This document shows, piece after piece, positions 1 to 64,000 of a DNA stretch of 64,000 bases. The notes under the pieces were generated by a model that did not search any database, had not been told where the DNA came from, and was given only the letters and a program-made list of their open reading frames with translations. Location of the stretch: the NCBI GenBank assembly GCA_965231125.1, contig OZ246414.1:827239-891238 (forward strand), in the 5' to 3' direction. Position 1 is the first letter of the stretch. Each line of letters opens with the position of its first letter. Origin of the DNA: an uncultured Gammaproteobacteria bacterium. Lineage in GTDB: Bacteria > Patescibacteriota > Microgenomatia > Woykebacterales > RBG-16-39-9b. The position numbers and the translations under genes are program-made.

Positions 1-242
1 TCTCCACTTTTTTCTTTCGGAAGGCTTACAAATTCTGCCGGTTTTTTCGCCAGCAAAGCCGCTGCCTCTTCCTTCACAATCCTCAGACATTTTGTACAAA
101 GGGAAAAACTTCTGTGTCTACCGGCAATAGAAAGCGTAGTCTTATGAAGATTTGGATAGCTTCTCTTTTTTGTTCGCCGGTGAGAATGCGAAACATTCAT
201 GCCCACCTGCAAACCTTTTCCGCAACGGTCACATCGGTTCAT
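1..242 (-). CDS. rpmB: 50S ribosomal protein L28, partial. The 3' end runs off the window.
   Basis: Reverse-strand translation from ATG at 242 gives MNRCDRCGKGLQVGMNVSHSHRRTKKRSYPNLHKTTLSIAGRHRSF..., which matches the L28 family pattern (C-x-x-C...SHSxxxTKRRxxPNL). No stop occurs before position 1. Confidence 0.55.
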   Translation of the reverse strand, partial: MNRCDRCGKGLQVGMNVSHSHRRTKKRSYPNLHKTTLSIAGRHRSFSLCTKCLRIVKEEAAALLAKKPAEFVSLPKEKSG

Positions 243-307
243 AATTGTTACTTGTCACCTATAACTTATTACTGATAGACTATACCAGAGCCGTCAACCC
301 GGCAGAT

Positions 308-973
308 ATGTCCGATTTTATTTCAACCCAAAATCCAATAACAATTTTTGTCGCCGTTAGTCTCTTTATTGCTACAATTGCCGCTCTGGTTAGCGTCCAT
401 GAGGCTTCTCACGCTTGGATGGCGAACAAGCTGGGAGACCCAACGGCAAGGTATCAGGGCAGAATCAGCCTTAACCCTCTTGTTCACATTGACCCCTTAG
501 GGACGGTGATACTTCCTCTTATCTTGATAGTCACTAGTGTAGTTACTCACAGTCCGCTTTTTCTATTCGGTTGGGCTAAACCAACCCCTTTCAACCCTTG
601 GAATTTAAAAAACCCACGGCGCGACGCCGCCTTAATTTCCTTCGCCGGCCCAGTCTCCAACTTTATTCTGGCGGCAATATTGGCGGTAGTTTATCGCCTC
701 TTTGGAGGTTTCAACGAACTTTTAGCGAGCTACTTTCAATTTTTGGTGTATCTGTCTTTGGTGCTTGGTATCTTCAACTTAATACCAATTGCGCCTCTTG
801 ATGGGTTTAAAGTCGTCGCGGGTGTACTTCCAAGGGATCTAGCGGCTCGTTGGCAAGAGTTGGAAAGTATTGGCCCATTTTTACTAATCGCCTTAATTTT
901 TCTAGGCGGTCCCCTGATACAGCCGATTATTAGTTTTATTCTCGGTTTCTTTTTGAAAATTTTAATTGGTTAG
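308..973 (+). CDS. Site-2 protease family (peptidase M50) membrane zinc metalloprotease. Start could instead be the ATG at 245.
   Basis: HExxH motif (VHEASHAWMANKLGD) in a polytopic membrane protein. The LNPLxHxDPLG-like segment is typical of the SpoIVFB/S2P family. Confidence 0.65.
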   Translation: MSDFISTQNPITIFVAVSLFIATIAALVSVHEASHAWMANKLGDPTARYQGRISLNPLVHIDPLGTVILPLILIVTSVVTHSPLFLFGWAKPTPFNPWNLKNPRRDAALISFAGPVSNFILAAILAVVYRLFGGFNELLASYFQFLVYLSLVLGIFNLIPIAPLDGFKVVAGVLPRDLAARWQELESIGPFLLIALIFLGGPLIQPIISFILGFFLKILIG

Positions 974-1270
974 CCAAGTAAGACTTCGCTAGCTTGGCTC
1001 TTGCACAAGGGTGTTAATTTCTCTATAATGGTCTTGCAGCAGGTGTTGATGGCGTAGCCGCCACCAGCAAATTTTTGCACCCTACTTTGAAGGAAAAGGA
1101 TGTTGGTTGTTTCTCCTTCTATTTTAAGATACTCGGGGCTAGTCCGAAGTGCTGGATATGCTTTGGCTATCTGGCCAGGATACCCACTTTAAGTCTCTCG
1201 GGGAACGTTACCTACATCTACCTCAAAGCAGGGTGGGAATAATTATTAACTCAGTAAAGGTTTGGTGAAA

Positions 1271-1308
1271 AACCCATCCTGAGCTTGTCGAACGGATGGG
1301 TTTTTCGT
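1271..1308. terminator. Bidirectional Rho-independent terminator between convergent genes.
   Basis: The sequence aaaaacccatcc...ggatgggtttttcg is a 9-bp GC-containing stem flanked by A/T runs on both sides. Confidence 0.55.
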
Positions 1309-1310
1309 TA

Positions 1311-2423
1311 TCACAGTGCTGTAAATTCAATTACGAAGGTGTTGGACCCGTCGGGATTTTTAACTGCTCCTGCCCCGACATCAATCTCATCAACTTCCCA
1401 GTTTGAAAGAATAACGTCCATATGTCCTGGACTATTGGTCCAATCGCTAATAGCCTGATCAAATGCAGTACTATCAGAATTCCAATTTCGCTCGATTACC
1501 TCACCCCATCCATTCGTAGTAATTCCACAATCAGTCAACGCTGTCTGCCCTGACCTTCCATCTGGACGAGTATGACTGAAAAGGATATCGGCTTCGTGAG
1601 CTCTGGTTCTTGCCGCTTGAACCATAAGCGGCTTTATAACTATGGTCTGTGAAAGACCTTGAGAACTCCTAGTTTCCTGAACCCATTGGTGAAGTGCGTC
1701 TTGCCAGGAGGCTTCGGTTGCAGTCGCGGCAGTTGAATTTGAGGTAACGGTTCCTTTGTAATAAAGTCGCAAGTGGTCTCCCGACGGAGAATAGACGTAA
1801 AAATCATACGGAGTCGAGGAATTAAGATCTACGAAAGTGTTTGAGGTTCCCGAAAGATTAAAGACCTCGCCGCCAACATTTGTATTTGTACCGGAGTTAG
1901 TTAAAAGAACACTGTAATTCGCTACGCCATTGCATGGCCCGCTTTTAAACGTCCCCTGCTGAAGTTTCGTTTTCGAACAATCCGGCCAGCAAACAACCCA
2001 ACTATAATTACGATTTGGGTAAAGATTCGTTAGGGTTGTGGAAGTACCACTAACCTGTCTAGGTGTACCGGCAACCACACAAAATGTGCCGCAATCATTA
2101 TCAAAAGCAACCACCGCGTAACTAATTCCTGTCCAAGAAAAGCTTACCTTGCCGGTTGAATCCGAAACTGCGTTTCCGGTAGCGTAATAATTATTCGTAC
2201 CGCCACACCCTGGTAAACAAACCTCCCACTTGTAAGAGAGTCCAGCTGGCTGGTTCGAAAGTACATAACTTTTGCTAGTTGTGGTTGTAATAACAAAGGG
2301 GATTTGCGAAGTGGCCGAGCATATAAAGCCGTACTTCTGAACAACCGATAAGACGTCCGCAATTGTTATCATGCCGTCGGCATTCAAATCGTATCTTTTG
2401 GAATAAGATGATTCTCCCTGCAC
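1311..2423 (-). CDS. Secreted protein with an N-terminal dockerin-like Ca-binding module, a Cys-rich middle and a C-terminal CAP/SCP (PR-1-like) domain. The likely true gene is 1311..2897, interrupted by an in-frame TAG (see findings).
   Basis: Dockerin-like repeat YDLNADGMITIADVLSVV. CAP-domain signature at the C-terminus (HTRPDG...GWGEV...SPGHMDVILSNW...VGAGAV). Confidence 0.6.
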   Translation of the reverse strand: MQGESSYSKRYDLNADGMITIADVLSVVQKYGFICSATSQIPFVITTTTSKSYVLSNQPAGLSYKWEVCLPGCGGTNNYYATGNAVSDSTGKVSFSWTGISYAVVAFDNDCGTFCVVAGTPRQVSGTSTTLTNLYPNRNYSWVVCWPDCSKTKLQQGTFKSGPCNGVANYSVLLTNSGTNTNVGGEVFNLSGTSNTFVDLNSSTPYDFYVYSPSGDHLRLYYKGTVTSNSTAATATEASWQDALHQWVQETRSSQGLSQTIVIKPLMVQAARTRAHEADILFSHTRPDGRSGQTALTDCGITTNGWGEVIERNWNSDSTAFDQAISDWTNSPGHMDVILSNWEVDEIDVGAGAVKNPDGSNTFVIEFTAL

Positions 2424-2943
2424 CGCACCAACTTTCGCTATTACTGTCTGAATATCCGCGGATGTAATTTTTTTATCTTTGTTAAAATCAGCTGGCCAAG
2501 AATCCTCCCCGACATCAGAACAATTATCATTCGGTAACGTACCAATAAAATTCTCGGCTTGATTTGTATAACCATCTTTATCAGAATCAAGGGATGTTGG
2601 GTAATAAATTCGGACAGCGTAACTAACTGGATTCCAATTTATGGTTTTAGAGACAGAACACCCCGAAGTTGCTGACCAACTTGCCGTACCTTGAGCAAAA
2701 TCACAACCAGCAGCTAAAGTTTTTAAATGGTTTCCCTAGGATTTATATTTAACTCCCCAAACTGTTAAGGGAATTAATACCAAAATAAAGACGGTGATTA
2801 AAAGAGTTAGCTGCTTTCTTAGAGAAAGAGATTCTAGAAGCTCAATCGGCTTTAGGATAATCTTTTCGATTTGCGAAGAGTTTGGCAGGGCAGGCATTAA
2901 TTAAATTTTAAGCTTGCAGAGAATGTCTGTCAAATATTAGGTG

Positions 2944-3018
2944 TGGCAGGCGCGGAGGGAATCGAACCCACGACCTCTGGTTTTGGAGACCAGCGTTCTA
3001 CCACTGAACTACACGCCT
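2944..3018 (-). tRNA. tRNA-Trp (CCA)
   Basis: Reverse complement folds as a cloverleaf with anticodon loop CUCCAAA. Acceptor stem AGGCGTG/CGCGCCT. The 3' CCA is encoded. Confidence 0.8.
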
Positions 3019-3064
3019 ACAATAACCCAAGGATTGGGCACAGGATTCGATAGTATGGAAGATA

Positions 3065-3229
3065 CTATTTTGTTTCTTTGTGTTCAGTCACTTTTTTACA
3101 ATGCTTGCAAAACTTCTTAGTGATAAGTCGATCCGGATCGTTAATCTTACTTTTTTCCGTGACGTAGTTTTGGTTTTTGCAAACGGTACATTGTAATGTA
3201 ACTATAATCCTTTTACCTTTTTTAGCCAT
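3065..3229 (-). CDS. rpmG: 50S ribosomal protein L33 (54 aa; below the ORF-track length cutoff).
   Basis: Reverse-strand translation: [54 protein letters not shown]. This shows the L33 C-x-x-C...C-x-x-C zinc ribbon and sits between tRNA-Trp and a tRNA cluster, as in many bacteria. Confidence 0.8.
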
Positions 3230-3302
3230 AGTTTAAACTCCTTTATCAGTGAGCAGAACAAAGTGCTAATTATTGATATATTAATTTATTCAACAATCTA
3301 TC

Positions 3303-3377
3303 TGGAGCCGACGGTGGGAATTGAACCCACGACCTAACCCTTACCAAGGGTTCGCTCTGCCACTGAGCCACGTCGGC
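3303..3377 (-). tRNA. tRNA-Thr (GGT)
   Basis: Cloverleaf with anticodon loop UUGGUAA, T-arm GGTTCAATTCC, and encoded CCA. Confidence 0.8.
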
Positions 3378-3455
3378 AGGTTGAAACTGTGCTCTTAGCC
3401 CGATTAAATCGGGCGCAGCACGCTTTTAGCGGGCTACCACTGAGCCATCCGGGCA
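3378..3455 (-). other. tRNA-like 5' fragment (acceptor plus D-arm GCCCGGATGGCTCAGTGGTAG) followed by a conserved 33-nt core and a hairpin. It is not a foldable tRNA. It sits where tRNA-Gly would be expected.
   Basis: The D-arm sequence matches tRNA consensus. No matching 3' acceptor strand is present. The core CCCGCTAAAAGCGTGCTGCG is shared with the element at 3683-3775. Confidence 0.4.
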
Positions 3456-3541
3456 TGGTGCCGAGGGTAGGGTTCGAACCTACGTAGCCACAAGGGCGCT
3501 TGTTTTACAGACAAGTGCGTTTGACCACTCCGCCACCTCGG
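3456..3541 (-). tRNA. tRNA-Tyr (GTA), long variable arm
   Basis: Anticodon loop CUGUAAA, long variable arm, acceptor GCCGAGG/CCTCGGC, CCA encoded. Confidence 0.8.
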
Positions 3542-3550
3542 CGTGTTGGA

Positions 3551-3607
3551 CTGGAGCCGATCGTCGGATTCGAACCGACAACCTGCTGTTTAGAGCATGC
3601 CGACTCC
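3551..3607 (-). other. tRNA 3'-half fragment (T-arm GTCGGTTCGAATCCGAC plus acceptor 3' strand plus CCA). No D-arm or 5' acceptor is present.
   Basis: At 57 nt it is too short for a tRNA. It ends in ...GATCGGCTCCA and follows tRNA-Thr(TGT) directly. Confidence 0.4.
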
Positions 3608-3682
3608 GTGGAGCCGAGGAAGGGATTCGAACCCTTAACCTGCGGTTTACAAAACCGCTGCTCTACCGTTGAGCCACCTCGG
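3608..3682 (-). tRNA. tRNA-Thr (TGT)
   Basis: Cloverleaf with anticodon loop UUUGUAA, T-arm GGTTCGAATCC, CCA encoded. Confidence 0.75.
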
Positions 3683-3775
3683 CATGCTGCACCCCAACAA
3701 GTCGGGGCTAAAAACCGCTGCTCTTAGACCACAGGTCGCAGCACGCTTTTAGCGGGCTACCACTGAGCTAAGTCG
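3683..3775 (-). other. Second tRNA-like 5' fragment (GCCGACTTAGCTCAGTGGTAG) carrying the same 33-nt core. It ends in a hairpin plus U-run (CCCCGACTTGTTGGGG) just upstream of tRNA-Thr(TGT).
   Basis: It shares the core ...GGTAGCCCGCTAAAAGCGTGCTGCG...CTAAGAGCA with 3378-3455. The 3' part duplicates the D/anticodon-stem sequence of the adjacent tRNA-Thr (AGAGCAGCGGTTTT). Confidence 0.4.
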
Positions 3776-3870
3776 GCAACTGAATGTTTCCAGCTTACCA
3801 AAACCCAGGCATTATATCAAAAACACTCTAAGGCTTCAAGCTTAGTTTCTTTTATCTACTAACCCCATAG

Positions 3871-3898
3871 TTTGACTTGCTCGTTATTTTATGCTATA
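3871..3898 (+). promoter_or_regulatory. Consensus sigma70-type promoter (TTGACT-17-TATACT).
   Basis: Read directly: ttgact tgctcgttattttatgc tatact. Confidence 0.5.
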
Positions 3899-3995
3899 CT
3901 CCATCTCGTCTGCAGTGGACGAAAGGGCCACGGGACAAGGAGGTGGAACAATGCGCGACATCCACGTTTAGAACTGGACGAAGGGCGAGCGCACC

Positions 3996-4208
3996 ATGCC
4001 CATAACCCCTGAGGGAATGGCCGAAGCCATCGAGTTCTTTCTCGACGACGGCTTCAACCTGGCCATCACCCCCACCGATAAGGGGCAAGCGGGTCCTTGG
4101 ATGCAGATCGGACGCGATCGAGAAAGCGGTCGACTTTCGGTCTTCATCTACACAGCCGGAGGCAATCCCGCAGCAATGGCCTCCATTGAGCTGGTTGATT
4201 CCTCATGA
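3996..4208 (+). CDS. Hypothetical 70-aa protein inside a ~300-bp GC-rich island (~58% GC).
   Basis: ORF in a region of anomalous GC. It is preceded by a strong SD (AAGGAGGT) that serves a 6-codon uORF (MRDIHV*). Coding status is uncertain. Confidence 0.3.
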   Translation: MPITPEGMAEAIEFFLDDGFNLAITPTDKGQAGPWMQIGRDRESGRLSVFIYTAGGNPAAMASIELVDSS

Positions 4209-4277
4209 ATTAACCAGCTCCCAAATCCCCTTTACACTATTCCCCTTCTATGCTAGAATCAGGGCCGTTTAAATTTA

Positions 4278-4478
4278 ATGAGACTCATAAAAGGCGTTGT
4301 AAAATATTTCCAACAAGTTCGTCAGGAAACTTTAAAAGTAACCTGGCCGACCCGAGAGCAGACCATTAGGATGACTGCTCTTGTTATAATAGTAAGTGTT
4401 GCCCTTGGCGCCCTTATGGGCGGTCTGGATTACGTTCTTGCTAAAGTTATTAGCGCCGTGTTGCAAAGAACCGTTTAA
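4278..4478 (+). CDS. secE: Preprotein translocase subunit SecE
   Basis: A 66-aa protein with a single C-terminal TM helix, immediately upstream of nusG. The order tRNA-Trp / secE / nusG / rplK / rplA is the conserved arrangement. Confidence 0.8.
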   Translation: MRLIKGVVKYFQQVRQETLKVTWPTREQTIRMTALVIIVSVALGALMGGLDYVLAKVISAVLQRTV

Positions 4479-4484
4479 CTTAAG

Positions 4485-5108
4485 ATGGCTAAAAAAACAA
4501 AAACTTCTGAAAAAGAAAATAAAAAAGAAGAGAAAATTCAAGAACCTGCTGAAGTGGTTAAGGAACCCGCCAAAACGAAACCTTCAAAGGGCCGATGGTA
4601 CGTAGTGCATACGTATGCGGGCCATGAAAATAAGGTAGCGGCGACCCTTAACCAGAAGATAAAGGCTTCCAACCTTGGCGATAAGATTTTTGACGTACTA
4701 GTACCAACCCAAGAAAAAATTGAAATTCGCGAAGGTAAAAAGTACACTATTAAAGAAAAGATCTTTCCAGGCTACATTTTAGTAAATATGGACTTGGACA
4801 ATCTTTCTTGGTATTCTGTCCGCTCTACTGCCGGAGTGACTGGTTTTGTCGGAATTGGCAATAAACCGACTCCTCTTGAAGAAAAAGAAGTCGAAACCAT
4901 TCAGCAGTTTTCTAAGCTGGAAGCGCCCACTTACAAAGCAAGTTTTTCAATTGCTGAAGCGGTAAAAATTATTGATGGGCCTTTTGCCGACTTCATCGGC
5001 TCAGTTGATGAAATAAATGAAGAAAAAGGAAAGATAAAAGTTTTGGTTTCAATTTTTGGTCGAGAAACACCGGTAGAATTAGATTTTTTACAAGTCTCAA
5101 AGTTGTAA
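4485..5108 (+). CDS. nusG: Transcription termination/antitermination factor NusG, with a ~35-aa Lys/Glu-rich N-terminal extension.
   Basis: NGN domain (RWYVVHTYAGHENKV) and C-terminal KOW (GPFADFIGSVDEINEEKGKIKVLVSIFGRETPVELDF). Confidence 0.9.
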   Translation: MAKKTKTSEKENKKEEKIQEPAEVVKEPAKTKPSKGRWYVVHTYAGHENKVAATLNQKIKASNLGDKIFDVLVPTQEKIEIREGKKYTIKEKIFPGYILVNMDLDNLSWYSVRSTAGVTGFVGIGNKPTPLEEKEVETIQQFSKLEAPTYKASFSIAEAVKIIDGPFADFIGSVDEINEEKGKIKVLVSIFGRETPVELDFLQVSKL

Positions 5109-5174
5109 ATGAGAGACTACCGAATTATAATTTCGAGACCAAAAACTAGCTCAAGCGAAGCGGGGCGTCTATTT

Positions 5175-5226
5175 GGTCGAGAAACACCGGTAGAACTAGA
5201 CTTTCTACAGGTATCTAAACTCTAGT
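5175..5226 (+). repeat. Diverged 'ghost' duplicate of the last ~17 codons of nusG (FGRETPVELDFLQVSKL*), 66 bp downstream of the real stop.
   Basis: ttggtcgagaaacaccggtagaaCtagaCttTCtacaGgtAtcTaaaCtCtag versus nusG 5058-5108. The encoded peptide is identical and the differences are synonymous. Confidence 0.7.
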
Positions 5227-5375
5227 CAGTATTTAGTATATGGTATCTAGTATATTGTATCAAGCGATTTATACCAAATACAAAATACCAGATACAAAAT
5301 ACAAAATTTAAGAATGGCTAAAAAAGATAAGCAAAGCTTGCATTTTTGTCCTAGAAATTGTAGAAGGTTAAAACG

Positions 5376-5798
5376 ATGGCCAAAAAAGTAAAAACGTTGA
5401 TTAAACTGAATATTCCTGCTGGTGAGGCTACTCCTGGTCAGCCAATTGGTCCAGCGCTTGGTCAACATGGTTTGCCGATCATGGATTTCGTTAAAGCTTT
5501 CAATGAAAAGACCGCGGACCAAAAAGGTGACGTGTTGCCAGTGGTAATAACCGCCTACGAAGATAGAACTTTCTCTTTTATAACTAAGAAACCACCGGTT
5601 GCCGAATCCATAAAGAAAGCTTTAGGCCTTGAAAAAGGCTCCGGCGTCCCACAAAGGGACAAGGTGGGCAAGATAACAAAAGACCAAGTTAAAAAAATAG
5701 CCGAGAACAAAATGGAAGATTTAAACGCAAAGACTGTGGAAGCCGCAATGAATATCGTTGCCGGAACCGCAAAAAGTATGGGAGTCGACGTAGAATGA
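5376..5798 (+). CDS. rplK: 50S ribosomal protein L11
   Basis: [32 protein letters not shown]... is the canonical L11 N-terminus. Confidence 0.95.
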
Positions 5799-5846
5799 GT
5801 TTATTTTTTGGGGCTCCCAAATTTGTCAAAATTTGGGGTGGAGGTT

Positions 5847-6689
5847 ATGGGTAGACCAAGAATTAAAGTAATTGAAACAGCTCTAGAACCTAAAGCCGCT
5901 GAAAAGCTGGAAGAGAAAAAGCTGGAAATTTCAGAAGAGGCCAACAAAAAAGTTGTTAAACAGGCTAAGGCTGCAAAGAAAAATAAAGAAACAAAACCAA
6001 AGGTTCGAAGTAAGCGTTATGGTACAGCCCATGATTTAATTGACAAAACAAAAGACTACCCTATTAACGAAGCAATAGAGCTCATTAAGAAAACCTCAAC
6101 TGTAAAATTTGATTCAAGCCTTGAAGTGCACATTAATTTAAATGTTGACACTAGTAAATCCGACCAATTGATTAGAAAATCAATCAATTTGCCCTTTGGT
6201 AGCGGTAAAACTATTAGAGTGCTAGTTTTTGGTTTGGACTCTAAACAATCAAAGGATTCGGCAGTAGTGGCCGGAAGTGATAAAACGATAGACGAAATTG
6301 AAAAAGGCAAGGTAGATTTTGATAAAATAGTCTCAACTCCGGATTGGATGCCAAAACTTACTAAGGTGGCTAAAGTGCTCGGTCCAAAAGGCCTGATGCC
6401 AAATCCAAAATCCGGCACTATCACTGAAAACCCAGCTAAACTTTTGGAGGACCTTAAAGGCGGTCTGATCGAAGTGAAAGTTGAAAAAGAACCTATTATT
6501 CACGCAACTACCGGCAAAATTTCCTTACCGGACGAAAAGCTTGCCGAAAATGTAAAAACTCTGGTTTCCGAAATTCAAAAAGCAAAGCCAGAAAGCTTAA
6601 AGAAACCGCTGATCAAATCCGTCTACCTCTCCTCATCGATGGGACCTTCGGTTAAACTAGAAGTCTCCTCTCTTAGTCAAAACCCTTGA
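5847..6689 (+). CDS. rplA: 50S ribosomal protein L1 with a Lys-rich N-terminal extension. Start chosen at the ATG with a GGTGGAGG SD; the ORF is open from 5808.
   Basis: The L1 core (KRYGTAHDLIDKTKDYPINEAIELIKK...VHINLNVD...GKTIRVLVF) begins about 60 residues in. Confidence 0.85.
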   Translation: MGRPRIKVIETALEPKAAEKLEEKKLEISEEANKKVVKQAKAAKKNKETKPKVRSKRYGTAHDLIDKTKDYPINEAIELIKKTSTVKFDSSLEVHINLNVDTSKSDQLIRKSINLPFGSGKTIRVLVFGLDSKQSKDSAVVAGSDKTIDEIEKGKVDFDKIVSTPDWMPKLTKVAKVLGPKGLMPNPKSGTITENPAKLLEDLKGGLIEVKVEKEPIIHATTGKISLPDEKLAENVKTLVSEIQKAKPESLKKPLIKSVYLSSSMGPSVKLEVSSLSQNP

Positions 6690-6875
6690 CAACCTGTAGA
6701 ACTTAATTTATACTCCCCTTCGTACCGAAGACAGCTAGCATTTGCATAAGTCTAGCCGAGGACAGCTTAAGTAAAAAGTATAAAGTTAAAAGTAAAAATT
6801 TTTGACTTTTTCATTTTGAATTTTGACTTAAACAGCCTCGCTTCGGTGGGGTTTTTGCGTTTTAAGGAGTAACTA

Positions 6876-7427
6876 ATGGAAAACGAAGTAAAAAAGTCGC
6901 GAGCGCGAATTAAAAAAGAAGAAACAGTTGCAACTTTGGTTGAAAAGCTAGGGAGGGCAACCAGCATTGTTCTGGCCGATTACCAAGGTCTCTCGGCTTC
7001 TACTCTTTCCGAAGTAAAAAACCAACTTGAAAAAGAGGGAGCGGAGCTAACTGTTGCCAAGAACACTCTTCTATCTCTGGCAACGAAGCAAGCGGGAATA
7101 GAAGTACCCGAGGAGGCCCTGAAAGGCCCAACAGCTGCAGTCTTGGCCTATGATGACCCAATTACACCAATTAAGGATTTGGCCAAGTTTCAAAAGCAGT
7201 ACGAAAAACCTCTGCCAAAGATTGGATTTTTAGGAAGTGAGCTTCTCTCAGTAGAGAAAATTAGAGAGCTCGCCCTCTTGCCAAGCAAACAAGAACTACA
7301 AGCAAAAGTTGTTGGCTCTATTAGCTCCCCTATCTACGGAATTGTCGGGGTGCTCGGGGCGAACTTGAGAAACTTAGTTTATGCCTTGGACCAAATTGCT
7401 AAAAGTAAAGGAAATCCAAATGCTTAA
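6876..7427 (+). CDS. rplJ: 50S ribosomal protein L10
   Basis: L10 family sequence (ADYQGLSASTLSEVKNQLEKEGAELTVAKNTL). It is preceded by a structured leader (6700-6875) with the hairpin gcttcggtggggttttgcg. Confidence 0.9.
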   Translation: MENEVKKSRARIKKEETVATLVEKLGRATSIVLADYQGLSASTLSEVKNQLEKEGAELTVAKNTLLSLATKQAGIEVPEEALKGPTAAVLAYDDPITPIKDLAKFQKQYEKPLPKIGFLGSELLSVEKIRELALLPSKQELQAKVVGSISSPIYGIVGVLGANLRNLVYALDQIAKSKGNPNA

Positions 7428-7459
7428 ATCACATAATTCTGAATTTATATTGAAGGGAG

Positions 7460-8116
7460 GTGCTAGTTAATTTTATGAACGACGACGAAAAGAATCCGTC
7501 AGCTGACGGAGAAGAAAAATCTGAAGGAGCAAGTCAAGAATCTTCTGAATCAAAGCCTGAAAACGAAGAGGTCGAAAAAGAGGTATCCGAAGAGGAAAAG
7601 GCTGAAGAAAAAGCAGTTGAGGAAAAGGCAATAGAAGAGACAAAAGAAACCGAAGTTAAAGAAGAGGAAAAAAAGGAAGAACCTAAAGCCGAACAGCCAA
7701 AATCTGAGGAACCAAAGAAAGAAGTTAAAGTTTCGGGAAAACTCTCTGACATTATCAAAGATATCGAATCTCTATCCGTTTTGGAATTGACCGACCTAGT
7801 TAAAGCTTTGGAACAAAAATTTGGCGTTACTGCGGCTGCTCCTATGGCCGTGGCTGCTCCAACCGGCGGTACCGGGGCTGGCGAAGAAGCCGCTGAAGAA
7901 CAAACCACCTTTAATGTTGTTCTTGCCGAGGCAGGCGCAAATAAAATTGGGGTAATTAAAGCAGTCCGCGAAGTTGTCCCAACTCTTGGTTTGAAAGAAG
8001 CAAAAGACTTGGTAGAGGCAGCCCCCAAACCAGTGGTTGAGGGGGTGAATAAAGAGACAGCCAACGAAGCTAAAAGCAAACTCGAGGCAGCAGGAGCCAA
8101 GGTTGAATTACAGTAA
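7460..8116 (+). CDS. rplL: 50S ribosomal protein L7/L12 with a ~94-aa acidic (EEK-repeat) N-terminal extension
   Basis: Canonical L12 N-terminal domain ([29 protein letters not shown]) and C-terminal domain ([28 protein letters not shown]). The extension is in frame with no alternative start near the canonical N-terminus. Confidence 0.9.
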
Positions 8117-8159
8117 TACTGTTTACGCAGTTGCGTTTCCTTGCGTCGATTTCATCGAC

Positions 8160-8226
8160 TAAAAGAAACCGCCCAGGAAGCAAAGTCTGAATTAGAAGCC
8201 GCAGGTGCGAAAGTTGAATTACAATA
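8160..8226 (+). repeat. Diverged 'ghost' duplicate of the last 21 codons of rplL ([21 protein letters not shown]), 44 bp after the real stop.
   Basis: Compare 8049-8116 ([21 protein letters not shown]) with 8160-8226. Identity is about 75% at the nucleotide level and the reading frame is preserved to a stop. Confidence 0.7.
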
Positions 8227-8229
8227 GAC

Positions 8230-8649
8230 TTACTTAACTACCACAGTCCCGTAGAACTTTAGAGGGTTGAGGTGATCATGGTAGGTAAAGGTACCGGATT
8301 TATTGAAGGTAAAGCTAAATGATTTCCCATTAGTTAGTGGATCACTGAAAAGACCTTTCAGCTTATCGTGGTTTGGATGGGGGTCAGAAGCCACCTGGTG
8401 AGGTAAGCTGTCCGTGTTAGTCCAGACAACTACTGTTCCCTTCTTTACCGCTATGGTAGCCGGAACAAAACCGGCTCGGGTTATTTCTACAGTGGCGCTG
8501 TATAGAACCTTATTTTCTGGACTTTGCGTAGCAACGGTGTTTTCTTTATTTTTCTTCAAATTATTGCCCACCACATAGGCCCCAGCAATTATCACTGCTG
8601 CTACGACAATCGAGACCAGTATAATAATTGTGTTTCGCTTATTAGTCAT
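8230..8649 (-). CDS. Membrane-anchored cupredoxin-fold-like small protein. There is no Cys ligand, so it is probably not a blue-copper protein.
   Basis: N-terminal TM helix, then a beta-rich domain with His-rich motifs (PHQVASDPHPNHD, YHDHLNP) that resembles cupredoxin_1-like domains. Confidence 0.35.
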   Translation of the reverse strand: MTNKRNTIIILVSIVVAAVIIAGAYVVGNNLKKNKENTVATQSPENKVLYSATVEITRAGFVPATIAVKKGTVVVWTNTDSLPHQVASDPHPNHDKLKGLFSDPLTNGKSFSFTFNKSGTFTYHDHLNPLKFYGTVVVK

Positions 8650-8655
8650 CTTTGC

Positions 8656-11600
8656 CTACTTATTTCCAGCTAGTTGTAAAGAGAAGTTTACAGCGGTGGT
8701 AGTGTTGACCAATACACTTGCCACCTTTACTTGTTTCTTATAACCAGATGCACTGGTAGTAACATTGTAACTTCCCACCGAAGGCTGGATTGCATAAAAA
8801 CCAGAACTGTTTGTGGTTGCCGATCCCACAAGCAAGGAATTACCTTTAGAACTAGCAACTGTAACTTTGATAATAGCACCTACAATTGGTGCGCCGGTAG
8901 AAGCACTCGTGACTTGGCCGGATAGTGTTCCGACTGTTGGCAGGGCAAGCGTCGTCGCTGAGGCACTATTTGAGGCTCCGGAAACATTACCGGCCGCATC
9001 ACGTGCCTTAACAAAGTAAGTATAGGTTGTTGAGGCAGCAAGCCCGGTATCTCCAAAACTGGTTGTCGAAACTGTAGTAATTTTACTGTTGTTTCTATAC
9101 ACATCGTAGCTGGTCACGCCTACGTTATCCGTACTGGTCGTCCAGGAAAGATTTATCTGGCTATAACTTACTGCCGCAGCTACTAAATTAGTCGGCGTCG
9201 TTGGCGCTTGGGTGTCTGGAACGGCTGGTGTGGTTGTTGTAGCGGTGTTAGAAGACCCTGAGTTGTTACCTGCAGCATCAGCAGCTATTACTTGGTAGTT
9301 GTAGGTTGTAGAGGCATTTACGCTAGTATCAGTGTAGCTATTTGTCGTAGATGAAGCAATTGTAATCCCATTTCTAACTACCCAATATTTTGCTATTCCC
9401 ACATTATCCGTAGAAGCATTCCAAGACAAACTCACTTTATTGTAGGCAACTGCTGTGGCAGTCAAACCTGTTGGAGTGCTTGGTGGTTGAGTATCTGAAA
9501 TTGGTGGGGCAGTTATCAACCTACCTGTCCTTGCGGCATCATGGCCAAACATAGGCCATTCATATTGGGCAGGGTTCGCGCCTGCTGTGGGAATTGTCCA
9601 AACAACCAATATTCCAGGGCGAACAACATCGTCAGGCGGAATGTGGTATCCAATAACTTCCATTTTCCCGTCGTTATCTAAATCCGCGACCAGCATTGGC
9701 CTTAAGAATTGCGGAACTGGTCCTTTTCTCCAATATGCAGAGCCATCATCATTCACAATAACTGCATCCGGATATGAGTCAGATGGGTATGGACTAAGGG
9801 AACAACAATAACCATTTGCCGTATACTCTAATTTACCATCGCCATCAATATCGCTTACCGAAGTTCCACCAGTTCCACCCATCTTATACTTCGTAAATAC
9901 ACCGGAAGCATTATCGTAAATAATCACATAGTAGAGAAAACCACCAACTATTTCATCTTTACCGTCGCCATTTATGTCCACTAAATCCGGCGCGTGGCGA
10001 GGTTGAGTTAGATACCATAAATAATCATCATAGGTGCCGGAAGTCTTCGGCGCGGTTTTCGGAAATCCCCAAACCAAACTGCCGTCTTTTTTCCAGGCAA
10101 ACCACCAAGCAGGACAAGTTGGGCATTGCCATTGAGCGCCGCCAAATGCTACTAATTCCAGCTTGCCGTCGCCGTCAATGTCGCCAAACCCGAGATTGTC
10201 CTTAAAATCAATGGGCAAAGGTCCTGTGGTGGTGTTTTGATTAGGCGAGGTGTAAGGCCAACTAGGTAAAAAGTTGCCCGCATTGTCTAATAGATAAACT
10301 CTGTTGAGAAAACCTAAGGCCATTTCTGGTTTGCCGTCGCCGTCCATATCGGCTATGGAAAAAGAAGTGAAATAAGGAAAGACGTTCTCTTTAGAAAGCA
10401 CAATGTCTTTTGGGAAGCCGGCAAGTTCTTCGCCGCTGGATTGATAGGCATGCAGAATATAGTGCCGGCCACTACCATCACCGTAGGTCCAATCTTGCAA
10501 GGCAATGATTTCTTTTTTGCCATCACCATTTAAATCGGCAATGGTCGGAGAGTGATAGTACCATGCAAAATGCCCGTATTGAGGCCAGCCCGGCATAACA
10601 GAACCGTCGCTCTTAAATACCCAAATAGGAGAGGAGAAAAGCATGCTTCCACCTCCAGCACCAGATTGCACCACAATTTCCTGTCTGCCATCGCCGTCTA
10701 AATCCGCCACGTTGACCGCTCCACCAAAAAAACCTTGGCTAGTTGCGTCTATAGCCACTGGGAAGCCCGGGAAATTGCTGCCGTCTTTTCTAAATACATA
10801 AACTTTATTCTGAACCGCCACAATTATTTCTTTTTTGCCGTCGCCGTCAAGGTCAGCTACAGCCGGCATAGCTTGCGATAATCCTCCACCACCCCCAACC
10901 GGATCCTGTTCAATGATTTTTGGCCAGCCGTTTAGTACGTCTTTATCAAGCAGCACCGCGCTAACAACAGATTCATTTGAAAGTGTGGAGTAAACCGTTA
11001 AGCGCAGCGAGTATTGCTGGTTGGGGGTTAAGGAAGATGTATCCCAGGTGCCCAACTGGCTATTAGTGACCGGCTGAGTGCCGCCATTGGCAAGGGTAAT
11101 GCCAGCCGTTGACCAAGAGGTTGGAGCAGAACCGGCACCCCATTCCAATTTGTAATTGGAAAACACCACTCCGTTTTTGGTAACTGCCGCGCCAAATACG
11201 GCAGTATTTCCCAAGGTCACTAAAGAATATGGGGAAGAAATAACTGCTTCTAAGTTGTCTATTAAAATATCATGAATTTGGAATTGATAGATTTTACCAT
11301 TGGTATCCGTAGCAGTGACCCTGATAATATTTAAGCCGTCAGGAATAGTTTTCGGGTCAATAGTCGCAAGCGGACCATTAATAACTTGCGTTGTTGAATT
11401 GGCGACTGCAATCCAACTCGTTGGCTGTCGGCCAATGCCAACTTCCACTTTATAACTCTTGAAGTTGGGGCCTGGTATGCTGCCTACAATAGTTATAACA
11501 CCGGTTGCCAATGTGCGGCTGCTCGGGCTTGTTATTATGGGCGAGAGGGGTTTGGTATCAGCTAAAGCAATAGAACCGCTTGCGCTAATCCTGCCATAGC

Positions 11601-13149
11601 CAAAGTCCTTGTCCTTTCCAACTGCGCCTAAATCGGTTGCGCCACTACGTATTATCTGCCGCACTTCTTCATTGGTTAATGAAGGATTTTTGGACAAAAT
11701 CAATGCTGCCAGTCCTGCCACGTGAGGCGTTGCCATGGATGTCCCTGAAACGCGGCAGTAGTTTGTCCCGACAGTGTTGCTTACTCCGCACATACCATTG
11801 ATTGAAGCCCTCGTAGATAAGATATCAACACCGGGTGCAGCCACATCTATTTTTTCGCCCCAGTTTGAGAATGAAGCTTTCAAGTCGTTTGAGTCAGAAG
11901 CTGCGACGCTAATCGCGTAGTCTGCAGATGCTGGCGAAAAGTCAAGTGCATCACCGTTATTATTCCCCGCGGCAACAACAGTAATCATTCCCCTATCATG
12001 TTCGTACTGGACGGCATCGTCCATTGCAACGCTGTTGCAGCCGCAGCCCCAGCTATTCGAGGATACCCTGGCGCCCATGTCGGCAGCATACTGCATAGCT
12101 TTAATGCCGGAGTCCAAAGAACCAGAGCCTCCAGCGCTCAGGAATTTCAGTGCCATTATTTTTACGTTCCAGTTAACGCCAACCACACCCAAGCCATTGT
12201 TGCCAACTGCACCAATGGTTCCTACAGTATGGGTGCCATGGCCATGATCATCCATAGGGTCGTTATCACTATTGGCAAAGTCCCAACCCAAATAGTCATC
12301 AACATAGCCATTGCTGTCGTCGTCTTTATTGTTGCCGGGAATTTCTTTGGTGTTAACCCACATATTGCTCGCTATATCCTGGTGGTTTCTGTCAACTCCT
12401 GTATCAATGCCAGCCACAACTATGTTCGCTGATCCTGTAGCTTGATTCCAAGCTGTTTCTGTACTTATCTTTTTCATTCCCCACATATCTGGATAGGTTT
12501 GACCCCACGAGCCGGTTGAGGAATAATATGGATCATTGGGAACTACAAACACCTCAACAGTATAATTTAAATCTACCGCTTCAATATTTGGATCTATCTT
12601 AAGTTTGGAGATAACCTTCTGTAAGTCCATTACAGATTGAGGGTTTGCTCTTGTCGATTTAGCGTTGGGGCTGGTTTTTCCGGTTTGGATAATTGATAAA
12701 GCCTTATTAAGTCTGCCTACAGCTTTCTCTTTTGGCGCATCCAGTGTCAGCTTATACCAGGAGAAAAGGTCGTGATCGGAACTTGAGTTTCTACCTACTT
12801 TGGCGACTCTTTTAAATCCTTTTCCATGGTTTTCCTTAAAGATGTTGTTTAATGATTCTATGCCGACATCCTGCGCATTGCCTTCTTTTACCTTTCCACG
12901 AGCATCTTTTTTTATTTTTATTAGAAGTTCGTTTGAGAGAAATTCAGTTTCTTTATTTTTTATTGGTGCCTGAGCCTGAGTTTGTTTGTTGGTGTTTAGG
13001 GGTTGAAAGATTCCAATGACAGTCAGAGGAATGATTAGTAGAAGGAAGACCGTAAGACCAACCGCGACAAGGTCGTTACGCTTATACGGTGGGTTTATTG
13101 CCTCTTGGTAGTTTTTTATCCCTGATTTAAATAAATCGACAGCTCTCAT
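8656..13149 (-). CDS. Giant secreted subtilisin-like serine protease (peptidase S8) with FG-GAP/beta-propeller repeats, three fibronectin type III domains and a C-terminal carboxypeptidase-regulatory-like domain.
   Basis: Catalytic triad motifs VAGIDTGVD (Asp), HGTHTVGTIGA (His) and GTSMATPHVAG (Ser). At least eight D-x-[DN]-G-D-G-K-x-E FG-GAP Ca-binding repeats. FN3-like segments (PPSTPTGLTATAV...SLSWNAS). N-terminal signal anchor. Confidence 0.85.
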   Translation of the reverse strand: MRAVDLFKSGIKNYQEAINPPYKRNDLVAVGLTVFLLLIIPLTVIGIFQPLNTNKQTQAQAPIKNKETEFLSNELLIKIKKDARGKVKEGNAQDVGIESLNNIFKENHGKGFKRVAKVGRNSSSDHDLFSWYKLTLDAPKEKAVGRLNKALSIIQTGKTSPNAKSTRANPQSVMDLQKVISKLKIDPNIEAVDLNYTVEVFVVPNDPYYSSTGSWGQTYPDMWGMKKISTETAWNQATGSANIVVAGIDTGVDRNHQDIASNMWVNTKEIPGNNKDDDSNGYVDDYLGWDFANSDNDPMDDHGHGTHTVGTIGAVGNNGLGVVGVNWNVKIMALKFLSAGGSGSLDSGIKAMQYAADMGARVSSNSWGCGCNSVAMDDAVQYEHDRGMITVVAAGNNNGDALDFSPASADYAISVAASDSNDLKASFSNWGEKIDVAAPGVDILSTRASINGMCGVSNTVGTNYCRVSGTSMATPHVAGLAALILSKNPSLTNEEVRQIIRSGATDLGAVGKDKDFGYGRISASGSIALADTKPLSPIITSPSSRTLATGVITIVGSIPGPNFKSYKVEVGIGRQPTSWIAVANSTTQVINGPLATIDPKTIPDGLNIIRVTATDTNGKIYQFQIHDILIDNLEAVISSPYSLVTLGNTAVFGAAVTKNGVVFSNYKLEWGAGSAPTSWSTAGITLANGGTQPVTNSQLGTWDTSSLTPNQQYSLRLTVYSTLSNESVVSAVLLDKDVLNGWPKIIEQDPVGGGGGLSQAMPAVADLDGDGKKEIIVAVQNKVYVFRKDGSNFPGFPVAIDATSQGFFGGAVNVADLDGDGRQEIVVQSGAGGGSMLFSSPIWVFKSDGSVMPGWPQYGHFAWYYHSPTIADLNGDGKKEIIALQDWTYGDGSGRHYILHAYQSSGEELAGFPKDIVLSKENVFPYFTSFSIADMDGDGKPEMALGFLNRVYLLDNAGNFLPSWPYTSPNQNTTTGPLPIDFKDNLGFGDIDGDGKLELVAFGGAQWQCPTCPAWWFAWKKDGSLVWGFPKTAPKTSGTYDDYLWYLTQPRHAPDLVDINGDGKDEIVGGFLYYVIIYDNASGVFTKYKMGGTGGTSVSDIDGDGKLEYTANGYCCSLSPYPSDSYPDAVIVNDDGSAYWRKGPVPQFLRPMLVADLDNDGKMEVIGYHIPPDDVVRPGILVVWTIPTAGANPAQYEWPMFGHDAARTGRLITAPPISDTQPPSTPTGLTATAVAYNKVSLSWNASTDNVGIAKYWVVRNGITIASSTTNSYTDTSVNASTTYNYQVIAADAAGNNSGSSNTATTTTPAVPDTQAPTTPTNLVAAAVSYSQINLSWTTSTDNVGVTSYDVYRNNSKITTVSTTSFGDTGLAASTTYTYFVKARDAAGNVSGASNSASATTLALPTVGTLSGQVTSASTGAPIVGAIIKVTVASSKGNSLLVGSATTNSSGFYAIQPSVGSYNVTTSASGYKKQVKVASVLVNTTTAVNFSLQLAGNK

Positions 13150-13239
13150 TATGGGCAGATAAAAAATTAAATCTCACTTAGTAAAAAAATTATCTCTCCT
13201 GGTTGCTTGGTTGTCAAATTTTTAACCCTATGGGATTGA

Positions 13240-13267
13240 CATCTGGTTTGAGAGCTGCTATAATACC
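13240..13267 (+). promoter_or_regulatory. Perfect-consensus sigma70 promoter (TTGACA-17-TATAAT).
   Basis: ttgaca tctggtttgagagctgc tataat, followed by the SD AGGAGGG and the ATG at 13298. Confidence 0.6.
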
Positions 13268-13297
13268 TGATTAATCTTAGTTAGAAGGAGGGAAAGG

Positions 13298-13609
13298 ATG
13301 AGAGGTCTTTTCGTAGTAGCGATAGTTGCTGTAGCCTTGTTGCTCGGCGGTTTCATCGCAATCGGCTCTAAGGTGGAGGCGGCTCCGGCCGTCCCCAGGA
13401 ACGCCGAGACGGAGACCAACAAGTGCGTCTTGTACTCTGCCAACGGCGTCTTCTCGGGAGGCATCCCTGTGGTCTACCCGGCAACGGTCTCTTATAAGTT
13501 ACAGGACAGTTTTTACTTTCTGTGGCTACCGGGACAGGATCGGCTGAAAGTGGACACGCTCTCGGTGACCGCACTTCCACCAGACGGCTCCTGCTTCGGC
13601 ATCATCTGA
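13298..13609 (+). CDS. Small secreted protein (signal peptide plus ~75-aa mature part with 2 Cys) in a GC-rich island.
   Basis: N-terminal signal peptide MRGLFVVAIVAVALLLGGFIAIGSKVEA. Local GC well above background. Consensus promoter and SD upstream. A hairpin terminator lies at about 13629-13690. Confidence 0.5.
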   Translation: MRGLFVVAIVAVALLLGGFIAIGSKVEAAPAVPRNAETETNKCVLYSANGVFSGGIPVVYPATVSYKLQDSFYFLWLPGQDRLKVDTLSVTALPPDGSCFGII

Positions 13610-13862
13610 GCTACTTTACGGCGCCAAGAAGGCGGTATGGTCTCAAAACCTGCCGCCTTCACTCTTTTTAAGATGAGAAAATCGAGTAGCGCACACTTAG
13701 TGTTACGAGCGGGCATTTTGGGCAAGCAAAAGAAGTATGAGATATTTTTATATATTTGGAGGTATTTCAGTTCTTAAACTTGACAAGTTATTTTTTAGTC
13801 TGATATGTTTAGTAAGTACTTTATTACTACTTTAAATAGTTTTAGTATACAAGGATATCCAA

Positions 13863-14063
13863 ATGTCTTTAGGAGACGATTTACCAGAATTAATGACAGT
13901 CAGAGAAGTAGCTACTTTTTTGCGTGTTTCTCCACTGACTATTAAACGTTGGGGGAAAAGAGGAAAATTACCAGCCATTCGAATAAACGCCCGTGGTGAT
14001 CGCAGGTATAAAAAAGAGGCGGTCTTGTGGTTGCTCGGAGAGATGAAACGGGAGGCGGTATGA
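13863..14063 (+). CDS. Stand-alone excisionase/MerR-superfamily helix-turn-helix DNA-binding protein (66 aa).
   Basis: MTVREVATFLRVSPLTIKRWGKRGKLPAIRINARGDRRY matches the excisionase-family HTH pattern. Confidence 0.6.
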   Translation: MSLGDDLPELMTVREVATFLRVSPLTIKRWGKRGKLPAIRINARGDRRYKKEAVLWLLGEMKREAV

Positions 14064-14317
14064 CTTCCAATTGTCTTGAACCCGCCTCTGCGGTTTGTCG
14101 GTATAGAATCCTCCATAACCAAATTCATTAGCTTCGCTAAAGTAATTTGGGTATTCTCGGATTCTGCGCTTCGCACCTCGTGCCAAGCTAAGAAAGGAAA
14201 CTGTTTAACTAATTTAAACGACTTTAATCTCCTTCTTGCGTCCAGCTAAGCTGGACTAAAAAAAGAAGCATTTTAGGTACCCCCTAGACCTCCCATGATA
14301 TAATTCACCATCAACTT

Positions 14318-15514
14318 ATGAAAGATAAAAAATTTAGTATCTTATTTATTGCAAATCAGTTAATCTATGGCGGTGCCGAGCGCTACACTATTTACGTGGC
14401 CAACGAAATGGCCAAAAGGGGCTATAAGGTGTCCGTGATATCTAAAGGCGGGCCAATGATGAAACTAATAGCTAAAGATGTTAAGCACTACTTTGCCCCA
14501 ACTCGCGGGACCGATATTTTAAGTCGGGCTAAAACTGTTTTAACCATAGTTTACGTCTCCCTAAAAGAAGGGGTAGATATTATTCACACGCAGTCAACCT
14601 CAACTTCCTTGGCAGCCAGGATCGCGAAGATAATAACTCGCACACCAATAGTAAAAACGGCTCATGGTTATCCTGAAGGCCGTTTCCCAACAGTCGCGCG
14701 AACTTTAAATTACACGACCGATAAAGTCGTAATGATCTCTGACTGGCTTTCGGAGCGTCTAATTAGTTTCGGCTTAAAGAGGAGTAAAGCAATTACAATT
14801 TTAAACGGCGTGGACGTTGAAAAGTTTTCGAATGTTAAAACTGACCGATCTATATTAAGAAGCAAGCTTGGATTTTCAGAAAAGGACAAAGTCATCGTTT
14901 CAGTTTCAAGAATAGTACCAGAAAAACAGTTGGAGCAGCTTATCGCCTGGTTCCCCTATGTTTTAGCTAAAGAGAAAGCCGCAAAACTATTAATTGTTGG
15001 TGATGAAGGGGCTGATGGAAGTGCCTACAAGGATTCACTTATAAAACAGGCAAAAAAGTTAGGACTCTTTGGAGAAACCATCGTCTTTTTGAAAGGAACC
15101 GATAAAGTTGCCGAGGTCTTAAAGATGGCTGATATTTTCTGCACTCCTTCGGTAGGAAAAGGTTTTGCCGTACTTGAAGCCATGGCTGCAGGACTGCCGG
15201 TTGTCGCCAGAAAACCCAAAGGTGTTGCTGATACTGTAATTGACGGTGTAAATGGATTTCTCTTTTCAGCCGGCGACTGGGTCTTAATGTCCGAAAGGAT
15301 AGTTTATCTTCTTCAGAGTAAGGACGTATCTAAAAAATTTGGTGAGCAAGGCAAAATCCTTGTAAGTTCTAGCTTTACGTTAGATCAAATGATCACGAAA
15401 CTGGAAAAACTTTATTTAAAACTTCTAAAATCGGGAGTACCCGCAAAACAGGCAGTTACTTCCCCCACCTTAAAAAGTGTCAAGAATCCCAAGTTGGACC
15501 CCGCTTTCGACTAA
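14318..15514 (+). CDS. Glycosyltransferase family 4 (GT-B)
   Basis: C-terminal motif PSVGKGFAVLEAMAAGLPVVA (E-x7-E-like GT4 signature). Confidence 0.8.
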   Translation: MKDKKFSILFIANQLIYGGAERYTIYVANEMAKRGYKVSVISKGGPMMKLIAKDVKHYFAPTRGTDILSRAKTVLTIVYVSLKEGVDIIHTQSTSTSLAARIAKIITRTPIVKTAHGYPEGRFPTVARTLNYTTDKVVMISDWLSERLISFGLKRSKAITILNGVDVEKFSNVKTDRSILRSKLGFSEKDKVIVSVSRIVPEKQLEQLIAWFPYVLAKEKAAKLLIVGDEGADGSAYKDSLIKQAKKLGLFGETIVFLKGTDKVAEVLKMADIFCTPSVGKGFAVLEAMAAGLPVVARKPKGVADTVIDGVNGFLFSAGDWVLMSERIVYLLQSKDVSKKFGEQGKILVSSSFTLDQMITKLEKLYLKLLKSGVPAKQAVTSPTLKSVKNPKLDPAFD

Positions 15515-15526
15515 TTTAATATTTTC

Positions 15527-16108
15527 ATGGAAATTACAAAAATTTACGACAAAGTCGCGCCAAAAATCTCGAGCTTTTACGATTCCCAAACTCATATTAG
15601 AGGCATAAAGGAATTTGTTAATTTCATCCCTAAAAAAGCAAAGGTATTAGACCTAGGAAGTGGTATGGGTAAGGACGTTGCCTTATTCAGCGAGCTTGGG
15701 TATGAAGCTGTCGGAGTTGATGGTTCAAAAGGAATGATTGGGCAGGCACGCAAACGCTATCCGAACGGAAATTTTTTGCTAATGGATCTAAGAAACCTTT
15801 CTTTTCCAGAAAATCATTTCGATGCGGCCTGGAGTTGGTCTGTGCTAACCCATTTGCAGGACACGGACAAGAGGGTCGTCTTGGAACGGATTTATCAAAT
15901 TTTAAAACCTGGGGGCTATTTTACCCAAATGGTGTGGCGAGGCAGAGGTGTGTTTGTGAGTAAGGATGTCTATCCAAGAACCCATTACCTACTAAGTGCG
16001 CCTTCCTGGAAAAAGCTTTACAAAGAAGCCGGTTTTGAGAATCTCTCAGTGAAATTTGTAAAAGGAAAAAGCCGCGGCGCAATCCGTTTAACAGGCCAAA
16101 AGGCTTGA
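15527..16108 (+). CDS. Class I SAM-dependent methyltransferase
   Basis: Motif I VLDLGSGMGKD and post-I/II spacing (AVGVDGSKGMI ... LLMD). Confidence 0.75.
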   Translation: MEITKIYDKVAPKISSFYDSQTHIRGIKEFVNFIPKKAKVLDLGSGMGKDVALFSELGYEAVGVDGSKGMIGQARKRYPNGNFLLMDLRNLSFPENHFDAAWSWSVLTHLQDTDKRVVLERIYQILKPGGYFTQMVWRGRGVFVSKDVYPRTHYLLSAPSWKKLYKEAGFENLSVKFVKGKSRGAIRLTGQKA

Positions 16109-16446
16109 CGCCACTACGCCAGGCTTCTCGGCGTCAACCCCGCGAAACTTCACGGCAGTGGGGTTGACAGCAAGAGGGTTTTATGAAATACTTTGATATA
16201 GTTACAACTCTTCGTTGGCTAACTACCGCAGCGATTGTGATGTAACCAAAAACTCTTCCTGTCGCTAAATATGCGCTGGAGGTAGTGGCAGCTTTTCGCG
16301 CTTCTCGCGAAAATCTGGCTCTTCGCACTTTTACAGATCAAAACCCTTGCCCATTTGATCTGTAAACCTGTCCTGAAATTGCGGCAGTTAGCCAGATCTC
16401 CGCTAGAAGTGTGAGAAGGTAACGCCCAAGAAGATAGGTTAAGATA

Positions 16447-16477
16447 GCCCCTCCCCGTGAGCGGGGAGGGGCTTTTC
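16447..16477 (+). terminator. GC-rich hairpin plus T-run (gcccctccccgtgagcggggaggggctttt).
   Basis: A 12-bp perfect stem followed by TTTT. It lies between the methyltransferase and the convergent wecB-like gene. Confidence 0.5.
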
Positions 16478-16489
16478 CATAGTCCGAAG

Positions 16490-16544
16490 GACGCAGAGCG
16501 CGAAGCGATCGTTAGGAACATAGTGACGCAGAGCGCGAAGCGAT
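16490..16544 (+). repeat. Two copies of a 21-bp direct repeat (gacgcagagcgcgaagcgatc) 34 bp apart.
   Basis: Read directly. Confidence 0.6.
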
Positions 16545-16568
16545 CTATTTGTTTGACCGGTTAAAAAT

Positions 16569-17282
16569 TCATCTTTTAGTCAAAACCAGCCACACGAACC
16601 TTAGCAAAGATAAGTGTCGAGTGATACGCGAAGGTTCGCGCATTAATCTAAACAACCATTCCAAACCAGCCTTCCCCATCCAACTTGGAGCGCGCGGGAC
16701 GACTCCGGAAATAAAGTCGAACGATCCTCCCTCGGCAATTGAAAGCGGCACGCCAAGATCGTTTAGATGATCGGCGATCCATTTTTCCTGCTTGGGAAAA
16801 CCTAAAGCGACAAAAAGAATATCTGGTTTTGCCTGTCTAATCTTATTGACAACCGGCTCGTCCATACCAAAATATCCATTTTGAAAGCCGACCACTTTTA
16901 ATTTTGGAAACCTATCTCTTACTACCTTAACTAATCTTTCTAATACATTTTCTTTGGCTCCGAGAAAAAAGACCGAGTAACTCTGTCTTTGCGCCAAAGC
17001 CAAAACTTCCTCTGTCAGATCCGGCCCTCCAACCCTCTCCCTCAAAGGAGTATGTTTCAACCAAGACGCGACCATAAGACCCACCCCGTCCGGTGGAGCA
17101 AGGCTTGCGGAGTTTAAGATATCTTTAAACTCGCTATCTTTCTGCGCGTAAGTGGTAATTTCGGCATTAGGCTTTACCAAATATTTAGGACTACCCGTTC
17201 TCCCCTCCTCGACTAACTTTGTAACCTCAACCAAGGCTTCTTCGAAACTCAAATTATCAACTTTAACACCTAAAATTTCCAT
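16569..17282 (-). CDS. WecB/TagA/CpsF-family (GT26) glycosyltransferase
   Basis: VFFLGAKENVLERL...ILFVALGFPKQEKWI...GGSFDF...WLFRL is the conserved TagA/WecG pattern. Confidence 0.8.
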   Translation of the reverse strand: MEILGVKVDNLSFEEALVEVTKLVEEGRTGSPKYLVKPNAEITTYAQKDSEFKDILNSASLAPPDGVGLMVASWLKHTPLRERVGGPDLTEEVLALAQRQSYSVFFLGAKENVLERLVKVVRDRFPKLKVVGFQNGYFGMDEPVVNKIRQAKPDILFVALGFPKQEKWIADHLNDLGVPLSIAEGGSFDFISGVVPRAPSWMGKAGLEWLFRLMREPSRITRHLSLLRFVWLVLTKR

Positions 17283-17339
17283 CTTATCCCCAGTTTCTAA
17301 CCTATAACGTTAAGGACTGTCCTTGGAGTTATAGGATAA

Positions 17340-18446
17340 CTAGCTTTTATAGACTTTCTCAAAAACCTTAATTGTTTCCTGGGCGGTTTTTTCCCAAGAA
17401 AAATTTTTTGCCCATTCCAAACCGCCAGCAGAAAGTTTACGCCTTAAGTCGGCGTCTTTAGCAAGCTTCGCCAAATTATTAGCGATGTCATTTACGTCGT
17501 TTGGTTTGGCCAGCAGTGCGTTCCCCCCGGAAACCTCCGGCAAGCTACTTACATTCGAGGTAAGAACTGGAGCGCCAGCCGCCATTGCTTCCAGAACCGG
17601 CAAGCCAAAACCTTCGTAAAGTGAAGGTAAAACAAAGGCGGTTGCACCTGTGTAAAGAGCGGGTAAATCCCCCTCCGAAACAAATCCCAAAAATTTTACA
17701 CTGCCGGAAACACCAAACTTTTTAGGAGCGGCGTAAATTTCATCATGAAGCCAGCCGGCTTTCCCAACTAAAACTAAATCAAATCTTGGGTCGGAAAATT
17801 TCGCAAAAGCCCCGATTAGGTTAACCAGATTCTTTCTCGGCTGAATTGTACCCACGTATAAAAAATATTTTTTCTTCAAACCGTACCTCAGTTTAACAGC
17901 TTCAACTTCTTTCTCCTGCCTTGGATAGAAAAAGGAATGATCCACTCCTTCATGAACCACGCTTATTCTCTTCGGCGAGGTCTTAAAAGTTGTAGTAAGA
18001 TCTTTTTTTGTAGACTCTGATATAGCAATTATATGGGTCGCCAATCGAGAAACATACTCTGTAGACCAGTTTAAATAAATCTTTTGGGGGAACTTGTGAT
18101 AGGCTTCGAGAAATTTCGCACCTAAATCATGGACAGTAACAATTGTTTTCAACGACGGGCGCCGAAGTGCCGGAATTGTATGGGCCGGCACAAAAAGTAT
18201 GTCTGGCGGCCGAACTAGACATTCCAATGACAACCGCACTTGGGTCCAAAGATATGGCATAGGTATGTACCTAGTGCTAATGTTTTTGTAGCTAACTTCA
18301 AAAAAGCGGGGCAGTTTATTGAAATAAAGTGTGTACCGATTGGTCTTATCAATTTTTCCGATTGCTTCAATAAGTTTTAGCGTGTAGTTTTCTGTTCCCG
18401 ACCGCTCATCTAAAGCAATCCTAGAAGCATCAATTCCTATGTGCAT
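17340..18446 (-). CDS. Glycosyltransferase family 4
   Basis: PSLYEGFGLPVLEAMAAGAPVLTS motif. Confidence 0.8.
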   Translation of the reverse strand: MHIGIDASRIALDERSGTENYTLKLIEAIGKIDKTNRYTLYFNKLPRFFEVSYKNISTRYIPMPYLWTQVRLSLECLVRPPDILFVPAHTIPALRRPSLKTIVTVHDLGAKFLEAYHKFPQKIYLNWSTEYVSRLATHIIAISESTKKDLTTTFKTSPKRISVVHEGVDHSFFYPRQEKEVEAVKLRYGLKKKYFLYVGTIQPRKNLVNLIGAFAKFSDPRFDLVLVGKAGWLHDEIYAAPKKFGVSGSVKFLGFVSEGDLPALYTGATAFVLPSLYEGFGLPVLEAMAAGAPVLTSNVSSLPEVSGGNALLAKPNDVNDIANNLAKLAKDADLRRKLSAGGLEWAKNFSWEKTAQETIKVFEKVYKS

Positions 18447-18504
18447 AATTAACGTTTGATTATAGAACTTTTTAGCCTCGATTTATCGAGGCGCAAGCGA
18501 AGCA

Positions 18505-19509
18505 TTATCTCTTAATGATGCTTCGCTTATACAAATCTATATTCTCCAGCGCCATTCCGGTCCCAGTTACAACGCAAAGCAGAGCATCCTCGGCTACGTG
18601 ACAAGGCACGCCAGTGACTTCGGTAAAATATTTATCTAAGTTACGTAGTAGCGATGTCCCCCCACTCATTACTATACCCCGATCGATTATGTCACTGGCA
18701 AGCTCTGGTGGAGTTTGCTCCAAAACTCCTTTAACTGCCTCTAAAATTTGGTTAATCGTGCCTCTTATTGCTTCGGTAACTTCCCGAGACGAAAGTTCCA
18801 AAGTTTTTGGAAGTCCGCTGATACTGTCCCGACCCCTTACCTCCATGGTCGGATTGTCCTCCGACGGTGAAGCACTTGCAACTGTCAATTTTATATCCTC
18901 GGCGGTTCTTTCTCCGACGATTAAATTGAATTTTCTTCTAATGTATTGGATAATTGCCTCGTCAATTTTATTTCCGGCTACTCGGGCACTGCTGTGAACG
19001 ACAACCCCTCCTAAGGAAATCACCGCCGCCTCGGTTGACCCACCACCAATATCCACTATCATGTTTCCAGAGGCTGTCCCGATGGGAATTCGAGCCCCAA
19101 TTGCGGCTGCCAAAGGTTCATCAATCAAGTAAGCCGTGCGGGCACCCGCTGAAAGAGTCGCATCCAAAACCGCCCGGCGCTCTACGGAAGTGACACCAGC
19201 CGGCACACAAATCATCACCTCTGGCTTGAAAATTCTTGAGTGGCCACAAACTTTATCGATAAAATACCGCAGCATAACCTCGGTAATTACGTAATCGGCG
19301 ATTACGCCGTCTCTCATGGGGCGAGACGCCGTTATGCCCTCCGGGGTTCTTCCAAGCATGGCTTTTGCTTCGTTACCGACAGCTAAAACTTCTCCGTCGT
19401 CCTCGGAAACAGCCACTACAGTTGGCTCATTAAGAACAACACCTGAGCCTTCTAAGTAAACGAGTGAATTTGCAGTTCCTAAATCTATACCTATTCTTTT
19501 TGAAAACAT
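18505..19509 (-). CDS. mreB: Rod-shape-determining actin homologue MreB
   Basis: IGIDLGTANSLVY N-terminal phosphate-1 motif, DIGGGSTE phosphate-2 motif, and actin-fold length. Confidence 0.9.
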   Translation of the reverse strand: MFSKRIGIDLGTANSLVYLEGSGVVLNEPTVVAVSEDDGEVLAVGNEAKAMLGRTPEGITASRPMRDGVIADYVITEVMLRYFIDKVCGHSRIFKPEVMICVPAGVTSVERRAVLDATLSAGARTAYLIDEPLAAAIGARIPIGTASGNMIVDIGGGSTEAAVISLGGVVVHSSARVAGNKIDEAIIQYIRRKFNLIVGERTAEDIKLTVASASPSEDNPTMEVRGRDSISGLPKTLELSSREVTEAIRGTINQILEAVKGVLEQTPPELASDIIDRGIVMSGGTSLLRNLDKYFTEVTGVPCHVAEDALLCVVTGTGMALENIDLYKRSIIKR

Positions 19510-19653
19510 AGTTTTTGGAATGGGCGTAAGACTAACTCATTATATTGGTGGAACTCCAACTTGACAAGAGGCTTTTTCGTCAGCTAGTTCAAATATTACT
19601 TAAATATATCAATCTGTTTAATCTAAAATGGCGGTATTGAAAATTTTTTTTCT

Positions 19654-20784
19654 GTGATAGAATTACTCTCTATGAAAAGGCTAGTCTTCTTTTTCGGGGC
19701 AGTTGCGTTCGTAGTGGTGTTAACTCTCTTGTTAGTATTTTACGGACGCGGTTACAGACTGAATCTTAGTAGCAGGAGGATCGCCGGCACAGGCATTATT
19801 GCCATAACTTCTACTCCGTCTGACGCTTCCGTCTACCTAGATGGGCAATTTAAAAACTCGACAAATACAAACATCGAAAATTTAACCCCCGGTAAATACG
19901 ATCTGCGGATAACTAAGGACGGTTTCAGTAGTTGGGAAAAGCAAATCTCAGTGACCAAGGAAAAGGTAACCCCAGTAAATGTGCTACTTTTCCCTTTAGC
20001 GCCTAGTTTATCAGCCCTGACGTACACGGGAGTATCTTCGCCAAAAATTTCTCCAGACGGCCAAAAAATTGCATACCATGTGCAAGGCGACAGTACCTCC
20101 GGTTTGTGGACTCTAGATTTAGGTCAACGCTCGTTTATATTTTCTAAGTCTACCAAGCAAATTGCCCAGGATAGTAGTGACTTTATTTTTTCAAAATCTG
20201 CTTTTACTTGGTCCCCCGACAGCAAATCAATACTTACATCGGCCAAAGATTCTTCTGGCAAATTAAGAAACTATCTGCTAGATACCTCAAAGCTAAATGA
20301 AAATTTTGTTGATATTTCCGGAACGTCCGCCACACTAAAAGAGGGGTGGGACAGCCAAGTTAAATCTAGCGAAGAAGAGAAACTTCGCCGTCTTGGAATC
20401 AAAGCCCAGGCTCTTGCGAAAGGTGCCGACCAAATTATTTTTTCTCCAGACAATCACGCAGTTATTATTGTAAAGAACGGGAAAAGCCCCGTAGTTTACG
20501 ATGCTAGACCTTCGCTAGATCCGACAATGAAACCGAAAGTTTTTGAAATACCGGCAGCGGCCAGTTACATCTGGTACCCATCTAACAACGATATCATTCT
20601 AGTTAAAAAACACTCAATAAGTATTGTTGATCTTGGCGGGACGAATGACACCACGATTTATACTGGGGATTTTGAAGAAGACGCTGTTTTCCCTTGGCCA
20701 GACGGGTCCAAGCTAGTAATAGCCAGTGCACTAAACACAACCGCAAACAAAAAACCTAACCTCTACTCGATTTCCCTTCGTTAG
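19654..20784 (+). CDS. Membrane-anchored PEGA-domain protein with a TolB-like beta-propeller.
   Basis: N-terminal TM, PEGA-like segment (SVYLDGQ...LTPGKYDLRITKDGF), and repeated SPDG/WSPD propeller blades. Confidence 0.6.
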   Translation: MIELLSMKRLVFFFGAVAFVVVLTLLLVFYGRGYRLNLSSRRIAGTGIIAITSTPSDASVYLDGQFKNSTNTNIENLTPGKYDLRITKDGFSSWEKQISVTKEKVTPVNVLLFPLAPSLSALTYTGVSSPKISPDGQKIAYHVQGDSTSGLWTLDLGQRSFIFSKSTKQIAQDSSDFIFSKSAFTWSPDSKSILTSAKDSSGKLRNYLLDTSKLNENFVDISGTSATLKEGWDSQVKSSEEEKLRRLGIKAQALAKGADQIIFSPDNHAVIIVKNGKSPVVYDARPSLDPTMKPKVFEIPAAASYIWYPSNNDIILVKKHSISIVDLGGTNDTTIYTGDFEEDAVFPWPDGSKLVIASALNTTANKKPNLYSISLR

Positions 20785-20792
20785 TTGACCAA

Positions 20793-21485
20793 TCACGACC
20801 CGACCAACCTTGCTGTAACAATCAATCTCCGCAAACTCGAGCCGGGTGGATCGCAGGTTTGCAAAGTGACTATCGGATCCTTTGAGGGCTGGGTAATGTA
20901 GCGAGTATCGGTTGCCTCAACCACTTTCTTATCAAAAACAATGTAATCATAACGTTTCCCTTTGTAATAAAGTATAACTCTATCCCCAACTGCCAATTTC
21001 CTTAGTAAATAAAAAACACTGTTGTACATTCGCGCTTGAATCGGATTTACTGCCGAATGAGCAAAAAGGAAGACATTGTTGTTTGCCGCTTTTGTCGAAC
21101 CAGGAAACGCGGTCCCTTTGGCATGAGCAACCCCGGATCGTAAAGCGTTGATGTAATCGGCGTAGTTAAAGCTGTCAACGTTTGGAACTACTGGCGAGTT
21201 TACATCAATCTTGGGAATTACAATTCCAAAATTAGTATCTTTAGGTTTGATTGTAACAACCTTTGGCTCGATGAATGGGGCTAAAACACTTTTTTCCCTT
21301 TGGGAAGCTTGGGCTTCACCAGGAACAACGTAAGTCACTCCGGTGATATGATCCCACCAATAACGAATTTCCAGGCTAACGAACGGCCAAAAGCTAAGAA
21401 ACGCAAACATAACTCCCAAAATTATCAGAGAGTTTGCAATTGTTCTTATTAAAATAAAAAGCCAAAACCTATTTCTTTTTTGCAT
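20793..21485 (-). CDS. Sortase-family transpeptidase. Start trimmed to the second Met to avoid overlapping tRNA-Arg.
   Basis: TLQTCDP active-site Cys motif, upstream His (LFAHS), downstream Arg (VTARLV), N-terminal TM. Confidence 0.8.
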   Translation of the reverse strand: MQKRNRFWLFILIRTIANSLIILGVMFAFLSFWPFVSLEIRYWWDHITGVTYVVPGEAQASQREKSVLAPFIEPKVVTIKPKDTNFGIVIPKIDVNSPVVPNVDSFNYADYINALRSGVAHAKGTAFPGSTKAANNNVFLFAHSAVNPIQARMYNSVFYLLRKLAVGDRVILYYKGKRYDYIVFDKKVVEATDTRYITQPSKDPIVTLQTCDPPGSSLRRLIVTARLVGS

Positions 21486-21506
21486 AACGATAGCGAAAGG
21501 GTCACT

Positions 21507-21582
21507 TGGCGCCCCTGGAGGGAGTCGAACCCCCAATCTTTCCCTTAGGACGGGACTGCTTTATCCATTAAGCCACAGGGGC
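21507..21582 (-). tRNA. tRNA-Arg (CCT), probable
   Basis: Acceptor GCCCCTG/CAGGGGC is perfect. T-arm GGTTCGACTCC. Anticodon loop GUCCUAA. CCA is encoded. Confidence 0.6.
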
Positions 21583-21712
21583 ACTAATCTTAAGAATCTT
21601 TTAATGTTTGGATTCTAACAAATATGTAGGTGCATTTCAATTTCTGACAAACCCATTACCATTTTAGAGACTACCAGTATATAACCGAGAGGTTTGTGTT
21701 ATACTAAGCTAA

Positions 21713-22105
21713 ATGCACAAAACTCACATAAAAGGACTTTTAGGCGAATTAGAATTCTCCTTGTATCTAATTCAAAAGGGTTGGTCCGTATTAAAACCAA
21801 CCAATCAAAATTCAAGGTATGATGTTGTTTTGGAAAAAGATGGTAAGTTTAAAAGACTTCAAATAAAATATTGTACACCAAACAATGGCGTAATAAGACT
21901 TGAGCTTGACAGGCCAAAAAGAAAAACTAGGCCATACGGAAGTAGTGAAATTGATTATATAGCTGCTTATAATTCTAGAGACCATAAGTTTTATTTAATA
22001 CCAATAAGCCACTTTAGAAAGCAAAAAGAAATTTGGCTAAGGATTGATAAACCCAGGAACGGTCAAAACAAAAATATAAGATTTGCCAGTGACTATGAAA
22101 TTTAA
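21713..22105 (+). CDS. Putative PD-(D/E)XK-fold nuclease-like protein (130 aa).
   Basis: GxxGE...D(YDVVL)...(RLQIK) arrangement, reminiscent of restriction-endonuclease-like / YraN-like folds. This is a weak, motif-only call. Confidence 0.3.
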
Positions 22106-22182
22106 CGGGGAGTGGCGCAGCTTGGTAGCGCGCGTCGTTCGGGACGACGAGGCCGGAGGTTCAAATCCTCTCTCCCCGACCA
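22106..22182 (+). tRNA. tRNA-Pro (CGG)
   Basis: Acceptor CGGGGAG/CTCCCCG. Anticodon loop UUCGGGA. T-arm GGTTCAAATCC. CCA encoded. Confidence 0.8.
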
Positions 22183-22221
22183 AGTTGACACTAAGACATC
22201 CTAACAACTATCATTTAACTA

Positions 22222-22752
22222 ATGATCCCGCCAATTAAAACTCGAAGTTCTCTAAAAACCCTTGGCGGGCGTTTCGCCAAGTCCCCTGGTTTTACCCTTG
22301 TTGAACTTTTAGTTGTGATTTCAATTATTTCTGTTTTAGCAACTCTCGCTTTTGTTAACTATAGAACCGCCCAAAGAAATTCGCGAGACCAAAAAAGAAT
22401 TCAAGAGTTAGATGGAGTTAAAGGCTCTCTTGAACTCTATTTTCAAAATAATCAATCTTATCCAAACTCAGATGCAGCCGGAAACATGGCTTGTGGATCA
22501 CCAATTGTTTCTCTGAATTGGGGGTCCAGCCCGTTTAGCTGCTCCTCATCCGGGCCAGTTTATATGAGAGTGCTACCCTATGATACGAATGTGCAATATT
22601 GCTACGTATCGGCAGTAGCACCAACACCTGCAACTTCCTTTTCACTCTATGCTTTCATGGAAAACCCCAAAAATGTCAATCGCACTTTAGATGTAGCTGC
22701 CGGCTGTCCTGGAGGGGTTGAGTACAACTATTTACTAGAAAACGAAAAGTGA
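22222..22752 (+). CDS. Type IV pilin/pseudopilin (prepilin-type N-terminal methylation domain)
   Basis: GFTLVELLVVISIISVLATLAF class III signal peptide. Confidence 0.8.
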   Translation: MIPPIKTRSSLKTLGGRFAKSPGFTLVELLVVISIISVLATLAFVNYRTAQRNSRDQKRIQELDGVKGSLELYFQNNQSYPNSDAAGNMACGSPIVSLNWGSSPFSCSSSGPVYMRVLPYDTNVQYCYVSAVAPTPATSFSLYAFMENPKNVNRTLDVAAGCPGGVEYNYLLENEK

Positions 22753-22783
22753 CAGACGGCCTCAATTTAGAAGGCTTTTAAAT

Positions 22784-23344
22784 TTGACAAAGACGGCCGT
22801 TACAAATATATTTAAAGCAATGTCCATTCCAACTAGGCATTACGTAAAACGCGGTTTTACGCTCATTGAACTTCTAATTGTTGTGGCGATTATTTCGATT
22901 CTTATATCGATTGGGGCAACTTCCTACCTTAGAGCGCAGAAAAATGGTCGGGATGGCCAAAGGAAATCTGACCTGGGTATAGTAGCCTCTGGTCTCGAAC
23001 AGTATTATGCCGACAATAATAAATATCCGCAGAGTGGCACTGGTGCTGATGCTGGAAAAATATTTTGCGATGGGGCTGCCTTGAATTGGGATGGAACAAC
23101 AGCGTTTGCTTGTTCATCAAGAACTTACCTTAGCAAGCTTCCCCAGGATCTACTGGCTCCGGCTCAAAATTACTACTACCTCGCCTTGAATTCGTCGGGT
23201 GCTGCTGGTTGTGATAATACATCACCAGGCAATAGTTGTCAGCGGTTTATACTATCAACAAATTTGGAAAATAATAATGACGACAGTAGAAATGCTGGTT
23301 GTAACAGTTCTAATGCGACTGACGATTACTGCCTCTACCCATAA
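22784..23344 (+). CDS. Type IV pilin/pseudopilin, second copy
   Basis: RGFTLIELLIVVAIISILISIGATSY class III signal peptide. Confidence 0.8.
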   Translation: MTKTAVTNIFKAMSIPTRHYVKRGFTLIELLIVVAIISILISIGATSYLRAQKNGRDGQRKSDLGIVASGLEQYYADNNKYPQSGTGADAGKIFCDGAALNWDGTTAFACSSRTYLSKLPQDLLAPAQNYYYLALNSSGAAGCDNTSPGNSCQRFILSTNLENNNDDSRNAGCNSSNATDDYCLYP

Positions 23345-23352
23345 AGTGTGGG

Positions 23353-23988
23353 TTAATACTCGTAAATCTCACCCTCACTAAACCATAAAGTTTCTTCGAA
23401 CTTTGCCTCTTCTTCCGAACCAGAAACGTGGATTAGATTTTCAACTCCTCTTCTTTCAACATTGGCGTAAGCTGCCGAATCGGTCGAAAAATCCCCTCTT
23501 ATCGTTCCCGGGGCGGCTTGCACTGGCATTGTCGGTCCGGCTAGAGAAGTTACGTTTTCAACGGCGTGGCGGCCTTCCAAAAGCATTGCAACCACCGGCC
23601 CACCACCGACATAATGCAGGAGCCAGCTGACGACTAGTCTGCCAAGTTCTTTTGGGTCGCTCGTTCCAAAATCGGCCTTTGCGTCTTTACCAAACTCGGC
23701 ATAAGTTTTGAGGGTTTTATTACCAAGTCTGTCCAAAGTTTCTTCCTTATCAACTTTATAATGCTTCTTAAGAAGCTCTTCGTCCGGCCACACCATTTTC
23801 ATGGCAACAATTTTTAAACCCACGCGCTCAAACCGGTGAATAATTTCACCGGCCACTCCTCTTTTTACTGCATCTGGTTTTAATAAAACAACGGTTCTTT
23901 CCAAGATTAAGCTAATAGTTGTAGCGCCAGCGAAAACTATGCTTAAGCGCAGTACGCGCAGTAGCTGATCTTCGGTAGAAGATATCAA
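23353..23988 (-). CDS. ndk: Nucleoside-diphosphate kinase, with an internal insertion
   Basis: ERTVVLLKPDAV...NLIHVSGS (active-site His region). Confidence 0.75.
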   Translation of the reverse strand: MISSTEDQLLRVLRLSIVFAGATTISLILERTVVLLKPDAVKRGVAGEIIHRFERVGLKIVAMKMVWPDEELLKKHYKVDKEETLDRLGNKTLKTYAEFGKDAKADFGTSDPKELGRLVVSWLLHYVGGGPVVAMLLEGRHAVENVTSLAGPTMPVQAAPGTIRGDFSTDSAAYANVERRGVENLIHVSGSEEEAKFEETLWFSEGEIYEY

Positions 23989-24028
23989 CTACGAGCGGAC
24001 TATAAACTATCCTTCTTTAAAATTGCTT

Positions 24029-25297
24029 CTAAAATCTCAAAATTTTCTCAAACTTCTCTTCACTCTTAAACGGACCGACTATCGCCAGGTTCAAACCTTG
24101 ATTCACAAAGATATCTTTTGCTACCTTTTGAATATCTTGTGCGGTTACCTTTTCGATATTTTTTATTATCTGCTCTGGTGTGCGAATCTTCTCTTCAAGC
24201 AGTTCTTGCAACCCAAACAAATTTGATACTTCTCGTGAATCTTCCAGCTCCAAAACAAACTTACCCTTTAAATAATCTTTAGCCTTTTTCAATTCTACTT
24301 CAGAAACTATCTCATCTGCAAGTTTCTTATATTCAGCGAGGATGACTTTAACTGCTTCTTCAATATTTTTAGGCTCAACGCCGGCTTGGGCTGCGAGTGA
24401 CCCGGCATCGTGATATTCCTCAGTGCCGCTGCGGACGTAATAAGCCAACCCGCGCCGCTCCCGCAATTGAATAAAAAGCCGGCTGCTCATGGACGATCCA
24501 AGGATTGTATTTAAAACTCCAAGTTTATAGCGATTTGGATGGCCGATTGGATAGGATCGGACTCCAAGACAAAGATGGGCCTGTTCGCTATCTTTATAAA
24601 AGATTTTTACACCGGGTGCTTTTTGCTGAACCTTAACTTTATCAAACCCTTTTGTTTTCTTTTCCTTAAGTTCACCGAGAAACTTTCCGACAAGATCCTT
24701 TGACTTTTCCGCCGAGGCTCCACCGGAGATGGTAACCACCATATTCCCCGGTTTGTAAAAATCTTCAATGTATTGAAAAAAATCTTCCCGTTGAATATTT
24801 TTGAGCGATTCAATAGTGCCAACTGTATCCCAACCCAAAGGTTGGTCTCCATACAATAGCGAATCATAAACTTCCGGAACATAACGCATCGGCGTGTCCA
24901 AATACATACGCAATTCTTCGATAATTACATTCACCTCCCTATCAATCTCCTCTTGGGAAAATAAGGAATTCAGAAGCATATCGGAAACAACATCCAAACA
25001 AAGTTCCAGATGGTCTTTGGCGGCTTTAATGTAATAACCAGTGAATTCTTTAGAGGTGAAGGCGTTGAATTCTCCACCGATTCCATCTATCAAAGAGGAG
25101 ATTTCTAATGCACTGGGTCTCCTTTGCGTGCCTTTAAAAAACATGTGTTCGGCAAAATGCGCAACGCCATTTTTCTCTTTGGTTTCGTAACGAGAGCCGG
25201 ATTTTACCAGCACCATAACAGTAACGGATTCCACCCCTGACATGTGAGTCGAAACAATCCTTAAGTTATTTTTTAGTTTTATTAGTTCTGGTTTCAT
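24029..25297 (-). CDS. Peptidase M16 (insulinase-like) zinc protease
   Basis: Inverted zinc motif HFAEHMFFKGT (HxxEH). Confidence 0.8.
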   Translation of the reverse strand: MKPELIKLKNNLRIVSTHMSGVESVTVMVLVKSGSRYETKEKNGVAHFAEHMFFKGTQRRPSALEISSLIDGIGGEFNAFTSKEFTGYYIKAAKDHLELCLDVVSDMLLNSLFSQEEIDREVNVIIEELRMYLDTPMRYVPEVYDSLLYGDQPLGWDTVGTIESLKNIQREDFFQYIEDFYKPGNMVVTISGGASAEKSKDLVGKFLGELKEKKTKGFDKVKVQQKAPGVKIFYKDSEQAHLCLGVRSYPIGHPNRYKLGVLNTILGSSMSSRLFIQLRERRGLAYYVRSGTEEYHDAGSLAAQAGVEPKNIEEAVKVILAEYKKLADEIVSEVELKKAKDYLKGKFVLELEDSREVSNLFGLQELLEEKIRTPEQIIKNIEKVTAQDIQKVAKDIFVNQGLNLAIVGPFKSEEKFEKILRF

Positions 25298-25408
25298 GAT
25301 AAGGACTCGTGCTGAGCTTGTCGAAGCATTGTAGCAGAAAGGAAAAGATATGAAAAGAGGCGTAAAAACTTTTAGTTTTTACGCCCCTGCGAATTCTGAC
25401 CTCTCTAC

Positions 25409-26590
25409 CTAATTGTAGCTAACTTTCGCTTGAGCGAAAGCGTTGCTAATCTCAATGGCCATAGTAGTGACGTCCGCACAAACGCTGTAGCGGATGTACG
25501 ACCCGAAAGGAACACCCACCACCCCGGCTTTCTCAATCATGACAGAGTTGAAAGCCTCTCCGCCGGGCGTCTCTTGACCAAAGGCCCAATTCGGGGAAAG
25601 CGAAAGAGTGAAGAACCCGGCCTGTGGCAGGACTGCGAGCTGTAAGCCTGCTCCTTCCAGAAGACTAACAAGCAGGTTCACTCTAAAATTGTAGATCCTC
25701 AGACACTCGGCGACCCCTGCTTGATCATGTTCCATAGCATAAAGCGCGCCGACTGCCTGTGGGGCAGTGAAGCCACTGTCGGTATTTCCTTTCACTCGTG
25801 ACAGATCTGCAATGAAATCTGGTGAGCCGACCATAGCACCGACACGCCAACCGGTACCGTTGGCGATTGATTTCGAAGCAGAGACGCCCTCCATCCAGGA
25901 AAGTCTTGGAAACCCCGGTGCGACATGGGCAAGCGCTGTTCCAGTTTGGTAATGGAGAGCGAGATACGCCGCATCGTTGAAGAGACGGATACCCCTCTCC
26001 TCGCAGAAGGCACAGATCTTCCGCCAACCTTCTGAAGTCATAACCTGACCGGTTGGGTTGTGCGGGTAGTTGAGCATTAAGAGCTTTACGTCCGGATCGA
26101 TGTCGGCGACGTCAACCACGAACTGGTTTTCCATGTTCAACGGCAGCTCCTGAATCGGAAGGTGCAGATCCATGCACTGATCCAGTGGCGTCGGATAACC
26201 CGGGTTTGTCATCGTAGCAACCTTGATTGGGTGATCCACCGCCCCACAGGCTTTAGGTATCAACCCAAGCATAGGTTTGATACCCGGAATAGGTAGAAAA
26301 TCTACATCCTCACCTTCGAGAGAAGATAGAAGATGGGCCTCCACGAAACGACGGGCGAAATCTGGGCAACCAGGACTTCCATTGTCCTGATACTCGTGCA
26401 CCGCCATTTCTCGACTGTATATAGCTTCGGCCGCTGCCGCACGAGCGCTTGCTAAGGCAGGGCCTTGTGGTTGGCCTATCGCCATGTCAATGACTTGCAT
26501 CCCCGACTTTTCGGCTTCCAACCGCCGCCGTTTGATACGCTGGAAAAGATTCTCTCCACCTTCTGGAAGCCAAGATTTCAAAGTGGTCAT
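25409..26590 (-). CDS. Class I/II PLP aminotransferase, LL-diaminopimelate-aminotransferase-like. GC-rich.
   Basis: NYPHNPTG, and SASKSIANGTGWRVGAM around the PLP-Lys. GC is clearly above background. Confidence 0.55.
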   Translation of the reverse strand: MTTLKSWLPEGGENLFQRIKRRRLEAEKSGMQVIDMAIGQPQGPALASARAAAAEAIYSREMAVHEYQDNGSPGCPDFARRFVEAHLLSSLEGEDVDFLPIPGIKPMLGLIPKACGAVDHPIKVATMTNPGYPTPLDQCMDLHLPIQELPLNMENQFVVDVADIDPDVKLLMLNYPHNPTGQVMTSEGWRKICAFCEERGIRLFNDAAYLALHYQTGTALAHVAPGFPRLSWMEGVSASKSIANGTGWRVGAMVGSPDFIADLSRVKGNTDSGFTAPQAVGALYAMEHDQAGVAECLRIYNFRVNLLVSLLEGAGLQLAVLPQAGFFTLSLSPNWAFGQETPGGEAFNSVMIEKAGVVGVPFGSYIRYSVCADVTTMAIEISNAFAQAKVSYN

Positions 26591-26607
26591 GTCTCTACTA
26601 CCTCCTT

Positions 26608-27888
26608 CTACAGTTTTAGTACATTCCGCTCAAAATCGAGCTGGGTCCGTAGGTAATCATCAACTGTCTCCGCGCGGCGGATAAGTTCAACACTTCCATC
26701 CCCTAGGAGCAGGAGCTCTTTAGGGCGAAGTCTTCCATTGTACCAGAAGCCCATGGCAATGCCGTGAGCACCGGTGTCATGGATGATGACGAAGTCGCCC
26801 TCTGCTGAGAAAGCTGGAAGTCCTCGCTGCACTGCGAACTTGTCGTTGTTCTCGCAAAGCGACCCCACAACGTCGAAGGGTTCATCAATGCCGATTTCCC
26901 CAGTACCATCGGGCCTTAGCACTGTGCAGCGATGATAAGCCGTCGGGTACATACCGGGTCGCATGAGTGAGCTCATGCAGGCATCAACACCTAGGTATTC
27001 CCGGTGCTTATTCATTCGGTTAATGACCGTAGTCGCCAACACGCCGTGGGGTCCGGTGATCGCGCGGCCAGATTCCATGAAAAGCTTCGGTTGGTAACCG
27101 TTTCGCTCTCCAAAGGACTGGAAAAGCCCCCGACTGGCAGCTGCCAAGGCTCCCAAGTTGAAGGGCTGGTCGTCCGGCTTGTAGGGAATACCGATACCGC
27201 CACCGATGTTGCTGAAGTCGAACTCGACGCCGAGCTCCCTTCCGAGCAGCTCGACCAGATCGAGCAGCATCCAAACCGTCTCCACCATATAGGTGTAATT
27301 CAGCTCGTTGCTGATGATCATGGTGTGGAGGCCGAAGCGTTTGGCGCCCCGCTCTATCGCTTCCTTGCAGGCGTCCAATAGTTGGTCACGGCGCAATCCG
27401 TACTTGGCCTCTTCGGGCTTGCCAATAATGGCGTTGCCTTCTCGGTCTGGACCAGGATTGTAGCGGAAGCAGATGAGTTCCGGAAAGGGCTCTGGAACTT
27501 TTCCGACGAAGCTGATGTCGTCAAGATTCAAGATGCAACCGCCTTCGGACTGCGCTACCTGGTATTCCACCGGTGAGGTATTGTTCGAGGTGAACATGAT
27601 CCGGTCTGGCGTTGCACCAACTTGGCGAGCCATTACTAGCTCCGGAATCGAACTGCAGTCAAAACCACAACCCTCTTCCAGAAGCATTGTCATGATACGC
27701 AAGTTCGGCAGTGCTTTGACCGCGAAGTACTCACGGAAGTCCGGACACCACGAAAATAGTGCCAGTAGCTGCCGCATACCCTCCCGAATCCCAACTTCGT
27801 CATAGATGTGGAAGGGAGTACCGAAATGCTCGACGATCGCTGGGAGCCGTGGGAAAAGCCGCGACTCAAAATCCTCTGACATTGGCAT
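26608..27888 (-). CDS. Fold-type III PLP decarboxylase, LysA-like (diaminopimelate/ornithine decarboxylase family). GC-rich.
   Basis: FAVKALPN (PLP-Lys), GGGIGIPY, ESGRAI and CENND motifs, arranged as in LysA. Confidence 0.55.
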   Translation of the reverse strand: MPMSEDFESRLFPRLPAIVEHFGTPFHIYDEVGIREGMRQLLALFSWCPDFREYFAVKALPNLRIMTMLLEEGCGFDCSSIPELVMARQVGATPDRIMFTSNNTSPVEYQVAQSEGGCILNLDDISFVGKVPEPFPELICFRYNPGPDREGNAIIGKPEEAKYGLRRDQLLDACKEAIERGAKRFGLHTMIISNELNYTYMVETVWMLLDLVELLGRELGVEFDFSNIGGGIGIPYKPDDQPFNLGALAAASRGLFQSFGERNGYQPKLFMESGRAITGPHGVLATTVINRMNKHREYLGVDACMSSLMRPGMYPTAYHRCTVLRPDGTGEIGIDEPFDVVGSLCENNDKFAVQRGLPAFSAEGDFVIIHDTGAHGIAMGFWYNGRLRPKELLLLGDGSVELIRRAETVDDYLRTQLDFERNVLKL

Positions 27889-27983
27889 TGTGATCTCCTC
27901 CTTCTTAAATATGAAAATTGGAATGTGCTAGTTTATCGGCTGGATAATAACAAATGGCGGCGAAAAAAACAATGTTATGGGAC

Positions 27984-29615
27984 TTACATCCTCTCCGGAG
28001 CGGAGATGCCGAGGAGGGAAAGAGTGTTTCGCAGTACTATTTTTGTTGCTAATATTAGATTTAGCCTGGCTTTTGTAAGATTGTCGTCTTCGGAGATGAC
28101 GCGGTGTTTTTCGTAAAACTTGTGGAGAAGATCGGCAATTTCAATTGAGTAAGTTGTTAGGTGCTGCACGGCAAAACTTTTCGAAATTTCTTCAACCAGC
28201 TCCGGAAGTTTCAAAATCCTCTTTCCCAAAGCAAGTTCCTCTTTCTCTTTTAGCAAAGAAAGATCCGCCCCGCTAAACTTTTCCTGGGTAAAACCCTGCT
28301 CTTCTCCTTTTTTTAAAATATTAGCGCAGCGGGCATGGGCGTATTGGACATAATAGACTGGGTTCACTTCGTTTTTTTGTTTGGCAAGTTCCAGATCAAA
28401 GTCTATGTGAGTGTTTGGTGAATGCGAAAGAAGAAAAAAGCGAAAAGCATCTTTTCCAACTTCATCCAACACCTCACGAGCCGTAACATAATTGCCGGCT
28501 CTTTTAGACATTTTTACTATCTCAGAACCTCTCTTAACCCTAACGTACTGATACAAAATTATTTTTAATCGGCTGACATCAAAACCTAAAGCTCTTGCCA
28601 GAGCCTGGATTTTTGGAACGTGGCCAAAAGTGTTACTGCCGAAAACATCGATTATCAACTCATACCCGCTCTCAAATTTTTCTTTATGATAGGCGACGTC
28701 AGAAGCAAAATATGTGTATGAACCATCGCTCTTAACGACAACCGCGTCTTTATCTTTCAAAAATTCCTTGTCGGCCGCAAACCACACCGCACCTTCGTGC
28801 TTTTTCAAGAGCTTCTGTGAATCAAGCTGCCCAAGGACTGCCGGTAATTTTTCTTGCAACTTACTCTCATGAACCACAAGGTCAAATTTAATTCCCATAG
28901 AGCCGGCATCATCCATTATGTCTTTAAATAAGTTTTGGACTCCGGCTTCGCCGGCTTTCTCGATTATCTGCTTTTTGGAAAGATCTTTTGTATTTCCCAA
29001 TTTTCCCTTAATCTTTTTAGCAAGCTCGGCTGTATATTCTCCCTTGTAACTAAGGTCTTCTTCATTTTCTTTGATAAACCCGGCCAAAGTGGCCAACGTT
29101 TTACCCAAATCTTTAACTTGGTTCCCTGTGTCATTATCGATATACTCTCTAAGTACCTTAAAACCTGTACTTTCTAGTACACTTGCTAGGGCGTCGCCTA
29201 AAGGTCCTCCGCGCGCGTTACCTATATGCAGCGGACCGGTTGGGTTTGCCGAAATGAATTCGACCCGAGCCTTTTTACCCTGATTAATTTCTATTTGACC
29301 AAAGGTTTTATCTCCTTCGATAATTTTTTGGATATTGCTCTGGATCAAACTTGATTGAACGTAAAAGTTTATAAAGCCTGGATTGGCAAATTCGACTTTG
29401 GAAAACTCTGGAATTTTTTGTAGTCTAGGTACAAGTACTTTAGCAATATCTGCTGGTGTCTGCGAGGCAGTGAAGCTAGAAAGTCTCAATGGCGCATTTG
29501 TCGAATAATCGCCGAAAGCGGCGGACGGTGGTTCGGAGACATCAAAATCAACTTTTGGCAGATTCTCTTTTTGCGTCGCTGTTACAATTTGTTCGGCTAT
29601 AAATTGCTTAATCAT
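27984..29615 (-). CDS. argS: Arginine--tRNA ligase
   Basis: ANPTGPLHIGNARG (HIGH region) and KMSKRAGN (KMSKS). Confidence 0.9.
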   Translation of the reverse strand: MIKQFIAEQIVTATQKENLPKVDFDVSEPPSAAFGDYSTNAPLRLSSFTASQTPADIAKVLVPRLQKIPEFSKVEFANPGFINFYVQSSLIQSNIQKIIEGDKTFGQIEINQGKKARVEFISANPTGPLHIGNARGGPLGDALASVLESTGFKVLREYIDNDTGNQVKDLGKTLATLAGFIKENEEDLSYKGEYTAELAKKIKGKLGNTKDLSKKQIIEKAGEAGVQNLFKDIMDDAGSMGIKFDLVVHESKLQEKLPAVLGQLDSQKLLKKHEGAVWFAADKEFLKDKDAVVVKSDGSYTYFASDVAYHKEKFESGYELIIDVFGSNTFGHVPKIQALARALGFDVSRLKIILYQYVRVKRGSEIVKMSKRAGNYVTAREVLDEVGKDAFRFFLLSHSPNTHIDFDLELAKQKNEVNPVYYVQYAHARCANILKKGEEQGFTQEKFSGADLSLLKEKEELALGKRILKLPELVEEISKSFAVQHLTTYSIEIADLLHKFYEKHRVISEDDNLTKARLNLILATKIVLRNTLSLLGISAPERM

Positions 29616-30466
29616 CTTTCCATTTTAGTATACCAGCTCTCCCCATCACTAACAATTTCGACTGTTCCATTTTGATCGGTTCTGTAAACTTTTGTGCGAG
29701 CACTATCTAATAATTTAACTAGCTCTGGATTCGGGTGGCCGTAACGATTATGAGCTCCAACTGAAATAACGGATATGTCAGGCGAAAGTTTGGCTAGATA
29801 ATTCTCGTCGATTGCAGTTTTAGATCCGTGGTGCGGCACTTTAAGAAATTCTACGTGAGAGGTTGAAGAAGTGTAAGGCTGAACTTGCTCGTCAGCGTCT
29901 GAGGTTAAGAGACCATCAAAATTTTTGTAATCCAACTTTATCACGATCGCAGTTGTGTTTAAATCAGTGTACGGCTGCACCGATCTCGGCCAAATGACAT
30001 TAAGATCTACACCGTCTGGAAAGATGATTTTATCGCCAGCCCAAACGTGCACTTGGTGTAAATGTCTCTCACTGACAACCTTCTCCCATTCCTTGTAAAC
30101 CTGGGTGTTATTAACTGAGTAGCTGGTCCATAAAGTTTTAATCTGATACCTTTTGGCGACCTCGATTAAACCTGTCATGTGATCGGCTTGTGGATGCGTC
30201 AAGACCACTAGATCAAGAGTTTTATCCCAAAGAGGCAGACTCTCACCTAAAAGGCCGACTATTTTATTGTCTGGGCCGCCATCAATTAAGATCTTGTAAC
30301 CAGAAGGCGTCCTAATAAAAATACTATCCCCCTGACCCACATCCAAAACTTTTATATGCAATTTCTTATCCGGAAGCCTAAAAGCGCTTGACCAAATTAG
30401 TATAGAGAAACCCGCAAGGCCAATTATTAAAAACTTACTCTGATTTCTTTTTATATATTCTGACAT
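29612..30466 (-). CDS. Metallo-beta-lactamase-fold domain protein. Probably the detached C-terminal domain of ComEC.
   Basis: DVGQGDSIFI...VLTHPQADHMTGL motif. It overlaps the end of the upstream comEC-like ORF by 32 nt in a different frame. Confidence 0.65.
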   Translation of the reverse strand: MSEYIKRNQSKFLIIGLAGFSILIWSSAFRLPDKKLHIKVLDVGQGDSIFIRTPSGYKILIDGGPDNKIVGLLGESLPLWDKTLDLVVLTHPQADHMTGLIEVAKRYQIKTLWTSYSVNNTQVYKEWEKVVSERHLHQVHVWAGDKIIFPDGVDLNVIWPRSVQPYTDLNTTAIVIKLDYKNFDGLLTSDADEQVQPYTSSTSHVEFLKVPHHGSKTAIDENYLAKLSPDISVISVGAHNRYGHPNPELVKLLDSARTKVYRTDQNGTVEIVSDGESWYTKMER

Positions 30467-31646
30467 ATTTAAGTAATATAAAGATCACTACACTTAGGCC
30501 CAAATAATAACTTACTAAGACCCAAATATTTTTCTCTGGTACTTTAATTGTAGCCAAAGGAGCCTTTGCAAGAGCCTCAACTAACCAAACAAAGATGGAT
30601 AGTGGAACCCAGGCAATCCAGGCTAATAGCTGACCTAAGGGCTCAAAAAGCAAACCAAAAAAAGCAATCCCAAAACCCAGTAGTGTGGCCAGGGGTACCG
30701 TCCACAGAACTAGAGCATTAACGATTGGGGATATTATGGAAACCTGGCCAAAATTATAAAAGATTATTGGTATAACTAGAACTTGCGCGGAAAGAGTCGT
30801 AATTAAATCCTCGCCAAAAGGAGACGGGGCGTTTTTGAAGAAAGGCGAAATTTTATCTTCAAAAAGGATTATTCCGGCCGTTGCCAAGAAAGAAAGTTGG
30901 AAACCAATTTCGGAAATAACTCTTGGACTCACTAAAAGCATGATAAAAGCGGCTAAGAGCAAGCTGTAAAAAGGCCAATTCTGCCTACCGGTAAGCATGG
31001 CTAAAAAAGCCAAAACACCCATTATTGCCGCTCTGACAGTTGGTGCAGAAGCCCCGGTCATAAGTGTATAAAAAACAATCGCTCCTAAGGCTAAAACTAA
31101 AGTGTAGCGGCGTTTTATCACACCAGCCAGGAGTAAAAAGAACCCGCCAACAACACTAATGTTGTATCCGGAAACAACAACAACGTGAATTGTCCCCGTT
31201 TTTCTCAAAGCAGTTTGAAAATCCGCGGGCAAATCTTTATTAACCCCAAGCAGCAGTCCATCCATTAGTGAGGCCTGGGGCTCTGGAAGAAATTTGTTAA
31301 TTTTCTCCTCAACTACCGATCTCAAACTGAACAATCTTTCTTGGATGTTATTTGACTCACCTACAGTTTCTACCTTTGGAAAGTAGATGACTCCCTTGTC
31401 ATTTGCCTCTCCATCGATCCTTACAATCTGGCCATAATGTAACTGCGGGTATACCGAGTTGATAACTTCGTACCCTTGGAAGTTGAAATAAGCTCTTTGC
31501 CCTTTTATAGTTGGCTCGTTATTTAAAGATTCTTGAAGATTAACCTTACCCGGAGTAATTTTAGTCTGACTAAATTGATATCTGATTACGATTAAACCAG
31601 CCGCAATTAAAGAGATTGATAAGATAAGTGGAAGCTTACTGGACAC
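30435..31646 (-). CDS. comEC: ComEC/Rec2-family competence membrane channel (membrane domain).
   Basis: A polytopic membrane protein of ComEC length and topology, adjacent to comEA and followed by the MBL domain ORF. Confidence 0.6.
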   Translation of the reverse strand: MSSKLPLILSISLIAAGLIVIRYQFSQTKITPGKVNLQESLNNEPTIKGQRAYFNFQGYEVINSVYPQLHYGQIVRIDGEANDKGVIYFPKVETVGESNNIQERLFSLRSVVEEKINKFLPEPQASLMDGLLLGVNKDLPADFQTALRKTGTIHVVVVSGYNISVVGGFFLLLAGVIKRRYTLVLALGAIVFYTLMTGASAPTVRAAIMGVLAFLAMLTGRQNWPFYSLLLAAFIMLLVSPRVISEIGFQLSFLATAGIILFEDKISPFFKNAPSPFGEDLITTLSAQVLVIPIIFYNFGQVSIISPIVNALVLWTVPLATLLGFGIAFFGLLFEPLGQLLAWIAWVPLSIFVWLVEALAKAPLATIKVPEKNIWVLVSYYLGLSVVIFILLKYVRIYKKKSE

Positions 31647-32268
31647 TTACTAAATCCTTAAGGCCATCAAAAGTTTTGGGCCCGACAACTTTTTTGTTTA
31701 ACAGATCTTGTACTGAAGAGTAAGGCCGCCCTGCAATAATTTTTTGGGCTGTTACTGGGCCAATTCTTGGTAGTGTATCTAATTGCTCGGCGCTTGCAGT
31801 GTTTATATTTACTTGGCCAGAAACGCTTTGACTCCCTACCGTAGTTACTCCTAGCGCACTACCAACATCATTGCTAGAAATTCCCGTGTCACCAGAGCTA
31901 GGAATGTATAACTTTGCCCCATCCGTAATAACTTGGGCAAGATTAAGGTTTTTTGCAATCCAATCTTTATTTGCCCATTGCGTTAAACCACCAGCTGCTT
32001 TTATTGCATCTTCGATTCTGGCGCCATCATAAAGATCATAAACTTTTGGCTTCTTAACTGCCCCTTCAACATCGACTTTTATCTTTAGGCTTTTCTGCGA
32101 TTGGTTTTGGGTGGCTGTCTCAAAAACTGGAGCGGGTTTTGATATATTCAATCTTGGAATCAAAAACCCCAAACCCACGAGGATCACTCCTATTAGACCA
32201 AAAATTATTGAGGCTTTGTATTTCTCTACAAAATCCCAGATGGATGGAGGCGTTTCCTTGGCAGACAT
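31636..32268 (-). CDS. comEA: Competence protein ComEA (SLBB plus helix-hairpin-helix DNA-binding)
   Basis: C-terminal HhH motif VNINTASAEQLDTLPRIGPVTAQKII. N-terminal TM. Confidence 0.75.
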   Translation of the reverse strand: MSAKETPPSIWDFVEKYKASIIFGLIGVILVGLGFLIPRLNISKPAPVFETATQNQSQKSLKIKVDVEGAVKKPKVYDLYDGARIEDAIKAAGGLTQWANKDWIAKNLNLAQVITDGAKLYIPSSGDTGISSNDVGSALGVTTVGSQSVSGQVNINTASAEQLDTLPRIGPVTAQKIIAGRPYSSVQDLLNKKVVGPKTFDGLKDLVSVQ

Positions 32269-32345
32269 GCAGCCATTTTAGAAAAAGATTCAGGGAAAAA
32301 GCAATAGGTTATTTTAACTAAACAAGGGGAGGAGTTCTTTACTAA

Positions 32346-32756
32346 CTAATACGAGAGGCGATCGTTTTCAATTGACTCACGATATTTCTGAACCCAAGAT
32401 TTGTAGAAATCAACAAGATGAGATAAGCCTCGGGACTTTAATTCCTTATCGATTACACCACCGCGGTGCGGGTAACGGTGCAGACGGGGGTTTTCGGAAG
32501 AAAATCCTTGCGCGTAATGCACAAGTTCGTGGGCTAAGGTGTGGTCGATAACTTGCATTGGAAATGATGGGTTCGCGAACTTTCCGTTTATTGTAACGTA
32601 ACTAGTTTTATTCTTAAAATTCAACCGAATGGAACCAAAGCGGTAGCGAGCGTTTCTTCCAAACTTAACAATGATTGGATTTGTTCGGGCAACATCGGAA
32701 AAATGACTTTTCCAGATTTTATTAAGGCGTTGTCCAAGCCACAAATTATCACGCAT
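32346..32756 (-). CDS. Small putative zinc metallopeptidase (HExxH), SprT/DUF45-like.
   Basis: HTLAHELVHY motif. Family assignment is weak. Confidence 0.35.
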   Translation of the reverse strand: MRDNLWLGQRLNKIWKSHFSDVARTNPIIVKFGRNARYRFGSIRLNFKNKTSYVTINGKFANPSFPMQVIDHTLAHELVHYAQGFSSENPRLHRYPHRGGVIDKELKSRGLSHLVDFYKSWVQKYRESIENDRLSY

Positions 32757-32865
32757 AGATTAGCCATTAGAAAGTTAGCCACTAGAAAATTTAATAGATA
32801 CTAGAGACTAAACTTTATTTATTTGTGGTAAAAAAAGGAGTTTCCTAGATTACAGATGATCCGTG

Positions 32866-35661
32866 TTAACCATCAGTAACTAAGTTGAGTAGTCTGCCCT
32901 CTACCCAGATGATATCCTTAACCTCTCTTTTTTCAGTGTAAGCTTTTACTTTTGGCAGGTCAAGGGCCAAGCGAGCGACTAGTTCCTTAGAAATACCTCT
33001 GGGAGCCTCTAATTTATCCCTCAGGCGGCCATTTACCTGGATAACAATAGTTACTCTATCTTCTTCCAAAATACCTCTGTCGTAAGACGGCCATTTTTGT
33101 TGGTGAATCGAAAACTCCCCACCTAAAACTGACCACAGCTCTTCAGAAATATGCGGTGCAAATGGGGCTAAAAGTAATAAAAAGTGCTTCAAAATATCTA
33201 AATCTATATCAGATTTGTTTTCGTACATTAAGTTAACAAATTCCATCAACGCCGCGATCGCGGTGTTGAATTTTAGATTTTCTAGATCTTCACTAACTCT
33301 CTTAGTTAGTTTGTTCAAATCTTTGACTAATCGAGATGACTCTTTAGTTTTTGTTCTTGACAAGCCGCTTGCAACTTCGTTAACTATCGTCCAAACTCTA
33401 TTCAAAAATCGATAAACTCCGGAAATTGCTCGATCCGAAAAATCCCCACCTTGATCGTATGGTCCTAAGAACAGCAAGTACATGCGCAAAGTATCCGCCC
33501 CGTAGGCTTCGATAAATTCATTTGGATTCACTACATTGCCGCGGGATTTACTCATCTTTGCCCCCTCGTGTATCACCAAACCATGGGCCCGAAACTTTTT
33601 AAATGGTTCTTCGAAGTTAATCAAACCTATATCGTGCAAAACCATGGTGATGAATCTTGTGTACATAAGGTGAAGTACAGCGTGTTCGTTACCACCGATG
33701 TACATGTCGACTGGAAGCCACCTTTTTGTTATTTCTTCGTTCCAAGGCAGTTGTGTTTTGTGATTTTGAATTCCTACACTAGGATAACGTAGAAAGTACC
33801 AGGACGAATCTAGAAATGTATCAGAAACATCAGTTTCGCGTTTTGCAGAACTGCCGCATCCCGGACATTTTACATTCACAAAATTTGGCAGAGTGGCGAG
33901 CGGACTGACACCTTTACCTCTGGGTTGATAATCTTTTAGTTCTGGCAACTCCACTGGTAGGTATTTTTCGGGAACTGGATACCAACCCGGCATTGATGAG
34001 TTAAGAGTTTTGAGTTCAGAGCTGAGAGTTTCCGATCTTTCTGAATTCTGCCCGCCCGACGGCGAGGCGGGAATTCTGAATTCTGAACTTTCCTTTGTTG
34101 TAAACCAACTCTCCCCTTCACTCGCGCAATGTTCACAGTGAATCATCGGTATCGGCGGTCCCCAATAGCGCTGCCGGCTGATTAACCAATCGCGTAGATG
34201 GTAATTAATTGTTATTTTGCCCAAATGAGTATCTTCTATATATTTTGATATATTCTTGATGGCCTCCTTTGAAGTCTGACCAGTAAATTGTCCTGAGTTA
34301 ACTAATTTGCCTTCCCCAAGATAGGCTTTAGTTAAATCGTCATTCTGAGGCGAAGCCGAAGAATCTCCTTTAGATCCTTCACTATCGTTCAGGATGACAG
34401 GAATAATTGGTAGCTTGTACTTTTTTGCAAACTCAAAATCGCGCTGGTCATGAGCCGGCACCGCCATAATCGCCCCGGTTCCGTAACCAGTCAAAACATA
34501 ATCCGCGATCCAAATAGGAATTTCTTTTCTAGTAAATGGGTTAATTGCAAAGTGCCCAGTAAATACCCCCTCTTTCTTTTTTCCTTCTGCTTGTCTTTCG
34601 AGTTCCGTCTTTAACACTGCTTTGCTAACATAGTTCATTACTTTTTGGCCATTACCAAACCGGAGTATCTTTGAGACCAATGGGTGCTCTGGGGCTACAA
34701 TCATAAATGTTGCACCGTAGACCGTATCGGGACGGGTTGTGTAAACTGTCAAATGTTCTTTATAGCCTTTTATTGGGAATTCTATTTCTGCTCCTTCAGA
34801 CCGCCCGATCCAGTTCCTCTGCATTGTCTTGGTCGTCTCGGACCAGTCAATCCCCGCCTCCCTCGCTTTCTCACCAAGTTTAATCTTTGGTCCGTAAACA
34901 TCGGCGGGTAGGCTATCCAGATTTTTTAGTAACCGCTCGGCATATTCAGTAATCCGGAAGAACCACTGTTCGAGATCCTTCTGGACAACTTCAGTCCCAC
35001 AGCGTTCACATTTTCCGGCAATAACTTGCTCATCCGCCAGAACTGTCAAACAAGATGGGCACCAATCCACGGCTGCTTTTTTCCGTACCGCAAGACCCCT
35101 CTTGAAAAGCCGGACAAATAACCACTGCGTCCATTTGTAGTAGTTCGGATCGCTAGTTATAACTTCATGGTCCCAATCAAACAAAGCGCCTAATTTTTTT
35201 AATTGGTTTTCACGGAAATAGGTGGTAGTTTGCTTTATCAGTTCACCAGGGTGTTTGCCAATTTTAATAGCATAATTTTCAGAATTAATTCCAAAAGAAT
35301 CAAAGCCCATTGGCTCAAAGACATCAAATCCTTGCATTTTCTTAAAACGCCCAAAAGTGTCCGCCCCACCAAAAGCGTAAACGTGACCGACATGAAGACC
35401 TTCACCAGAGGGGTAAGGAAACATCATCAGATTATAGAATTTGGGCTTACGCCCAGAATTCTGCGAGCTAAGCTCTAAAAATTTTGGCTTGCCGCCAAAA
35501 TCTTGCGGCCTCTGGTCTAAGAATGGTTTTTTTGATCTTTTAATATCAACCTTAAAAGTTTTTTTCTCCTGCCAAACTTTTTGCCAACGCTTTTCAATTT
35601 CTTGAGGATTATATCTTTCCATGCTGGTGACTATTCTATCAGACACAGTCCCACTGCGCAA
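32866..35661 (-). CDS. leuS: Leucine--tRNA ligase
   Basis: PYPSGEGLHVGH (HIGH) and AKMSKSRGN (KMSKS). Length fits bacterial LeuRS with editing-domain insertions. Confidence 0.9.
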   Translation of the reverse strand: MRSGTVSDRIVTSMERYNPQEIEKRWQKVWQEKKTFKVDIKRSKKPFLDQRPQDFGGKPKFLELSSQNSGRKPKFYNLMMFPYPSGEGLHVGHVYAFGGADTFGRFKKMQGFDVFEPMGFDSFGINSENYAIKIGKHPGELIKQTTTYFRENQLKKLGALFDWDHEVITSDPNYYKWTQWLFVRLFKRGLAVRKKAAVDWCPSCLTVLADEQVIAGKCERCGTEVVQKDLEQWFFRITEYAERLLKNLDSLPADVYGPKIKLGEKAREAGIDWSETTKTMQRNWIGRSEGAEIEFPIKGYKEHLTVYTTRPDTVYGATFMIVAPEHPLVSKILRFGNGQKVMNYVSKAVLKTELERQAEGKKKEGVFTGHFAINPFTRKEIPIWIADYVLTGYGTGAIMAVPAHDQRDFEFAKKYKLPIIPVILNDSEGSKGDSSASPQNDDLTKAYLGEGKLVNSGQFTGQTSKEAIKNISKYIEDTHLGKITINYHLRDWLISRQRYWGPPIPMIHCEHCASEGESWFTTKESSEFRIPASPSGGQNSERSETLSSELKTLNSSMPGWYPVPEKYLPVELPELKDYQPRGKGVSPLATLPNFVNVKCPGCGSSAKRETDVSDTFLDSSWYFLRYPSVGIQNHKTQLPWNEEITKRWLPVDMYIGGNEHAVLHLMYTRFITMVLHDIGLINFEEPFKKFRAHGLVIHEGAKMSKSRGNVVNPNEFIEAYGADTLRMYLLFLGPYDQGGDFSDRAISGVYRFLNRVWTIVNEVASGLSRTKTKESSRLVKDLNKLTKRVSEDLENLKFNTAIAALMEFVNLMYENKSDIDLDILKHFLLLLAPFAPHISEELWSVLGGEFSIHQQKWPSYDRGILEEDRVTIVIQVNGRLRDKLEAPRGISKELVARLALDLPKVKAYTEKREVKDIIWVEGRLLNLVTDG

Positions 35662-35687
35662 AAGTCTTTATAACGTGGGGGGGTTTG

Positions 35688-35716
35688 ACAACCACTGATA
35701 TAGTAATATAATTAAG
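35688..35716 (+). promoter_or_regulatory. Consensus promoter (TTGACA-17-ATAATT/TATAAT) for giant gene 1. A TATGCA...TGCATA palindrome lies just downstream (35728-35751).
   Basis: gtttgacaaccactgatatagtaatataatta read directly. Confidence 0.5.
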
Positions 35717-35758
35717 GTAGTTTACCTATGCACAGGTTAAGCGATGCATAGATAAGAT

Positions 35759-38700
35759 ATGCCTACCTCTCTGCCCAAAGAGAATAAGTTAGTACCAATT
35801 GGTGAAGCCGCCGATTTCCTTGGTGTTTCAATTGACACCCTGCGTCGCTGGGACCGCTCTGGTAAACTTCACTCGCACCGCCCCGACAGTAAGAACCGTC
35901 ATTTTTATTTTAATGAGCTAGAACAAATAAAGTTCTCCCAACCGTTCTCGATATCAGAGGCCGCAGCCCGCCTTGGCATCTCCCCCACCACTCTAAGAAG
36001 GCTTGAGAAAAAAGGTTTAGTTACACCAGAAAGGAATAAAAACAGTGAAAGGCTCTACTCGCATGAGTCACTAGAAAAGCTAACCAATTCTCCTCAACTT
36101 CTTCGCCACAATCCTCCTGAAGAAAAAATTATAAGACCATTGGAAAACACAGCGGTCTTACTAAGTAAACAACCGTCAAAGTCGAAGATAAAACCAGAAG
36201 CTTTAGTTGACACTATTGTTGAAACACGAGAAAAAGTTTTAGAGAACTGGGAGAGGGTTCTTGAAGAAAAAGAAAAGGTCATAGAACTTGAGGAAAAGGA
36301 ATTCGAAACAAGAAAAAATCTTAATGCTATTAATAGGGCCAAAAGCCGTTTGTTGCGGTCATTGGCATCGATAGTTCTACTTTTAATAATTACTATCTCA
36401 GCTATCACCACTGCTTATCTTATCAGCCCTGAATCCACGGCTAAATTCTTTGGCTATTACAATCCTCGTAGCTTTCAAAATCAGTCTAGTAAGCCCGCAA
36501 CTTCTTTGGTTGGACAGCGCAGTGGAGAGATCTTGGGAATCCACTATCCAACTAATCTGCCTGCAACATCAAACCCGTTGTCTGACTTACTTAAGCCCCT
36601 AAGCAATGTATCTTTGGCTATCGTTTACCTAGTCAACCGTGAAACTTACAACAAAGTAGTTCCTGCGAAAGTACTAGCAGACGTAAATGAAGCCTTTACA
36701 ATTGATGAGGGAGGAAATCTTGCGCCACTTTACACTATCCGACTTCCCGAGAGTAGTTATCTCGAAGTTCCGGATAAAGGGCTCATCAGCAATCTTAACG
36801 CCGATTATTTACGCGGTAAGGTGCCTGGTAATGAAGAGGGTAACCTAGTTATTTTTGGCGAGGGTGGCTCAGTCGCCAATTTGAAAGTAGATGAGACGAA
36901 CCTTAAGAATGGCTCTGTAAAGGGCGGCCCTGGCGGGGTAATTGCTGACAACACAATCACGGCAAATGATCTAGCACCAGGCATTTCTTTAGGAGGTGGT
37001 GGAAGTGGTGATGTAACGGGAGTTATTGCTGGTGACGGCTTAATCGGCGGCGGAAGCTCCGGAAGCGTAACATTGAATATTGAGGTGGGTAACGGATTAC
37101 AAGTTTCGGCTGATCAACTTAATCTCGATGTGAATACAACCGGAACGACTTCAACTACTTTTGCGAATTCTGGACTGGAAACTAGCAGTAATGGTCTGTC
37201 ATTGCTAAAAGGTTGTGCTGATAACCAAATCTTAAAGTGGGACGCTGGGGCAGTCAGATGGCAATGTGAAGCAGATTCAGGTGGAGGCGGCGGAGGAAGT
37301 ATTGATATTGAAGAAGGTGATGCGACGATAACTTCTGGCGCTGGGTTCCTAGATTTTTTGGCGTCTGACTTTAATGTATCAGACTCGCCTGCTGGCGAGG
37401 CTAATGTCTCTATTGATTATGCAAATAGCGATATAACAAGAAACGACGTGGCCGAAACGATTACTGGAGGTTGGACTTTTAACACAATCCCAACTACCTT
37501 CACTACCGCCATCGATGTTAACTCCGCTTCAACAATCGCTGGGTTAACAGTTGACGGGTCCGGTACATTCACAGCGAACAATGCCGCTACTTTCCTTGGG
37601 AATATTACTGCTAATGACGCTTCGGCGGATACGATACTTATTGGTCAAAACGGTGCCACCGATGACACGGTCACCATCGCTGGCAATATCTCTCTGACTG
37701 ATGATCAGTGGTCTATTTCAGCAACTGGGGTAGCTAGTGGTCTATCCGGAACAAATACTAGTTTAACAGCTGGGGACCTTTCCTGCGCAAATTGTATTGG
37801 TGGTACTGAGATTGATGAATCTACTTTTGGCGCTCTAACTGCCACTTCGCTAACTTCCACTGGGACTCTAGATGTTTCAGGTGTAGCTACCTTTACTGGA
37901 AATATAACGGCAAACGACGCTTCGGCGGATACTATTTTGATTGGGCAATCAGGAGCTACAGACGATACAGTCACGATTGCCGGCAACATTTCCCTTACTG
38001 ATGACCAATGGTCCATTTCGGCTACTGGCGCGGCAAGTGGGCTTTCAGGCACTAACACTGGACTAACTGCTGGTGATCTTTCCTGTACTAATTGTATTGG
38101 CCCAACTGAAATATCCGATTTAACACTAACCGCTGATACTACTGGTGATTATGTGGCCACTATCACTGCTGGTGGCGGACTGACAGGTGATGCAAGCGGT
38201 GAAGGGTCAACACCAACTTTGGCGGTAGGTACTGGCTCTGGAATTACTGTCAATGCCGACGATGTGGCAGTAAACCAGAACTTCTCCTTTGCCTGGACAG
38301 CCGATCATACTTGGACGTTAGCTGGCGCCGAAGATTTGGCTATCAGTCATGACGGTACTGGCGGGGCGGTTGATATTGTGAACATTTCGGCTACTCCCTC
38401 CTCAAGCGCTGGGGCTATGAATGGTCTAGTTATCACTCAAGCTAATTCGGCGAACACTAATCCCCTTGATGCTGGGTTGCGGATCAACAATGCTGATACT
38501 AATCTAGCTATACCAGCGGCAATTCAGATAGCTAACACAGGCGGTGGTGGCTACACTACCATTATAGATAATGCGGGTACTTTGATTTCTGGTACCGAAC
38601 TTAATGTCCTGGACTCTGGAATTGATGAGTCTGAAGTAACCGGTGATATTGAAGCTGTAACAGCCGGTTCAGGACTAACTGGAGGCGGAGCCGCTGACTC

Positions 38701-41700
38701 AGTCACCCTAAATATTGGAGCCGGAGACGGTATTACTGTTAATGCTGACTCCATACAAGTAAGACTGGATACTACTGCCGCTGATGGAGCAACTACTTCC
38801 TCTGTCTCTGGTATGGAGTTTGTGGGTGGAGAACTATCTCTGATCCGGGGCTGTGCTGCCGGCGGCATCCTTGAATGGGATAATGTCGCCTTTGAGTGGG
38901 ATTGTGGTGTTGATGATACTGGAGGAGGTGGGGCTAATAGTTTCGAAACCATCAATGCCCCAGCTGGGACTGACCCAGTGGCTGACTCTGCTACTGACAC
39001 CCTTAACCTGACCGTGACTGAGGCTAACTTAACCATTACTGGTAACTCTGGAACAGATACTCTTGACTTTGATATATCCGAGGCTACCCTAGCCGGAGCA
39101 GGACTCGCCGCCAACGGTGATGCACTGGACGTAGGGGCTGGAGACGGGATTAGCGTGGCCGCCGACTCGGTAGCTGTAAGGCTAGATACTACTGCAGCCG
39201 ATGGGGCGACTACTTCATCGGTCTCTGGTATGGAGTTTGCGGGAGGTGAATTATCTTTAATTAGAGGCTGTGCCGCTGGTGGAATACTGGAATGGGATAA
39301 CGTAGCCTTTGAGTGGGACTGTGGGGTAGATGACACTGGCGGTGGTGGGGCGAACTCCTTCGAGACCATCAACGCTCCAGCTGGGACTGACCCGGTCGCC
39401 GATTCCGCTACTGACACTCTTAACCTGACCGTGACTGGGGCTAACCTGACCATTACCGGAACTGCGGGTACTGATACCCTTGACTTTGATATATCCGAGG
39501 CAACTCTTGCCGGGGCAGGCCTCACCGCCAACGGGGACGCCCTGGACGTGGGTGCCGGGACCGGAATAACCGTTAACGCTAATGACGTGGCCGTCAACAC
39601 TGGGGCGGCCTTTGCCTGGACTGGTCTCCACTCCTGGACTAACACTCTCACTAATGATAGTAGTAGTCAGGATATTAACCTTACTCTTGGTGCCGACGCG
39701 GATGCCGATATCATTTCCGGCCTTAATATTGACGTCACTTCCGCCGCGACGGGAGACGCCGATCTGCTTTACGGGATAAATATAGGGAACGTGACCTCTG
39801 CTGATGGGACGGTTGTGGAGACTGCCCTGCGTATTGGTGAAGACTGGGAGAACGCGGTGGAAGTAGAAGGGTCAACTAACGACGCCGTCGAGACTTACCT
39901 GGTCTTTACGGATCCGACGGTTTCCGATAAAACGATTACCTTCCCTAACGAGACCGGCACGGTTTGTACCACGGGTAGTGTCTGTTCTGGTTACCAAGCC
40001 TCAGGCTCTTTTGTGCCTACCACGCGAACCTTGACCGCCGGTGACGGACTTTCCGGTGGCGGCGATCTCTCCGCCGACCGTTCCTTTGCGGTTAACACTG
40101 CTTCGGGTATAACCACCTCGGCTGACAACGTGGTTCTGGACCTTACTTACGCGGCCGCCTGGACTGGTCTCCACTCCTGGACTAACACTCTCACTAATGA
40201 TAGTAGTAGTCAGGATATTAACCTTACTCTTGGTGCCGACGCGGATGCCGATATCATTTCCGGCCTTAATATTGACGTCACTTCCGCCGCGACGGGAGAC
40301 GCCGATCTGCTTTACGGGATAAATATAGGGAACGTGACCTCTGCTGATGGGACGGTTGTGGAGACTGCCCTGCGTATTGGTGAAGACTGGGAGAACGCGG
40401 TGGAAGTAGAAGGGTCAACTAACGACGCCGTCGAGACTTACCTGGTCTTTACGGATCCGACGGTTTCCGATAAAACGATTACCATACCCAACCGCTCTGG
40501 TACAGTCTCCCTCTCTGGAGATACCTTTACGGGAGACGTGACTGGTACCTTAAATAGTAGTGGAGCCACTGCTTTAACTGTCGCTAGTGACGCTGTTGCT
40601 CTAACGACTGATACTACTGGTGATTATGTATCCTCAGCTACTGCAAGCGGTGGGCTTACTCTAACTGGCACCGAAGGTGCATCACTAGGTATTGACCTGT
40701 CTAGTGGAGACGGTGCTGGTGGCACATCCAGCGGTTCAGGCCTAGAATTAGACGCCAACGGAGTCGGACTACTACAAGGTTGTGGTATTAACGAGATTCT
40801 TAAATGGAATGATGGTGCTTCCACTTGGGGTTGTGCCACGGATGTCTCCGGTGGTACTCCTTCCCTAGATACTATCAGTGCCGCACTCGCCAATGGAAGT
40901 GCTCAAGATTCTAATGCTTTTACCATTAACTGGAACTGGGATTTTCAAGCTGCCGCCGTTGACTCCGGTCTTAATATCTCGGAATCATCAAATTCGACGC
41001 TCGGCACCCAAGACCAACAGGCCCTGGTTGAGATAACAACCCTTGCCAACTCCACTGCCTCACCTTTGCAAGTCACCGCTGGCGGGACTGCTGCCGGTGA
41101 TGTCTGGTTCGATTTAAGCGGCACTTCAGATTTTGAAATCCGCGATGCTGGGACCGCATTTGCCATTTTCAAAAATGATTCGACTACTGACTGGGTTTTA
41201 CCAGCTGCTGGTGACATTGCGATTGACGCGGCGACGACCGACACCACCACCACCGCTGGCGTTTTGGATCTTAACATTGACGCTGGTAACGCTGCTGTTG
41301 ATGGTATCAATATTGACATGGAAGCCGCGGGTGCTATTACTGCGGGTACTGACATTACAGCTTTGGAAATTCTCCTAACCGCAACTGACACCGATGCTGA
41401 TCTATTTGGTATTACCATAGACACTCATGCTACGGCAGGTATTGCTAGTTCATATGATGCTGGCATTAAGATTAACAATCAAGATGACACCGGCGGATCC
41501 ATGCTAGATGGAATTATTATTACAGCCAATACCGATACCGCTATCACCGACGGTCTTGATGTATCGGATGCGGAAATTGTGAATGCTATTAACATTGGTG
41601 GAAATGCCATTGCCGGAACAAACTTTGCTGTCAGTGCTGCTGGCGCCATCACCGCCGCGACAGGCATCACCTCCTCTGGAACAATCACACTTTCCGGTCT

Positions 41701-43504
41701 TGTCAGCTGTGCTGGAATAAAGACGGACGGCTCTGGTGTCTTGAGTTGTAATGCTGCGGTACCAAAATCCCTGGCTGGTACTTGGACCGAAGTTAATACC
41801 GCTGCTAGCCAAACCGATGGAAATATGGATCGAGTCGTGTCTTCCATCCTTCCTGCTGGCGCCAGTCAGGTTAACTCGATCAGGATGCCGTTTGCTGGTT
41901 CTGTCCGGGGTATTTCGGTATCCCTTTCGGCTGCCAGAAGTGCTGACACATTGACTGTTACTGCTTTCGTAAACGGTGCAAGTGTAGGTTTCACCTGCTT
42001 GATTGACGGAACTAACACTCAACGCAACCAGTGCTCTCAAGCTACCGGGCTTGATACCTTTGTTGCCGGTGATACCCTTGAGGCAAAATATAGCACTGGC
42101 GCAAGCTTTGCACCGACTACAGCAGAAATCGAGGTCGAGCTGTGGGTTGACTGGTCAGGAGCAGATGTCGCCGAGATGTACCAGACGAACGATTTTAGCG
42201 TAGAAGCCGGCCACCTAGTCAGCATTGATCCCCAAATCGCTGTCGGAGTCAAGAAGAGCGAGGGAGCGTATGACAAAAATATCGTTGGCGTGATCTCCAC
42301 CGCCGCCGGCTTGACATTAAACGAAGGACTTAATAGTCCAGGCAATGAGGTAAAAGTGGCTTTGGCAGGCCAGGCGCCGGTTTATGTGACCACCGAGAAC
42401 GGGCCTATTAGCGCGGGCGACTACATTACCTCCTCCTCCATCCCGGGAATTGCCATGAAGGCCACCAAAGCAGGGCCCGTAGTCGGTAGGGCCATGACTA
42501 ACTTTGATGGCGATAGAGTGGGTTGGGTGGTTGTCTTTGTCAGCCCCGGGTACTATAACGGTACAAATTTGGCCGGTCTTTTGCCTGATTTAACTACCGA
42601 ATCTAGCTCGCCCGAAAGTTCGACAAGCTCACCACAAGATTTTGGTAAGCAAATCCTAGGTCAACTGCTTACTCAGAAAGATCAACTTACTACTTCAGTC
42701 AATTTCTCGGAAATATTCACTGACCGTCTTGCTGCTGGTCTTGAGATTATTACTCCAAAAATTACCGCCGAAGAGCTGGCGCTTACTGGTAAATTTACCA
42801 TGGTAGATGAAACTGGAAAAGAGACGGTTAGTGTTGACTCCGCCGGCAACGCCTTCTTTGCCGGCACCATTACGGCGGATAAGATTAAAGCAAACCAAAT
42901 TGAAGGTCTGGAAATTATAACTGATAAAATAACCAGCCTTTCGGATAAGTTAGCCAAAATTAGCAGTGCACCTAGTGAAGTGCTACCTTCGGGAGAGGCA
43001 ACCGAAAGCGCATCTAGTATAACGGCTGTAAGTGCCGATAATTCACAAGATCTGGGTAATATAAATGTAGAGTCTGCTAAGGTGGCTCTAGATATGTCTG
43101 TCTTGGGCAATCTGGAGGCTCAAGGAGGATTAGTTGTTGGTGGCCCAGCGGAGTTTAAAGGTGAGTCAGTATTTGAGAAGCTGGCCACATTTGTCGGCAA
43201 CGTAATCTTCCGCGGTGACGTCCAGTTTCTGGGACGGCCAACCTTTAATAAAGACACAGCCGGAACTGCAGTGGTAAAGGCTGGTGATACAGAAGTTGAA
43301 GTCCAATTTGAGCGGGAGTATGAAAACCCACCAGTCGTTACTGCCAGCTTAAACCTATCAGAGGATACCGCAAGTCAAGTACTTACCAGTGCACCCTCTT
43401 ATGGAGTAATATCGGCAACAACTAAAGGATTCAAAATACGTCTTGCTGCTGCGGCGACAAGTGACCTGCAGTTTTCTTGGATGGCAATCTCTGTAAAGCA
43501 GTGA
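35759..43504 (+). CDS. Giant (2581 aa) membrane protein. It has two N-terminal cytoplasmic MerR/excisionase-type HTH domains, a charged coiled region, one TM helix and a >2300-aa Gly/Thr/Asp/Ala-rich repetitive extracellular region. It ends in a conserved C-terminal domain.
   Basis: HTH1 IGEAADFLGVSIDTLRRWDRSGKL. HTH2 ISEAAARLGISPTTLRRLEKKGLV...ERLYSHESL. TM LLRSLASIVLLLIITISAITTAYLI. Recurrent GC..G.ILKW...W.C..D.GGGG motifs. Internal tandem repeats. Confidence 0.8.
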   Translation: MPTSLPKENKLVPIGEAADFLGVSIDTLRRWDRSGKLHSHRPDSKNRHFYFNELEQIKFSQPFSISEAAARLGISPTTLRRLEKKGLVTPERNKNSERLYSHESLEKLTNSPQLLRHNPPEEKIIRPLENTAVLLSKQPSKSKIKPEALVDTIVETREKVLENWERVLEEKEKVIELEEKEFETRKNLNAINRAKSRLLRSLASIVLLLIITISAITTAYLISPESTAKFFGYYNPRSFQNQSSKPATSLVGQRSGEILGIHYPTNLPATSNPLSDLLKPLSNVSLAIVYLVNRETYNKVVPAKVLADVNEAFTIDEGGNLAPLYTIRLPESSYLEVPDKGLISNLNADYLRGKVPGNEEGNLVIFGEGGSVANLKVDETNLKNGSVKGGPGGVIADNTITANDLAPGISLGGGGSGDVTGVIAGDGLIGGGSSGSVTLNIEVGNGLQVSADQLNLDVNTTGTTSTTFANSGLETSSNGLSLLKGCADNQILKWDAGAVRWQCEADSGGGGGGSIDIEEGDATITSGAGFLDFLASDFNVSDSPAGEANVSIDYANSDITRNDVAETITGGWTFNTIPTTFTTAIDVNSASTIAGLTVDGSGTFTANNAATFLGNITANDASADTILIGQNGATDDTVTIAGNISLTDDQWSISATGVASGLSGTNTSLTAGDLSCANCIGGTEIDESTFGALTATSLTSTGTLDVSGVATFTGNITANDASADTILIGQSGATDDTVTIAGNISLTDDQWSISATGAASGLSGTNTGLTAGDLSCTNCIGPTEISDLTLTADTTGDYVATITAGGGLTGDASGEGSTPTLAVGTGSGITVNADDVAVNQNFSFAWTADHTWTLAGAEDLAISHDGTGGAVDIVNISATPSSSAGAMNGLVITQANSANTNPLDAGLRINNADTNLAIPAAIQIANTGGGGYTTIIDNAGTLISGTELNVLDSGIDESEVTGDIEAVTAGSGLTGGGAADSVTLNIGAGDGITVNADSIQVRLDTTAADGATTSSVSGMEFVGGELSLIRGCAAGGILEWDNVAFEWDCGVDDTGGGGANSFETINAPAGTDPVADSATDTLNLTVTEANLTITGNSGTDTLDFDISEATLAGAGLAANGDALDVGAGDGISVAADSVAVRLDTTAADGATTSSVSGMEFAGGELSLIRGCAAGGILEWDNVAFEWDCGVDDTGGGGANSFETINAPAGTDPVADSATDTLNLTVTGANLTITGTAGTDTLDFDISEATLAGAGLTANGDALDVGAGTGITVNANDVAVNTGAAFAWTGLHSWTNTLTNDSSSQDINLTLGADADADIISGLNIDVTSAATGDADLLYGINIGNVTSADGTVVETALRIGEDWENAVEVEGSTNDAVETYLVFTDPTVSDKTITFPNETGTVCTTGSVCSGYQASGSFVPTTRTLTAGDGLSGGGDLSADRSFAVNTASGITTSADNVVLDLTYAAAWTGLHSWTNTLTNDSSSQDINLTLGADADADIISGLNIDVTSAATGDADLLYGINIGNVTSADGTVVETALRIGEDWENAVEVEGSTNDAVETYLVFTDPTVSDKTITIPNRSGTVSLSGDTFTGDVTGTLNSSGATALTVASDAVALTTDTTGDYVSSATASGGLTLTGTEGASLGIDLSSGDGAGGTSSGSGLELDANGVGLLQGCGINEILKWNDGASTWGCATDVSGGTPSLDTISAALANGSAQDSNAFTINWNWDFQAAAVDSGLNISESSNSTLGTQDQQALVEITTLANSTASPLQVTAGGTAAGDVWFDLSGTSDFEIRDAGTAFAIFKNDSTTDWVLPAAGDIAIDAATTDTTTTAGVLDLNIDAGNAAVDGINIDMEAAGAITAGTDITALEILLTATDTDADLFGITIDTHATAGIASSYDAGIKINNQDDTGGSMLDGIIITANTDTAITDGLDVSDAEIVNAINIGGNAIAGTNFAVSAAGAITAATGITSSGTITLSGLVSCAGIKTDGSGVLSCNAAVPKSLAGTWTEVNTAASQTDGNMDRVVSSILPAGASQVNSIRMPFAGSVRGISVSLSAARSADTLTVTAFVNGASVGFTCLIDGTNTQRNQCSQATGLDTFVAGDTLEAKYSTGASFAPTTAEIEVELWVDWSGADVAEMYQTNDFSVEAGHLVSIDPQIAVGVKKSEGAYDKNIVGVISTAAGLTLNEGLNSPGNEVKVALAGQAPVYVTTENGPISAGDYITSSSIPGIAMKATKAGPVVGRAMTNFDGDRVGWVVVFVSPGYYNGTNLAGLLPDLTTESSSPESSTSSPQDFGKQILGQLLTQKDQLTTSVNFSEIFTDRLAAGLEIITPKITAEELALTGKFTMVDETGKETVSVDSAGNAFFAGTITADKIKANQIEGLEIITDKITSLSDKLAKISSAPSEVLPSGEATESASSITAVSADNSQDLGNINVESAKVALDMSVLGNLEAQGGLVVGGPAEFKGESVFEKLATFVGNVIFRGDVQFLGRPTFNKDTAGTAVVKAGDTEVEVQFEREYENPPVVTASLNLSEDTASQVLTSAPSYGVISATTKGFKIRLAAAATSDLQFSWMAISVKQ
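39614..40495 (+). repeat. Exact ~339-bp direct repeat (39614-39952 and 40157-40495) inside giant gene 1, alongside older diverged tandem repeats (37598-38110; 38716-39555).
   Basis: The two copies read identically base for base (gcctggactggtctccactcctggactaacactctcactaatgatagtagtagtcagg ... aaaacgattacc). Confidence 0.75.
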
Positions 43505-43604
43505 TCAAGCTATTAGCCTGCCTACACCTATGCAAAGCTTAACCAATGCATATGGACGCCTTTGTGCTATTGACAAACAAGAAAGCGACAAGTAAGATTT
43601 ATTA

Positions 43605-44042
43605 ATGACCATCCTTACCTGGATAAAACCTTTCTTAAATCTCAAGATCCTTATAATTATTATCTTAATAATCGCTGGTGTCGGTGGGACAGGCTATTTT
43701 TACACAAATTACCAAAAATCACAATCAGAACTTCAGCGGTTTAGGAACGATCCTAAGGAGTTAGTAAAGGAAGAAAACAAACGGTTAATAGAAACTGTAG
43801 GTAAGCTTGTTGAACTACCAAAAGGTGAGGATCCAATCATAGCTACGGTTAACGATATACGCAAACTTAAAGGTCAGCCCTTTTTCATTAAAGCCCTGAA
43901 CGGAGATAAGGTTTTGATCTATACTAAGGCCAAGGAAGCTATTCTTTACCGTCCAAGTACTAACAAAATCATTGAGATAGCGCCGGTTAATCTTGGAGAA
44001 GGTAAATCTAAGTCTGCAACAAGCTCCGCAACAAAACCATAA
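43605..44042 (+). CDS. Hypothetical membrane-anchored protein (145 aa) downstream of giant gene 1.
   Basis: N-terminal TM helix and a soluble Lys-rich domain. No recognisable motif. Confidence 0.5.
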   Translation: MTILTWIKPFLNLKILIIIILIIAGVGGTGYFYTNYQKSQSELQRFRNDPKELVKEENKRLIETVGKLVELPKGEDPIIATVNDIRKLKGQPFFIKALNGDKVLIYTKAKEAILYRPSTNKIIEIAPVNLGEGKSKSATSSATKP

Positions 44043-44066
44043 TCTAGACAGAAACGCGCGAACTTC

Positions 44067-44345
44067 CTAGACCCCTAGGAAAACTCTCACAACATTACCG
44101 CTTACTTCCAAAATACCTCCGCCGAAGTTATAAGTAAACTTATTGCCAGATTCTGGTGTAATTGAGATTTTATTTTTTATCAAACTGATTAAATTCGCGT
44201 GCATCGGCAAGACATCCAAAGCCCCCAGATCGTTTTCCGTGCTAACAGAAAAAGCTCTTCCGTGAAAATCCGGATCTTTACTGAAAGAATGCCACATGAT
44301 GTGAATTTCCAGTTGATTTTTGCTACCTAAAGATGGGTTAGACAT
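44067..44345 (-). CDS. atpC: F-type ATP synthase epsilon subunit (short; beta-sandwich domain only)
   Basis: Position after atpD, and epsilon-like N-domain sequence. Confidence 0.6.
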   Translation of the reverse strand: MSNPSLGSKNQLEIHIMWHSFSKDPDFHGRAFSVSTENDLGALDVLPMHANLISLIKNKISITPESGNKFTYNFGGGILEVSGNVVRVFLGV

Positions 44346-44366
44346 CGTAGAACTGGTTTGAATATG

Positions 44367-46605
<2,239 letters not shown>

Positions 46606-46648
46606 GCTGGCAAAAACTCAAATTTTAAAACTAAAATTTCAAATTAGT

Positions 46649-48181
46649 TTAAATAGTTGAACTTTGGATTTTGACATTTGGATTTTCAATAGCAACACCA
46701 TCTTTCCGCGGAGGGCTCGAGTAAAGTGCATTTTCGATATTACCTTGTATCTGACCAACCAGGTATTTTAGGTTCTCCAAATTTGAGGCCTCTAAAACTT
46801 TGGAAACTACATCCCCCAGCATAGAGTTGTTGTAAGCCTTGACTATTTTTTCCCTTTCAACGCGAACTTGCTCGATGGGTTTGGAAACCCAAAAATCATT
46901 TAAAAGTAGGCCAAAAATCACTAGGGCAAGCGGTTTAGGAATTAAGGTGTCGCTTTCCTGATAAAAAATAGCTTCCAATCTCTCCCCTATGTTCAGATCG
47001 GAACGTGTCTGCAAGGGCAGGTCAAAACCAAAATGAGCTATTTCAAGGGCCTTACGATAGCGACTAAGCTTGTCAGCCAGAGTTTTTCTAATTTCTTTCT
47101 CTAGCAGAGTTTGAGTCTGATTGCCAACTCTTGTAACTGACAAAGGAGTGTTTATTGCCGGCCGGTGCCCCTTTTTAAACTCATCATGATCAAAAAACAG
47201 GTGACCGTCTGTCATAGCCATGACATTCGTCGGCAAAAATCCAGTCAGATCCCCTTGCACAGTCTCAATAATTGGGAAGGCAGTTATACTTTTGGAACGA
47301 TGGTCCTTTTTGAAATTACCAGCTCTCTCAATAAGCTTGGCATGAACATTAAATATATCTCCAGGATAAGACTCTCTAGACGGCATCCTTTTTGAAATAA
47401 GCGATATTTCTCGGTAAAATTTAGCGTGGGTTGTTAAATCATCGAGAATAATTACCACTTCGTTTCCCTGATCTCGGAAAAACTCGGCAACTGTAAACCC
47501 CGTAAAGGGCGCAAGAAAAACCAGTGAAGCTGGGTCGGCCGAGCTGGTAAAAATTATGACGCTTCGTTTCATCACGCCCATTTTTCTAAAATAGTCTTCA
47601 ACAAACTTAACATCAGTCTTTTTCTTACCGATTGCTACATAGATACAAATCGCTCCTTTTAGAACTTGAGAGGTGGCCGTTTGTAACAAAAAAGTAGTTC
47701 TTCCTGTTTTCTGATCTCCGATTACAAGCTCCCTTTGACCTTTACCCAAAGGTATTAAGAAATCTACTAAGCTGACGCCAGATTCTAATTGCTCATTTAC
47801 CCTAACTCTTTCCCTTATACCTGGAGCGTCTCGATGCAACGGAAGTGAAACCTTATACCCACCGACAGGAGGAAGACCATCTACCGGCTCCAGGAACGGG
47901 TCTACAACTCTACCTAAAAGCTCGGTGGAAACCGGTACTTTAACAATATCGTTCGTTCTAGTTACTCTAGTGCCTGGTATAATTCTTTTTGATGACAGTA
48001 TTAAAATCTCAATAAGATCTTTCTCGATATCTTGAACCAGGCCCTTTTCTCCATCTTCCGTTATAACTAATTCATTCGGACGAGCCTTAGGCAGTCCCGA
48101 AACATAAATTACGGATTGAAATATAGATTCAACTTGACCAATTTCACCAGATTCTTGCAAATATTCATCAAAACTTTTCAT
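46649..48181 (-). CDS. atpA: F-type ATP synthase alpha subunit. Start trimmed to MKSFDEYLQ; the ORF is open to 48304.
   Basis: GDQKTGRTTF P-loop and the alpha-subunit ILDDLTTHAKFYREISL region. Confidence 0.9.
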   Translation of the reverse strand: MKSFDEYLQESGEIGQVESIFQSVIYVSGLPKARPNELVITEDGEKGLVQDIEKDLIEILILSSKRIIPGTRVTRTNDIVKVPVSTELLGRVVDPFLEPVDGLPPVGGYKVSLPLHRDAPGIRERVRVNEQLESGVSLVDFLIPLGKGQRELVIGDQKTGRTTFLLQTATSQVLKGAICIYVAIGKKKTDVKFVEDYFRKMGVMKRSVIIFTSSADPASLVFLAPFTGFTVAEFFRDQGNEVVIILDDLTTHAKFYREISLISKRMPSRESYPGDIFNVHAKLIERAGNFKKDHRSKSITAFPIIETVQGDLTGFLPTNVMAMTDGHLFFDHDEFKKGHRPAINTPLSVTRVGNQTQTLLEKEIRKTLADKLSRYRKALEIAHFGFDLPLQTRSDLNIGERLEAIFYQESDTLIPKPLALVIFGLLLNDFWVSKPIEQVRVEREKIVKAYNNSMLGDVVSKVLEASNLENLKYLVGQIQGNIENALYSSPPRKDGVAIENPNVKIQSSTI

Positions 48182-48638
48182 GGGCAAACCTTTCTTTAAG
48201 CGCTTCCTGAAGTTTGGTTGCGTAAGAATAATCCTTATATTTGCCTTGATAATCAATGGTAAGTCCGGCCACCAAAGAAGGCTTGACAAAAATGTCCAGC
48301 ACAATTTTATGATCCGCGCCAGCGTTTATAAATTCTGAAATCTCGTTGAGTAATTCCCTCCCTGGTCTAAAAGCCAGCCCAAGGCTAGCTTTAGGTAGCT
48401 TTAATAAATACTCCTTCAAGCCTGTGAGATACTCGAGACGCTTTTCTTTTGATCTGGGCATATATTCCTCAATCTCTTTAAGAAAGCCAGTCTCTAAATC
48501 ACTTTCCACTTCCTTATTCAAACCAGCCTTATTTATCTCGTAATACCGCGTCTCCAACTCGCTTATATCATCCAATAACTGGTATAAGTCTTCGGTAGTT
48601 ATGATTTCTTGGGCAATCTTTTCGTAATCTTTTTCCAT
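48168..48638 (-). CDS. atpH: F-type ATP synthase delta (OSCP) subunit
   Basis: Position between b and alpha. OSCP-like C-terminus (VKPSLVAGLTIDYQGKYKDYSYATKLQ). Confidence 0.65.
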   Translation of the reverse strand: MEKDYEKIAQEIITTEDLYQLLDDISELETRYYEINKAGLNKEVESDLETGFLKEIEEYMPRSKEKRLEYLTGLKEYLLKLPKASLGLAFRPGRELLNEISEFINAGADHKIVLDIFVKPSLVAGLTIDYQGKYKDYSYATKLQEALKERFAHEKF

Positions 48639-48649
48639 AGTTCTTATTT

Positions 48650-49324
48650 TCAGAACATTTGTTCGGCTTTGGCTTTTTCTAAAGCTTTCATAACTAATTC
48701 TTGGTGCTTAGCTAAATCGATAGAGGCGCCAAGCGTTTCGGAAGCAACTTGGGAAATCACTGAAAATGTTTTTTCAGAAAGTGTTTGCTCTATTTCGCTC
48801 TTTCGCAAACGTAACTCCTCCATCAGTTTGTTTTTCTCCTGATCTGGAAACTTGACTATCTCCTCACTAAGCTGCCTCATAAGATATTGCACAGAAGACT
48901 TCGCTTGATCCGCTATCTTAATGTACTCGGAGTTCTGAAGACCCTTCATTTCCTCCAAGCTAATTTTATAAGAATTCGTTATGTCTTTTATTACATTTTG
49001 AAATACTTCGAGCTCTTTTGATATTGTTTCGTAAACTAATTTCTTTGCTTGTTCGTCCAGCTCGGCTCTTGTGTGATTGGCCATATCTTCAACGCCTTCC
49101 AAATCTTTAAGAGTTTCTTTTACAGAAGATTCCGACTCGCTCAACGCAGTTTCTAATATCTTCTTTTCCTTATCGGTTGCTTGGGAGCGTATATCTTGGA
49201 GGGATTTAAAAAACCATTTGGCGTCAAAAAGCTTTATTTGATTCTGATAGAAGATGAATATGGCAACCAATACGATTAGGTTTGTTATTAAAGAAGCTAT
49301 TAACAAAATTTGACTAGTTTCCAT
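48650..49324 (-). CDS. atpF: F-type ATP synthase subunit b
   Basis: Single N-terminal TM followed by a long charged coiled coil. Operon position. Confidence 0.7.
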   Translation of the reverse strand: METSQILLIASLITNLIVLVAIFIFYQNQIKLFDAKWFFKSLQDIRSQATDKEKKILETALSESESSVKETLKDLEGVEDMANHTRAELDEQAKKLVYETISKELEVFQNVIKDITNSYKISLEEMKGLQNSEYIKIADQAKSSVQYLMRQLSEEIVKFPDQEKNKLMEELRLRKSEIEQTLSEKTFSVISQVASETLGASIDLAKHQELVMKALEKAKAEQMF

Positions 49325-49336
49325 AAGCTTTTTGTA

Positions 49337-50161
49337 TTAGTAAAAAATTATGACCAGCGAAAGTCCTAGTCCAGCAACGGCCAAAAACACAATTGCTCCG
49401 AGATTCAAGAACATACTTGAAAAGATTGTTCCTTTAGCCAATGGGTTTCGACCTATGGCAACAATACTTGTGCGCAGCGCCCGAGCGGCAAAAATAAAAC
49501 CTAAGATAAAAGAAGCGCTCCCCACTACAAATGCGAAGAGATAGCGTATAAAAAACTCGAGTCCGCGCGGCTGCGAAAGAGTCTCTGAGGTTACCGCTGT
49601 AATTTTATCAAGTACATTTTTTAAATTTGCCGCGCCAATCCTATTTTGGTACTGAATATTAATGAAAACCGGTATGGTACCTACCCCTTCACCACTGTAA
49701 GAAGCTGATGCTTTACCAATAACCATACCTTCATGGGTTGCCTTTTCCCCAACCCCAGCTTGGTCCGACGAAGTTATGAAATCCCCAACCTCAATATTTC
49801 CGGCTGCTGCCGAAACCCTCACTTCGGCTTCCCCTTGAGAAATAACTGGTACAGTAGTTTTTGTTTGAACATTAAGTACTGCCGCTGGGTCCTGGACCGC
49901 TACGCCAAATATGTTTTGGTCGTACTCACCGGTAGATCTAACTATTTTGCTGTCGGTTGTTAAAGATAGTATATCCCCGGGTTGGATATTTTTGTCATCG
50001 ACTTCAAAGTTTTTAGCAATTTGCCCACCGGTTAAAACTTGCGCGAAAACAAAAGAATGGTTAAGACGCAGGGACGCGACCAGAACAAGACTTATTAGAC
50101 TAACAAACTTGACTCCACTAGTTAATTCAGGCAGGTTATTTAGCTTCAATCGGGCAAACAT
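49337..50161 (-). CDS. Fusion protein: signal peptide, then the extracytoplasmic domain shared with both giant proteins, then a C-terminal F-ATPase c-subunit-like helical hairpin that lacks the conserved carboxylate.
   Basis: The C-terminus LRTSIVAIGRNPLAKGTIFSSMFLNLGAIVFLAVAGLGLSLVIIFY aligns with c-subunit SRTIEGIARQPE...[22 protein letters not shown]. A Val/Asn sits at the Glu/Asp position. The gene occupies the atpE position of the operon. Confidence 0.55.
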   Translation of the reverse strand: MFARLKLNNLPELTSGVKFVSLISLVLVASLRLNHSFVFAQVLTGGQIAKNFEVDDKNIQPGDILSLTTDSKIVRSTGEYDQNIFGVAVQDPAAVLNVQTKTTVPVISQGEAEVRVSAAAGNIEVGDFITSSDQAGVGEKATHEGMVIGKASASYSGEGVGTIPVFINIQYQNRIGAANLKNVLDKITAVTSETLSQPRGLEFFIRYLFAFVVGSASFILGFIFAARALRTSIVAIGRNPLAKGTIFSSMFLNLGAIVFLAVAGLGLSLVIIFY

Positions 50162-50268
50162 TGCTCCCCTGTCACGGGAAATGTGCTCCTTAAAATTATA
50201 AATCTCACATTTCCTCTATCTATATGTTACTAAAATTTACTCAATCTTTAAAATCCTACCTGTAGAAA

Positions 50269-50297
50269 CTTGACAATCAGCCACAACTGTCTCATAA
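50269..50297 (+). promoter_or_regulatory. Consensus promoter (TTGACA-17-CATAAT) for giant gene 2
   Basis: cttgacaatcagccacaactgtctcataat read directly. Confidence 0.5.
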
Positions 50298-50367
50298 TTT
50301 TAATTAGAATTTCCCGTAACGAGAAACTTTTCTCCTTAAGGGAAAGTCTAATTAACTAACCCTGCCC

Positions 50368-53300
50368 ATGGGAACCGAAAATAGTCTAAAAGCCGAATCT
50401 TTACCAAAGGCGGAAGAGAACCAAAAACTTTTACCATATCCCGAAGTCATAAAGCTTGCTAAACAAGCTGGTGTTGATTTTGGGAAAGGCTACCCCTACA
50501 ATAGGCTGCGCTACTACACAAAGATAGGTTTGCTACCCAAAGCCCACCGCCGCTCTTTCGGAGGTCCAGCTGAAGGATGCTACCCATCTTGGGTTGTTGA
50601 CAAATTAATTGAAATCGACAGGCAGCTTAAACAAGGCCAATCAGTCCAATCAATCCTTAGACAAAAGTCGAGTACACCATCATTAACCAATGCTTTATCG
50701 CCCGCTCCCATCTCTTTATACGAAAACCGAAAAATAGCTAACCAAGAGGATTTCGCCCAGTCTACAGATTTCGGGATTGGTGAGCAGTCGACCTACACTG
50801 AAAGTTCAGCAGGTGCTCTCGACTTCATCAGACGTGGAGCTTTATATCTTGGTTTGATGTCAATAATTTTCGTCTCTGGACTCGCAACTGTTTACGAAAT
50901 GCCGCAGAGTCATGACAATGTTCAAAGCCTAGTGAACATTGCAAAAAATAAGTTTTTTGGAACTTATTCACCGAAAAATCTGATCGCTCTCCCAAACCAA
51001 ATCGGAAGTGTGCTGGGACGCACCACCGCCCCTTATTTCAAAGTAAACGTTCCGACCGAAATTACCCATCTGCTCAGTGCCTTTGGTGGAATCAAAACAA
51101 ACGGCGCCAATGCGAATTTAGGGAAAGGTAAACTAACCGCCTCAAACGTTATTTACGATGTCCTTCCTGGCACTAATGTCAGCATCTCTTCTGGTCAAAA
51201 GCCGACCATTTCCGTTTCTGGACTAATCGGATCGGTAAATGGAACTGCCGGAAGAATTACTTCTTCGGGTGGGGACAATCCAACAATTGATATTGCCAGC
51301 AACTATACTGGCCAGACTTCAATCGATACTGTCGGAACAATAGGGAGCGGCGTGTGGCACGGATCCCCCCTTACCGATCCTTATGTTTCCAACAACATTA
51401 CTGTTTCAAACTATTTGCCCCTCTCCGGAGGAACTTTAACCGGTTCTTTGACCTTAAACAACAATGATGGTGGTAGCGGCGATGTTAACTTAATCCTTGG
51501 AGATTCCAACGAATCGGGAGACATAGTTCTTAATAACAGTGGCTTTACTGGCGCTATAACTTCTGGAGCGCTAACTGCGGCAAGAGTCTGGACTCTACCA
51601 AACGAGACCGGCACCATTTGCACCACTACAAGCGGTTGTGGAGCCGCTGGAGTTTTATTCGATATCGCTGCTGATGCTGGTGCAAATCAAAGCGTTACCG
51701 CCGGAGACACCGTTACTCTTACCGGTGGGGCGGGAATCAGTACTTCGGTTGCTGCTGGACCGACGGCAACTTTTGATGTAAATACTGGTAACGGGGTTCA
51801 GATATCGGCAGATGCGGTTGCTTTAGGTCCGTTGACAGCCGATTGGGACCAAACTGGAGCCTTCAATATCTACCTAGACAACGCGGGCAGCAACCTACAG
51901 ATCAGAGAAAACGGTGGCGGAGCCGACAAAGGCATTTTTGATGTTGCCTCGATTGCTGGCGACCAAACTTACACTTTTACAACCGGCGGCACAGTTTGGA
52001 CTTCCGGAAATGATGGCTCCGGTTCTACCTTAGATGCTGATACTCTTGATTCATTGGATTCTTCTCAATTTCTTAGGTCGGATACTTCGGACAGCTTCAC
52101 CTCCGGAACCTTAACCTTTGACAATGGGACTACTCTAACAGTAAATGGGGTCGCCAATATTGGGGATGGTGGGGATGCGGTTGCAATTTCTGGCACGACA
52201 GTCTCGGTAACCGCCAATGGGGCCGGTAATGATATAACTTTGAATTTGGTTGACAACAACACCGATGCCCTAGACATTAAACAGGGCGCTGATAACTATA
52301 TCAATATAAATACTACCAATACAACAGAAAATATCTCGTTCGGTAACGCTGCCACTAACCCCACCTACTCTTTTCTGGGAAGTGGTACAGCTACTTTCTC
52401 TGGAGCAACTACAGTCACTGGTACCCTAACCGCTAACGGCTCCTTTGTAGCCAACAACACCTTCACCTTAGGAGATGGTGGGGACACTGGATCAATCAAC
52501 ACTTCGGATTGGGCCGTGTCAACAACTGGAGACATGACTGGGATTGGAAGTATTGGGGCTGACGGGGATATAACCACTTCCCAAGCGACCCCGTCTGTCT
52601 TTTTGACGGACACAACCGCGGCTTCGGATGATTATTCAATTAACGCTGACGCTAGTACTTTTACCATCCGTAACGAGACAGATGCCAGGGACGATGTCAG
52701 CATTGATGGGTCTGGAAATGTAACTCTAAATTCGGTGGGATCCTTTGGAAACGGCACCTGGTCTTTCTCTTCGGCTGGAGCACTTTCCGGTGTAACCACC
52801 ATCTCAACTTCTTCAACGATAACTTTAGGCGCTCTTGGGGCGACGGATACCACCACTTTGCTTTGTCGTAACTCTGGAAATGTGATTGCCGGTTGTAACA
52901 GCGGTTCTGGTTCTGGACAGGATGCGGATCTTTTGGACGGTCTAGATTCTTCACAATTCCTAAGAAGTGACACTTCGGATAACTTTACCTCTGGTACTTT
53001 AACTACAGATGCTGGAACCACCTTGGCAGTTGCCGGAGATTTAACCATTGCTGATAATAATATTCCTCTGACTGGTGGAGACACTACGATTGACTTGAAC
53101 GCGGCGGCTACGAGAACTTTAACTATTACTAACTCAAATGGCGCGAATGTTGCTAACTTATCTGTCGAAGGCACTGCCACAGCTGCCGATTTCTCCTGTA
53201 GCGATTGTATCGCTTTAACGACTGAAACCTCCGGTGACTATGTTGCCAATGTCGACACGAGTGTATTAACAGGACTAACTGGAGGTTCGGCAGGTTCGGA

Positions 53301-56300
53301 AGGCGCCTCTTTAAGTTTGGCTTTTGATTATTCTCAAGCCCTTTCCGGAGATGTCGGTTTAGGAGCCAACGCCGCCGTCTTCGGCCAATCAGGTTTTGTC
53401 TTCGAAGGCGCGACCGCAAATACCTTCGAAACTTTTCTGGCGGTGACCGATCCAACCGGCGACCGAACCATCACTTTTCCGGATGCTGGCGGGACTGTCT
53501 GTCTTAGTGGCCAGACTTGTGCAACCAGCGGAACTGTCGGTTATTGGAGTCGGACTAGCACAGCTCTTTCACCAGCAACCGGGGGAGATACTGTGGATAT
53601 GGCGGGCGCCATAATAAGTAATATTGGAAATACTGCAACAGATTTTGACACGGGCGGTGGTCTTACGCTGGCGGGTAATCTCGTCGTCCAAGGGACCACG
53701 GGGCTTACCTTTAATACCGGTGCGGGAGGGGACATTACTTTTGCCAACGGCGAGAAGATTGATAACGACACAGATGGCACCGTTGCCATCACTGGTAACG
53801 GATCAATTTCCGGCCACGCGGCAATCGGCGGCTCTGCCAGCATCAGCACCGCCTATTTACTTACCATTCAAGAAACTACTTCAGTTGCTGGCTCGCGCGG
53901 TATTAATTTGGCCCCGACTTTCAACCCGAGCGCCAGCACCATTGATATTTCTTTCAATAACATTCCTACCTTTAGCCCTACCGGTGGGATAACACATACA
54001 GTCGAAGGCCAATACAATAAGATAACTGTTGGAGGTTCTGCGACAATTCCTGTCGCTTATGGCGTGGCAATAGACACGCCGACTATCTCCGGTAGTACTG
54101 TGACGAATTTGTACGGCCTTTACGTTGCAAACCAAACCGGCGCGACGAACAACTACGCTGCGGTTTTTGCTGGTGGCAATGTCGGCATCGGCACCACTGC
54201 ACCAAATCAACTGCTCCATCTCTCATCTTCTGGTAGCCCTGCAGAGCAGTTCACCAGCACGGCTGCTCCAAGCCAAGGTGCCAATGGTGGTTCTACTTTC
54301 AGCGACGATTCCTCTATCGGGACAGTTACTTGGGGTAGCCCATCGAATGCGCAGACAAATGATGCTAGTTATGCCAACGCCACTCTTGCCAGTACTGAAA
54401 TTTCTCACTATCTCAAGGCAACTGATTTCGCTTTCACTGTTCCGGCCACCGCCACGATAACAGGGATTTCTGTTAGTGTGGTCAGAAAAATAAGTGGCGG
54501 ATGCTTATGCATCCTTACGGACAACTCCATAAAGTTGGTAAAAGGCGGAACTATCAGCGGAGATAATAAAGCAGACACCGGTACAGCCTGGACTACCTCC
54601 GATGTCACCGCCACCTACGGCAACAGTAGCGACCTGTGGGGACTTTCCTTAGCCCCTAGCGACGTCAACGCGTCAAACTTCGGTGTAGCTGTCTCTGCTA
54701 CAAATACCATTGGTAGTGCCATCGACGCCGACATTAATTACATCAGCATCACTGTCTACTATACCTATAACAGCTGGGTCGCTGGTCTGAACACAAGTGA
54801 CAGCGGCAACTTCAATATTTCCAATTACACTGCCTTTGGTACAAATGACTACTTTAGAATAGGCTCCTTTGGCAATCTTGCCGTCGGTGCTGGCGCCGGC
54901 AGCGGCAACCTTGTAAACCAAGGCCTTTTTAGCTACCCAACCTTTAGCGGCGGAGCTACCAGCTGTGCGTTTGGATGTACTGGAGTATTTGGGAAAGGAA
55001 AAATAGACAACACCAGCAATAATAATATCGTTATCGGGGTCGGCGGTCAAGTTGAAACTGCCGCTACTTCCTTTACCCTAACCAATGCTATCGCACTTTT
55101 TGCTAACTCGCCTCTTAAAGGCTCTGGGTCCAGCATCACTAATAGTTACGGATTGGATGTCCAAAACCAGGATACTGTGGGGGTAACTACAAGTTATGGA
55201 GTATATATTGAAAATCAGACCGGCACTGGCACTAATTACGGCCTTTATGTTGTTGGGGCCGACACTGACGCTATTTACACCGCTGCCGGATCTAATAAAT
55301 TTGTCTTCGCGACGGGAGACAATTTTTCCATCGATGCCAGTACCACCGCCCAGACTCAAACAGCTGGTACTTTAGATCTAAATATCAACGCCGGCAACGC
55401 TACCGTCACTGGTCTTAATGTAGATTTCATTGCCAACACGGGTATCACTGCCGCGACGGACGAAGTTGGAGCAAAAATTAATCTTACTCAAAACGATGCC
55501 AATGCGGATATGTTCGGTCTGCAAATTAATCAACTAGCGACTTCAGTAACTATCGGTGGTGGAGACTTAGTTGAATGTTTACTTTGTTTAGATAATGCTG
55601 AGAACCAAGCCGCGGCAGTGACAGATGCAATCAGAATCACCAACTCAGGTGGGACTGCAAATGCCATTACTAATGATATTAATCTGCAAAATGGAGAGAC
55701 AATTGATAACAAAACCAACGGTACTATCGCGCTCACCGCAACCACCACCTCACTTTCCGGAGTTCTTTCAATCGATGGTACTTCCGGCACAGCTATTAGC
55801 GTAACAAACACTGGAATCACAACTGACATCAGCCTGCAAAATGGAGAGACAATTGATAATAATACAGATGGAACCATTTCTCTTGGCACTACCACAACTT
55901 TAACTGCAAGCGGTGCTTTAACCATATCAACTGGCAGCAACGGAGTCCTGACTCTTTCCCCCAACGGAACTGGCAATGTAGTGATCAGCGGAACAACTAC
56001 TGGTATAAACTCCGCTCTCGATGTGACCAAAACCACTTCCAGCTGCGGGTTTGGTTGCTTTGGTGTTTTAGCACGTCCTCTTTTTACTACTACCGAGTCG
56101 ATTGCCAACGCTGTGGGTGGGCAGATCCGTACCAATACTGGGGCGGCCCTAACAACGGCCAGTGCCTTACTTGCTGGGGGCCCCAACATAACTGCTGGAA
56201 CCATCACCACTGCAAATGGTTTGTATGTACAGAGTCAGGGCAGCGCCTCAACCACGACAGCAATTGGAATCTACCTTGAACCAATGACGGGATCAACAAA

Positions 56301-57495
56301 TAACTACGGAATTTGTTTTGATTGTGATGGAACTTTTGGCACGCAAACAGTCGCTTCTGGAATCCGCTGGGGTACAGATGGCACTGCGGCCAACAATATT
56401 AATGCCTATCGAAGTGCCAACGGCCAGTTTACTATTGACAATGGAACCCCAACAACCCTTTTCCAAGTTAGTACCACCGCGAACTTATTAAATTTGGACG
56501 ACACGACTTCCCGTACTGAAAGGCTTTGCCACGGCGCAGGAAATGGTGGCACCGGAACTGCCGCAATTTCTGATTGTTCTGGAACCCCAGGAGATTACGC
56601 CGAGCAATACGGCACCTCCGACCCGTCAATTGAAGCCGGAGACCTTGTGGTTGTAGATACAGACCAGCCTGCCCAAACAATAACAAATAAGGACGGTCAG
56701 GTTGGTTCGAAAGCTTGGGTTTTGAAATCTAGTGAAGCCTACCAAACAAGCTTAATCGGAGTTGTCTCGACAAGTCCAAACGAAGTAATCGGTCAAAACT
56801 TTACCAATGAAGAAAATCCAAGACCAATCACCCTTAGTGGCAGGGTGCCGGTTAAAGTTTCCACTGAAAATGGACCTATTGAGGCCGGAGATCCTATCAC
56901 GAGCTCATCAACTCCCGGAGTTGCGATGAAAGCCACCGCGTCGGGACCGATCATCGGTAAGGCGTTGGAGCCCTACAACGAATCTGGAGTTGGAAAAATA
57001 ATCGCCATTATCCAGGTGGGCTGGTACGTTGCTCCTCTAGGTAGCGGGCAAGAGTCTGGGCAATCCAGCATCACTGGCGTTACCGACCTGGCTCTTAATA
57101 GCTTAACTGCTAATACAATAATTTTAGGCAGCAATCAAATTTCTTTAGATCAATATGGGAACCTTCAAATTAATGGTAACTTGGCTCTTTCTGGAAATGA
57201 GCAGATTAGTGGAAACTTAGACCTAACTGGTAGCCTAACCGCCTCTTCAATTAATACTGGTGAGTTGAAGATTTCCGATAAGTCGTCCGGCTCCTCGTCA
57301 ATTAACGCTGGGGGAAGCACGGTAATAATAAATAACAACGTAGTAACTGGCAACTCAAAGGTTCTTGTGACTTTTAACTCCGACTGGGCTCCGGCAGATA
57401 GGTTCTGGGTTTCGAAAGCTTCTGGTAGTTTTATAGTCCACGTTGATAAACCTGTCTCTACCAGAGCAAATTTTGATTGGATAGTTGTTAATTAA
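50368..57495 (+). CDS. Giant (2375 aa) membrane protein. It has an N-terminal cytoplasmic MerR-type HTH, one TM helix, a huge Gly/Thr/Ser/Asn-rich extracellular region and the same conserved C-terminal domain as giant protein 1.
   Basis: MerR-like N-terminus (NRLRYYTKIGLLPKAHRRSFGG). TM GALYLGLMSIIFVSGLATVY. C-terminal ENGPIEAGDPITSSSTPGVAMKAT domain. Recurrent ...TGTVCLSGQTC / TICTTTSGCGAAG motifs shared with giant 1. Confidence 0.8.
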   Translation: MGTENSLKAESLPKAEENQKLLPYPEVIKLAKQAGVDFGKGYPYNRLRYYTKIGLLPKAHRRSFGGPAEGCYPSWVVDKLIEIDRQLKQGQSVQSILRQKSSTPSLTNALSPAPISLYENRKIANQEDFAQSTDFGIGEQSTYTESSAGALDFIRRGALYLGLMSIIFVSGLATVYEMPQSHDNVQSLVNIAKNKFFGTYSPKNLIALPNQIGSVLGRTTAPYFKVNVPTEITHLLSAFGGIKTNGANANLGKGKLTASNVIYDVLPGTNVSISSGQKPTISVSGLIGSVNGTAGRITSSGGDNPTIDIASNYTGQTSIDTVGTIGSGVWHGSPLTDPYVSNNITVSNYLPLSGGTLTGSLTLNNNDGGSGDVNLILGDSNESGDIVLNNSGFTGAITSGALTAARVWTLPNETGTICTTTSGCGAAGVLFDIAADAGANQSVTAGDTVTLTGGAGISTSVAAGPTATFDVNTGNGVQISADAVALGPLTADWDQTGAFNIYLDNAGSNLQIRENGGGADKGIFDVASIAGDQTYTFTTGGTVWTSGNDGSGSTLDADTLDSLDSSQFLRSDTSDSFTSGTLTFDNGTTLTVNGVANIGDGGDAVAISGTTVSVTANGAGNDITLNLVDNNTDALDIKQGADNYININTTNTTENISFGNAATNPTYSFLGSGTATFSGATTVTGTLTANGSFVANNTFTLGDGGDTGSINTSDWAVSTTGDMTGIGSIGADGDITTSQATPSVFLTDTTAASDDYSINADASTFTIRNETDARDDVSIDGSGNVTLNSVGSFGNGTWSFSSAGALSGVTTISTSSTITLGALGATDTTTLLCRNSGNVIAGCNSGSGSGQDADLLDGLDSSQFLRSDTSDNFTSGTLTTDAGTTLAVAGDLTIADNNIPLTGGDTTIDLNAAATRTLTITNSNGANVANLSVEGTATAADFSCSDCIALTTETSGDYVANVDTSVLTGLTGGSAGSEGASLSLAFDYSQALSGDVGLGANAAVFGQSGFVFEGATANTFETFLAVTDPTGDRTITFPDAGGTVCLSGQTCATSGTVGYWSRTSTALSPATGGDTVDMAGAIISNIGNTATDFDTGGGLTLAGNLVVQGTTGLTFNTGAGGDITFANGEKIDNDTDGTVAITGNGSISGHAAIGGSASISTAYLLTIQETTSVAGSRGINLAPTFNPSASTIDISFNNIPTFSPTGGITHTVEGQYNKITVGGSATIPVAYGVAIDTPTISGSTVTNLYGLYVANQTGATNNYAAVFAGGNVGIGTTAPNQLLHLSSSGSPAEQFTSTAAPSQGANGGSTFSDDSSIGTVTWGSPSNAQTNDASYANATLASTEISHYLKATDFAFTVPATATITGISVSVVRKISGGCLCILTDNSIKLVKGGTISGDNKADTGTAWTTSDVTATYGNSSDLWGLSLAPSDVNASNFGVAVSATNTIGSAIDADINYISITVYYTYNSWVAGLNTSDSGNFNISNYTAFGTNDYFRIGSFGNLAVGAGAGSGNLVNQGLFSYPTFSGGATSCAFGCTGVFGKGKIDNTSNNNIVIGVGGQVETAATSFTLTNAIALFANSPLKGSGSSITNSYGLDVQNQDTVGVTTSYGVYIENQTGTGTNYGLYVVGADTDAIYTAAGSNKFVFATGDNFSIDASTTAQTQTAGTLDLNINAGNATVTGLNVDFIANTGITAATDEVGAKINLTQNDANADMFGLQINQLATSVTIGGGDLVECLLCLDNAENQAAAVTDAIRITNSGGTANAITNDINLQNGETIDNKTNGTIALTATTTSLSGVLSIDGTSGTAISVTNTGITTDISLQNGETIDNNTDGTISLGTTTTLTASGALTISTGSNGVLTLSPNGTGNVVISGTTTGINSALDVTKTTSSCGFGCFGVLARPLFTTTESIANAVGGQIRTNTGAALTTASALLAGGPNITAGTITTANGLYVQSQGSASTTTAIGIYLEPMTGSTNNYGICFDCDGTFGTQTVASGIRWGTDGTAANNINAYRSANGQFTIDNGTPTTLFQVSTTANLLNLDDTTSRTERLCHGAGNGGTGTAAISDCSGTPGDYAEQYGTSDPSIEAGDLVVVDTDQPAQTITNKDGQVGSKAWVLKSSEAYQTSLIGVVSTSPNEVIGQNFTNEENPRPITLSGRVPVKVSTENGPIEAGDPITSSSTPGVAMKATASGPIIGKALEPYNESGVGKIIAIIQVGWYVAPLGSGQESGQSSITGVTDLALNSLTANTIILGSNQISLDQYGNLQINGNLALSGNEQISGNLDLTGSLTASSINTGELKISDKSSGSSSINAGGSTVIINNNVVTGNSKVLVTFNSDWAPADRFWVSKASGSFIVHVDKPVSTRANFDWIVVN

Positions 57496-57531
57496 ATCGG
57501 TTGACAGACCGCGGGCCGTTTATGTAGACTA

Positions 57532-59769
57532 ATGAGGTTACAAATGAGAGAACAATATTCTAAAATCGCGAGTCAAATAATAAATATTGGCGCTGTCGCC
57601 ACCGTATTCATTATTCCACTACTTTTTATTCCACTGCCACAAGATCTCAACAACACTCGCCTCTTTGCGGAATTTAATAAAGAAATTGCGTTTGTACTTG
57701 TTAGCTTTACGCTCTTTACACTTTGGACTATTAAAATGGTTCTGGACAGAAAGGTAACAATAATCCGCACACCGATAGACTTACCCTTAATCGTCTTCTT
57801 CCTTATTTATATATTAGCGACTGTCTTTAGCAGCGACCCATTCGTCTCAGTAGTCGGTTACTACGGAATTTTTCACCCTTCTTTGGTAAGTATGCTCGCT
57901 TTAATCTTGTTTTACTTTACAGCCGTCTCTAATTTGAGCCCAAAGACTCGTATTTGGGCGCTTGGTTGCCTAGTTGTGTCGATTGGAATAGCCTCCCTTG
58001 TAGCAATTATTCATTACTTCGGCATTTTTATAACCCAATACAAGGTTGCCCAATCCCGCGACTGGACTCCTATTATCTCTCCTGGTACGTTGGCTTTTTT
58101 GGCTTCATTATCGGTGCCGATAGCCGTTGGTCTTGCCGTAGCCGCCAAAAACTTTTGGGTGAAGTTAGGTTGGCTTGTTGCCGGCATAATTATTTTCGGT
58201 TCAATATTAATAGTAAACTCTTTTGGCGCCTGGATTGCCCTGTTTGCCGGCCTCTTAACTATTTTATTTTTTGCCCAAGGAGTTGTTAACCGCGCCGAAA
58301 ACCGTCTTACCCTTGGAGCAGCTGCTATCGTGGCTATCGTTCTATTTGCGGTATCCATGACACCGTCTTTAAAAGGCAGCATTATTAAACCACTCATTCG
58401 CGGTAACGATAAAACCTTATTATTAAACGCGGAAAAACGACTTCCAGTAGATGACAGCTGGCAAATTGCTGTTTCTAGTATCGGTAACAAGCCTTTTTTG
58501 GGTTACGGACCAGGAACATTTCCATTTGTATTTACAAAATTCTCCCCTATTTCTATGAATCAAGGTTCGGATTGGAATGTTCGCTACGAACAAGCTTCAA
58601 ATGAATACGCAAACACTTTATCCACCCTAGGGTTCTTAGGTTTAGCGGCTTATTTAGCCGTCCTGTTTTTCCTTTTAAGATCGCTAGTTAATTTTTGTTT
58701 AAGAAGTTCCTCGCTTAAAGATAATCCCATGCCGGTATTTCTTCTTTCTTCTCTAATAGCCTTCGCAGTTGGAAGTTTATTTTTTGATACGAGTTTGGTA
58801 ATCGGAATGTTATTCATACTTGTTAGCGCGGCCGCTTTCTCAACCCTCTTCAACTTAGGTACCGAAGGAGTTGACAAAGTAAACTTAAAATTGGTTTCCC
58901 TCAAATCCGGTGTAGTTGGTTACGGCTCAGAAAACCCAAGTAACAATTTGCTCGGGTTTATTTTATTAGTACCCTGCCTGGCTATTACTGCCGCTGCACT
59001 TTACTTCGGAATAAGATCGTATCAAGCGGAACTTTCTTACCAACGCTCCGTTATTTCGGCATCCAAAAATAATGCTAAAGAAACAAGAGACCTTCTTGTT
59101 TCTGCTATTAAGGAGTTTAGTTTCAGAGACATCTACCACCGAACTCTTTCTTTAGTAGATATTAGAATCGCCCAATCGTTAAGTAGACAAACCCAGACTG
59201 ATCAAAACAAGACAAATATTCAACTTCTCGTAAGCGAGTCTGTCGCTCAAAGTAGAATCGCTACTGGCTACCAAAACCCGCCCGTACCAGGAACAAGTAG
59301 TAACAACGTTGTTAATTGGGAATCTTTAGGAGTTGTCTATTCAAGTTTGATTGACGTTGTTAAAGGTACAGGAGATCAAACAGTTATTGTATACCTTCAG
59401 GCGAAAATATTATTCCCCAGAAATCCCGCTCTTTATCAGTCTTTAGGAAACGTTTATTTAAAAATCGGTAAGACCCAAGATGCCATTAGGGCCTTGGAAA
59501 CGGCTGTTTCCCTGAAGAACGATCTTGCTTTTTCCCATTACTCACTAGCGCAGGCGTACGAAAAGGCCGGCAACCGCCAAGACGACGCCCTGAAGGAGTT
59601 AGAGGCGGCTTTTGGTCTGCTACCGGAAGGATCAGATAAGCAAAAAGTCCAAGGTGAGATAGATACCTTGAAAAAAGAGATTGGTAATAACCTAAAGCAA
59701 CTAACCCCAACTGCCTCTACCACGGCGACCCCTTCCGCCACGGCGACATCCTCCGCAAAACCAAAGTAA
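57532..59769 (+). CDS. O-antigen ligase/polymerase-like (Wzy_C) polytopic membrane protein with C-terminal TPR repeats
   Basis: About 12 TM segments with a large loop, and C-terminal TPR-like helices (AIRALETAVSLKNDLAFSHYSLAQAYEKAGN). Confidence 0.6.
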   Translation: MRLQMREQYSKIASQIINIGAVATVFIIPLLFIPLPQDLNNTRLFAEFNKEIAFVLVSFTLFTLWTIKMVLDRKVTIIRTPIDLPLIVFFLIYILATVFSSDPFVSVVGYYGIFHPSLVSMLALILFYFTAVSNLSPKTRIWALGCLVVSIGIASLVAIIHYFGIFITQYKVAQSRDWTPIISPGTLAFLASLSVPIAVGLAVAAKNFWVKLGWLVAGIIIFGSILIVNSFGAWIALFAGLLTILFFAQGVVNRAENRLTLGAAAIVAIVLFAVSMTPSLKGSIIKPLIRGNDKTLLLNAEKRLPVDDSWQIAVSSIGNKPFLGYGPGTFPFVFTKFSPISMNQGSDWNVRYEQASNEYANTLSTLGFLGLAAYLAVLFFLLRSLVNFCLRSSSLKDNPMPVFLLSSLIAFAVGSLFFDTSLVIGMLFILVSAAAFSTLFNLGTEGVDKVNLKLVSLKSGVVGYGSENPSNNLLGFILLVPCLAITAAALYFGIRSYQAELSYQRSVISASKNNAKETRDLLVSAIKEFSFRDIYHRTLSLVDIRIAQSLSRQTQTDQNKTNIQLLVSESVAQSRIATGYQNPPVPGTSSNNVVNWESLGVVYSSLIDVVKGTGDQTVIVYLQAKILFPRNPALYQSLGNVYLKIGKTQDAIRALETAVSLKNDLAFSHYSLAQAYEKAGNRQDDALKELEAAFGLLPEGSDKQKVQGEIDTLKKEIGNNLKQLTPTASTTATPSATATSSAKPK

Positions 59770-59896
59770 CCTCTATTGAGCTAAGTATAATACTTGTGAT
59801 AAAATTGGCGCGAGTTCGTGGGCCTGTGGCGCAATAGACTGCTTCGCATTCTGCGACCACTTTGTGGACTATTGCTAGCGCAGCCCCGTAAAATTT

Positions 59897-59972
59897 GGGC
59901 CCATGGCTCAATTGGTAGAGCGCTTCCATGGCATGGAAGAGGTTGCCGGTTCAAGTCCGGCTGGGTCCACCA
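59897..59972 (+). tRNA. tRNA-Ala (GGC)
   Basis: Acceptor GGGCCCA/TGGGTCC (G3:U70 present). Anticodon loop AUGGCAU. T-arm GGTTCAAGTCC. CCA encoded. Confidence 0.7.
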
Positions 59973-59978
59973 AATTTG

Positions 59979-60019
59979 TACGGGGAGGTTAGGGGTTCGA
60001 GTCCCCTCAGTTCCACCAG
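59979..60019 (+). other. tRNA 3'-half fragment (T-arm AGGGGTTCGAGTCCCCT plus acceptor 3' strand plus CCA) with no 5' half
   Basis: Only 41 nt. No D-arm or anticodon arm upstream. Confidence 0.4.
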
Positions 60020-60167
60020 GCCACTACGTTTCGCAAAGCGAAACTACGCGGCCTGCTCCGCGAAGCTTTAGCGTAGTGGGGTACACTTCGCTCTTAGAGC
60101 TTCGCGTGGCACAGCCAAAGAGGGGCGAGAAGTAAGAAGTGTGCTCCGCAAAAAGTAAATCTTTTTA

Positions 60168-60243
60168 GGGCCTGAAGTTTAACTGGTTGAACACCTCATT
60201 CGCATTGAGGAGGTAGGCGGTTCGATTCCGCCCAGGTCCACCA
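60168..60243 (+). tRNA. tRNA-Ala (CGC)
   Basis: Acceptor GGGCCTG/CAGGTCC with G3:U70. Anticodon loop UUCGCAU. T-arm GGTTCGATTCC. CCA encoded. Confidence 0.7.
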
Positions 60244-60248
60244 AAGCT

Positions 60249-60290
60249 ACTAGGTTGAGGAGGTAGGCGGTTCGACCCCACCCCAGCTGC
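60249..60290 (+). other. Partial duplicate of the tRNA-Ala(CGC) 3' portion (ttgaggaggtaggcggttcga...)
   Basis: 21 nt identical to tRNA positions 37-57, then diverging. No acceptor. Confidence 0.4.
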
Positions 60291-60472
60291 ACTGACTCCT
60301 CGAGATTTTAATATATTTATATATCTTTGTTAATAAATTGATATACTCTGTTCTTTAACTCGGAGTGGTTTAGTATATCAATACTAATCAAACTAGAAAT
60401 TTTTATTCCCCTACAGCTTACTAGAGTTTCCGCAGAGAATTTTGTTTTTTTAACTCAATACTATATAATATA

Positions 60473-62953
60473 ATGAGAATGCTTATAGGATTATACCGAC
60501 GGAAAACTAAATTTTTCACTTTAGTATCCACTTCTGTCGTCATCTTTGCCGTTGTATTAGGGTTTTTATTTATTAAATCTTTAGAGAGGCATCCTTACGC
60601 CTTCGGTCAGACTTCCGATGCTACACCATACGGGCTTGATCTACTCCAAAATCCGGAAAAAATAGCTTACCTTAGGCCACTTGTAAAAATAGGTAAAGTC
60701 TCTAGTCATGCCAAAGACGGCTACAATAAAGACTCAGGTATATCAGATGACAACGGACAAGAAACTTACCTATACAAAAACGGTTCTAACTACGTGCTTC
60801 TAGACGAAAAGGGCCCAGGCACAATTACCAGACTCTGGTTTTATTTGTTCCCGGATGGAGTCTCCCCTGATGGAACAGTATTTAGTAATTATAAAAGCTA
60901 CAGATTAAAATTCTTTTTCGACGGCGAAACAACTCCACGAGTAGACAAAACTTTAGACGAGATATTCTCCGGGACCCAAAGCCCATTTCTGTCTCCTTTG
61001 GTCGGTAATGCAAACACAAGCTCAGGAGGTTCCTACTCTTATGTGCCGATGAGTTTTGCAAAATCCGTCAGGGTCGAAATCACAGGCATGCCCTATTATT
61101 ACCAGATAGATTATGAGAAATACGATTTAACTGTACCTGTTACCACATTTACACCAAGTATTGACGTTTCCGCGGTTGTTAATAAATGGAGTAACGCCGG
61201 AACCCAAGACCCCAAATCTTTGAGCGGAACTGTAATGACAACTTCTGGAACAATTGACAGCAATAATCCTTTAAAAAAGGGCGATACCCTGCAAATTTTT
61301 AACCAGACGGGCTCGGCTGTCATTAAATCAATAGTCTTCACAGTTCCGGGATACTCGGATCCCAGCGATTCCACTTCAAGAGATGTCTTCATGAATATGC
61401 GTATAAAAGGAACCTGGGATAATAATTCGCAGCCCAATATTGACGTACCCTTCGGTTCGTTCTTTGGTACCTTTTTAGGTAAAACAAACACTAAAGGCCT
61501 CTTCTTTGGCTCTGATCCGCAGACAGGCAGGCTTTATAACTATTACCCGATGTATTTTGCCAACTCGGCAAACCTCTCGCTTGTCAACAACAGCCAGTCG
61601 GATATTTCGGGAATTTCATACCAAATAGAATACATCCCACTTACTTCAATTGATGGACTCGGCACTAAAATCGGTTATTTTAACGCCACCTATAACCAGG
61701 AAATTCCAGTTACCCCCAGCGTGGATTTTAAAATGGCTAACCTTTCGGGGCGTGGCCAAATTGTCGCTAACACCCTGTATATTAAATGCTGGTCTCTGGA
61801 CCAACCAACATGGCAATTGCATCATTCTTGCCTTGAAGGTGACGAAAGATTTTATATTGATGATTCAAAATCTCCAGATACGTACGGAACTGGCACAGAA
61901 GAATTTTTTAATGGCGCCAATTATTTTATACTAGGACCATTTAACCGACCTACCCACGGCGATAACTACCAATTTACTAAATATAATTCAAGTCCAACAA
62001 CTTTCGATGGTTACGGCGAAGATTCTGCCTGGCGTATCTTTGCGGTTGATCCAATACCATTCCGCTCAAATATATTGATGGGTATCGAACACGGGAATCC
62101 TTATAAATACGGCACTATAGAATTACCAGGCTGGAACCAAAAAAGCACATATCCTGGCAATTATTACAGTACAGTATTTTGGTATGGTACCAATGCTGCA
62201 GACCTAAACCCCGTTGATTCACTTGATGTCGGAAACTCCCAAAGCCAGACAAGCCACTTGTACAGTGCGGGCGCGTCTGCAAATATCCCATCTCAAACAT
62301 TTTTCTATGAGGGTGATAACGATGAAGTGCCTGTTTCCGATGACGGCCAGTCAGGCACAGGAAAAATAACATTCAAGATGAATGTTGATTCTGGAAAGGC
62401 TCATGTACTTCGCCGAAGATTTGACCAGTCTATAAGAAACCAAAGCGCTGAAGTAAGAATAGATGGCGTGAGAATTGGGACATGGTACGATGCAGGAAGA
62501 AATTCCGTACTCAGATGGAAAGAAAGTGAAATGTTCATTCCGGCAATTCATACCCAAGGTAAATCCCAAATTACAGTCCAAGTTACCCCCAACCCTGGAT
62601 CAACGTGGACCACCTTTCGTTATGATCTATTTTCAATTCCCTCTACATCTCCACAAAACTTATCCGACTTTGACCTCGATGGCTTTAGTGACACTTTAGA
62701 AACCTACCTTGGGACCAACTCTCAAAGTGATTGCTCATTAAACTCAAGTACCGATGCCTGGCCACCAGATTTTAACCGTGATGGTAAAGTTTCAGTAGCC
62801 GATATAGATGCTGTGAAACAAGCCTACGGCAAAAACTCATCATCGGCCGACTGGTCTACAAAATATAAGAGGCTTGATCTTGTCCAGAACGGTTCAATCA
62901 CCATTGCCGATATAATGGCCGTAGTTAATCTTTACAATCGATCCTACTGTTAA
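60473..62953 (+). CDS. Secreted 826-aa protein with an N-terminal signal anchor and a C-terminal thrombospondin-3-like/dockerin-like Ca-binding module
   Basis: The C-terminus DFDLDGFSD...DFNRDGKVSVADIDAV...DLVQNGSITIADIMAVV is a duplicated dockerin-type F-hand. The central domain is unassigned. Confidence 0.7.
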   Translation: MRMLIGLYRRKTKFFTLVSTSVVIFAVVLGFLFIKSLERHPYAFGQTSDATPYGLDLLQNPEKIAYLRPLVKIGKVSSHAKDGYNKDSGISDDNGQETYLYKNGSNYVLLDEKGPGTITRLWFYLFPDGVSPDGTVFSNYKSYRLKFFFDGETTPRVDKTLDEIFSGTQSPFLSPLVGNANTSSGGSYSYVPMSFAKSVRVEITGMPYYYQIDYEKYDLTVPVTTFTPSIDVSAVVNKWSNAGTQDPKSLSGTVMTTSGTIDSNNPLKKGDTLQIFNQTGSAVIKSIVFTVPGYSDPSDSTSRDVFMNMRIKGTWDNNSQPNIDVPFGSFFGTFLGKTNTKGLFFGSDPQTGRLYNYYPMYFANSANLSLVNNSQSDISGISYQIEYIPLTSIDGLGTKIGYFNATYNQEIPVTPSVDFKMANLSGRGQIVANTLYIKCWSLDQPTWQLHHSCLEGDERFYIDDSKSPDTYGTGTEEFFNGANYFILGPFNRPTHGDNYQFTKYNSSPTTFDGYGEDSAWRIFAVDPIPFRSNILMGIEHGNPYKYGTIELPGWNQKSTYPGNYYSTVFWYGTNAADLNPVDSLDVGNSQSQTSHLYSAGASANIPSQTFFYEGDNDEVPVSDDGQSGTGKITFKMNVDSGKAHVLRRRFDQSIRNQSAEVRIDGVRIGTWYDAGRNSVLRWKESEMFIPAIHTQGKSQITVQVTPNPGSTWTTFRYDLFSIPSTSPQNLSDFDLDGFSDTLETYLGTNSQSDCSLNSSTDAWPPDFNRDGKVSVADIDAVKQAYGKNSSSADWSTKYKRLDLVQNGSITIADIMAVVNLYNRSYC

Positions 62954-62966
62954 CAAAGTCTGCCGG

Positions 62967-64000
62967 CTAAACTTCTTTGGAAATTAGTTTTACTAACTCT
63001 TCTAGCCCAAAGGCGTTCAAAGCTGAAATATCGAGCGGTCTGAGTCCCTTTTCCACTAGATTAGCCAGCTTTTCTTTTAACTCTTCTTCGGTCAAAAGAT
63101 CTATCTTGTTAACCACAACAATTTCTTTTTTCTCCACAAGAGACGGGTTGTAAGATTTTAATTCGTTTCTTACCACTAAGTAATCTTTATACGGATCGGG
63201 TGAGGTGGCATCCAGTAAATGCACCAAAACTTTGGTTCTTTCAATGTGTTTAAGAAACTGGTCACCCAAACCCCGTCCCTGGCTTGCGCCCTCGATTAGC
63301 CCCGGAATATCAGCAATCACGAGGGTTAAAGGTTTAGGGTTTAGGGCAACCCTGCCCCCTAATGTCATTACACCAAGATTTGGTTCCAGTGTTGTAAATG
63401 GGTAATTAGCAATTTTCGGAGTTGCGGCCGTTAACTTTGATAACAAGGTTGATTTACCCGCGTTCGGAAGGCCGATTAACCCAACCTCTGCCAAAACTCG
63501 CAGCTCTAAAACCAACTCAATTTCCTCTCCCTCTCCCCCCTTTTCGGCGTGTTTAAGATATTCCCAACGACCTTCTTTTTCTCCAGTTATTTTTTCATTA
63601 TTCATTCTTAACTTTTCTAGTTCGTTAGAACGCAAAGCGCGGAGCGCTTTATTCTCACTTCGTGAGAGGTGAGCGTTCCCTCTTCCTCCTTTGCCGCCTT
63701 TTGCAACTAGCAACTCATCGCCTTCAGCTGCCAAATCGCCGACAACTTCTTCTTGCGTGTCTTTAACCAGAGTTCCTAAGGGCACTTCTAAAATTAGGCT
63801 GCCTCCGCTAGCTCCTTTTCTCATGGATTTTCCGCCCGGCTCGCCTGAACCGCCCTTAAAATTTTTTTTAAACTGGAAAGGGGTTAATGTAGAAAGGTTT
63901 TTACTTGCCTTAATTAAAACATCCCCACCGTTTCCGCCGTCCCCACCATCTGGCGGTCCGTAGGCTTTACCACGAAGTTTTCTAAAGGAGACTGCGCCTG
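62967..64000 (-). CDS. obg: GTPase Obg/CgtA. The N-terminus runs past the window end.
   Basis: Obg-fold Gly-rich N-domain (GGDGGNGGDV, GGKGGRGN) and G-domain (GLPNAGKST, DIPGLIEGA, NKID). Confidence 0.9.
   Translation of the reverse strand, partial: GAVSFRKLRGKAYGPPDGGDGGNGGDVLIKASKNLSTLTPFQFKKNFKGGSGEPGGKSMRKGASGGSLILEVPLGTLVKDTQEEVVGDLAAEGDELLVAKGGKGGRGNAHLSRSENKALRALRSNELEKLRMNNEKITGEKEGRWEYLKHAEKGGEGEEIELVLELRVLAEVGLIGLPNAGKSTLLSKLTAATPKIANYPFTTLEPNLGVMTLGGRVALNPKPLTLVIADIPGLIEGASQGRGLGDQFLKHIERTKVLVHLLDATSPDPYKDYLVVRNELKSYNPSLVEKKEIVVVNKIDLLTEEELKEKLANLVEKGLRPLDISALNAFGLEELVKLISKEV

Follow-up and report, generated by a model that had tools for sequence, protein, structure and literature searches.

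A phage-type autochaperone-like domain shared by two giant surface proteins and a c-subunit-like protein of an ATPase operon

Analysis of the window, by which the whole 64,000-nucleotide stretch of DNA is meant, revealed that two giant proteins and a 274-aa protein of an F-type ATPase operon share an all-beta module that is related by homology to the Peptidase_G2-type "autochaperone," the intramolecular chaperone at the C-terminal end of tail fibres and tailspikes in phages, phi29 gp12 among them. The copies in the giant proteins probably act as trimer-nucleating, self-cleaving intramolecular chaperones, and the copy in the 274-aa protein as a non-cleaving module. Giant surface proteins of CPR/Patescibacteria are among the least understood genes of these bacteria. 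A phage-type self-cleaving chaperone domain near their C termini would provide a concrete maturation model, with trimeric fibres and defined cleavage sites, and this model would extend to the about 28,000 protein clusters that make up the family.

The shared domain and its host proteins

When the window was translated in six frames and scanned with the profile, exactly three copies of the domain, which comprises about 150 residues, were detected, and no fourth copy. The copies and the genes that carry them are listed below.

35759..43504, + strand: ORF of giant 1, 2581 aa (ORF list, translation)
42134..42592, + strand: shared domain of giant 1, aa 2126-2278 (HMM envelope, 227 bits)
43295..43489, + strand: H-type-lectin-like C-terminal end domain of giant 1, aa 2513-2577 (Pfam H_lectin, E 0.003, below the cut-off)
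49337..50161, - strand: 274-aa fusion protein, first gene of the ATPase operon (translation, AF2, orthologues)
49610..50050, - strand: shared domain of the 274-aa protein, aa 38-184, predicted to be extracytoplasmic (HMM envelope, 194 bits)
50368..57495, + strand: ORF of giant 2, 2375 aa (ORF list, translation)
56557..57048, + strand: shared domain of giant 2, aa 2064-2227 (HMM envelope, 206 bits)

The initial annotation had proposed that one domain is common to all three proteins, and pairwise BLASTP bore this out. The giant 1 and giant 2 copies showed 41% identity (E 9e-34), and the copy of the 274-aa protein showed 33% identity to that of giant 1 (E 4e-19) and 31% to that of giant 2 (E 3e-16). 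At the DNA level, the genes of the two giants showed no similarity in blastn; they are therefore old paralogues rather than recent duplications. The placement of the domain as C-terminal in the giants agreed with its position at 83-94% of their length, but 303 residues in giant 1 and 148 residues in giant 2 lie beyond it. Its N-terminal placement in the 274-aa protein was likewise correct, since it directly follows a signal-peptide-like segment. The third copy had been located at 49460-49900, which is off by about 150 nt towards the 3' end: this span corresponds to aa 88-234, omits the initial third of the domain, and enters the linker helix and the first membrane helix. The motif train described for all three proteins was retained only in part in this third copy, in which "[AG]E" is replaced by "AK," "ENGP" by "AAGN," and "AMKAT" by "GEKAT." The change of "[AG]E" to "AK" turned out to be biologically relevant.

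Giant 1 consists of two cytoplasmic MerR-type HTH units (aa 15-115 with 78.8 bits to Pfam MerR and 63.6 bits to MerR_1), a hydrophobic membrane helix near aa 197-221, a repeat-rich extracellular region of more than 1,900 aa, the shared domain, and the 303-aa tail. A homologue (P0037) carries the same H-type-lectin-like end domain. In giant 2, a weak MerR-like N terminus (MerR E 0.0028, below the cut-off) is followed by a membrane helix near aa 158-176 and a long extracellular region, after which come the shared domain and the 148-aa tail; the N- and C-terminal architecture of this protein is common to three homologues (P0005, P0007, and P0028). In both giants, the domain follows more than 1,900 repeat-rich residues, which may form a trimeric passenger.

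The extracellular location, the lectin-like end domain nearby, and the plausibility of the giants as adhesins would also be in keeping with a ligand- or host-binding (lectin-like) domain that attaches episymbiotic bacteria to their hosts. We consider this very improbable. The domain showed no match to any carbohydrate-binding family and lies subterminally instead of distally, and its conservation is highest at glycines and in a G-R-V-P-x-K-V strand that looks buried, not on a variable binding surface.

An exhaustive profile search for the domain family retrieved 27,826 cluster representatives at E<=1e-3 (22,472 at E<=1e-10), mostly within proteins of 500 to 5,700 aa. Among the best 150 matches, the proteins ranged from 485 to 5,766 aa, and the domain, usually in two copies, was situated at most about 600 residues from the C terminus and mostly 100 to 450 residues from it. 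No curated library has a name for this family of about 28,000 clusters, and all sources list its members as "hypothetical."

Homology to the phi29 gp12 autochaperone and to capsid cement proteins

The domain had initially been described as not assignable to a known family. Comparison by sequence and by fold instead identified it as a distant member of a superfamily that includes the phi29 gp12 "Peptidase_G2 IMC autoproteolytic cleavage domain" and the phage cement proteins (PF09956, PF23982). The gp12 structures are PDB entries 3GQH, 3SUC, and 6QZ9. The family profile A3 matched phi29 gp12 (E 2.2e-4), and the D-x-A-E motif of the family fell on D692-F-A-E695 at the gp12 maturation site (S691|D692-F-A-E695). 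The deposited, released "C-terminal fragment" of gp12 (3gqh_A) begins at the motif Asp, and the "pre-mature" entry 3suc has Gln at the position of the motif Glu. Pfam Peptidase_G2 (PF11962) matched giant 1 with E 0.007 and 16.2 bits against a cut-off of 25, over only profile positions 49-99, or 46-100, of 228, and had no match in giant 2 or the 274-aa copy in the Pfam scan. Two family members exceeded the cut-off (P0010 with 37.1 bits and P0017 with 25.2 bits), over positions 12-105 only.

PHROG tail-fibre and pre-neck-appendage families also matched the domain, the giant 1 copy reaching the tail-fibre family phrog_19602 (E 1.7e-6) and the giant 2 copy reaching phrog_6427 (E 6.7e-6). Together with these two families, gp359 of the jumbo Pseudomonas phage PA5oct is the closest annotated relative by sequence, with 31% identity over 84% of the domain (tblastn, E 8e-8). 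This fibre-like virion protein is encoded next to a tail-fibre gene and carries the domain, including "ADLAERY," at its extreme C terminus. Unlike the giants, it has only 478 aa and lacks a membrane anchor, an HTH, and a tail behind the domain.

Foldseek analysis of predicted structures, which the initial annotation had called for, was performed with AF2 models of the giant 1 copy (pLDDT 75.6, only one of five models good) and of the 274-aa protein. Both models matched the fold of the gp12 C-terminal fragment (3gqh_A and 3suc), with a moderate TM-score to 3gqh of 0.55 (Foldseek E 6e-4), as well as trimeric phage cement proteins. The fold is thus not a common one with an unrelated function, because the function of its matched relatives, assembly, is a related one. 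The best Foldseek matches were capsid cement or decoration proteins (8pkh, 8hdt_G, 9ocb, 8qsy, 7kmx_a, and 5wk1_K; E about 1e-4). The domain of the 274-aa protein matched 8hdt_G, 9ocb_H, 8pkh, and 3suc with E values of 1.6e-4 to 7.7e-4. Cement proteins of phages BB1, Pam3, and XM1 were matched by both models, HFTV1 capsid chains by the giant 1 model only, and the TW1 capsid stabilising protein by the 274-aa model only. This group of cement and decoration proteins comprises PF09956 (Phage_cement_2, formerly DUF2190), PF23982 (XM1 gp53), the structures 8PKH, 8HDT_G, 7KMX_a, and 5WK1_K, and the phi29 gp8.5 base 6QYY. The isolated domain of the 274-aa protein reached 24.6 bits with Phage_cement_2 against a cut-off of 24 (22.5 bits for the whole protein) and 24.4 bits with XM1_gp53 against a cut-off of 27, and three orthologues of this protein have precomputed PF23982 matches. 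Phage_cement_2 matched the giant 2 copy below the cut-off (E 0.024, 15.4 bits) and did not match the giant 1 copy in the Pfam scan.

By homology, the role expected of the domain is that of the gp12 chaperone domain, which is required for trimer folding, is then cleaved off by self-removal, and is absent from virions (PMC9863714; PMC3357383). The likeness to gp12 extends to the N-terminal third, which is homologous and includes D-x-A-E at the maturation site, to the overall fold, and to the position after a long fibre-like region. In contrast to gp12, a virion protein, the host of the domain is a cellular membrane-anchored giant, 150 to 300 residues follow the domain in the giants, it is often duplicated in homologues, the copy fused to the c-like hairpin lacks the catalytic pair, and the window copies remain below the Pfam cut-off over their short aligned stretch. 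The likeness to cement proteins consists of the best structural matches, the borderline Pfam match of the 274-aa copy, the domain size, and the all-beta architecture. Unlike cement proteins, the domain is hosted by giants or by a membrane hairpin fusion, its copies in the giants carry a cleavage motif that cement proteins are not known to need, and it has no capsid context: no capsid, portal, or terminase genes were found near the domain genes, whose neighbours are those of a cellular chromosome (LeuRS, ComEA, ComEC, ATPase subunits, Wzy_C, and Obg).

These matches bear on an alternative according to which the domain cleaves in none of the three proteins but serves there as an oligomerisation or "cement" module, which would join chains or bind a neighbouring surface, with D-x-A-E of the giants having a structural role and nothing being cut. 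This is possible but unlikely. It would account for the best Foldseek matches being cement proteins and not proteases and for Phage_cement_2 and XM1_gp53 being the best Pfam matches of two of the three copies, and the conserved tail behind the domain in the giants suggests that the C-terminal part is perhaps retained. It is at odds with the motif, whose residues correspond one to one to those of the maturation site in gp12.

The D-x-A-E motif and predicted self-cleavage

The motif and its counterpart in the 274-aa protein map to the following positions.

42164..42175, + strand: D2136-V-A-E2139 of giant 1, with predicted self-cleavage at A2135|D2136, just 5' of nt 42164 (alignment to phi29 gp12 D692-F-A-E695)
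50012..50023, - strand: Q47-I-A-K50 of the 274-aa protein, degenerate counterpart of D-x-A-E (alignments)
56593..56604, + strand: D2076-Y-A-E2079 of giant 2, with predicted self-cleavage at G2075|D2076 (same alignment column as gp12 D692/E695)

The acidic pair is present in both giants and in 266 of 282 family copies from large proteins (94%), and a self-cleaving chaperone is therefore predicted for them. In the copy of the 274-aa protein, both acidic residues are gone (QIAK), so no self-cleavage is predicted. Among 38 orthologues of this fusion protein, none of the 32 with a readable motif position has the pair, and the beta domain keeps its fold without it (AF2, pLDDT about 96). Retention in large proteins together with loss from c-fused copies that keep an intact fold is the pattern expected of catalytic rather than structural residues. 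It also argues against a purely cement-like module, as the c-fused family keeps the fold without the motif that the large proteins conserve.

In the proposed self-cleaving mechanism, the domain of a giant would fold near the C-terminal end of the chain, put three chains in register, and nucleate fibre folding. A cut of the chain by the domain itself, just before the Asp of D-x-A-E, would follow, and the mature fibre would lose the last 446 residues of giant 1 and the last 300 residues of giant 2. In giant 1, the H-type-lectin-like end domain lies downstream of the predicted cut. The initial suggestion of an assembly domain is supported by homology, as the known relatives are trimerisation and folding modules of phage fibres and capsids.

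Several observations speak against this reading. The Peptidase_G2 matches of the window copies stay below the cut-off, and the TM-score to 3gqh is only moderate. Unlike in gp12 and PA5oct gp359, the domain of the giants is not at the very C terminus; it is followed by a conserved tail of 150 to 300 aa with its own end domain, and discarding this tail seems wasteful. The role of D-x-A-E could also be that of a structural cap, with no catalytic pair involved.

The c-subunit-like fusion protein and its gene neighbourhood

The 274-aa protein is composed of a signal peptide, the shared domain, a linker helix, and a c-subunit-like hairpin. At least 141 full-length orthologues were found, and the AF2 model had a pLDDT of 87. 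The remaining features of the protein and of the operon are as follows.

50039..50161, - strand: signal-peptide-like N terminus, aa 1-41, ending ...FVFAQ (hydrophobic helix aa 15-32 in the model)
49340..49570, - strand: c-subunit-like helical hairpin, aa 198-273, loop AIGRNPLA, no membrane carboxylate (profile and Foldseek)
44067..49324, - strand: rest of the F-type ATPase operon (ORFs)
48650-49324, - strand: b-like (ORF)
48168-48638, - strand: delta-like (ORF; delta-family matches below the cut-off)
46649-48304, - strand: alpha (ORF)
45757-46605, - strand: gamma (ORF)
44367-45755, - strand: beta (ORF)
44067-44345, - strand: epsilon (ORF)

An "AQ"-type site, at which the signal peptide would be cleaved, stands directly ahead of the domain in most of the 38 orthologues. 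The description of the protein as a c-subunit-like fusion was upheld by profile and structure. F-type c subunits accounted for each of the seven top matches of the family profile A4 in the PDB (E 7e-5 to 1.7e-3), and the hairpin superposed on c subunits with TM-scores of 0.74-0.89 and an rmsd of 1.1-2.0 A over about 70 residues (Foldseek). Pfam ATP-synt_C (PF00137) was reached by only 3 of 26 members, the window protein remaining below. Like an F-type c subunit, the protein forms a hairpin of two helices joined by an R-(Q/N)-P loop on the cytoplasmic side and is encoded at the head of the atp operon. Unlike an F-type c subunit, it has an N-terminal signal peptide and a 140-residue extracytoplasmic domain, and its hairpin lacks the ion-binding Glu/Asp in helix 2: where aligned c subunits have this Glu, the family has V/I/L/T, and neither helix has a conserved Asp or Glu. 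We propose that the 274-aa copy serves, without cleaving, for oligomerisation or docking at the external face of an assembly resembling a c-ring, as part of an F-type ATPase in whose operon no a subunit was found.

The fusion architecture and its first position in the operon were found at 86 of 86 loci from different CPR lineages, and orthologous operons had Pfam calls for ATP-synt_ab, ATP-synt, ATP-synt_DE_N, and OSCP. A crude motif scan of the 86 loci and the window revealed no ORF with the a-subunit Arg motif within +-10 kb of the loci or in the window; ATP-synt_A was not called in seven annotated contexts, and no second c gene was detected within 10 kb at the 86 loci. A giant-type gene is located divergently upstream of the fusion gene at 62 of the 86 loci and elsewhere within 10 kb at 12 more.

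The initial annotation had suggested that the domain may link the giant filaments to a membrane partner. In such homotypic docking, the membrane copy on the c-like protein would bind the copies of the giants, e.g., in mixed trimers, and fibres would be anchored or assembled at the ATPase complex. We regard this reading as doubtful. The synteny would agree with a putative link between giants and membrane, and the c-fused copy and those of the giants are nearer to each other than to any described family. Complete or near-complete neighbours carry the D-x-A-E domain at eight loci (L001, L006, L009, L022, L024, L036, L079, and L083), and in an exported type-II protein the C terminus would be the last part to emerge, near the membrane. 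Other features point away from docking. The giants already have their own N-terminal membrane helix, and the self-cleavage motif in their copies, absent from the membrane copy, does not suit a simple anchor. Several locus-complete neighbouring giant-type proteins are without the domain (e.g., at loci L008, L012, L015, L018, and L019), so that members of the cluster need not share it. Moreover, MerR-type regulators and the operons they control are classically laid out divergently in this way, and the synteny could accordingly stem from regulation and not from contact.

Through the copy without the acidic pair, an unusual F-type ATPase comes to notice, with a c-like subunit that lacks the ion-binding carboxylate and carries an outside domain, and with no a subunit found in the operon. 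This arrangement, syntenic with the giants, was found in 186 genome stretches of a one-genome-per-species collection, 80 of which were examined. If the complex moves no ions, the usual interpretation of "F-type ATPase present" when metabolism is reconstructed for these lineages would have to be revised, and a surface-protein function would have taken over a rotary ATPase. A more far-reaching scheme, to which we assign little probability, is that the conserved cluster encodes a rotary-ATPase-derived machine of a new kind. In it, an F1-like ATPase (alpha, beta, gamma, epsilon, delta, and b) would sit on a ring of ion-incapable c-like hairpins with no a subunit and an outside crown of phage-type chaperone-like domains, and ATP would be used to assemble, mature, release, or move giant fibres with the matching self-cleaving domain. 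Xiang et al. 2009 are said to have found the release of the phi29 gp12 chaperone domain to be ATP-dependent.

Copies and relatives of the shared domain

Scanning of the six-frame translation of the window with a profile of the shared region revealed exactly three copies of the domain, one in each giant protein and one in the 274-aa protein.

35759-43504, + strand: giant 1 ORF, 2581 aa
42134-42592, + strand: domain copy of giant 1
49337-50161, - strand: 274-aa ORF, located between the two giants on the opposite strand
49610-50050, - strand: domain copy of the 274-aa ORF
50368-57495, + strand: giant 2 ORF, 2375 aa
56557-57048, + strand: domain copy of giant 2

Pairwise BLASTP comparison of the copies gave E values of 9e-34, 4e-19, and 3e-16 at identities of 41%, 33%, and 31%, respectively. 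These values and the three profile matches confirmed that the domain proposed in the initial annotation is real and present in all three proteins. The third copy had been placed about 150 nt too far 3' of the position found by the profile; it keeps part of the motif train described for the domain and departs from it elsewhere, e.g., with AK in place of AE. Chance or compositional similarity was excluded by the E values and by the family size described below. The genes of giant 1 and giant 2 have no similarity at the nucleotide level, and therefore the domain copies are old paralogues. Recent intragenomic duplication was rejected for this reason and because other genomes encode closer orthologues of the c-fused copy (that of the 274-aa protein) and of the giant 2 copy. 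The region is surrounded by housekeeping genes, and a prophage origin was therefore rejected as well.

The shared domain is not an orphan but belongs to a large family. When 1.84 billion cluster representatives were searched exhaustively with the HMM, 27,826 proteins matched at an E value of ≤1e-3 and 22,472 at ≤1e-10. The family became visible by this exhaustive search; a word-indexed protein search with the giant 1 domain returned 2 relatives only, and one with the profile of the 38-sequence domain alignment (A3) returned short fragments, none of them named. The best 150 family members are 485 to 5,766 aa long and carry the domain within about 600 residues (mostly 100 to 450) of the C terminus, usually twice. 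Most of these homologues (P0003 to P0152) bear two or three tandem copies. The second copy of giant 1-type homologues has a degenerate motif (DLGE, GIGQ, DIGQ, and EIGQ in P0014, P0029, P0032, and P0037), and giant 1 of the window has lost this second copy.

None of the curated libraries names the domain, NCBIfam holds no model matching it, and all source names seen were "hypothetical protein." Pfam matches were weak or partial: Peptidase_G2 ("IMC autoproteolytic cleavage domain") on the giant 1 copy (E value of 0.007) and Phage_cement_2 (24.6 bits) and the XM1_gp53 minor capsid protein (24.4 bits) on the 274-aa copy. Weak matches to PHROG tail-fibre and pre-neck-appendage families were of a concordant kind, and the full-length giants added nothing new against PHROG besides the HTH and one weak tail-fibre match. 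The Peptidase_G2 cutoff was passed by two family members (37.1 and 25.2 bits), over the first part of the model only. With respect to PF11962, the window copies scored below the threshold and matched only a quarter of the model, the motif was found in the giants only, and the fold was present. The domain was therefore filed outside the Pfam family, as a divergent, unmodelled branch of the superfamily.

A three-sequence profile matched no PDB sequence. With the 38-sequence profile, the sole family matched was the phi29 pre-neck appendage protein gp12 (E value of 2.2e-4). The structural model of the giant 1 copy was of moderate quality (pLDDT of 75.6); its fold resembled the trimeric cement or decoration proteins of phages (Borrelia phage BB1, cyanophage Pam3, HFTV1, XM1, Sf11, and the phi29 head-fibre base) as well as two gp12 entries, the C-terminal fragment (3GQH) and the premature protein (3SUC), with E values of 1e-4 to 1e-3. 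The model of the 274-aa protein (pLDDT of about 96 for the beta domain) matched largely the same set plus TW1. The closest annotated relative is the jumbo-phage virion protein PA5oct gp359, which carries the domain at its end and whose gene adjoins a tail-fibre gene. We hold this assignment of homology and fold with high confidence. The domain is a variant form of a known module and not new in kind; it shares the fold of the phage cement proteins, whereas their capsid context is absent here.

D-x-A-E motif and predicted cleavage of the giants

Giant 1 begins with two MerR-type HTH units (78.8 bits) and a hydrophobic helix, followed by a repeat region of more than 1,900 residues that is rich in Thr, Ser, Gly, Ala, and Asn, the shared domain, and a tail that ends in a weak H-type-lectin-like domain. 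Giant 2 is organised likewise, but its MerR-like N terminus is weaker. This architecture recurs in homologues resembling giant 1 (P0014, P0029, and P0032) and giant 2 (P0005, P0007, and P0028). The N terminus thus anchors each giant, and the shared domain lies close to the far end of the chain. A lectin-like binding role of the shared domain itself has little support and appears very improbable.

Release of the phi29 gp12 domain is reportedly ATP dependent (Xiang et al., 2009). Alignment with gp12 placed the near-invariant D-x-A-E motif of the family on D692-F-A-E695. The first residue of 3GQH, deposited as a "C-terminal fragment" comprising 163 of the 854 gp12 residues, is that Asp, and the "pre-mature" entry 3SUC reads D-F-A-Q at the motif. 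D-x-A-E is therefore the maturation site of the gp12 chaperone domain. In gp12, this domain is an intramolecular chaperone that is required for trimer folding and is missing from the virion (PMC9863714; PMC3357383). By analogy, the shared domain would work alike.

The motif reads D2136-V-A-E in giant 1 and D2076-Y-A-E in giant 2, and D..E is kept in 266 of the 282 domain copies of the top 150 large proteins. The c-fused copy has Q-I-A-K at this position, and the acidic pair was found in none of the 38 orthologues of the 274-aa protein examined (position readable in 32). The fold of the 274-aa domain was nevertheless predicted at very high confidence although the motif is lost. The two acidic residues thus behave like catalytic ones, near-invariant in one context and dispensable for the fold in another. 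From this pattern, and by homology to one characterised protein, self-cleavage is predicted at A2135|D2136 in giant 1 and at G2075|D2076 in giant 2; the sequence of the 274-aa protein predicts none. In the giants, the shared domain would nucleate the trimer and then cleave its own chain, a mechanism that we moderately favour. Alternatively, the domain might be a cement-like oligomeriser that never cleaves in any of the proteins, a reading favoured by the fold matches to cement proteins and by the retained C-terminal tails; the pattern of the D-x-A-E motif speaks against this reading, which we consider doubtful.

The c-subunit fusion and its ATPase operon

The 274-aa protein was modelled as a signal-peptide-like segment, the domain, a linker helix, and two long helices. 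The top matches of the hairpin family profile were all F-type c subunits (E values of 7e-5 to 1.7e-3), the conserved AIGRNPLA aligned with the c-subunit R-Q-P loop, and Foldseek superposed the hairpin on c subunits at 1.1 to 2.0 A. The two-helix part is a true c-subunit homologue, but it lacks the defining carboxylate: the column of the ion-binding Glu is hydrophobic throughout the c-fused family. Assignment as a divergent a subunit was rejected, as the protein has only the signal helix and one hairpin, and the hairpin matches c subunits. The protein leads the following operon.

44067-50161, - strand: F-type ATPase operon; 274-aa gene, b-like, delta-like, alpha, gamma, beta, epsilon; its sole c-like protein is the 274-aa protein, without ion-binding carboxylate

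Neither an a subunit nor a canonical c subunit was detected in the operon of the window. Walker A is kept in beta (GGAGVGKT), and alpha has GDQKTGRTT, with Arg replacing the usual Lys. The gene order is identical in six more contigs with called genes.

Further loci were located with the hairpin alignment (A4), since alignment A5 was too variable. Among one genome per species, 186 stretches were confirmed as relatives and 80 loci were kept, from Woykebacteria, Woesebacteria, Daviesbacteria, Amesbacteria, Gottesmanbacteria, Pacebacteria, WWE3, and bins labelled Saccharibacteria or Parcubacteria. Domain and c-like hairpin lie in a single ORF in all 86 independent loci, with alpha/beta-type genes downstream wherever the flank is long enough. 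Within 10 kb, none of the 86 loci has a second c-like ORF or, in a motif scan of these local flanks, an ORF with the a-subunit arginine motif. A divergent upstream ORF whose N terminus matches that of the giants is present in 62 of the 86 loci (at least 500 aa or cut by the locus end in 57), 12 more have a giant-type ORF in another orientation, and 12 have none, half of these with less than 1.1 kb of upstream sequence. Where the C-terminal region of the neighbour lies inside the locus, it often has the D-x-A-E domain (L001, L006, L009, L022, L024, L036, L079, and L083), as does the 5,766-aa P0005, called beside L004; some shorter giant-type neighbours are without it.

In the model of the initial annotation, the giants would dock homotypically on the membrane copy. 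The conserved gene neighbourhood agrees with docking, as does the close relationship among the copies. However, the giants possess their own membrane anchor, and MerR-type regulators are classically encoded divergently from the operon that they control, which would account for the same arrangement. We consider such docking unlikely. For the c-fused copy, we infer a non-cleaving oligomerisation or docking module that would stay permanently attached outside a c-ring-like assembly. Joined to cleavage in the giants, this is the best-supported explanation overall and a probable one.

The surprising part is the combination, across many CPR lineages, of a dead copy with a carboxylate-less c subunit in an apparently a-less operon beside genes for giant surface proteins. 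No published description of this arrangement was found in the literature searched, and nothing relevant was found on a-less or c-fused ATPases in CPR or on CPR giants with chaperone domains.

Additional features of the giant genes and the window

The following features were recorded in the giant genes and elsewhere in the window.

35759-36430 and 50368-50900, + strand: cytoplasmic MerR-type HTH (strong match in giant 1, weak match in giant 2) ahead of a membrane helix
37586-37800 and 37886-38100, + strand: giant 1 repeat pair, 75% identical
38759-39149 and 39176-39565, + strand: giant 1 repeat pair, 82% identical
39614-39940 and 40157-40483, + strand: giant 1 repeat pair, 100% identical over 327 nt
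43295-43489, + strand: small, conserved, H-type-lectin-like terminal beta domain of giant 1, ending FSWMAISVKQ
50271-50299: promoter-like site, TTGACA-17 nt-CATAAT
50300-50355: inverted repeat, 27-nt arms, 89% complementary, 12 nt upstream of the giant 2 start codon
57200-57492, + strand: small, conserved terminal beta domain of giant 2, ending FDWIVVN
8656-13149, - strand: 1497-aa large predicted surface protein with subtilase (Peptidase_S8), FG-GAP repeats, fn3, and a CarboxypepD_reg-like domain
57532-59769, + strand: Wzy_C (O-antigen ligase-like) protein with C-terminal TPR repeats, directly 3' of giant 2
60473-62953, + strand: 826-aa large predicted surface protein with DUF2961 and a C-terminal dockerin

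HTH and membrane helix form the architecture of a membrane-tethered regulator. The repeat pairs suggest recent repeat expansion or gene conversion in the fibre region of giant 1, and the GC content is 0.51 to 0.52 across 38 to 42 kb versus roughly 0.40 to 0.45 in most other 2-kb bins. In both giants, the predicted cleavage site precedes the terminal beta domain, whose ending in giant 2 is common to P0005, P0006, P0019, and P0023. As RNA, the inverted repeat downstream of the promoter-like site folds at -26.3 kcal/mol (z = -5.7 versus shuffles). A regulatory hairpin in the 5' UTR is one possible role, and an operator within the 206-bp divergent intergenic region (50162-50367) is another. The giant of L001 is likewise adjoined by a Wzy_C gene, and the giants may therefore be glycosylated or attached to the surface. 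A local GC spike at 26001-28000 (0.53, background of about 0.44) overlaps a 426-aa ORF (26608-27888, - strand).

What the first reader, a model, noticed from the sequence alone, without database searches (positions are those of the whole stretch)
50269..59769. Giant protein 2 (MerR-HTH plus TM plus 2100-aa extracellular) co-oriented with a Wzy_C/TPR O-antigen-ligase-like gene
The 745-aa O-antigen-ligase-family membrane protein starts 37 bp after giant gene 2. It carries C-terminal TPR repeats, a combination seen in protein O-glycosylating (PglL/PilO-like) ligases. The giant protein is extremely Thr/Ser/Asn-rich. A dedicated ligase could glycosylate the giant surface protein. The glycosyltransferases at 14318-18446 could supply the glycan.
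Basis: inference. Interest (0 to 1): 0.55.

Follow-up and report, generated by a model that had tools for sequence, protein, structure and literature searches.

The report
Tethered regulator-fibre and glycan-ligase cassette
A giant surface-fibre protein with a DNA-binding domain on its cytoplasmic end sits beside a membrane enzyme that transfers sugar chains, and this gene pair and its own 17-bp control site recur in dozens of ultra-small (CPR) bacteria, which points to a regulator and its target rather than simply an enzyme and its substrate.

Summary
ORF 50368-57495 encodes a 2,375-aa protein: a MerR-like HTH, one TM helix, and a Thr/Gly/Ser/Asn-rich ectodomain. A Wzy_C+TPR gene follows, most likely starting at 57544 rather than 57532.

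The pair is a conserved cassette. In 40 of 46 informative loci (Woykebacteria, WWE3) a homologue of gene 1 directly precedes the ligase. In most species gene 1 is only about 220 aa: HTH, TM and a small tailspike-like beta-sandwich. The S/T-rich giant part is therefore a lineage-specific insertion, not the reason for the linkage.

The ligase has its own conserved promoter (TTGACA-18-TAGACT, 57501-57530), so it is at least partly a separate transcription unit.

A 17-bp palindrome, TTTCCCGTnACGrGAAA, occurs only inside this cassette in the related loci. In WWE3 it lies at helically phased distances upstream of the ligase promoter. In Woykebacteria, including the window (50310-50345), it lies at the giant gene's promoter.

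My best reading is that gene 1 is a transmembrane transcription regulator, here fused to a phage-tail-fibre-like stalk, and that it controls a WaaL-fold glycan transferase with an external TPR domain.

Dedicated O-glycosylation of the giant remains possible but has no direct support. There is no PglL_A motif and the catalytic His is not conserved.

The parts
49337..50161 (-). Divergent 274-aa membrane protein with a beta-tulip / IMC-like domain related to giant 2 aa 2073-2219. It is syntenic with the giant gene in all Woykebacteria-type loci.
   Evidence: BLASTP 31% identity over 147 aa, E 5e-14. Weak Pfam Phage_cement_2 / XM1_gp53 hits. Synteny.
50165..50181 (.). Weak third copy of the cassette palindrome (3 mismatches), just upstream of the divergent 274-aa gene.
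50270..50298 (+). Promoter-like site TTGACA-17-CATAAT for giant gene 2 (11 of 12 consensus positions).
   Evidence: The same arrangement is present in orthologous loci.
50300..50355 (.). Two copies of the cassette palindrome TTTCCCGTnACGrGAAA (50310-50326 and 50329-50345). Together they form a 27-nt inverted repeat lying between the -10 box and the start codon. Candidate operator; alternatively a 5'-UTR hairpin.
   Evidence: 3 matches in the window against 0.34 expected. Inverted repeat. RNA fold -22.5 kcal/mol, z -6.0. Present upstream of the giant gene in all 12 Woykebacteria-type loci.
50368..57495 (+). Giant gene 2, 2,375 aa, a single-pass membrane protein.
   Evidence: Orthologues of 1,698 to more than 3,400 aa.
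50443..50658 (+). Cytoplasmic atypical MerR-like winged HTH (aa 26-97). The motif GVDFGKGYPYNRLRYYTKIGLLP makes this the best-conserved part of the family.
50836..50895 (+). Single TM helix (aa 157-176). Arg-Arg lies on the N-terminal side, which indicates an N-in orientation.
50938..56574 (+). T/G/S/A/N-rich stalk that varies between orthologues and carries phage-tail-fibre motifs such as TLDADTLDSLDSSQFLR. It is absent from the ~220-aa homologues.
   Evidence: PHROG tail-fibre hit at aa 550-587. Composition. Variable middle region. No long internal repeats.
56575..57033 (+). Beta-tulip domain (aa 2070-2222) that begins with the motif D-Y-A-E. It resembles the phi29 gp12 C-terminal autochaperone and phage decoration proteins, and is shared with giant 1.
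   Evidence: 42% identity to giant 1. AF2 pLDDT about 90. Foldseek 3gqh E 6.5e-4 and 8pkh E 5.8e-4. Homologues hit Peptidase_G2 IMC.
57271..57492 (+). Terminal beta-sandwich (aa 2302-2375), tailspike / K1-lyase_C-like. Besides the HTH and TM this is the only ectodomain part shared with the small homologues.
   Evidence: Homologues hit Pfam K1-lyase_C.
57501..57530 (+). The ligase's own promoter, TTGACA-18-TAGACT, inside the 48-nt gap. No terminator-like hairpin is present in the gap.
   Evidence: The same promoter precedes the ligase in L001, L003, L005, L006 and 37 WWE3-type loci.
57544..59769 (+). Wzy_C-fold glycan transferase with an external TPR domain (741 aa from the likely start; the first in-frame ATG is at 57532).
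58183..58656 (+). Pfam Wzy_C region (aa 218-375), including the large external loop with conserved E301, W310, GxGPxTF, N343, W348, R351 and N357-E358.
59074..59703 (+). Helical TPR solenoid (aa 515-724), placed outside the cell by the extra 13th TM helix (aa 473-511).
   Evidence: The topology is inferred.
59704..59766 (+). S/T/A/P-rich C-terminal tail (TPTASTTATPSATATSSAKPK), present in Woykebacteria-type orthologues.

Best explanation
The two genes form a conserved regulator-enzyme cassette of Microgenomates-type CPR bacteria (Woykebacteria and WWE3/Katanobacteria).

Gene 1 encodes a single-pass membrane protein with three conserved modules: a cytoplasmic atypical MerR-like winged HTH, one TM helix, and an external phage-tailspike-like beta-sandwich. 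In this lineage a ~1,900-residue tail-fibre-like stalk and a phi29-gp12-like beta-tulip module have been inserted between the TM helix and the beta-sandwich. That insertion makes it a 2,375-aa surface fibre.

Gene 2 encodes a 13-TM, WaaL-fold (Wzy_C) enzyme whose catalytic loop and C-terminal TPR solenoid both face outward. By family it transfers a polyprenyl-diphosphate-linked glycan onto an extracytoplasmic acceptor. That acceptor cannot be lipid A-core if the cell is monoderm, as I assume from general knowledge of CPR bacteria; I did not test this here.

The genes are separately promoted. I infer that the 17-bp palindrome TTTCCCGTnACGrGAAA, which in these genomic regions occurs only in this cassette, is the operator of gene 1's HTH. 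Gene 1 would then be a transmembrane transcription regulator working on ToxR/CadC-type logic. In WWE3 it would act on the ligase promoter from an upstream, helically phased position. In Woykebacteria, including this window, it would act on its own promoter.

Shown: the anatomy, the conservation of the pair, the ligase promoter, and the distribution and phasing of the palindrome. Inferred: DNA binding by the HTH, the enzyme's chemistry and acceptor, and the topology.
For: Conservation of the pair. 40 of 46 loci with a complete gene 1 and enough downstream sequence have a co-oriented ligase directly downstream, with gaps of 36-332 nt. The pair persists where the flanks differ (L060, L026, L038, and Woykebacteria against WWE3).

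Minimal form of gene 1. The ~220-aa version has the HTH, the TM and a ~95-aa ectodomain whose last ~60 aa match giant 2's C-terminus. The HTH is the most conserved segment. Small homologues hit Pfam MerR_1 and are annotated as MerR regulators.

Palindrome specificity. In 898 kb of related loci there are 48 matches with 2 or fewer mismatches, and all lie inside the cassette. 30 are in the gene1-ligase gap. 2 lie directly upstream of an inverted ligase (L041, L054). 14 lie upstream of giant-type gene 1. 2 lie about 0.5 kb inside gene 1. There are none in loci that lack the ligase, and none in Uhrbacteria or other loci without the HTH.

Phasing. The distance from the palindrome to the ligase -35 box falls in classes of 5-8 nt (29 loci), 16-18 nt (6) and 26-27 nt (2), about one helical turn apart. 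In 28 of 37 loci the -35 box ends 29-30 nt before the ATG, which fits a leaderless transcript.

Pattern-first check. In a metagenome scan, 12 of the 13 hits that carry a cassette gene have the palindrome 0.2 kb or less upstream of the HTH or ligase gene. These include HTH genes with no adjacent ligase.

Enzyme. Wzy_C scores above the Pfam cut-off. The AF2 model has pLDDT 85.8 and pTM 0.84. The membrane domain matches WaaL 7tpg_B at E 1.6e-5 over 455 columns.

Precedent. Transmembrane transcription regulators are a recognised, widespread class and 56% are single-pass (PMC10269533).
Against: There is no experiment, and no direct evidence that this HTH binds DNA or binds this palindrome.

The HTH is atypical. 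It has an insertion in the turn, and in giant 2 itself it is below the Pfam threshold.

The position of the site is not that of classic MerR operators, which lie in a 19-20-bp spacer. Here it lies upstream of -35 or downstream of -10.

In this window the ligase promoter has no palindrome, so a regulatory link to the ligase is indirect here.

The window's two palindromes also fold into a very stable hairpin, so an RNA-level role is possible.

In Uhrbacteria a homologous fibre without an HTH precedes a distant ligase homologue. That hints at a link through the ectodomains rather than through regulation.

A 2,000-aa ectodomain is unprecedented for a one-component regulator.

The palindrome is not unique globally. 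107 of the first 120 metagenome hits have no cassette gene nearby, probably chance matches in a very large collection.
Confidence: 0.5

Rival explanations
1. The Wzy_C/TPR protein is a dedicated protein O-oligosaccharyltransferase, like PglL, TfpO or WsfB. Its substrate is the product of the upstream gene. The TPR domain recruits that protein and the enzyme decorates its ectodomain with a lipid-linked glycan. This can coexist with the regulatory model.
For: The gene order target then OTase, co-oriented and close, matches pilin-tfpO and comP-pglL pairs; 21 of 31 PglL homologues lie next to pilin genes (PMC3643930). WsfB and PglL have Wzy_C plus a C-terminal TPR (PMC2943079). Both the TPR and the catalytic loop are predicted to face outward. 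What is shared by the WWE3, Woykebacteria and Uhrbacteria partners is a membrane anchor plus the terminal beta-sandwich, not the HTH. Giant 2 is 24% Ser+Thr. Woykebacteria ligases themselves end in S/T/A/P-rich tails.
Against: None of 18 family members hits PglL_A at E<=1, and no NCBIfam ligase model matches. The residue aligned with WaaL H338 / PglL H349 is S/Y/F, though the alignment is weak. The minimal partner has an ordinary, folded 95-aa ectodomain with no low-complexity acceptor region. The most conserved part of the partner is cytoplasmic. In 4 species the partner persists with no ligase nearby and in 2 the ligase is inverted. The genes are separately promoted.
Confidence: 0.2
2. The enzyme works on a non-protein acceptor. 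It could be a TacL-like ligase that puts a teichoic-acid-like chain on a membrane glycolipid, or a Wzy-like polymerase of lipid-linked repeat units. The TPR would then be a scaffold for envelope assembly, and gene 1 would be at most its regulator, not its substrate.
For: Wzy_C proteins in monoderm bacteria include the lipoteichoic acid ligase TacL (PMC5727136). The WaaL/PglL catalytic His is absent while basic residues are kept (R/K281, R/K336, R351). From my own recollection, not checked here, this resembles Arg-dependent Wzy polymerases. A WecG/TagA-type glycosyltransferase and two GT4 genes lie in the window next to MreB. Distant ligase homologues sit next to MreB/MreC/PBP2. The ~750-aa architecture is a large family with 3,834 clusters, which suggests a housekeeping envelope role.
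Against: No Wzx flippase, Wzz or initiating phosphoglycosyl transferase was found among the window ORFs I scanned, although not all ORFs were scanned. The TPR fusion is reported for protein-directed OTases. Nothing here identifies any acceptor.
Confidence: 0.4
3. The palindrome acts at the RNA level, as a hairpin terminator or attenuator after gene 1 in WWE3 and as a 5'-UTR structure in Woykebacteria. The HTH domain is then not a transcription factor for it. It might instead be a cytoplasmic anchor or nucleoid tether for a surface protein, and the adjacency of the two genes would be inherited synteny.
For: The window's double palindrome folds at -22.5 kcal/mol with z -6. In WWE3 the element lies just after the stop codon of gene 1. 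In L003 and the window the outer arms differ but still pair. The whole WWE3 block from ArgRS to Sortase is strongly syntenic. Giant 1 has a different HTH type on a similar fibre.
Against: The sequence itself is conserved, including the would-be loop and both arms, where a structural hairpin would be expected to covary freely. No U-tract follows it. The roughly 10-bp phasing relative to the -35 box is a DNA-level property. The element moves with the ligase when the ligase is inverted, so it no longer lies after gene 1 (L041, L054). It lies upstream of HTH genes that have no ligase nearby. Rfam finds nothing.
Confidence: 0.12

Closest known systems
Transmembrane transcription regulators (ToxR, TcpP, CadC; TTR class of PMC10269533)
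   Same: A single polypeptide with a cytoplasmic DNA-binding domain, one TM helix and an external domain. A candidate operator lies upstream of the -35 box of a neighbouring target gene, with helical phasing.
   Different: The DNA-binding domain is MerR-like rather than OmpR-type winged helix. The external domain is a phage-tailspike-like beta-sandwich, and here it is extended by a ~2,000-aa fibre. DNA binding has not been demonstrated.
MerR-family regulators (MerR, CueR, HspR)
   Same: The N-terminal helix-turn-helix plus wing carries the (R)LRYY..(I)GLL signature, and the target is palindromic.
   Different: There is an insertion in the turn (DFGKGYPYN). There is no C-terminal coiled-coil or effector domain; a TM helix takes its place. 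The site is not inside an overlong 19-20-bp spacer.
Dedicated O-oligosaccharyltransferase-target pairs (pilA-tfpO/pilO, comP-pglL(ComP); PMC3643930) and the S-layer OTase WsfB (PMC2943079)
   Same: A Wzy_C-domain membrane enzyme is encoded just downstream of, and co-oriented with, a surface-protein gene. WsfB and PglL also have a C-terminal TPR.
   Different: There is no PglL_A motif. The catalytic His is not conserved. The genes have separate promoters. The partner is a bitopic HTH protein rather than a pilin or S-layer protein.
WaaL O-antigen ligase (PDB 7TPG)
   Same: It is the best structural match for the membrane domain. It has the same 12-TM core with a large external loop between TM9 and TM10.
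   Different: No relationship is detectable by sequence against the PDB. The lipid A-core acceptor would be absent if the cell is monoderm, which I assume but did not test. This protein has an extra TM13 plus a TPR domain. The equivalent of H338 is missing.
TacL (S. pneumoniae lipoteichoic acid ligase) and Wzy polymerases
   Same: Both are Wzy_C-domain enzymes acting on Und-PP-linked glycans at the outer face of a membrane. TacL works in a monoderm cell.
   Different: They are about 400 aa and have no TPR. No teichoic-acid or Wzx/Wzz genes are adjacent here.
Phage phi29 gp12 pre-neck appendage (Peptidase_G2 IMC domain; PDB 3GQH, 3SUC) and tailspike / depolymerase C-terminal domains (K1 lyase 7W1C, Sf6, Pam1)
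   Same: The C-terminal 300 aa of giant 2 combine a beta-tulip module that begins D-x-A-E with a terminal beta-sandwich, as in fibre or spike proteins with C-terminal autochaperones.
   Different: This is a cellular protein anchored by an N-terminal TM helix. Foldseek E-values are only about 1e-3. Autoproteolysis was not tested. Pfam hits occur only in homologues.

Membership tests
Wzy_C superfamily (Pfam PF04932; WaaL/Wzy/PglL fold) | Match to the Wzy_C model above the curated cut-off | tested here: met
   39.6 bits against a cut-off of 31.7, E 5.5e-10, aa 218-375. 9 of 18 family members also match.
Wzy_C superfamily (Pfam PF04932; WaaL/Wzy/PglL fold) | Polytopic 12-TM core with a large external loop, and fold similarity to a solved member | tested here: met
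   AF2 pLDDT 85.8. Foldseek WaaL 7tpg_B E 1.6e-5, 455 columns, TM-score (target) 0.55.
WaaL O-antigen ligase | Catalytic His (E. coli H338) and Arg215/Arg288 in the external loops | tested here: not met
   The local hhalign match LH338NE aligns with (S/Y/F)356-N-E. No His is conserved anywhere in the family alignment. R/K281, R/K336 and R351 are conserved, but their equivalence to the WaaL arginines is unproven. The alignment is weak overall (probability 0.25).
WaaL O-antigen ligase | Lipid A-core acceptor (an outer membrane with LPS) | not tested
   CPR bacteria are generally described as monoderm and lacking LPS. This is my own knowledge; the genome was not surveyed here.
PglL-type protein O-oligosaccharyltransferase | PglL_A motif (Pfam PF15864) that separates PglL from WaaL | tested here: not met
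   None of 18 family members hits it at E<=1. The motif is defined in PMC3643930.
PglL-type protein O-oligosaccharyltransferase | Essential His349 / Arg224 / Arg298 | tested here: not met
   The His is not conserved. The arginines are inconclusive.
PglL-type protein O-oligosaccharyltransferase | Transfer of a lipid-linked glycan to Ser/Thr of a protein | not testable with these tools
   Needs glycoproteomics or reconstitution.
WsfB-like S-layer O-OTase (Wzy_C + C-terminal TPR) | Wzy_C domain followed by a C-terminal TPR domain | tested here: met
   Pfam TPR models match aa 627-700 and a helical solenoid spans aa 515-724. The architecture is described in PMC2943079. No sequence comparison with WsfB was possible.
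Wzy polymerase | Wzx flippase and Wzz co-polymerase in the same locus | tested here: inconclusive
   None were found among the window ORFs scanned, but not every ORF was scanned and such genes can lie elsewhere.
Transmembrane transcription regulator (TTR) | A recognised DNA-binding domain and at least one TM segment in the same polypeptide | tested here: met
   TM at aa 157-176. The HTH is homologous to small proteins that match MerR_1. In giant 2 itself the hit is sub-threshold.
Transmembrane transcription regulator (TTR) | Sequence-specific binding to an operator at a target promoter | not testable with these tools
   A candidate operator was found: a cassette-specific, phased palindrome. 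Binding was not tested.
MerR family | C-terminal dimerisation helix and effector-binding domain, and an operator within a 19-20-bp -35/-10 spacer | tested here: not met
   The HTH is followed by a linker and a TM helix. The promoters have 17-18-bp spacers and the palindrome lies outside the spacer.
Peptidase_G2 / phi29 gp12 intramolecular chaperone | Match to PF11962, and autocleavage | tested here: inconclusive
   Giant 2 has no Pfam hit. Homologues P0110 and P0147 do hit (E about 1e-7). Fold match to 3gqh E 6.5e-4. Cleavage cannot be tested here.

The most novel reading that the evidence does not exclude
The 2,375-aa phage-tail-fibre-like stalk is the sensory input of a transmembrane transcription factor. 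Contact or tension at the tip of the fibre, for example attachment of this presumably episymbiotic CPR cell to a host, would be relayed across a single TM helix. The relay could work by oligomerisation, or by regulated proteolysis that frees the HTH. The signal would reach the palindromic operator and switch expression of the fibre and of the surface-glycan transferase. That would be a one-protein adhesin, receptor and transcription factor. Giant 1 in the same window has the same HTH-TM-fibre plan, which suggests the design is used more than once.
Probability: 0.15. Interest if true: 0.85.

Novelty: new variant of a known kind. Interest (0 to 1): 0.6.

Why it matters
CPR/Patescibacteria are a large, mostly uncultured part of bacterial diversity. 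Their cell-surface biology and gene regulation are almost unexplored.

This cassette offers three concrete things:
1. A predicted transcription factor-operator-promoter triplet for these organisms, directly testable by EMSA or a reporter. It includes a conserved TTGACA-18-TAnACT promoter that appears to give leaderless transcripts.
2. A case where a small membrane-tethered regulator has been turned into a giant tail-fibre-like surface protein while keeping its DNA-binding end.
3. A defined Wzy_C+TPR enzyme family (thousands of clusters) in organisms thought to lack LPS, whose acceptor is unknown.

If the fibre really signals to the HTH, it would link host attachment directly to transcription. 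If the ligase glycosylates the partner, it would be, to my knowledge, the first protein O-glycosylation system defined in CPR bacteria.

Tried and rejected
- Exact-sequence look-up of the 745-aa ligase failed, because the database copy starts at the second ATG.
I used the HTH alignment A2 instead.
- PDB sequence searches with the whole ligase or its profile returned only TPR proteins. A TM-only profile returned nothing at E<=10.
- hhalign of the family profile against E. coli WaaL was not significant overall. I used only the local HNE/xNE motif match, with caution.
- NCBIfam gave only TPR-type hits for the ligase.
- Rfam found nothing in 49900-60600 except the two tRNAs.
- BLAST of giant 2 against itself found no long internal repeats.
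- Distant ligase homologues P0018 and P0021 have unrelated upstream genes, so the pairing does not extend to the whole Wzy_C+TPR family.
Most were in unrelated contigs with GC 0.3-0.7. It cannot establish global specificity, and only the 13 cassette-bearing hits were informative.
- The Lipocone preprint and the TTR survey's single 'MerR' hit, which was an author name, gave nothing specific.
- I considered the 274-aa divergent gene to be ATP-synthase subunit a and rejected that. It carries the fibre-type beta-tulip domain.

Full report
**Observation**

The window is from a CPR bacterium related to Candidatus Woykebacteria; the closest named ligase homologue is P0007.

ORF 50368..57495 (+) encodes 2,375 aa. 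ORF 57532..59769 (+) encodes 745 aa, 36 nt downstream. It coincides with a strong promoter-like site, TTGACA-17-CATAAT, at 50270-50298.

The ligase most likely starts at its second ATG, 57544. Homologues align from query residue 5. The database copy is 741 aa. A GAGG lies 5 nt upstream of that ATG.

Giant 2 is T 13.8, G 12.8, S 10.4, A 9.8 and N 8.0 % and has one TM segment at aa 157-176.

Pfam finds nothing on the whole protein. The N-terminus alone gives a sub-threshold MerR hit.

The ligase matches Wzy_C above the cut-off and has C-terminal TPRs.

**The pair is a conserved cassette, and the giant part is an insertion**

Orthologous ligases of 50-54 % identity in other Woykebacteria-type contigs are preceded by orthologues of giant 2 of 1,698-1,862 aa. 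The flanks are the same: an ATP-synthase operon on the minus strand upstream and Obg on the minus strand downstream.

Between orthologues only the first ~350 aa and the last ~420 aa are conserved. The middle is variable.

A ligase homologue of only 28 % identity is preceded by a 218-aa protein. It has the same HTH (43 % identity, E 2e-17), a TM helix, and a C-terminal ~60 aa matching the very end of giant 2.

I scanned one genome per species with the HTH domain. This returned 56 loci, from Woykebacteria, WWE3/Katanobacteria and MAGs carrying other or clearly wrong labels.

With my own ORF calls and HMMs, 40 of 46 loci with a complete gene 1 and enough downstream DNA have a co-oriented ligase directly downstream, with gaps of 36-332 nt. 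In two loci the ligase is nearby but inverted. In four it is absent.

Gene 1 is about 220 aa in all WWE3-type loci and is giant only in Woykebacteria-type loci. The small proteins are very uniform. They have an ~85-aa HTH with an invariant PYNRLRYYTKIG motif, a TM helix near aa 105-125, and a ~95-aa ectodomain with ordinary composition (S+T about 19 %).

So the Thr/Ser/Asn-rich fibre is not what ties the ligase to this gene.

**What giant 2 is made of**

Small homologues hit Pfam MerR_1 and are annotated as MerR regulators.

The stalk carries a phage tail-fibre motif (PHROG tail-fibre hit, aa 550-587).

The C-terminal 418 aa have hundreds of relatives across CPR lineages. Some of these hit Pfam K1-lyase_C (the terminal beta-sandwich) and Peptidase_G2 IMC (the region beginning D-x-A-E).

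An AF2 model built on 25 sequences is confident for two domains: aa 2070-2222 and aa 2302-2375. Foldseek matches them, at E about 1e-3, to phage decoration beta-tulips, to the C-terminal fragment of phi29 gp12, and to tailspike or depolymerase C-terminal domains.

Giant 1 in the same window (35759-43504) has the same plan but with canonical MerR-type HTHs. It shares only the beta-tulip domain with giant 2 and has no ligase next to it.

**What the ligase is**

The AF2 model (pLDDT 85.8, pTM 0.84) shows a 12-TM core with a large loop at aa 289-357, a 13th TM helix at aa 473-511, and a helical TPR solenoid at aa 515-724.

If the conserved loop faces outward as in WaaL, the odd number of TM helices puts the TPR outside too. 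The basic N-terminus fits an N-in orientation. This topology is inferred.

Foldseek links the membrane part to WaaL 7tpg (E 1.6e-5). All other hits are to TPR proteins such as OGT and SPINDLY.

By sequence nothing in the PDB is detectable. No family member hits PglL_A, Wzy_C_2 or O-antigen_lig in Pfam, and NCBIfam gives only TPR hits.

The family alignment has invariant P29, N49, K50, D83, W310, G326, F330, N343, W348, G367 and G370. E301, R351 and N357-E358 are nearly invariant. There is no conserved His. The E. coli WaaL LH338NE motif lines up with (S/Y/F)-N-E. H338 in WaaL and H349 in PglL are reported as functionally important (PMC3643930).

The membrane-domain family is large, with 3,834 clusters at 50 % identity, and typically about 650-830 aa long. 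The Wzy_C+extension architecture is therefore common, not special to this locus.

**A separate promoter and a cassette-specific palindrome**

The 48-nt gap contains TTGACA-18-TAGACT (57501-57530) and no terminator-like hairpin.

The same promoter precedes the ligase in every related lineage. That includes loci where another gene has been inserted between giant and ligase: a Peptidase_S8 gene in L001 and a bAvd-like gene in L006.

In 28 of 37 WWE3-type loci the -35 box ends 29-30 nt before the ATG. This is the geometry of a leaderless transcript.

Just upstream of that promoter, WWE3-type loci carry the 17-bp palindrome TTTCCCGTnACGrGAAA. Its distance to the -35 box falls in three classes: 5-8 nt (29 loci), 16-18 nt (6) and 26-27 nt (2). 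The classes are one helical turn apart.

In 898 kb of related loci all 48 matches with 2 or fewer mismatches lie in the cassette:
- in the gap;
- directly upstream of the ligase where it is inverted (L041, L054);
- upstream of giant-type gene 1;
- or about 0.5 kb inside gene 1 (two cases).

Loci without the ligase, or without the HTH, have none.

In Woykebacteria-type loci the palindrome is not in the gap but at the giant gene's promoter (12 of 12 loci). In the window there are two adjacent copies (50310-50326 and 50329-50345) right after the -10 box, and a weak copy at 50165-50181. That is three matches against 0.34 expected, and none elsewhere in the 64 kb.

In 12 of the 13 hits that carried a cassette gene, the palindrome lay 0.2 kb or less upstream of an HTH or ligase gene. 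Some of these were HTH genes with no ligase nearby.

The conserved sequence, the DNA-level phasing, and the way the site travels with the HTH or ligase genes argue for a protein-binding operator. The adjacent HTH is the obvious candidate. This last step is an inference.

**Interpretation**

I read gene 1 as a transmembrane transcription regulator. This is a recognised and widespread class (PMC10269533), here with a MerR-like DNA-binding domain. I read the ligase as its neighbouring target, or as a co-regulated gene.

In this window the regulator has acquired a ~2,000-aa tail-fibre-like ectodomain, and the operator sits on its own promoter.

The enzyme's acceptor is unknown. Three candidates remain:
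- a protein, as for WsfB and PglL;
- a glycolipid, as for TacL;
- a growing glycan chain, as for Wzy polymerases.

One observation keeps a physical link between the ectodomains alive. A homologous fibre without an HTH precedes a distant ligase homologue in Uhrbacteria.

Its stated rationale (S/T richness, an operon, PglL likeness) is mostly not borne out.

**Verdict**

The finding is real and more interesting than a simple adjacency. I rate it a new variant of known kinds, combining a TTR with a Wzy_C/TPR transferase. All mechanistic steps remain computational inferences.

Noticed in passing
window 59897-59972, 60168-60243, and about 59975-60020 / 60245-60290; gene 60473-62953: Two tRNA-Ala genes follow the ligase, with tRNA 3'-end-like fragments after each. 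A DUF2961+dockerin gene (826 aa) lies between the ligase and Obg only in this genome; in relatives the ligase is followed directly by Obg. This looks like an insertion at a tRNA site.
   Followed up: partly
window 49337-50161 (-): A 274-aa membrane protein transcribed divergently from giant 2 carries the same beta-tulip domain as the giants (31% identity). It is syntenic in all Woykebacteria-type loci, between the ATP-synthase operon and the giant gene. It is not an ATP-synthase subunit.
   Followed up: partly
window 35686-35759 and 35759-43504: Giant 1 (2,581 aa) has two canonical MerR/HTH_17 domains, a TM helix (aa 195-225), a fibre, a beta-tulip and a terminal beta domain. Its promoter (TTGACA...TATAAT) is followed by a different inverted repeat, TTACCTATGCA-N12-TGCATAGATAA (35722-35755), just before the ATG. 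That parallels giant 2's promoter-palindrome layout.
   Followed up: partly
L006 9205-9597, L007 1321-1713: In a relative, a 130-aa gene with a bAvd / 23S_rRNA_IVP domain sits between a giant of more than 3,064 aa and the ligase. bAvd is the accessory protein of diversity-generating retroelements, which hints that some of these fibres may be DGR targets.
   Followed up: no
L001 1917-5591; window 8656-13149 (-): A Peptidase_S8/FG-GAP/dockerin gene is inserted between giant and ligase in one relative. The window has a similar S8/FG-GAP/fn3 gene (1,497 aa) elsewhere.
   Followed up: no
L017-L063, upstream of the ~220-aa HTH genes: In WWE3-type loci the HTH gene has a TATAAT box 6-8 nt before its ATG, which fits a leaderless transcript. 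In 17 of 48 loci there is a second, different palindrome, TCTA-N7-TAGA, overlapping the -35 and spacer region (shuffled mean 1.1, maximum 6).
   Followed up: partly
window 59704-59766 and orthologues P0002-P0012: Woykebacteria-type ligases end in a short S/T/A/P-rich tail that is predicted to lie outside the cell. This is the kind of low-complexity segment that O-glycosylation systems often modify.
   Followed up: no
L068, L069; window 14318-19509: Distant Wzy_C+TPR homologues lie beside MreB/MreC/PBP2. In the window the WecG/TagA-GT4 cluster lies beside MreB. This hints at a link between these envelope glycan genes and the cell-elongation machinery.
   Followed up: no
window 27984-35661 compared with the WWE3 loci: The ArgRS / metallo-beta-lactamase / ComEC block that precedes the HTH-ligase cassette in WWE3 lies upstream of giant 1 in this window. 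The ATP-synthase operon then separates giant 1 from the giant 2-ligase pair. The two giants may therefore descend from a rearrangement or duplication at the ancestral cassette site.
   Followed up: no
L003 5419-5435, L011 10185-10201: A perfect or near-perfect copy of the cassette palindrome lies inside the giant gene, about 0.5 kb from its start, in two relatives. There is no equivalent in the window.
   Followed up: no
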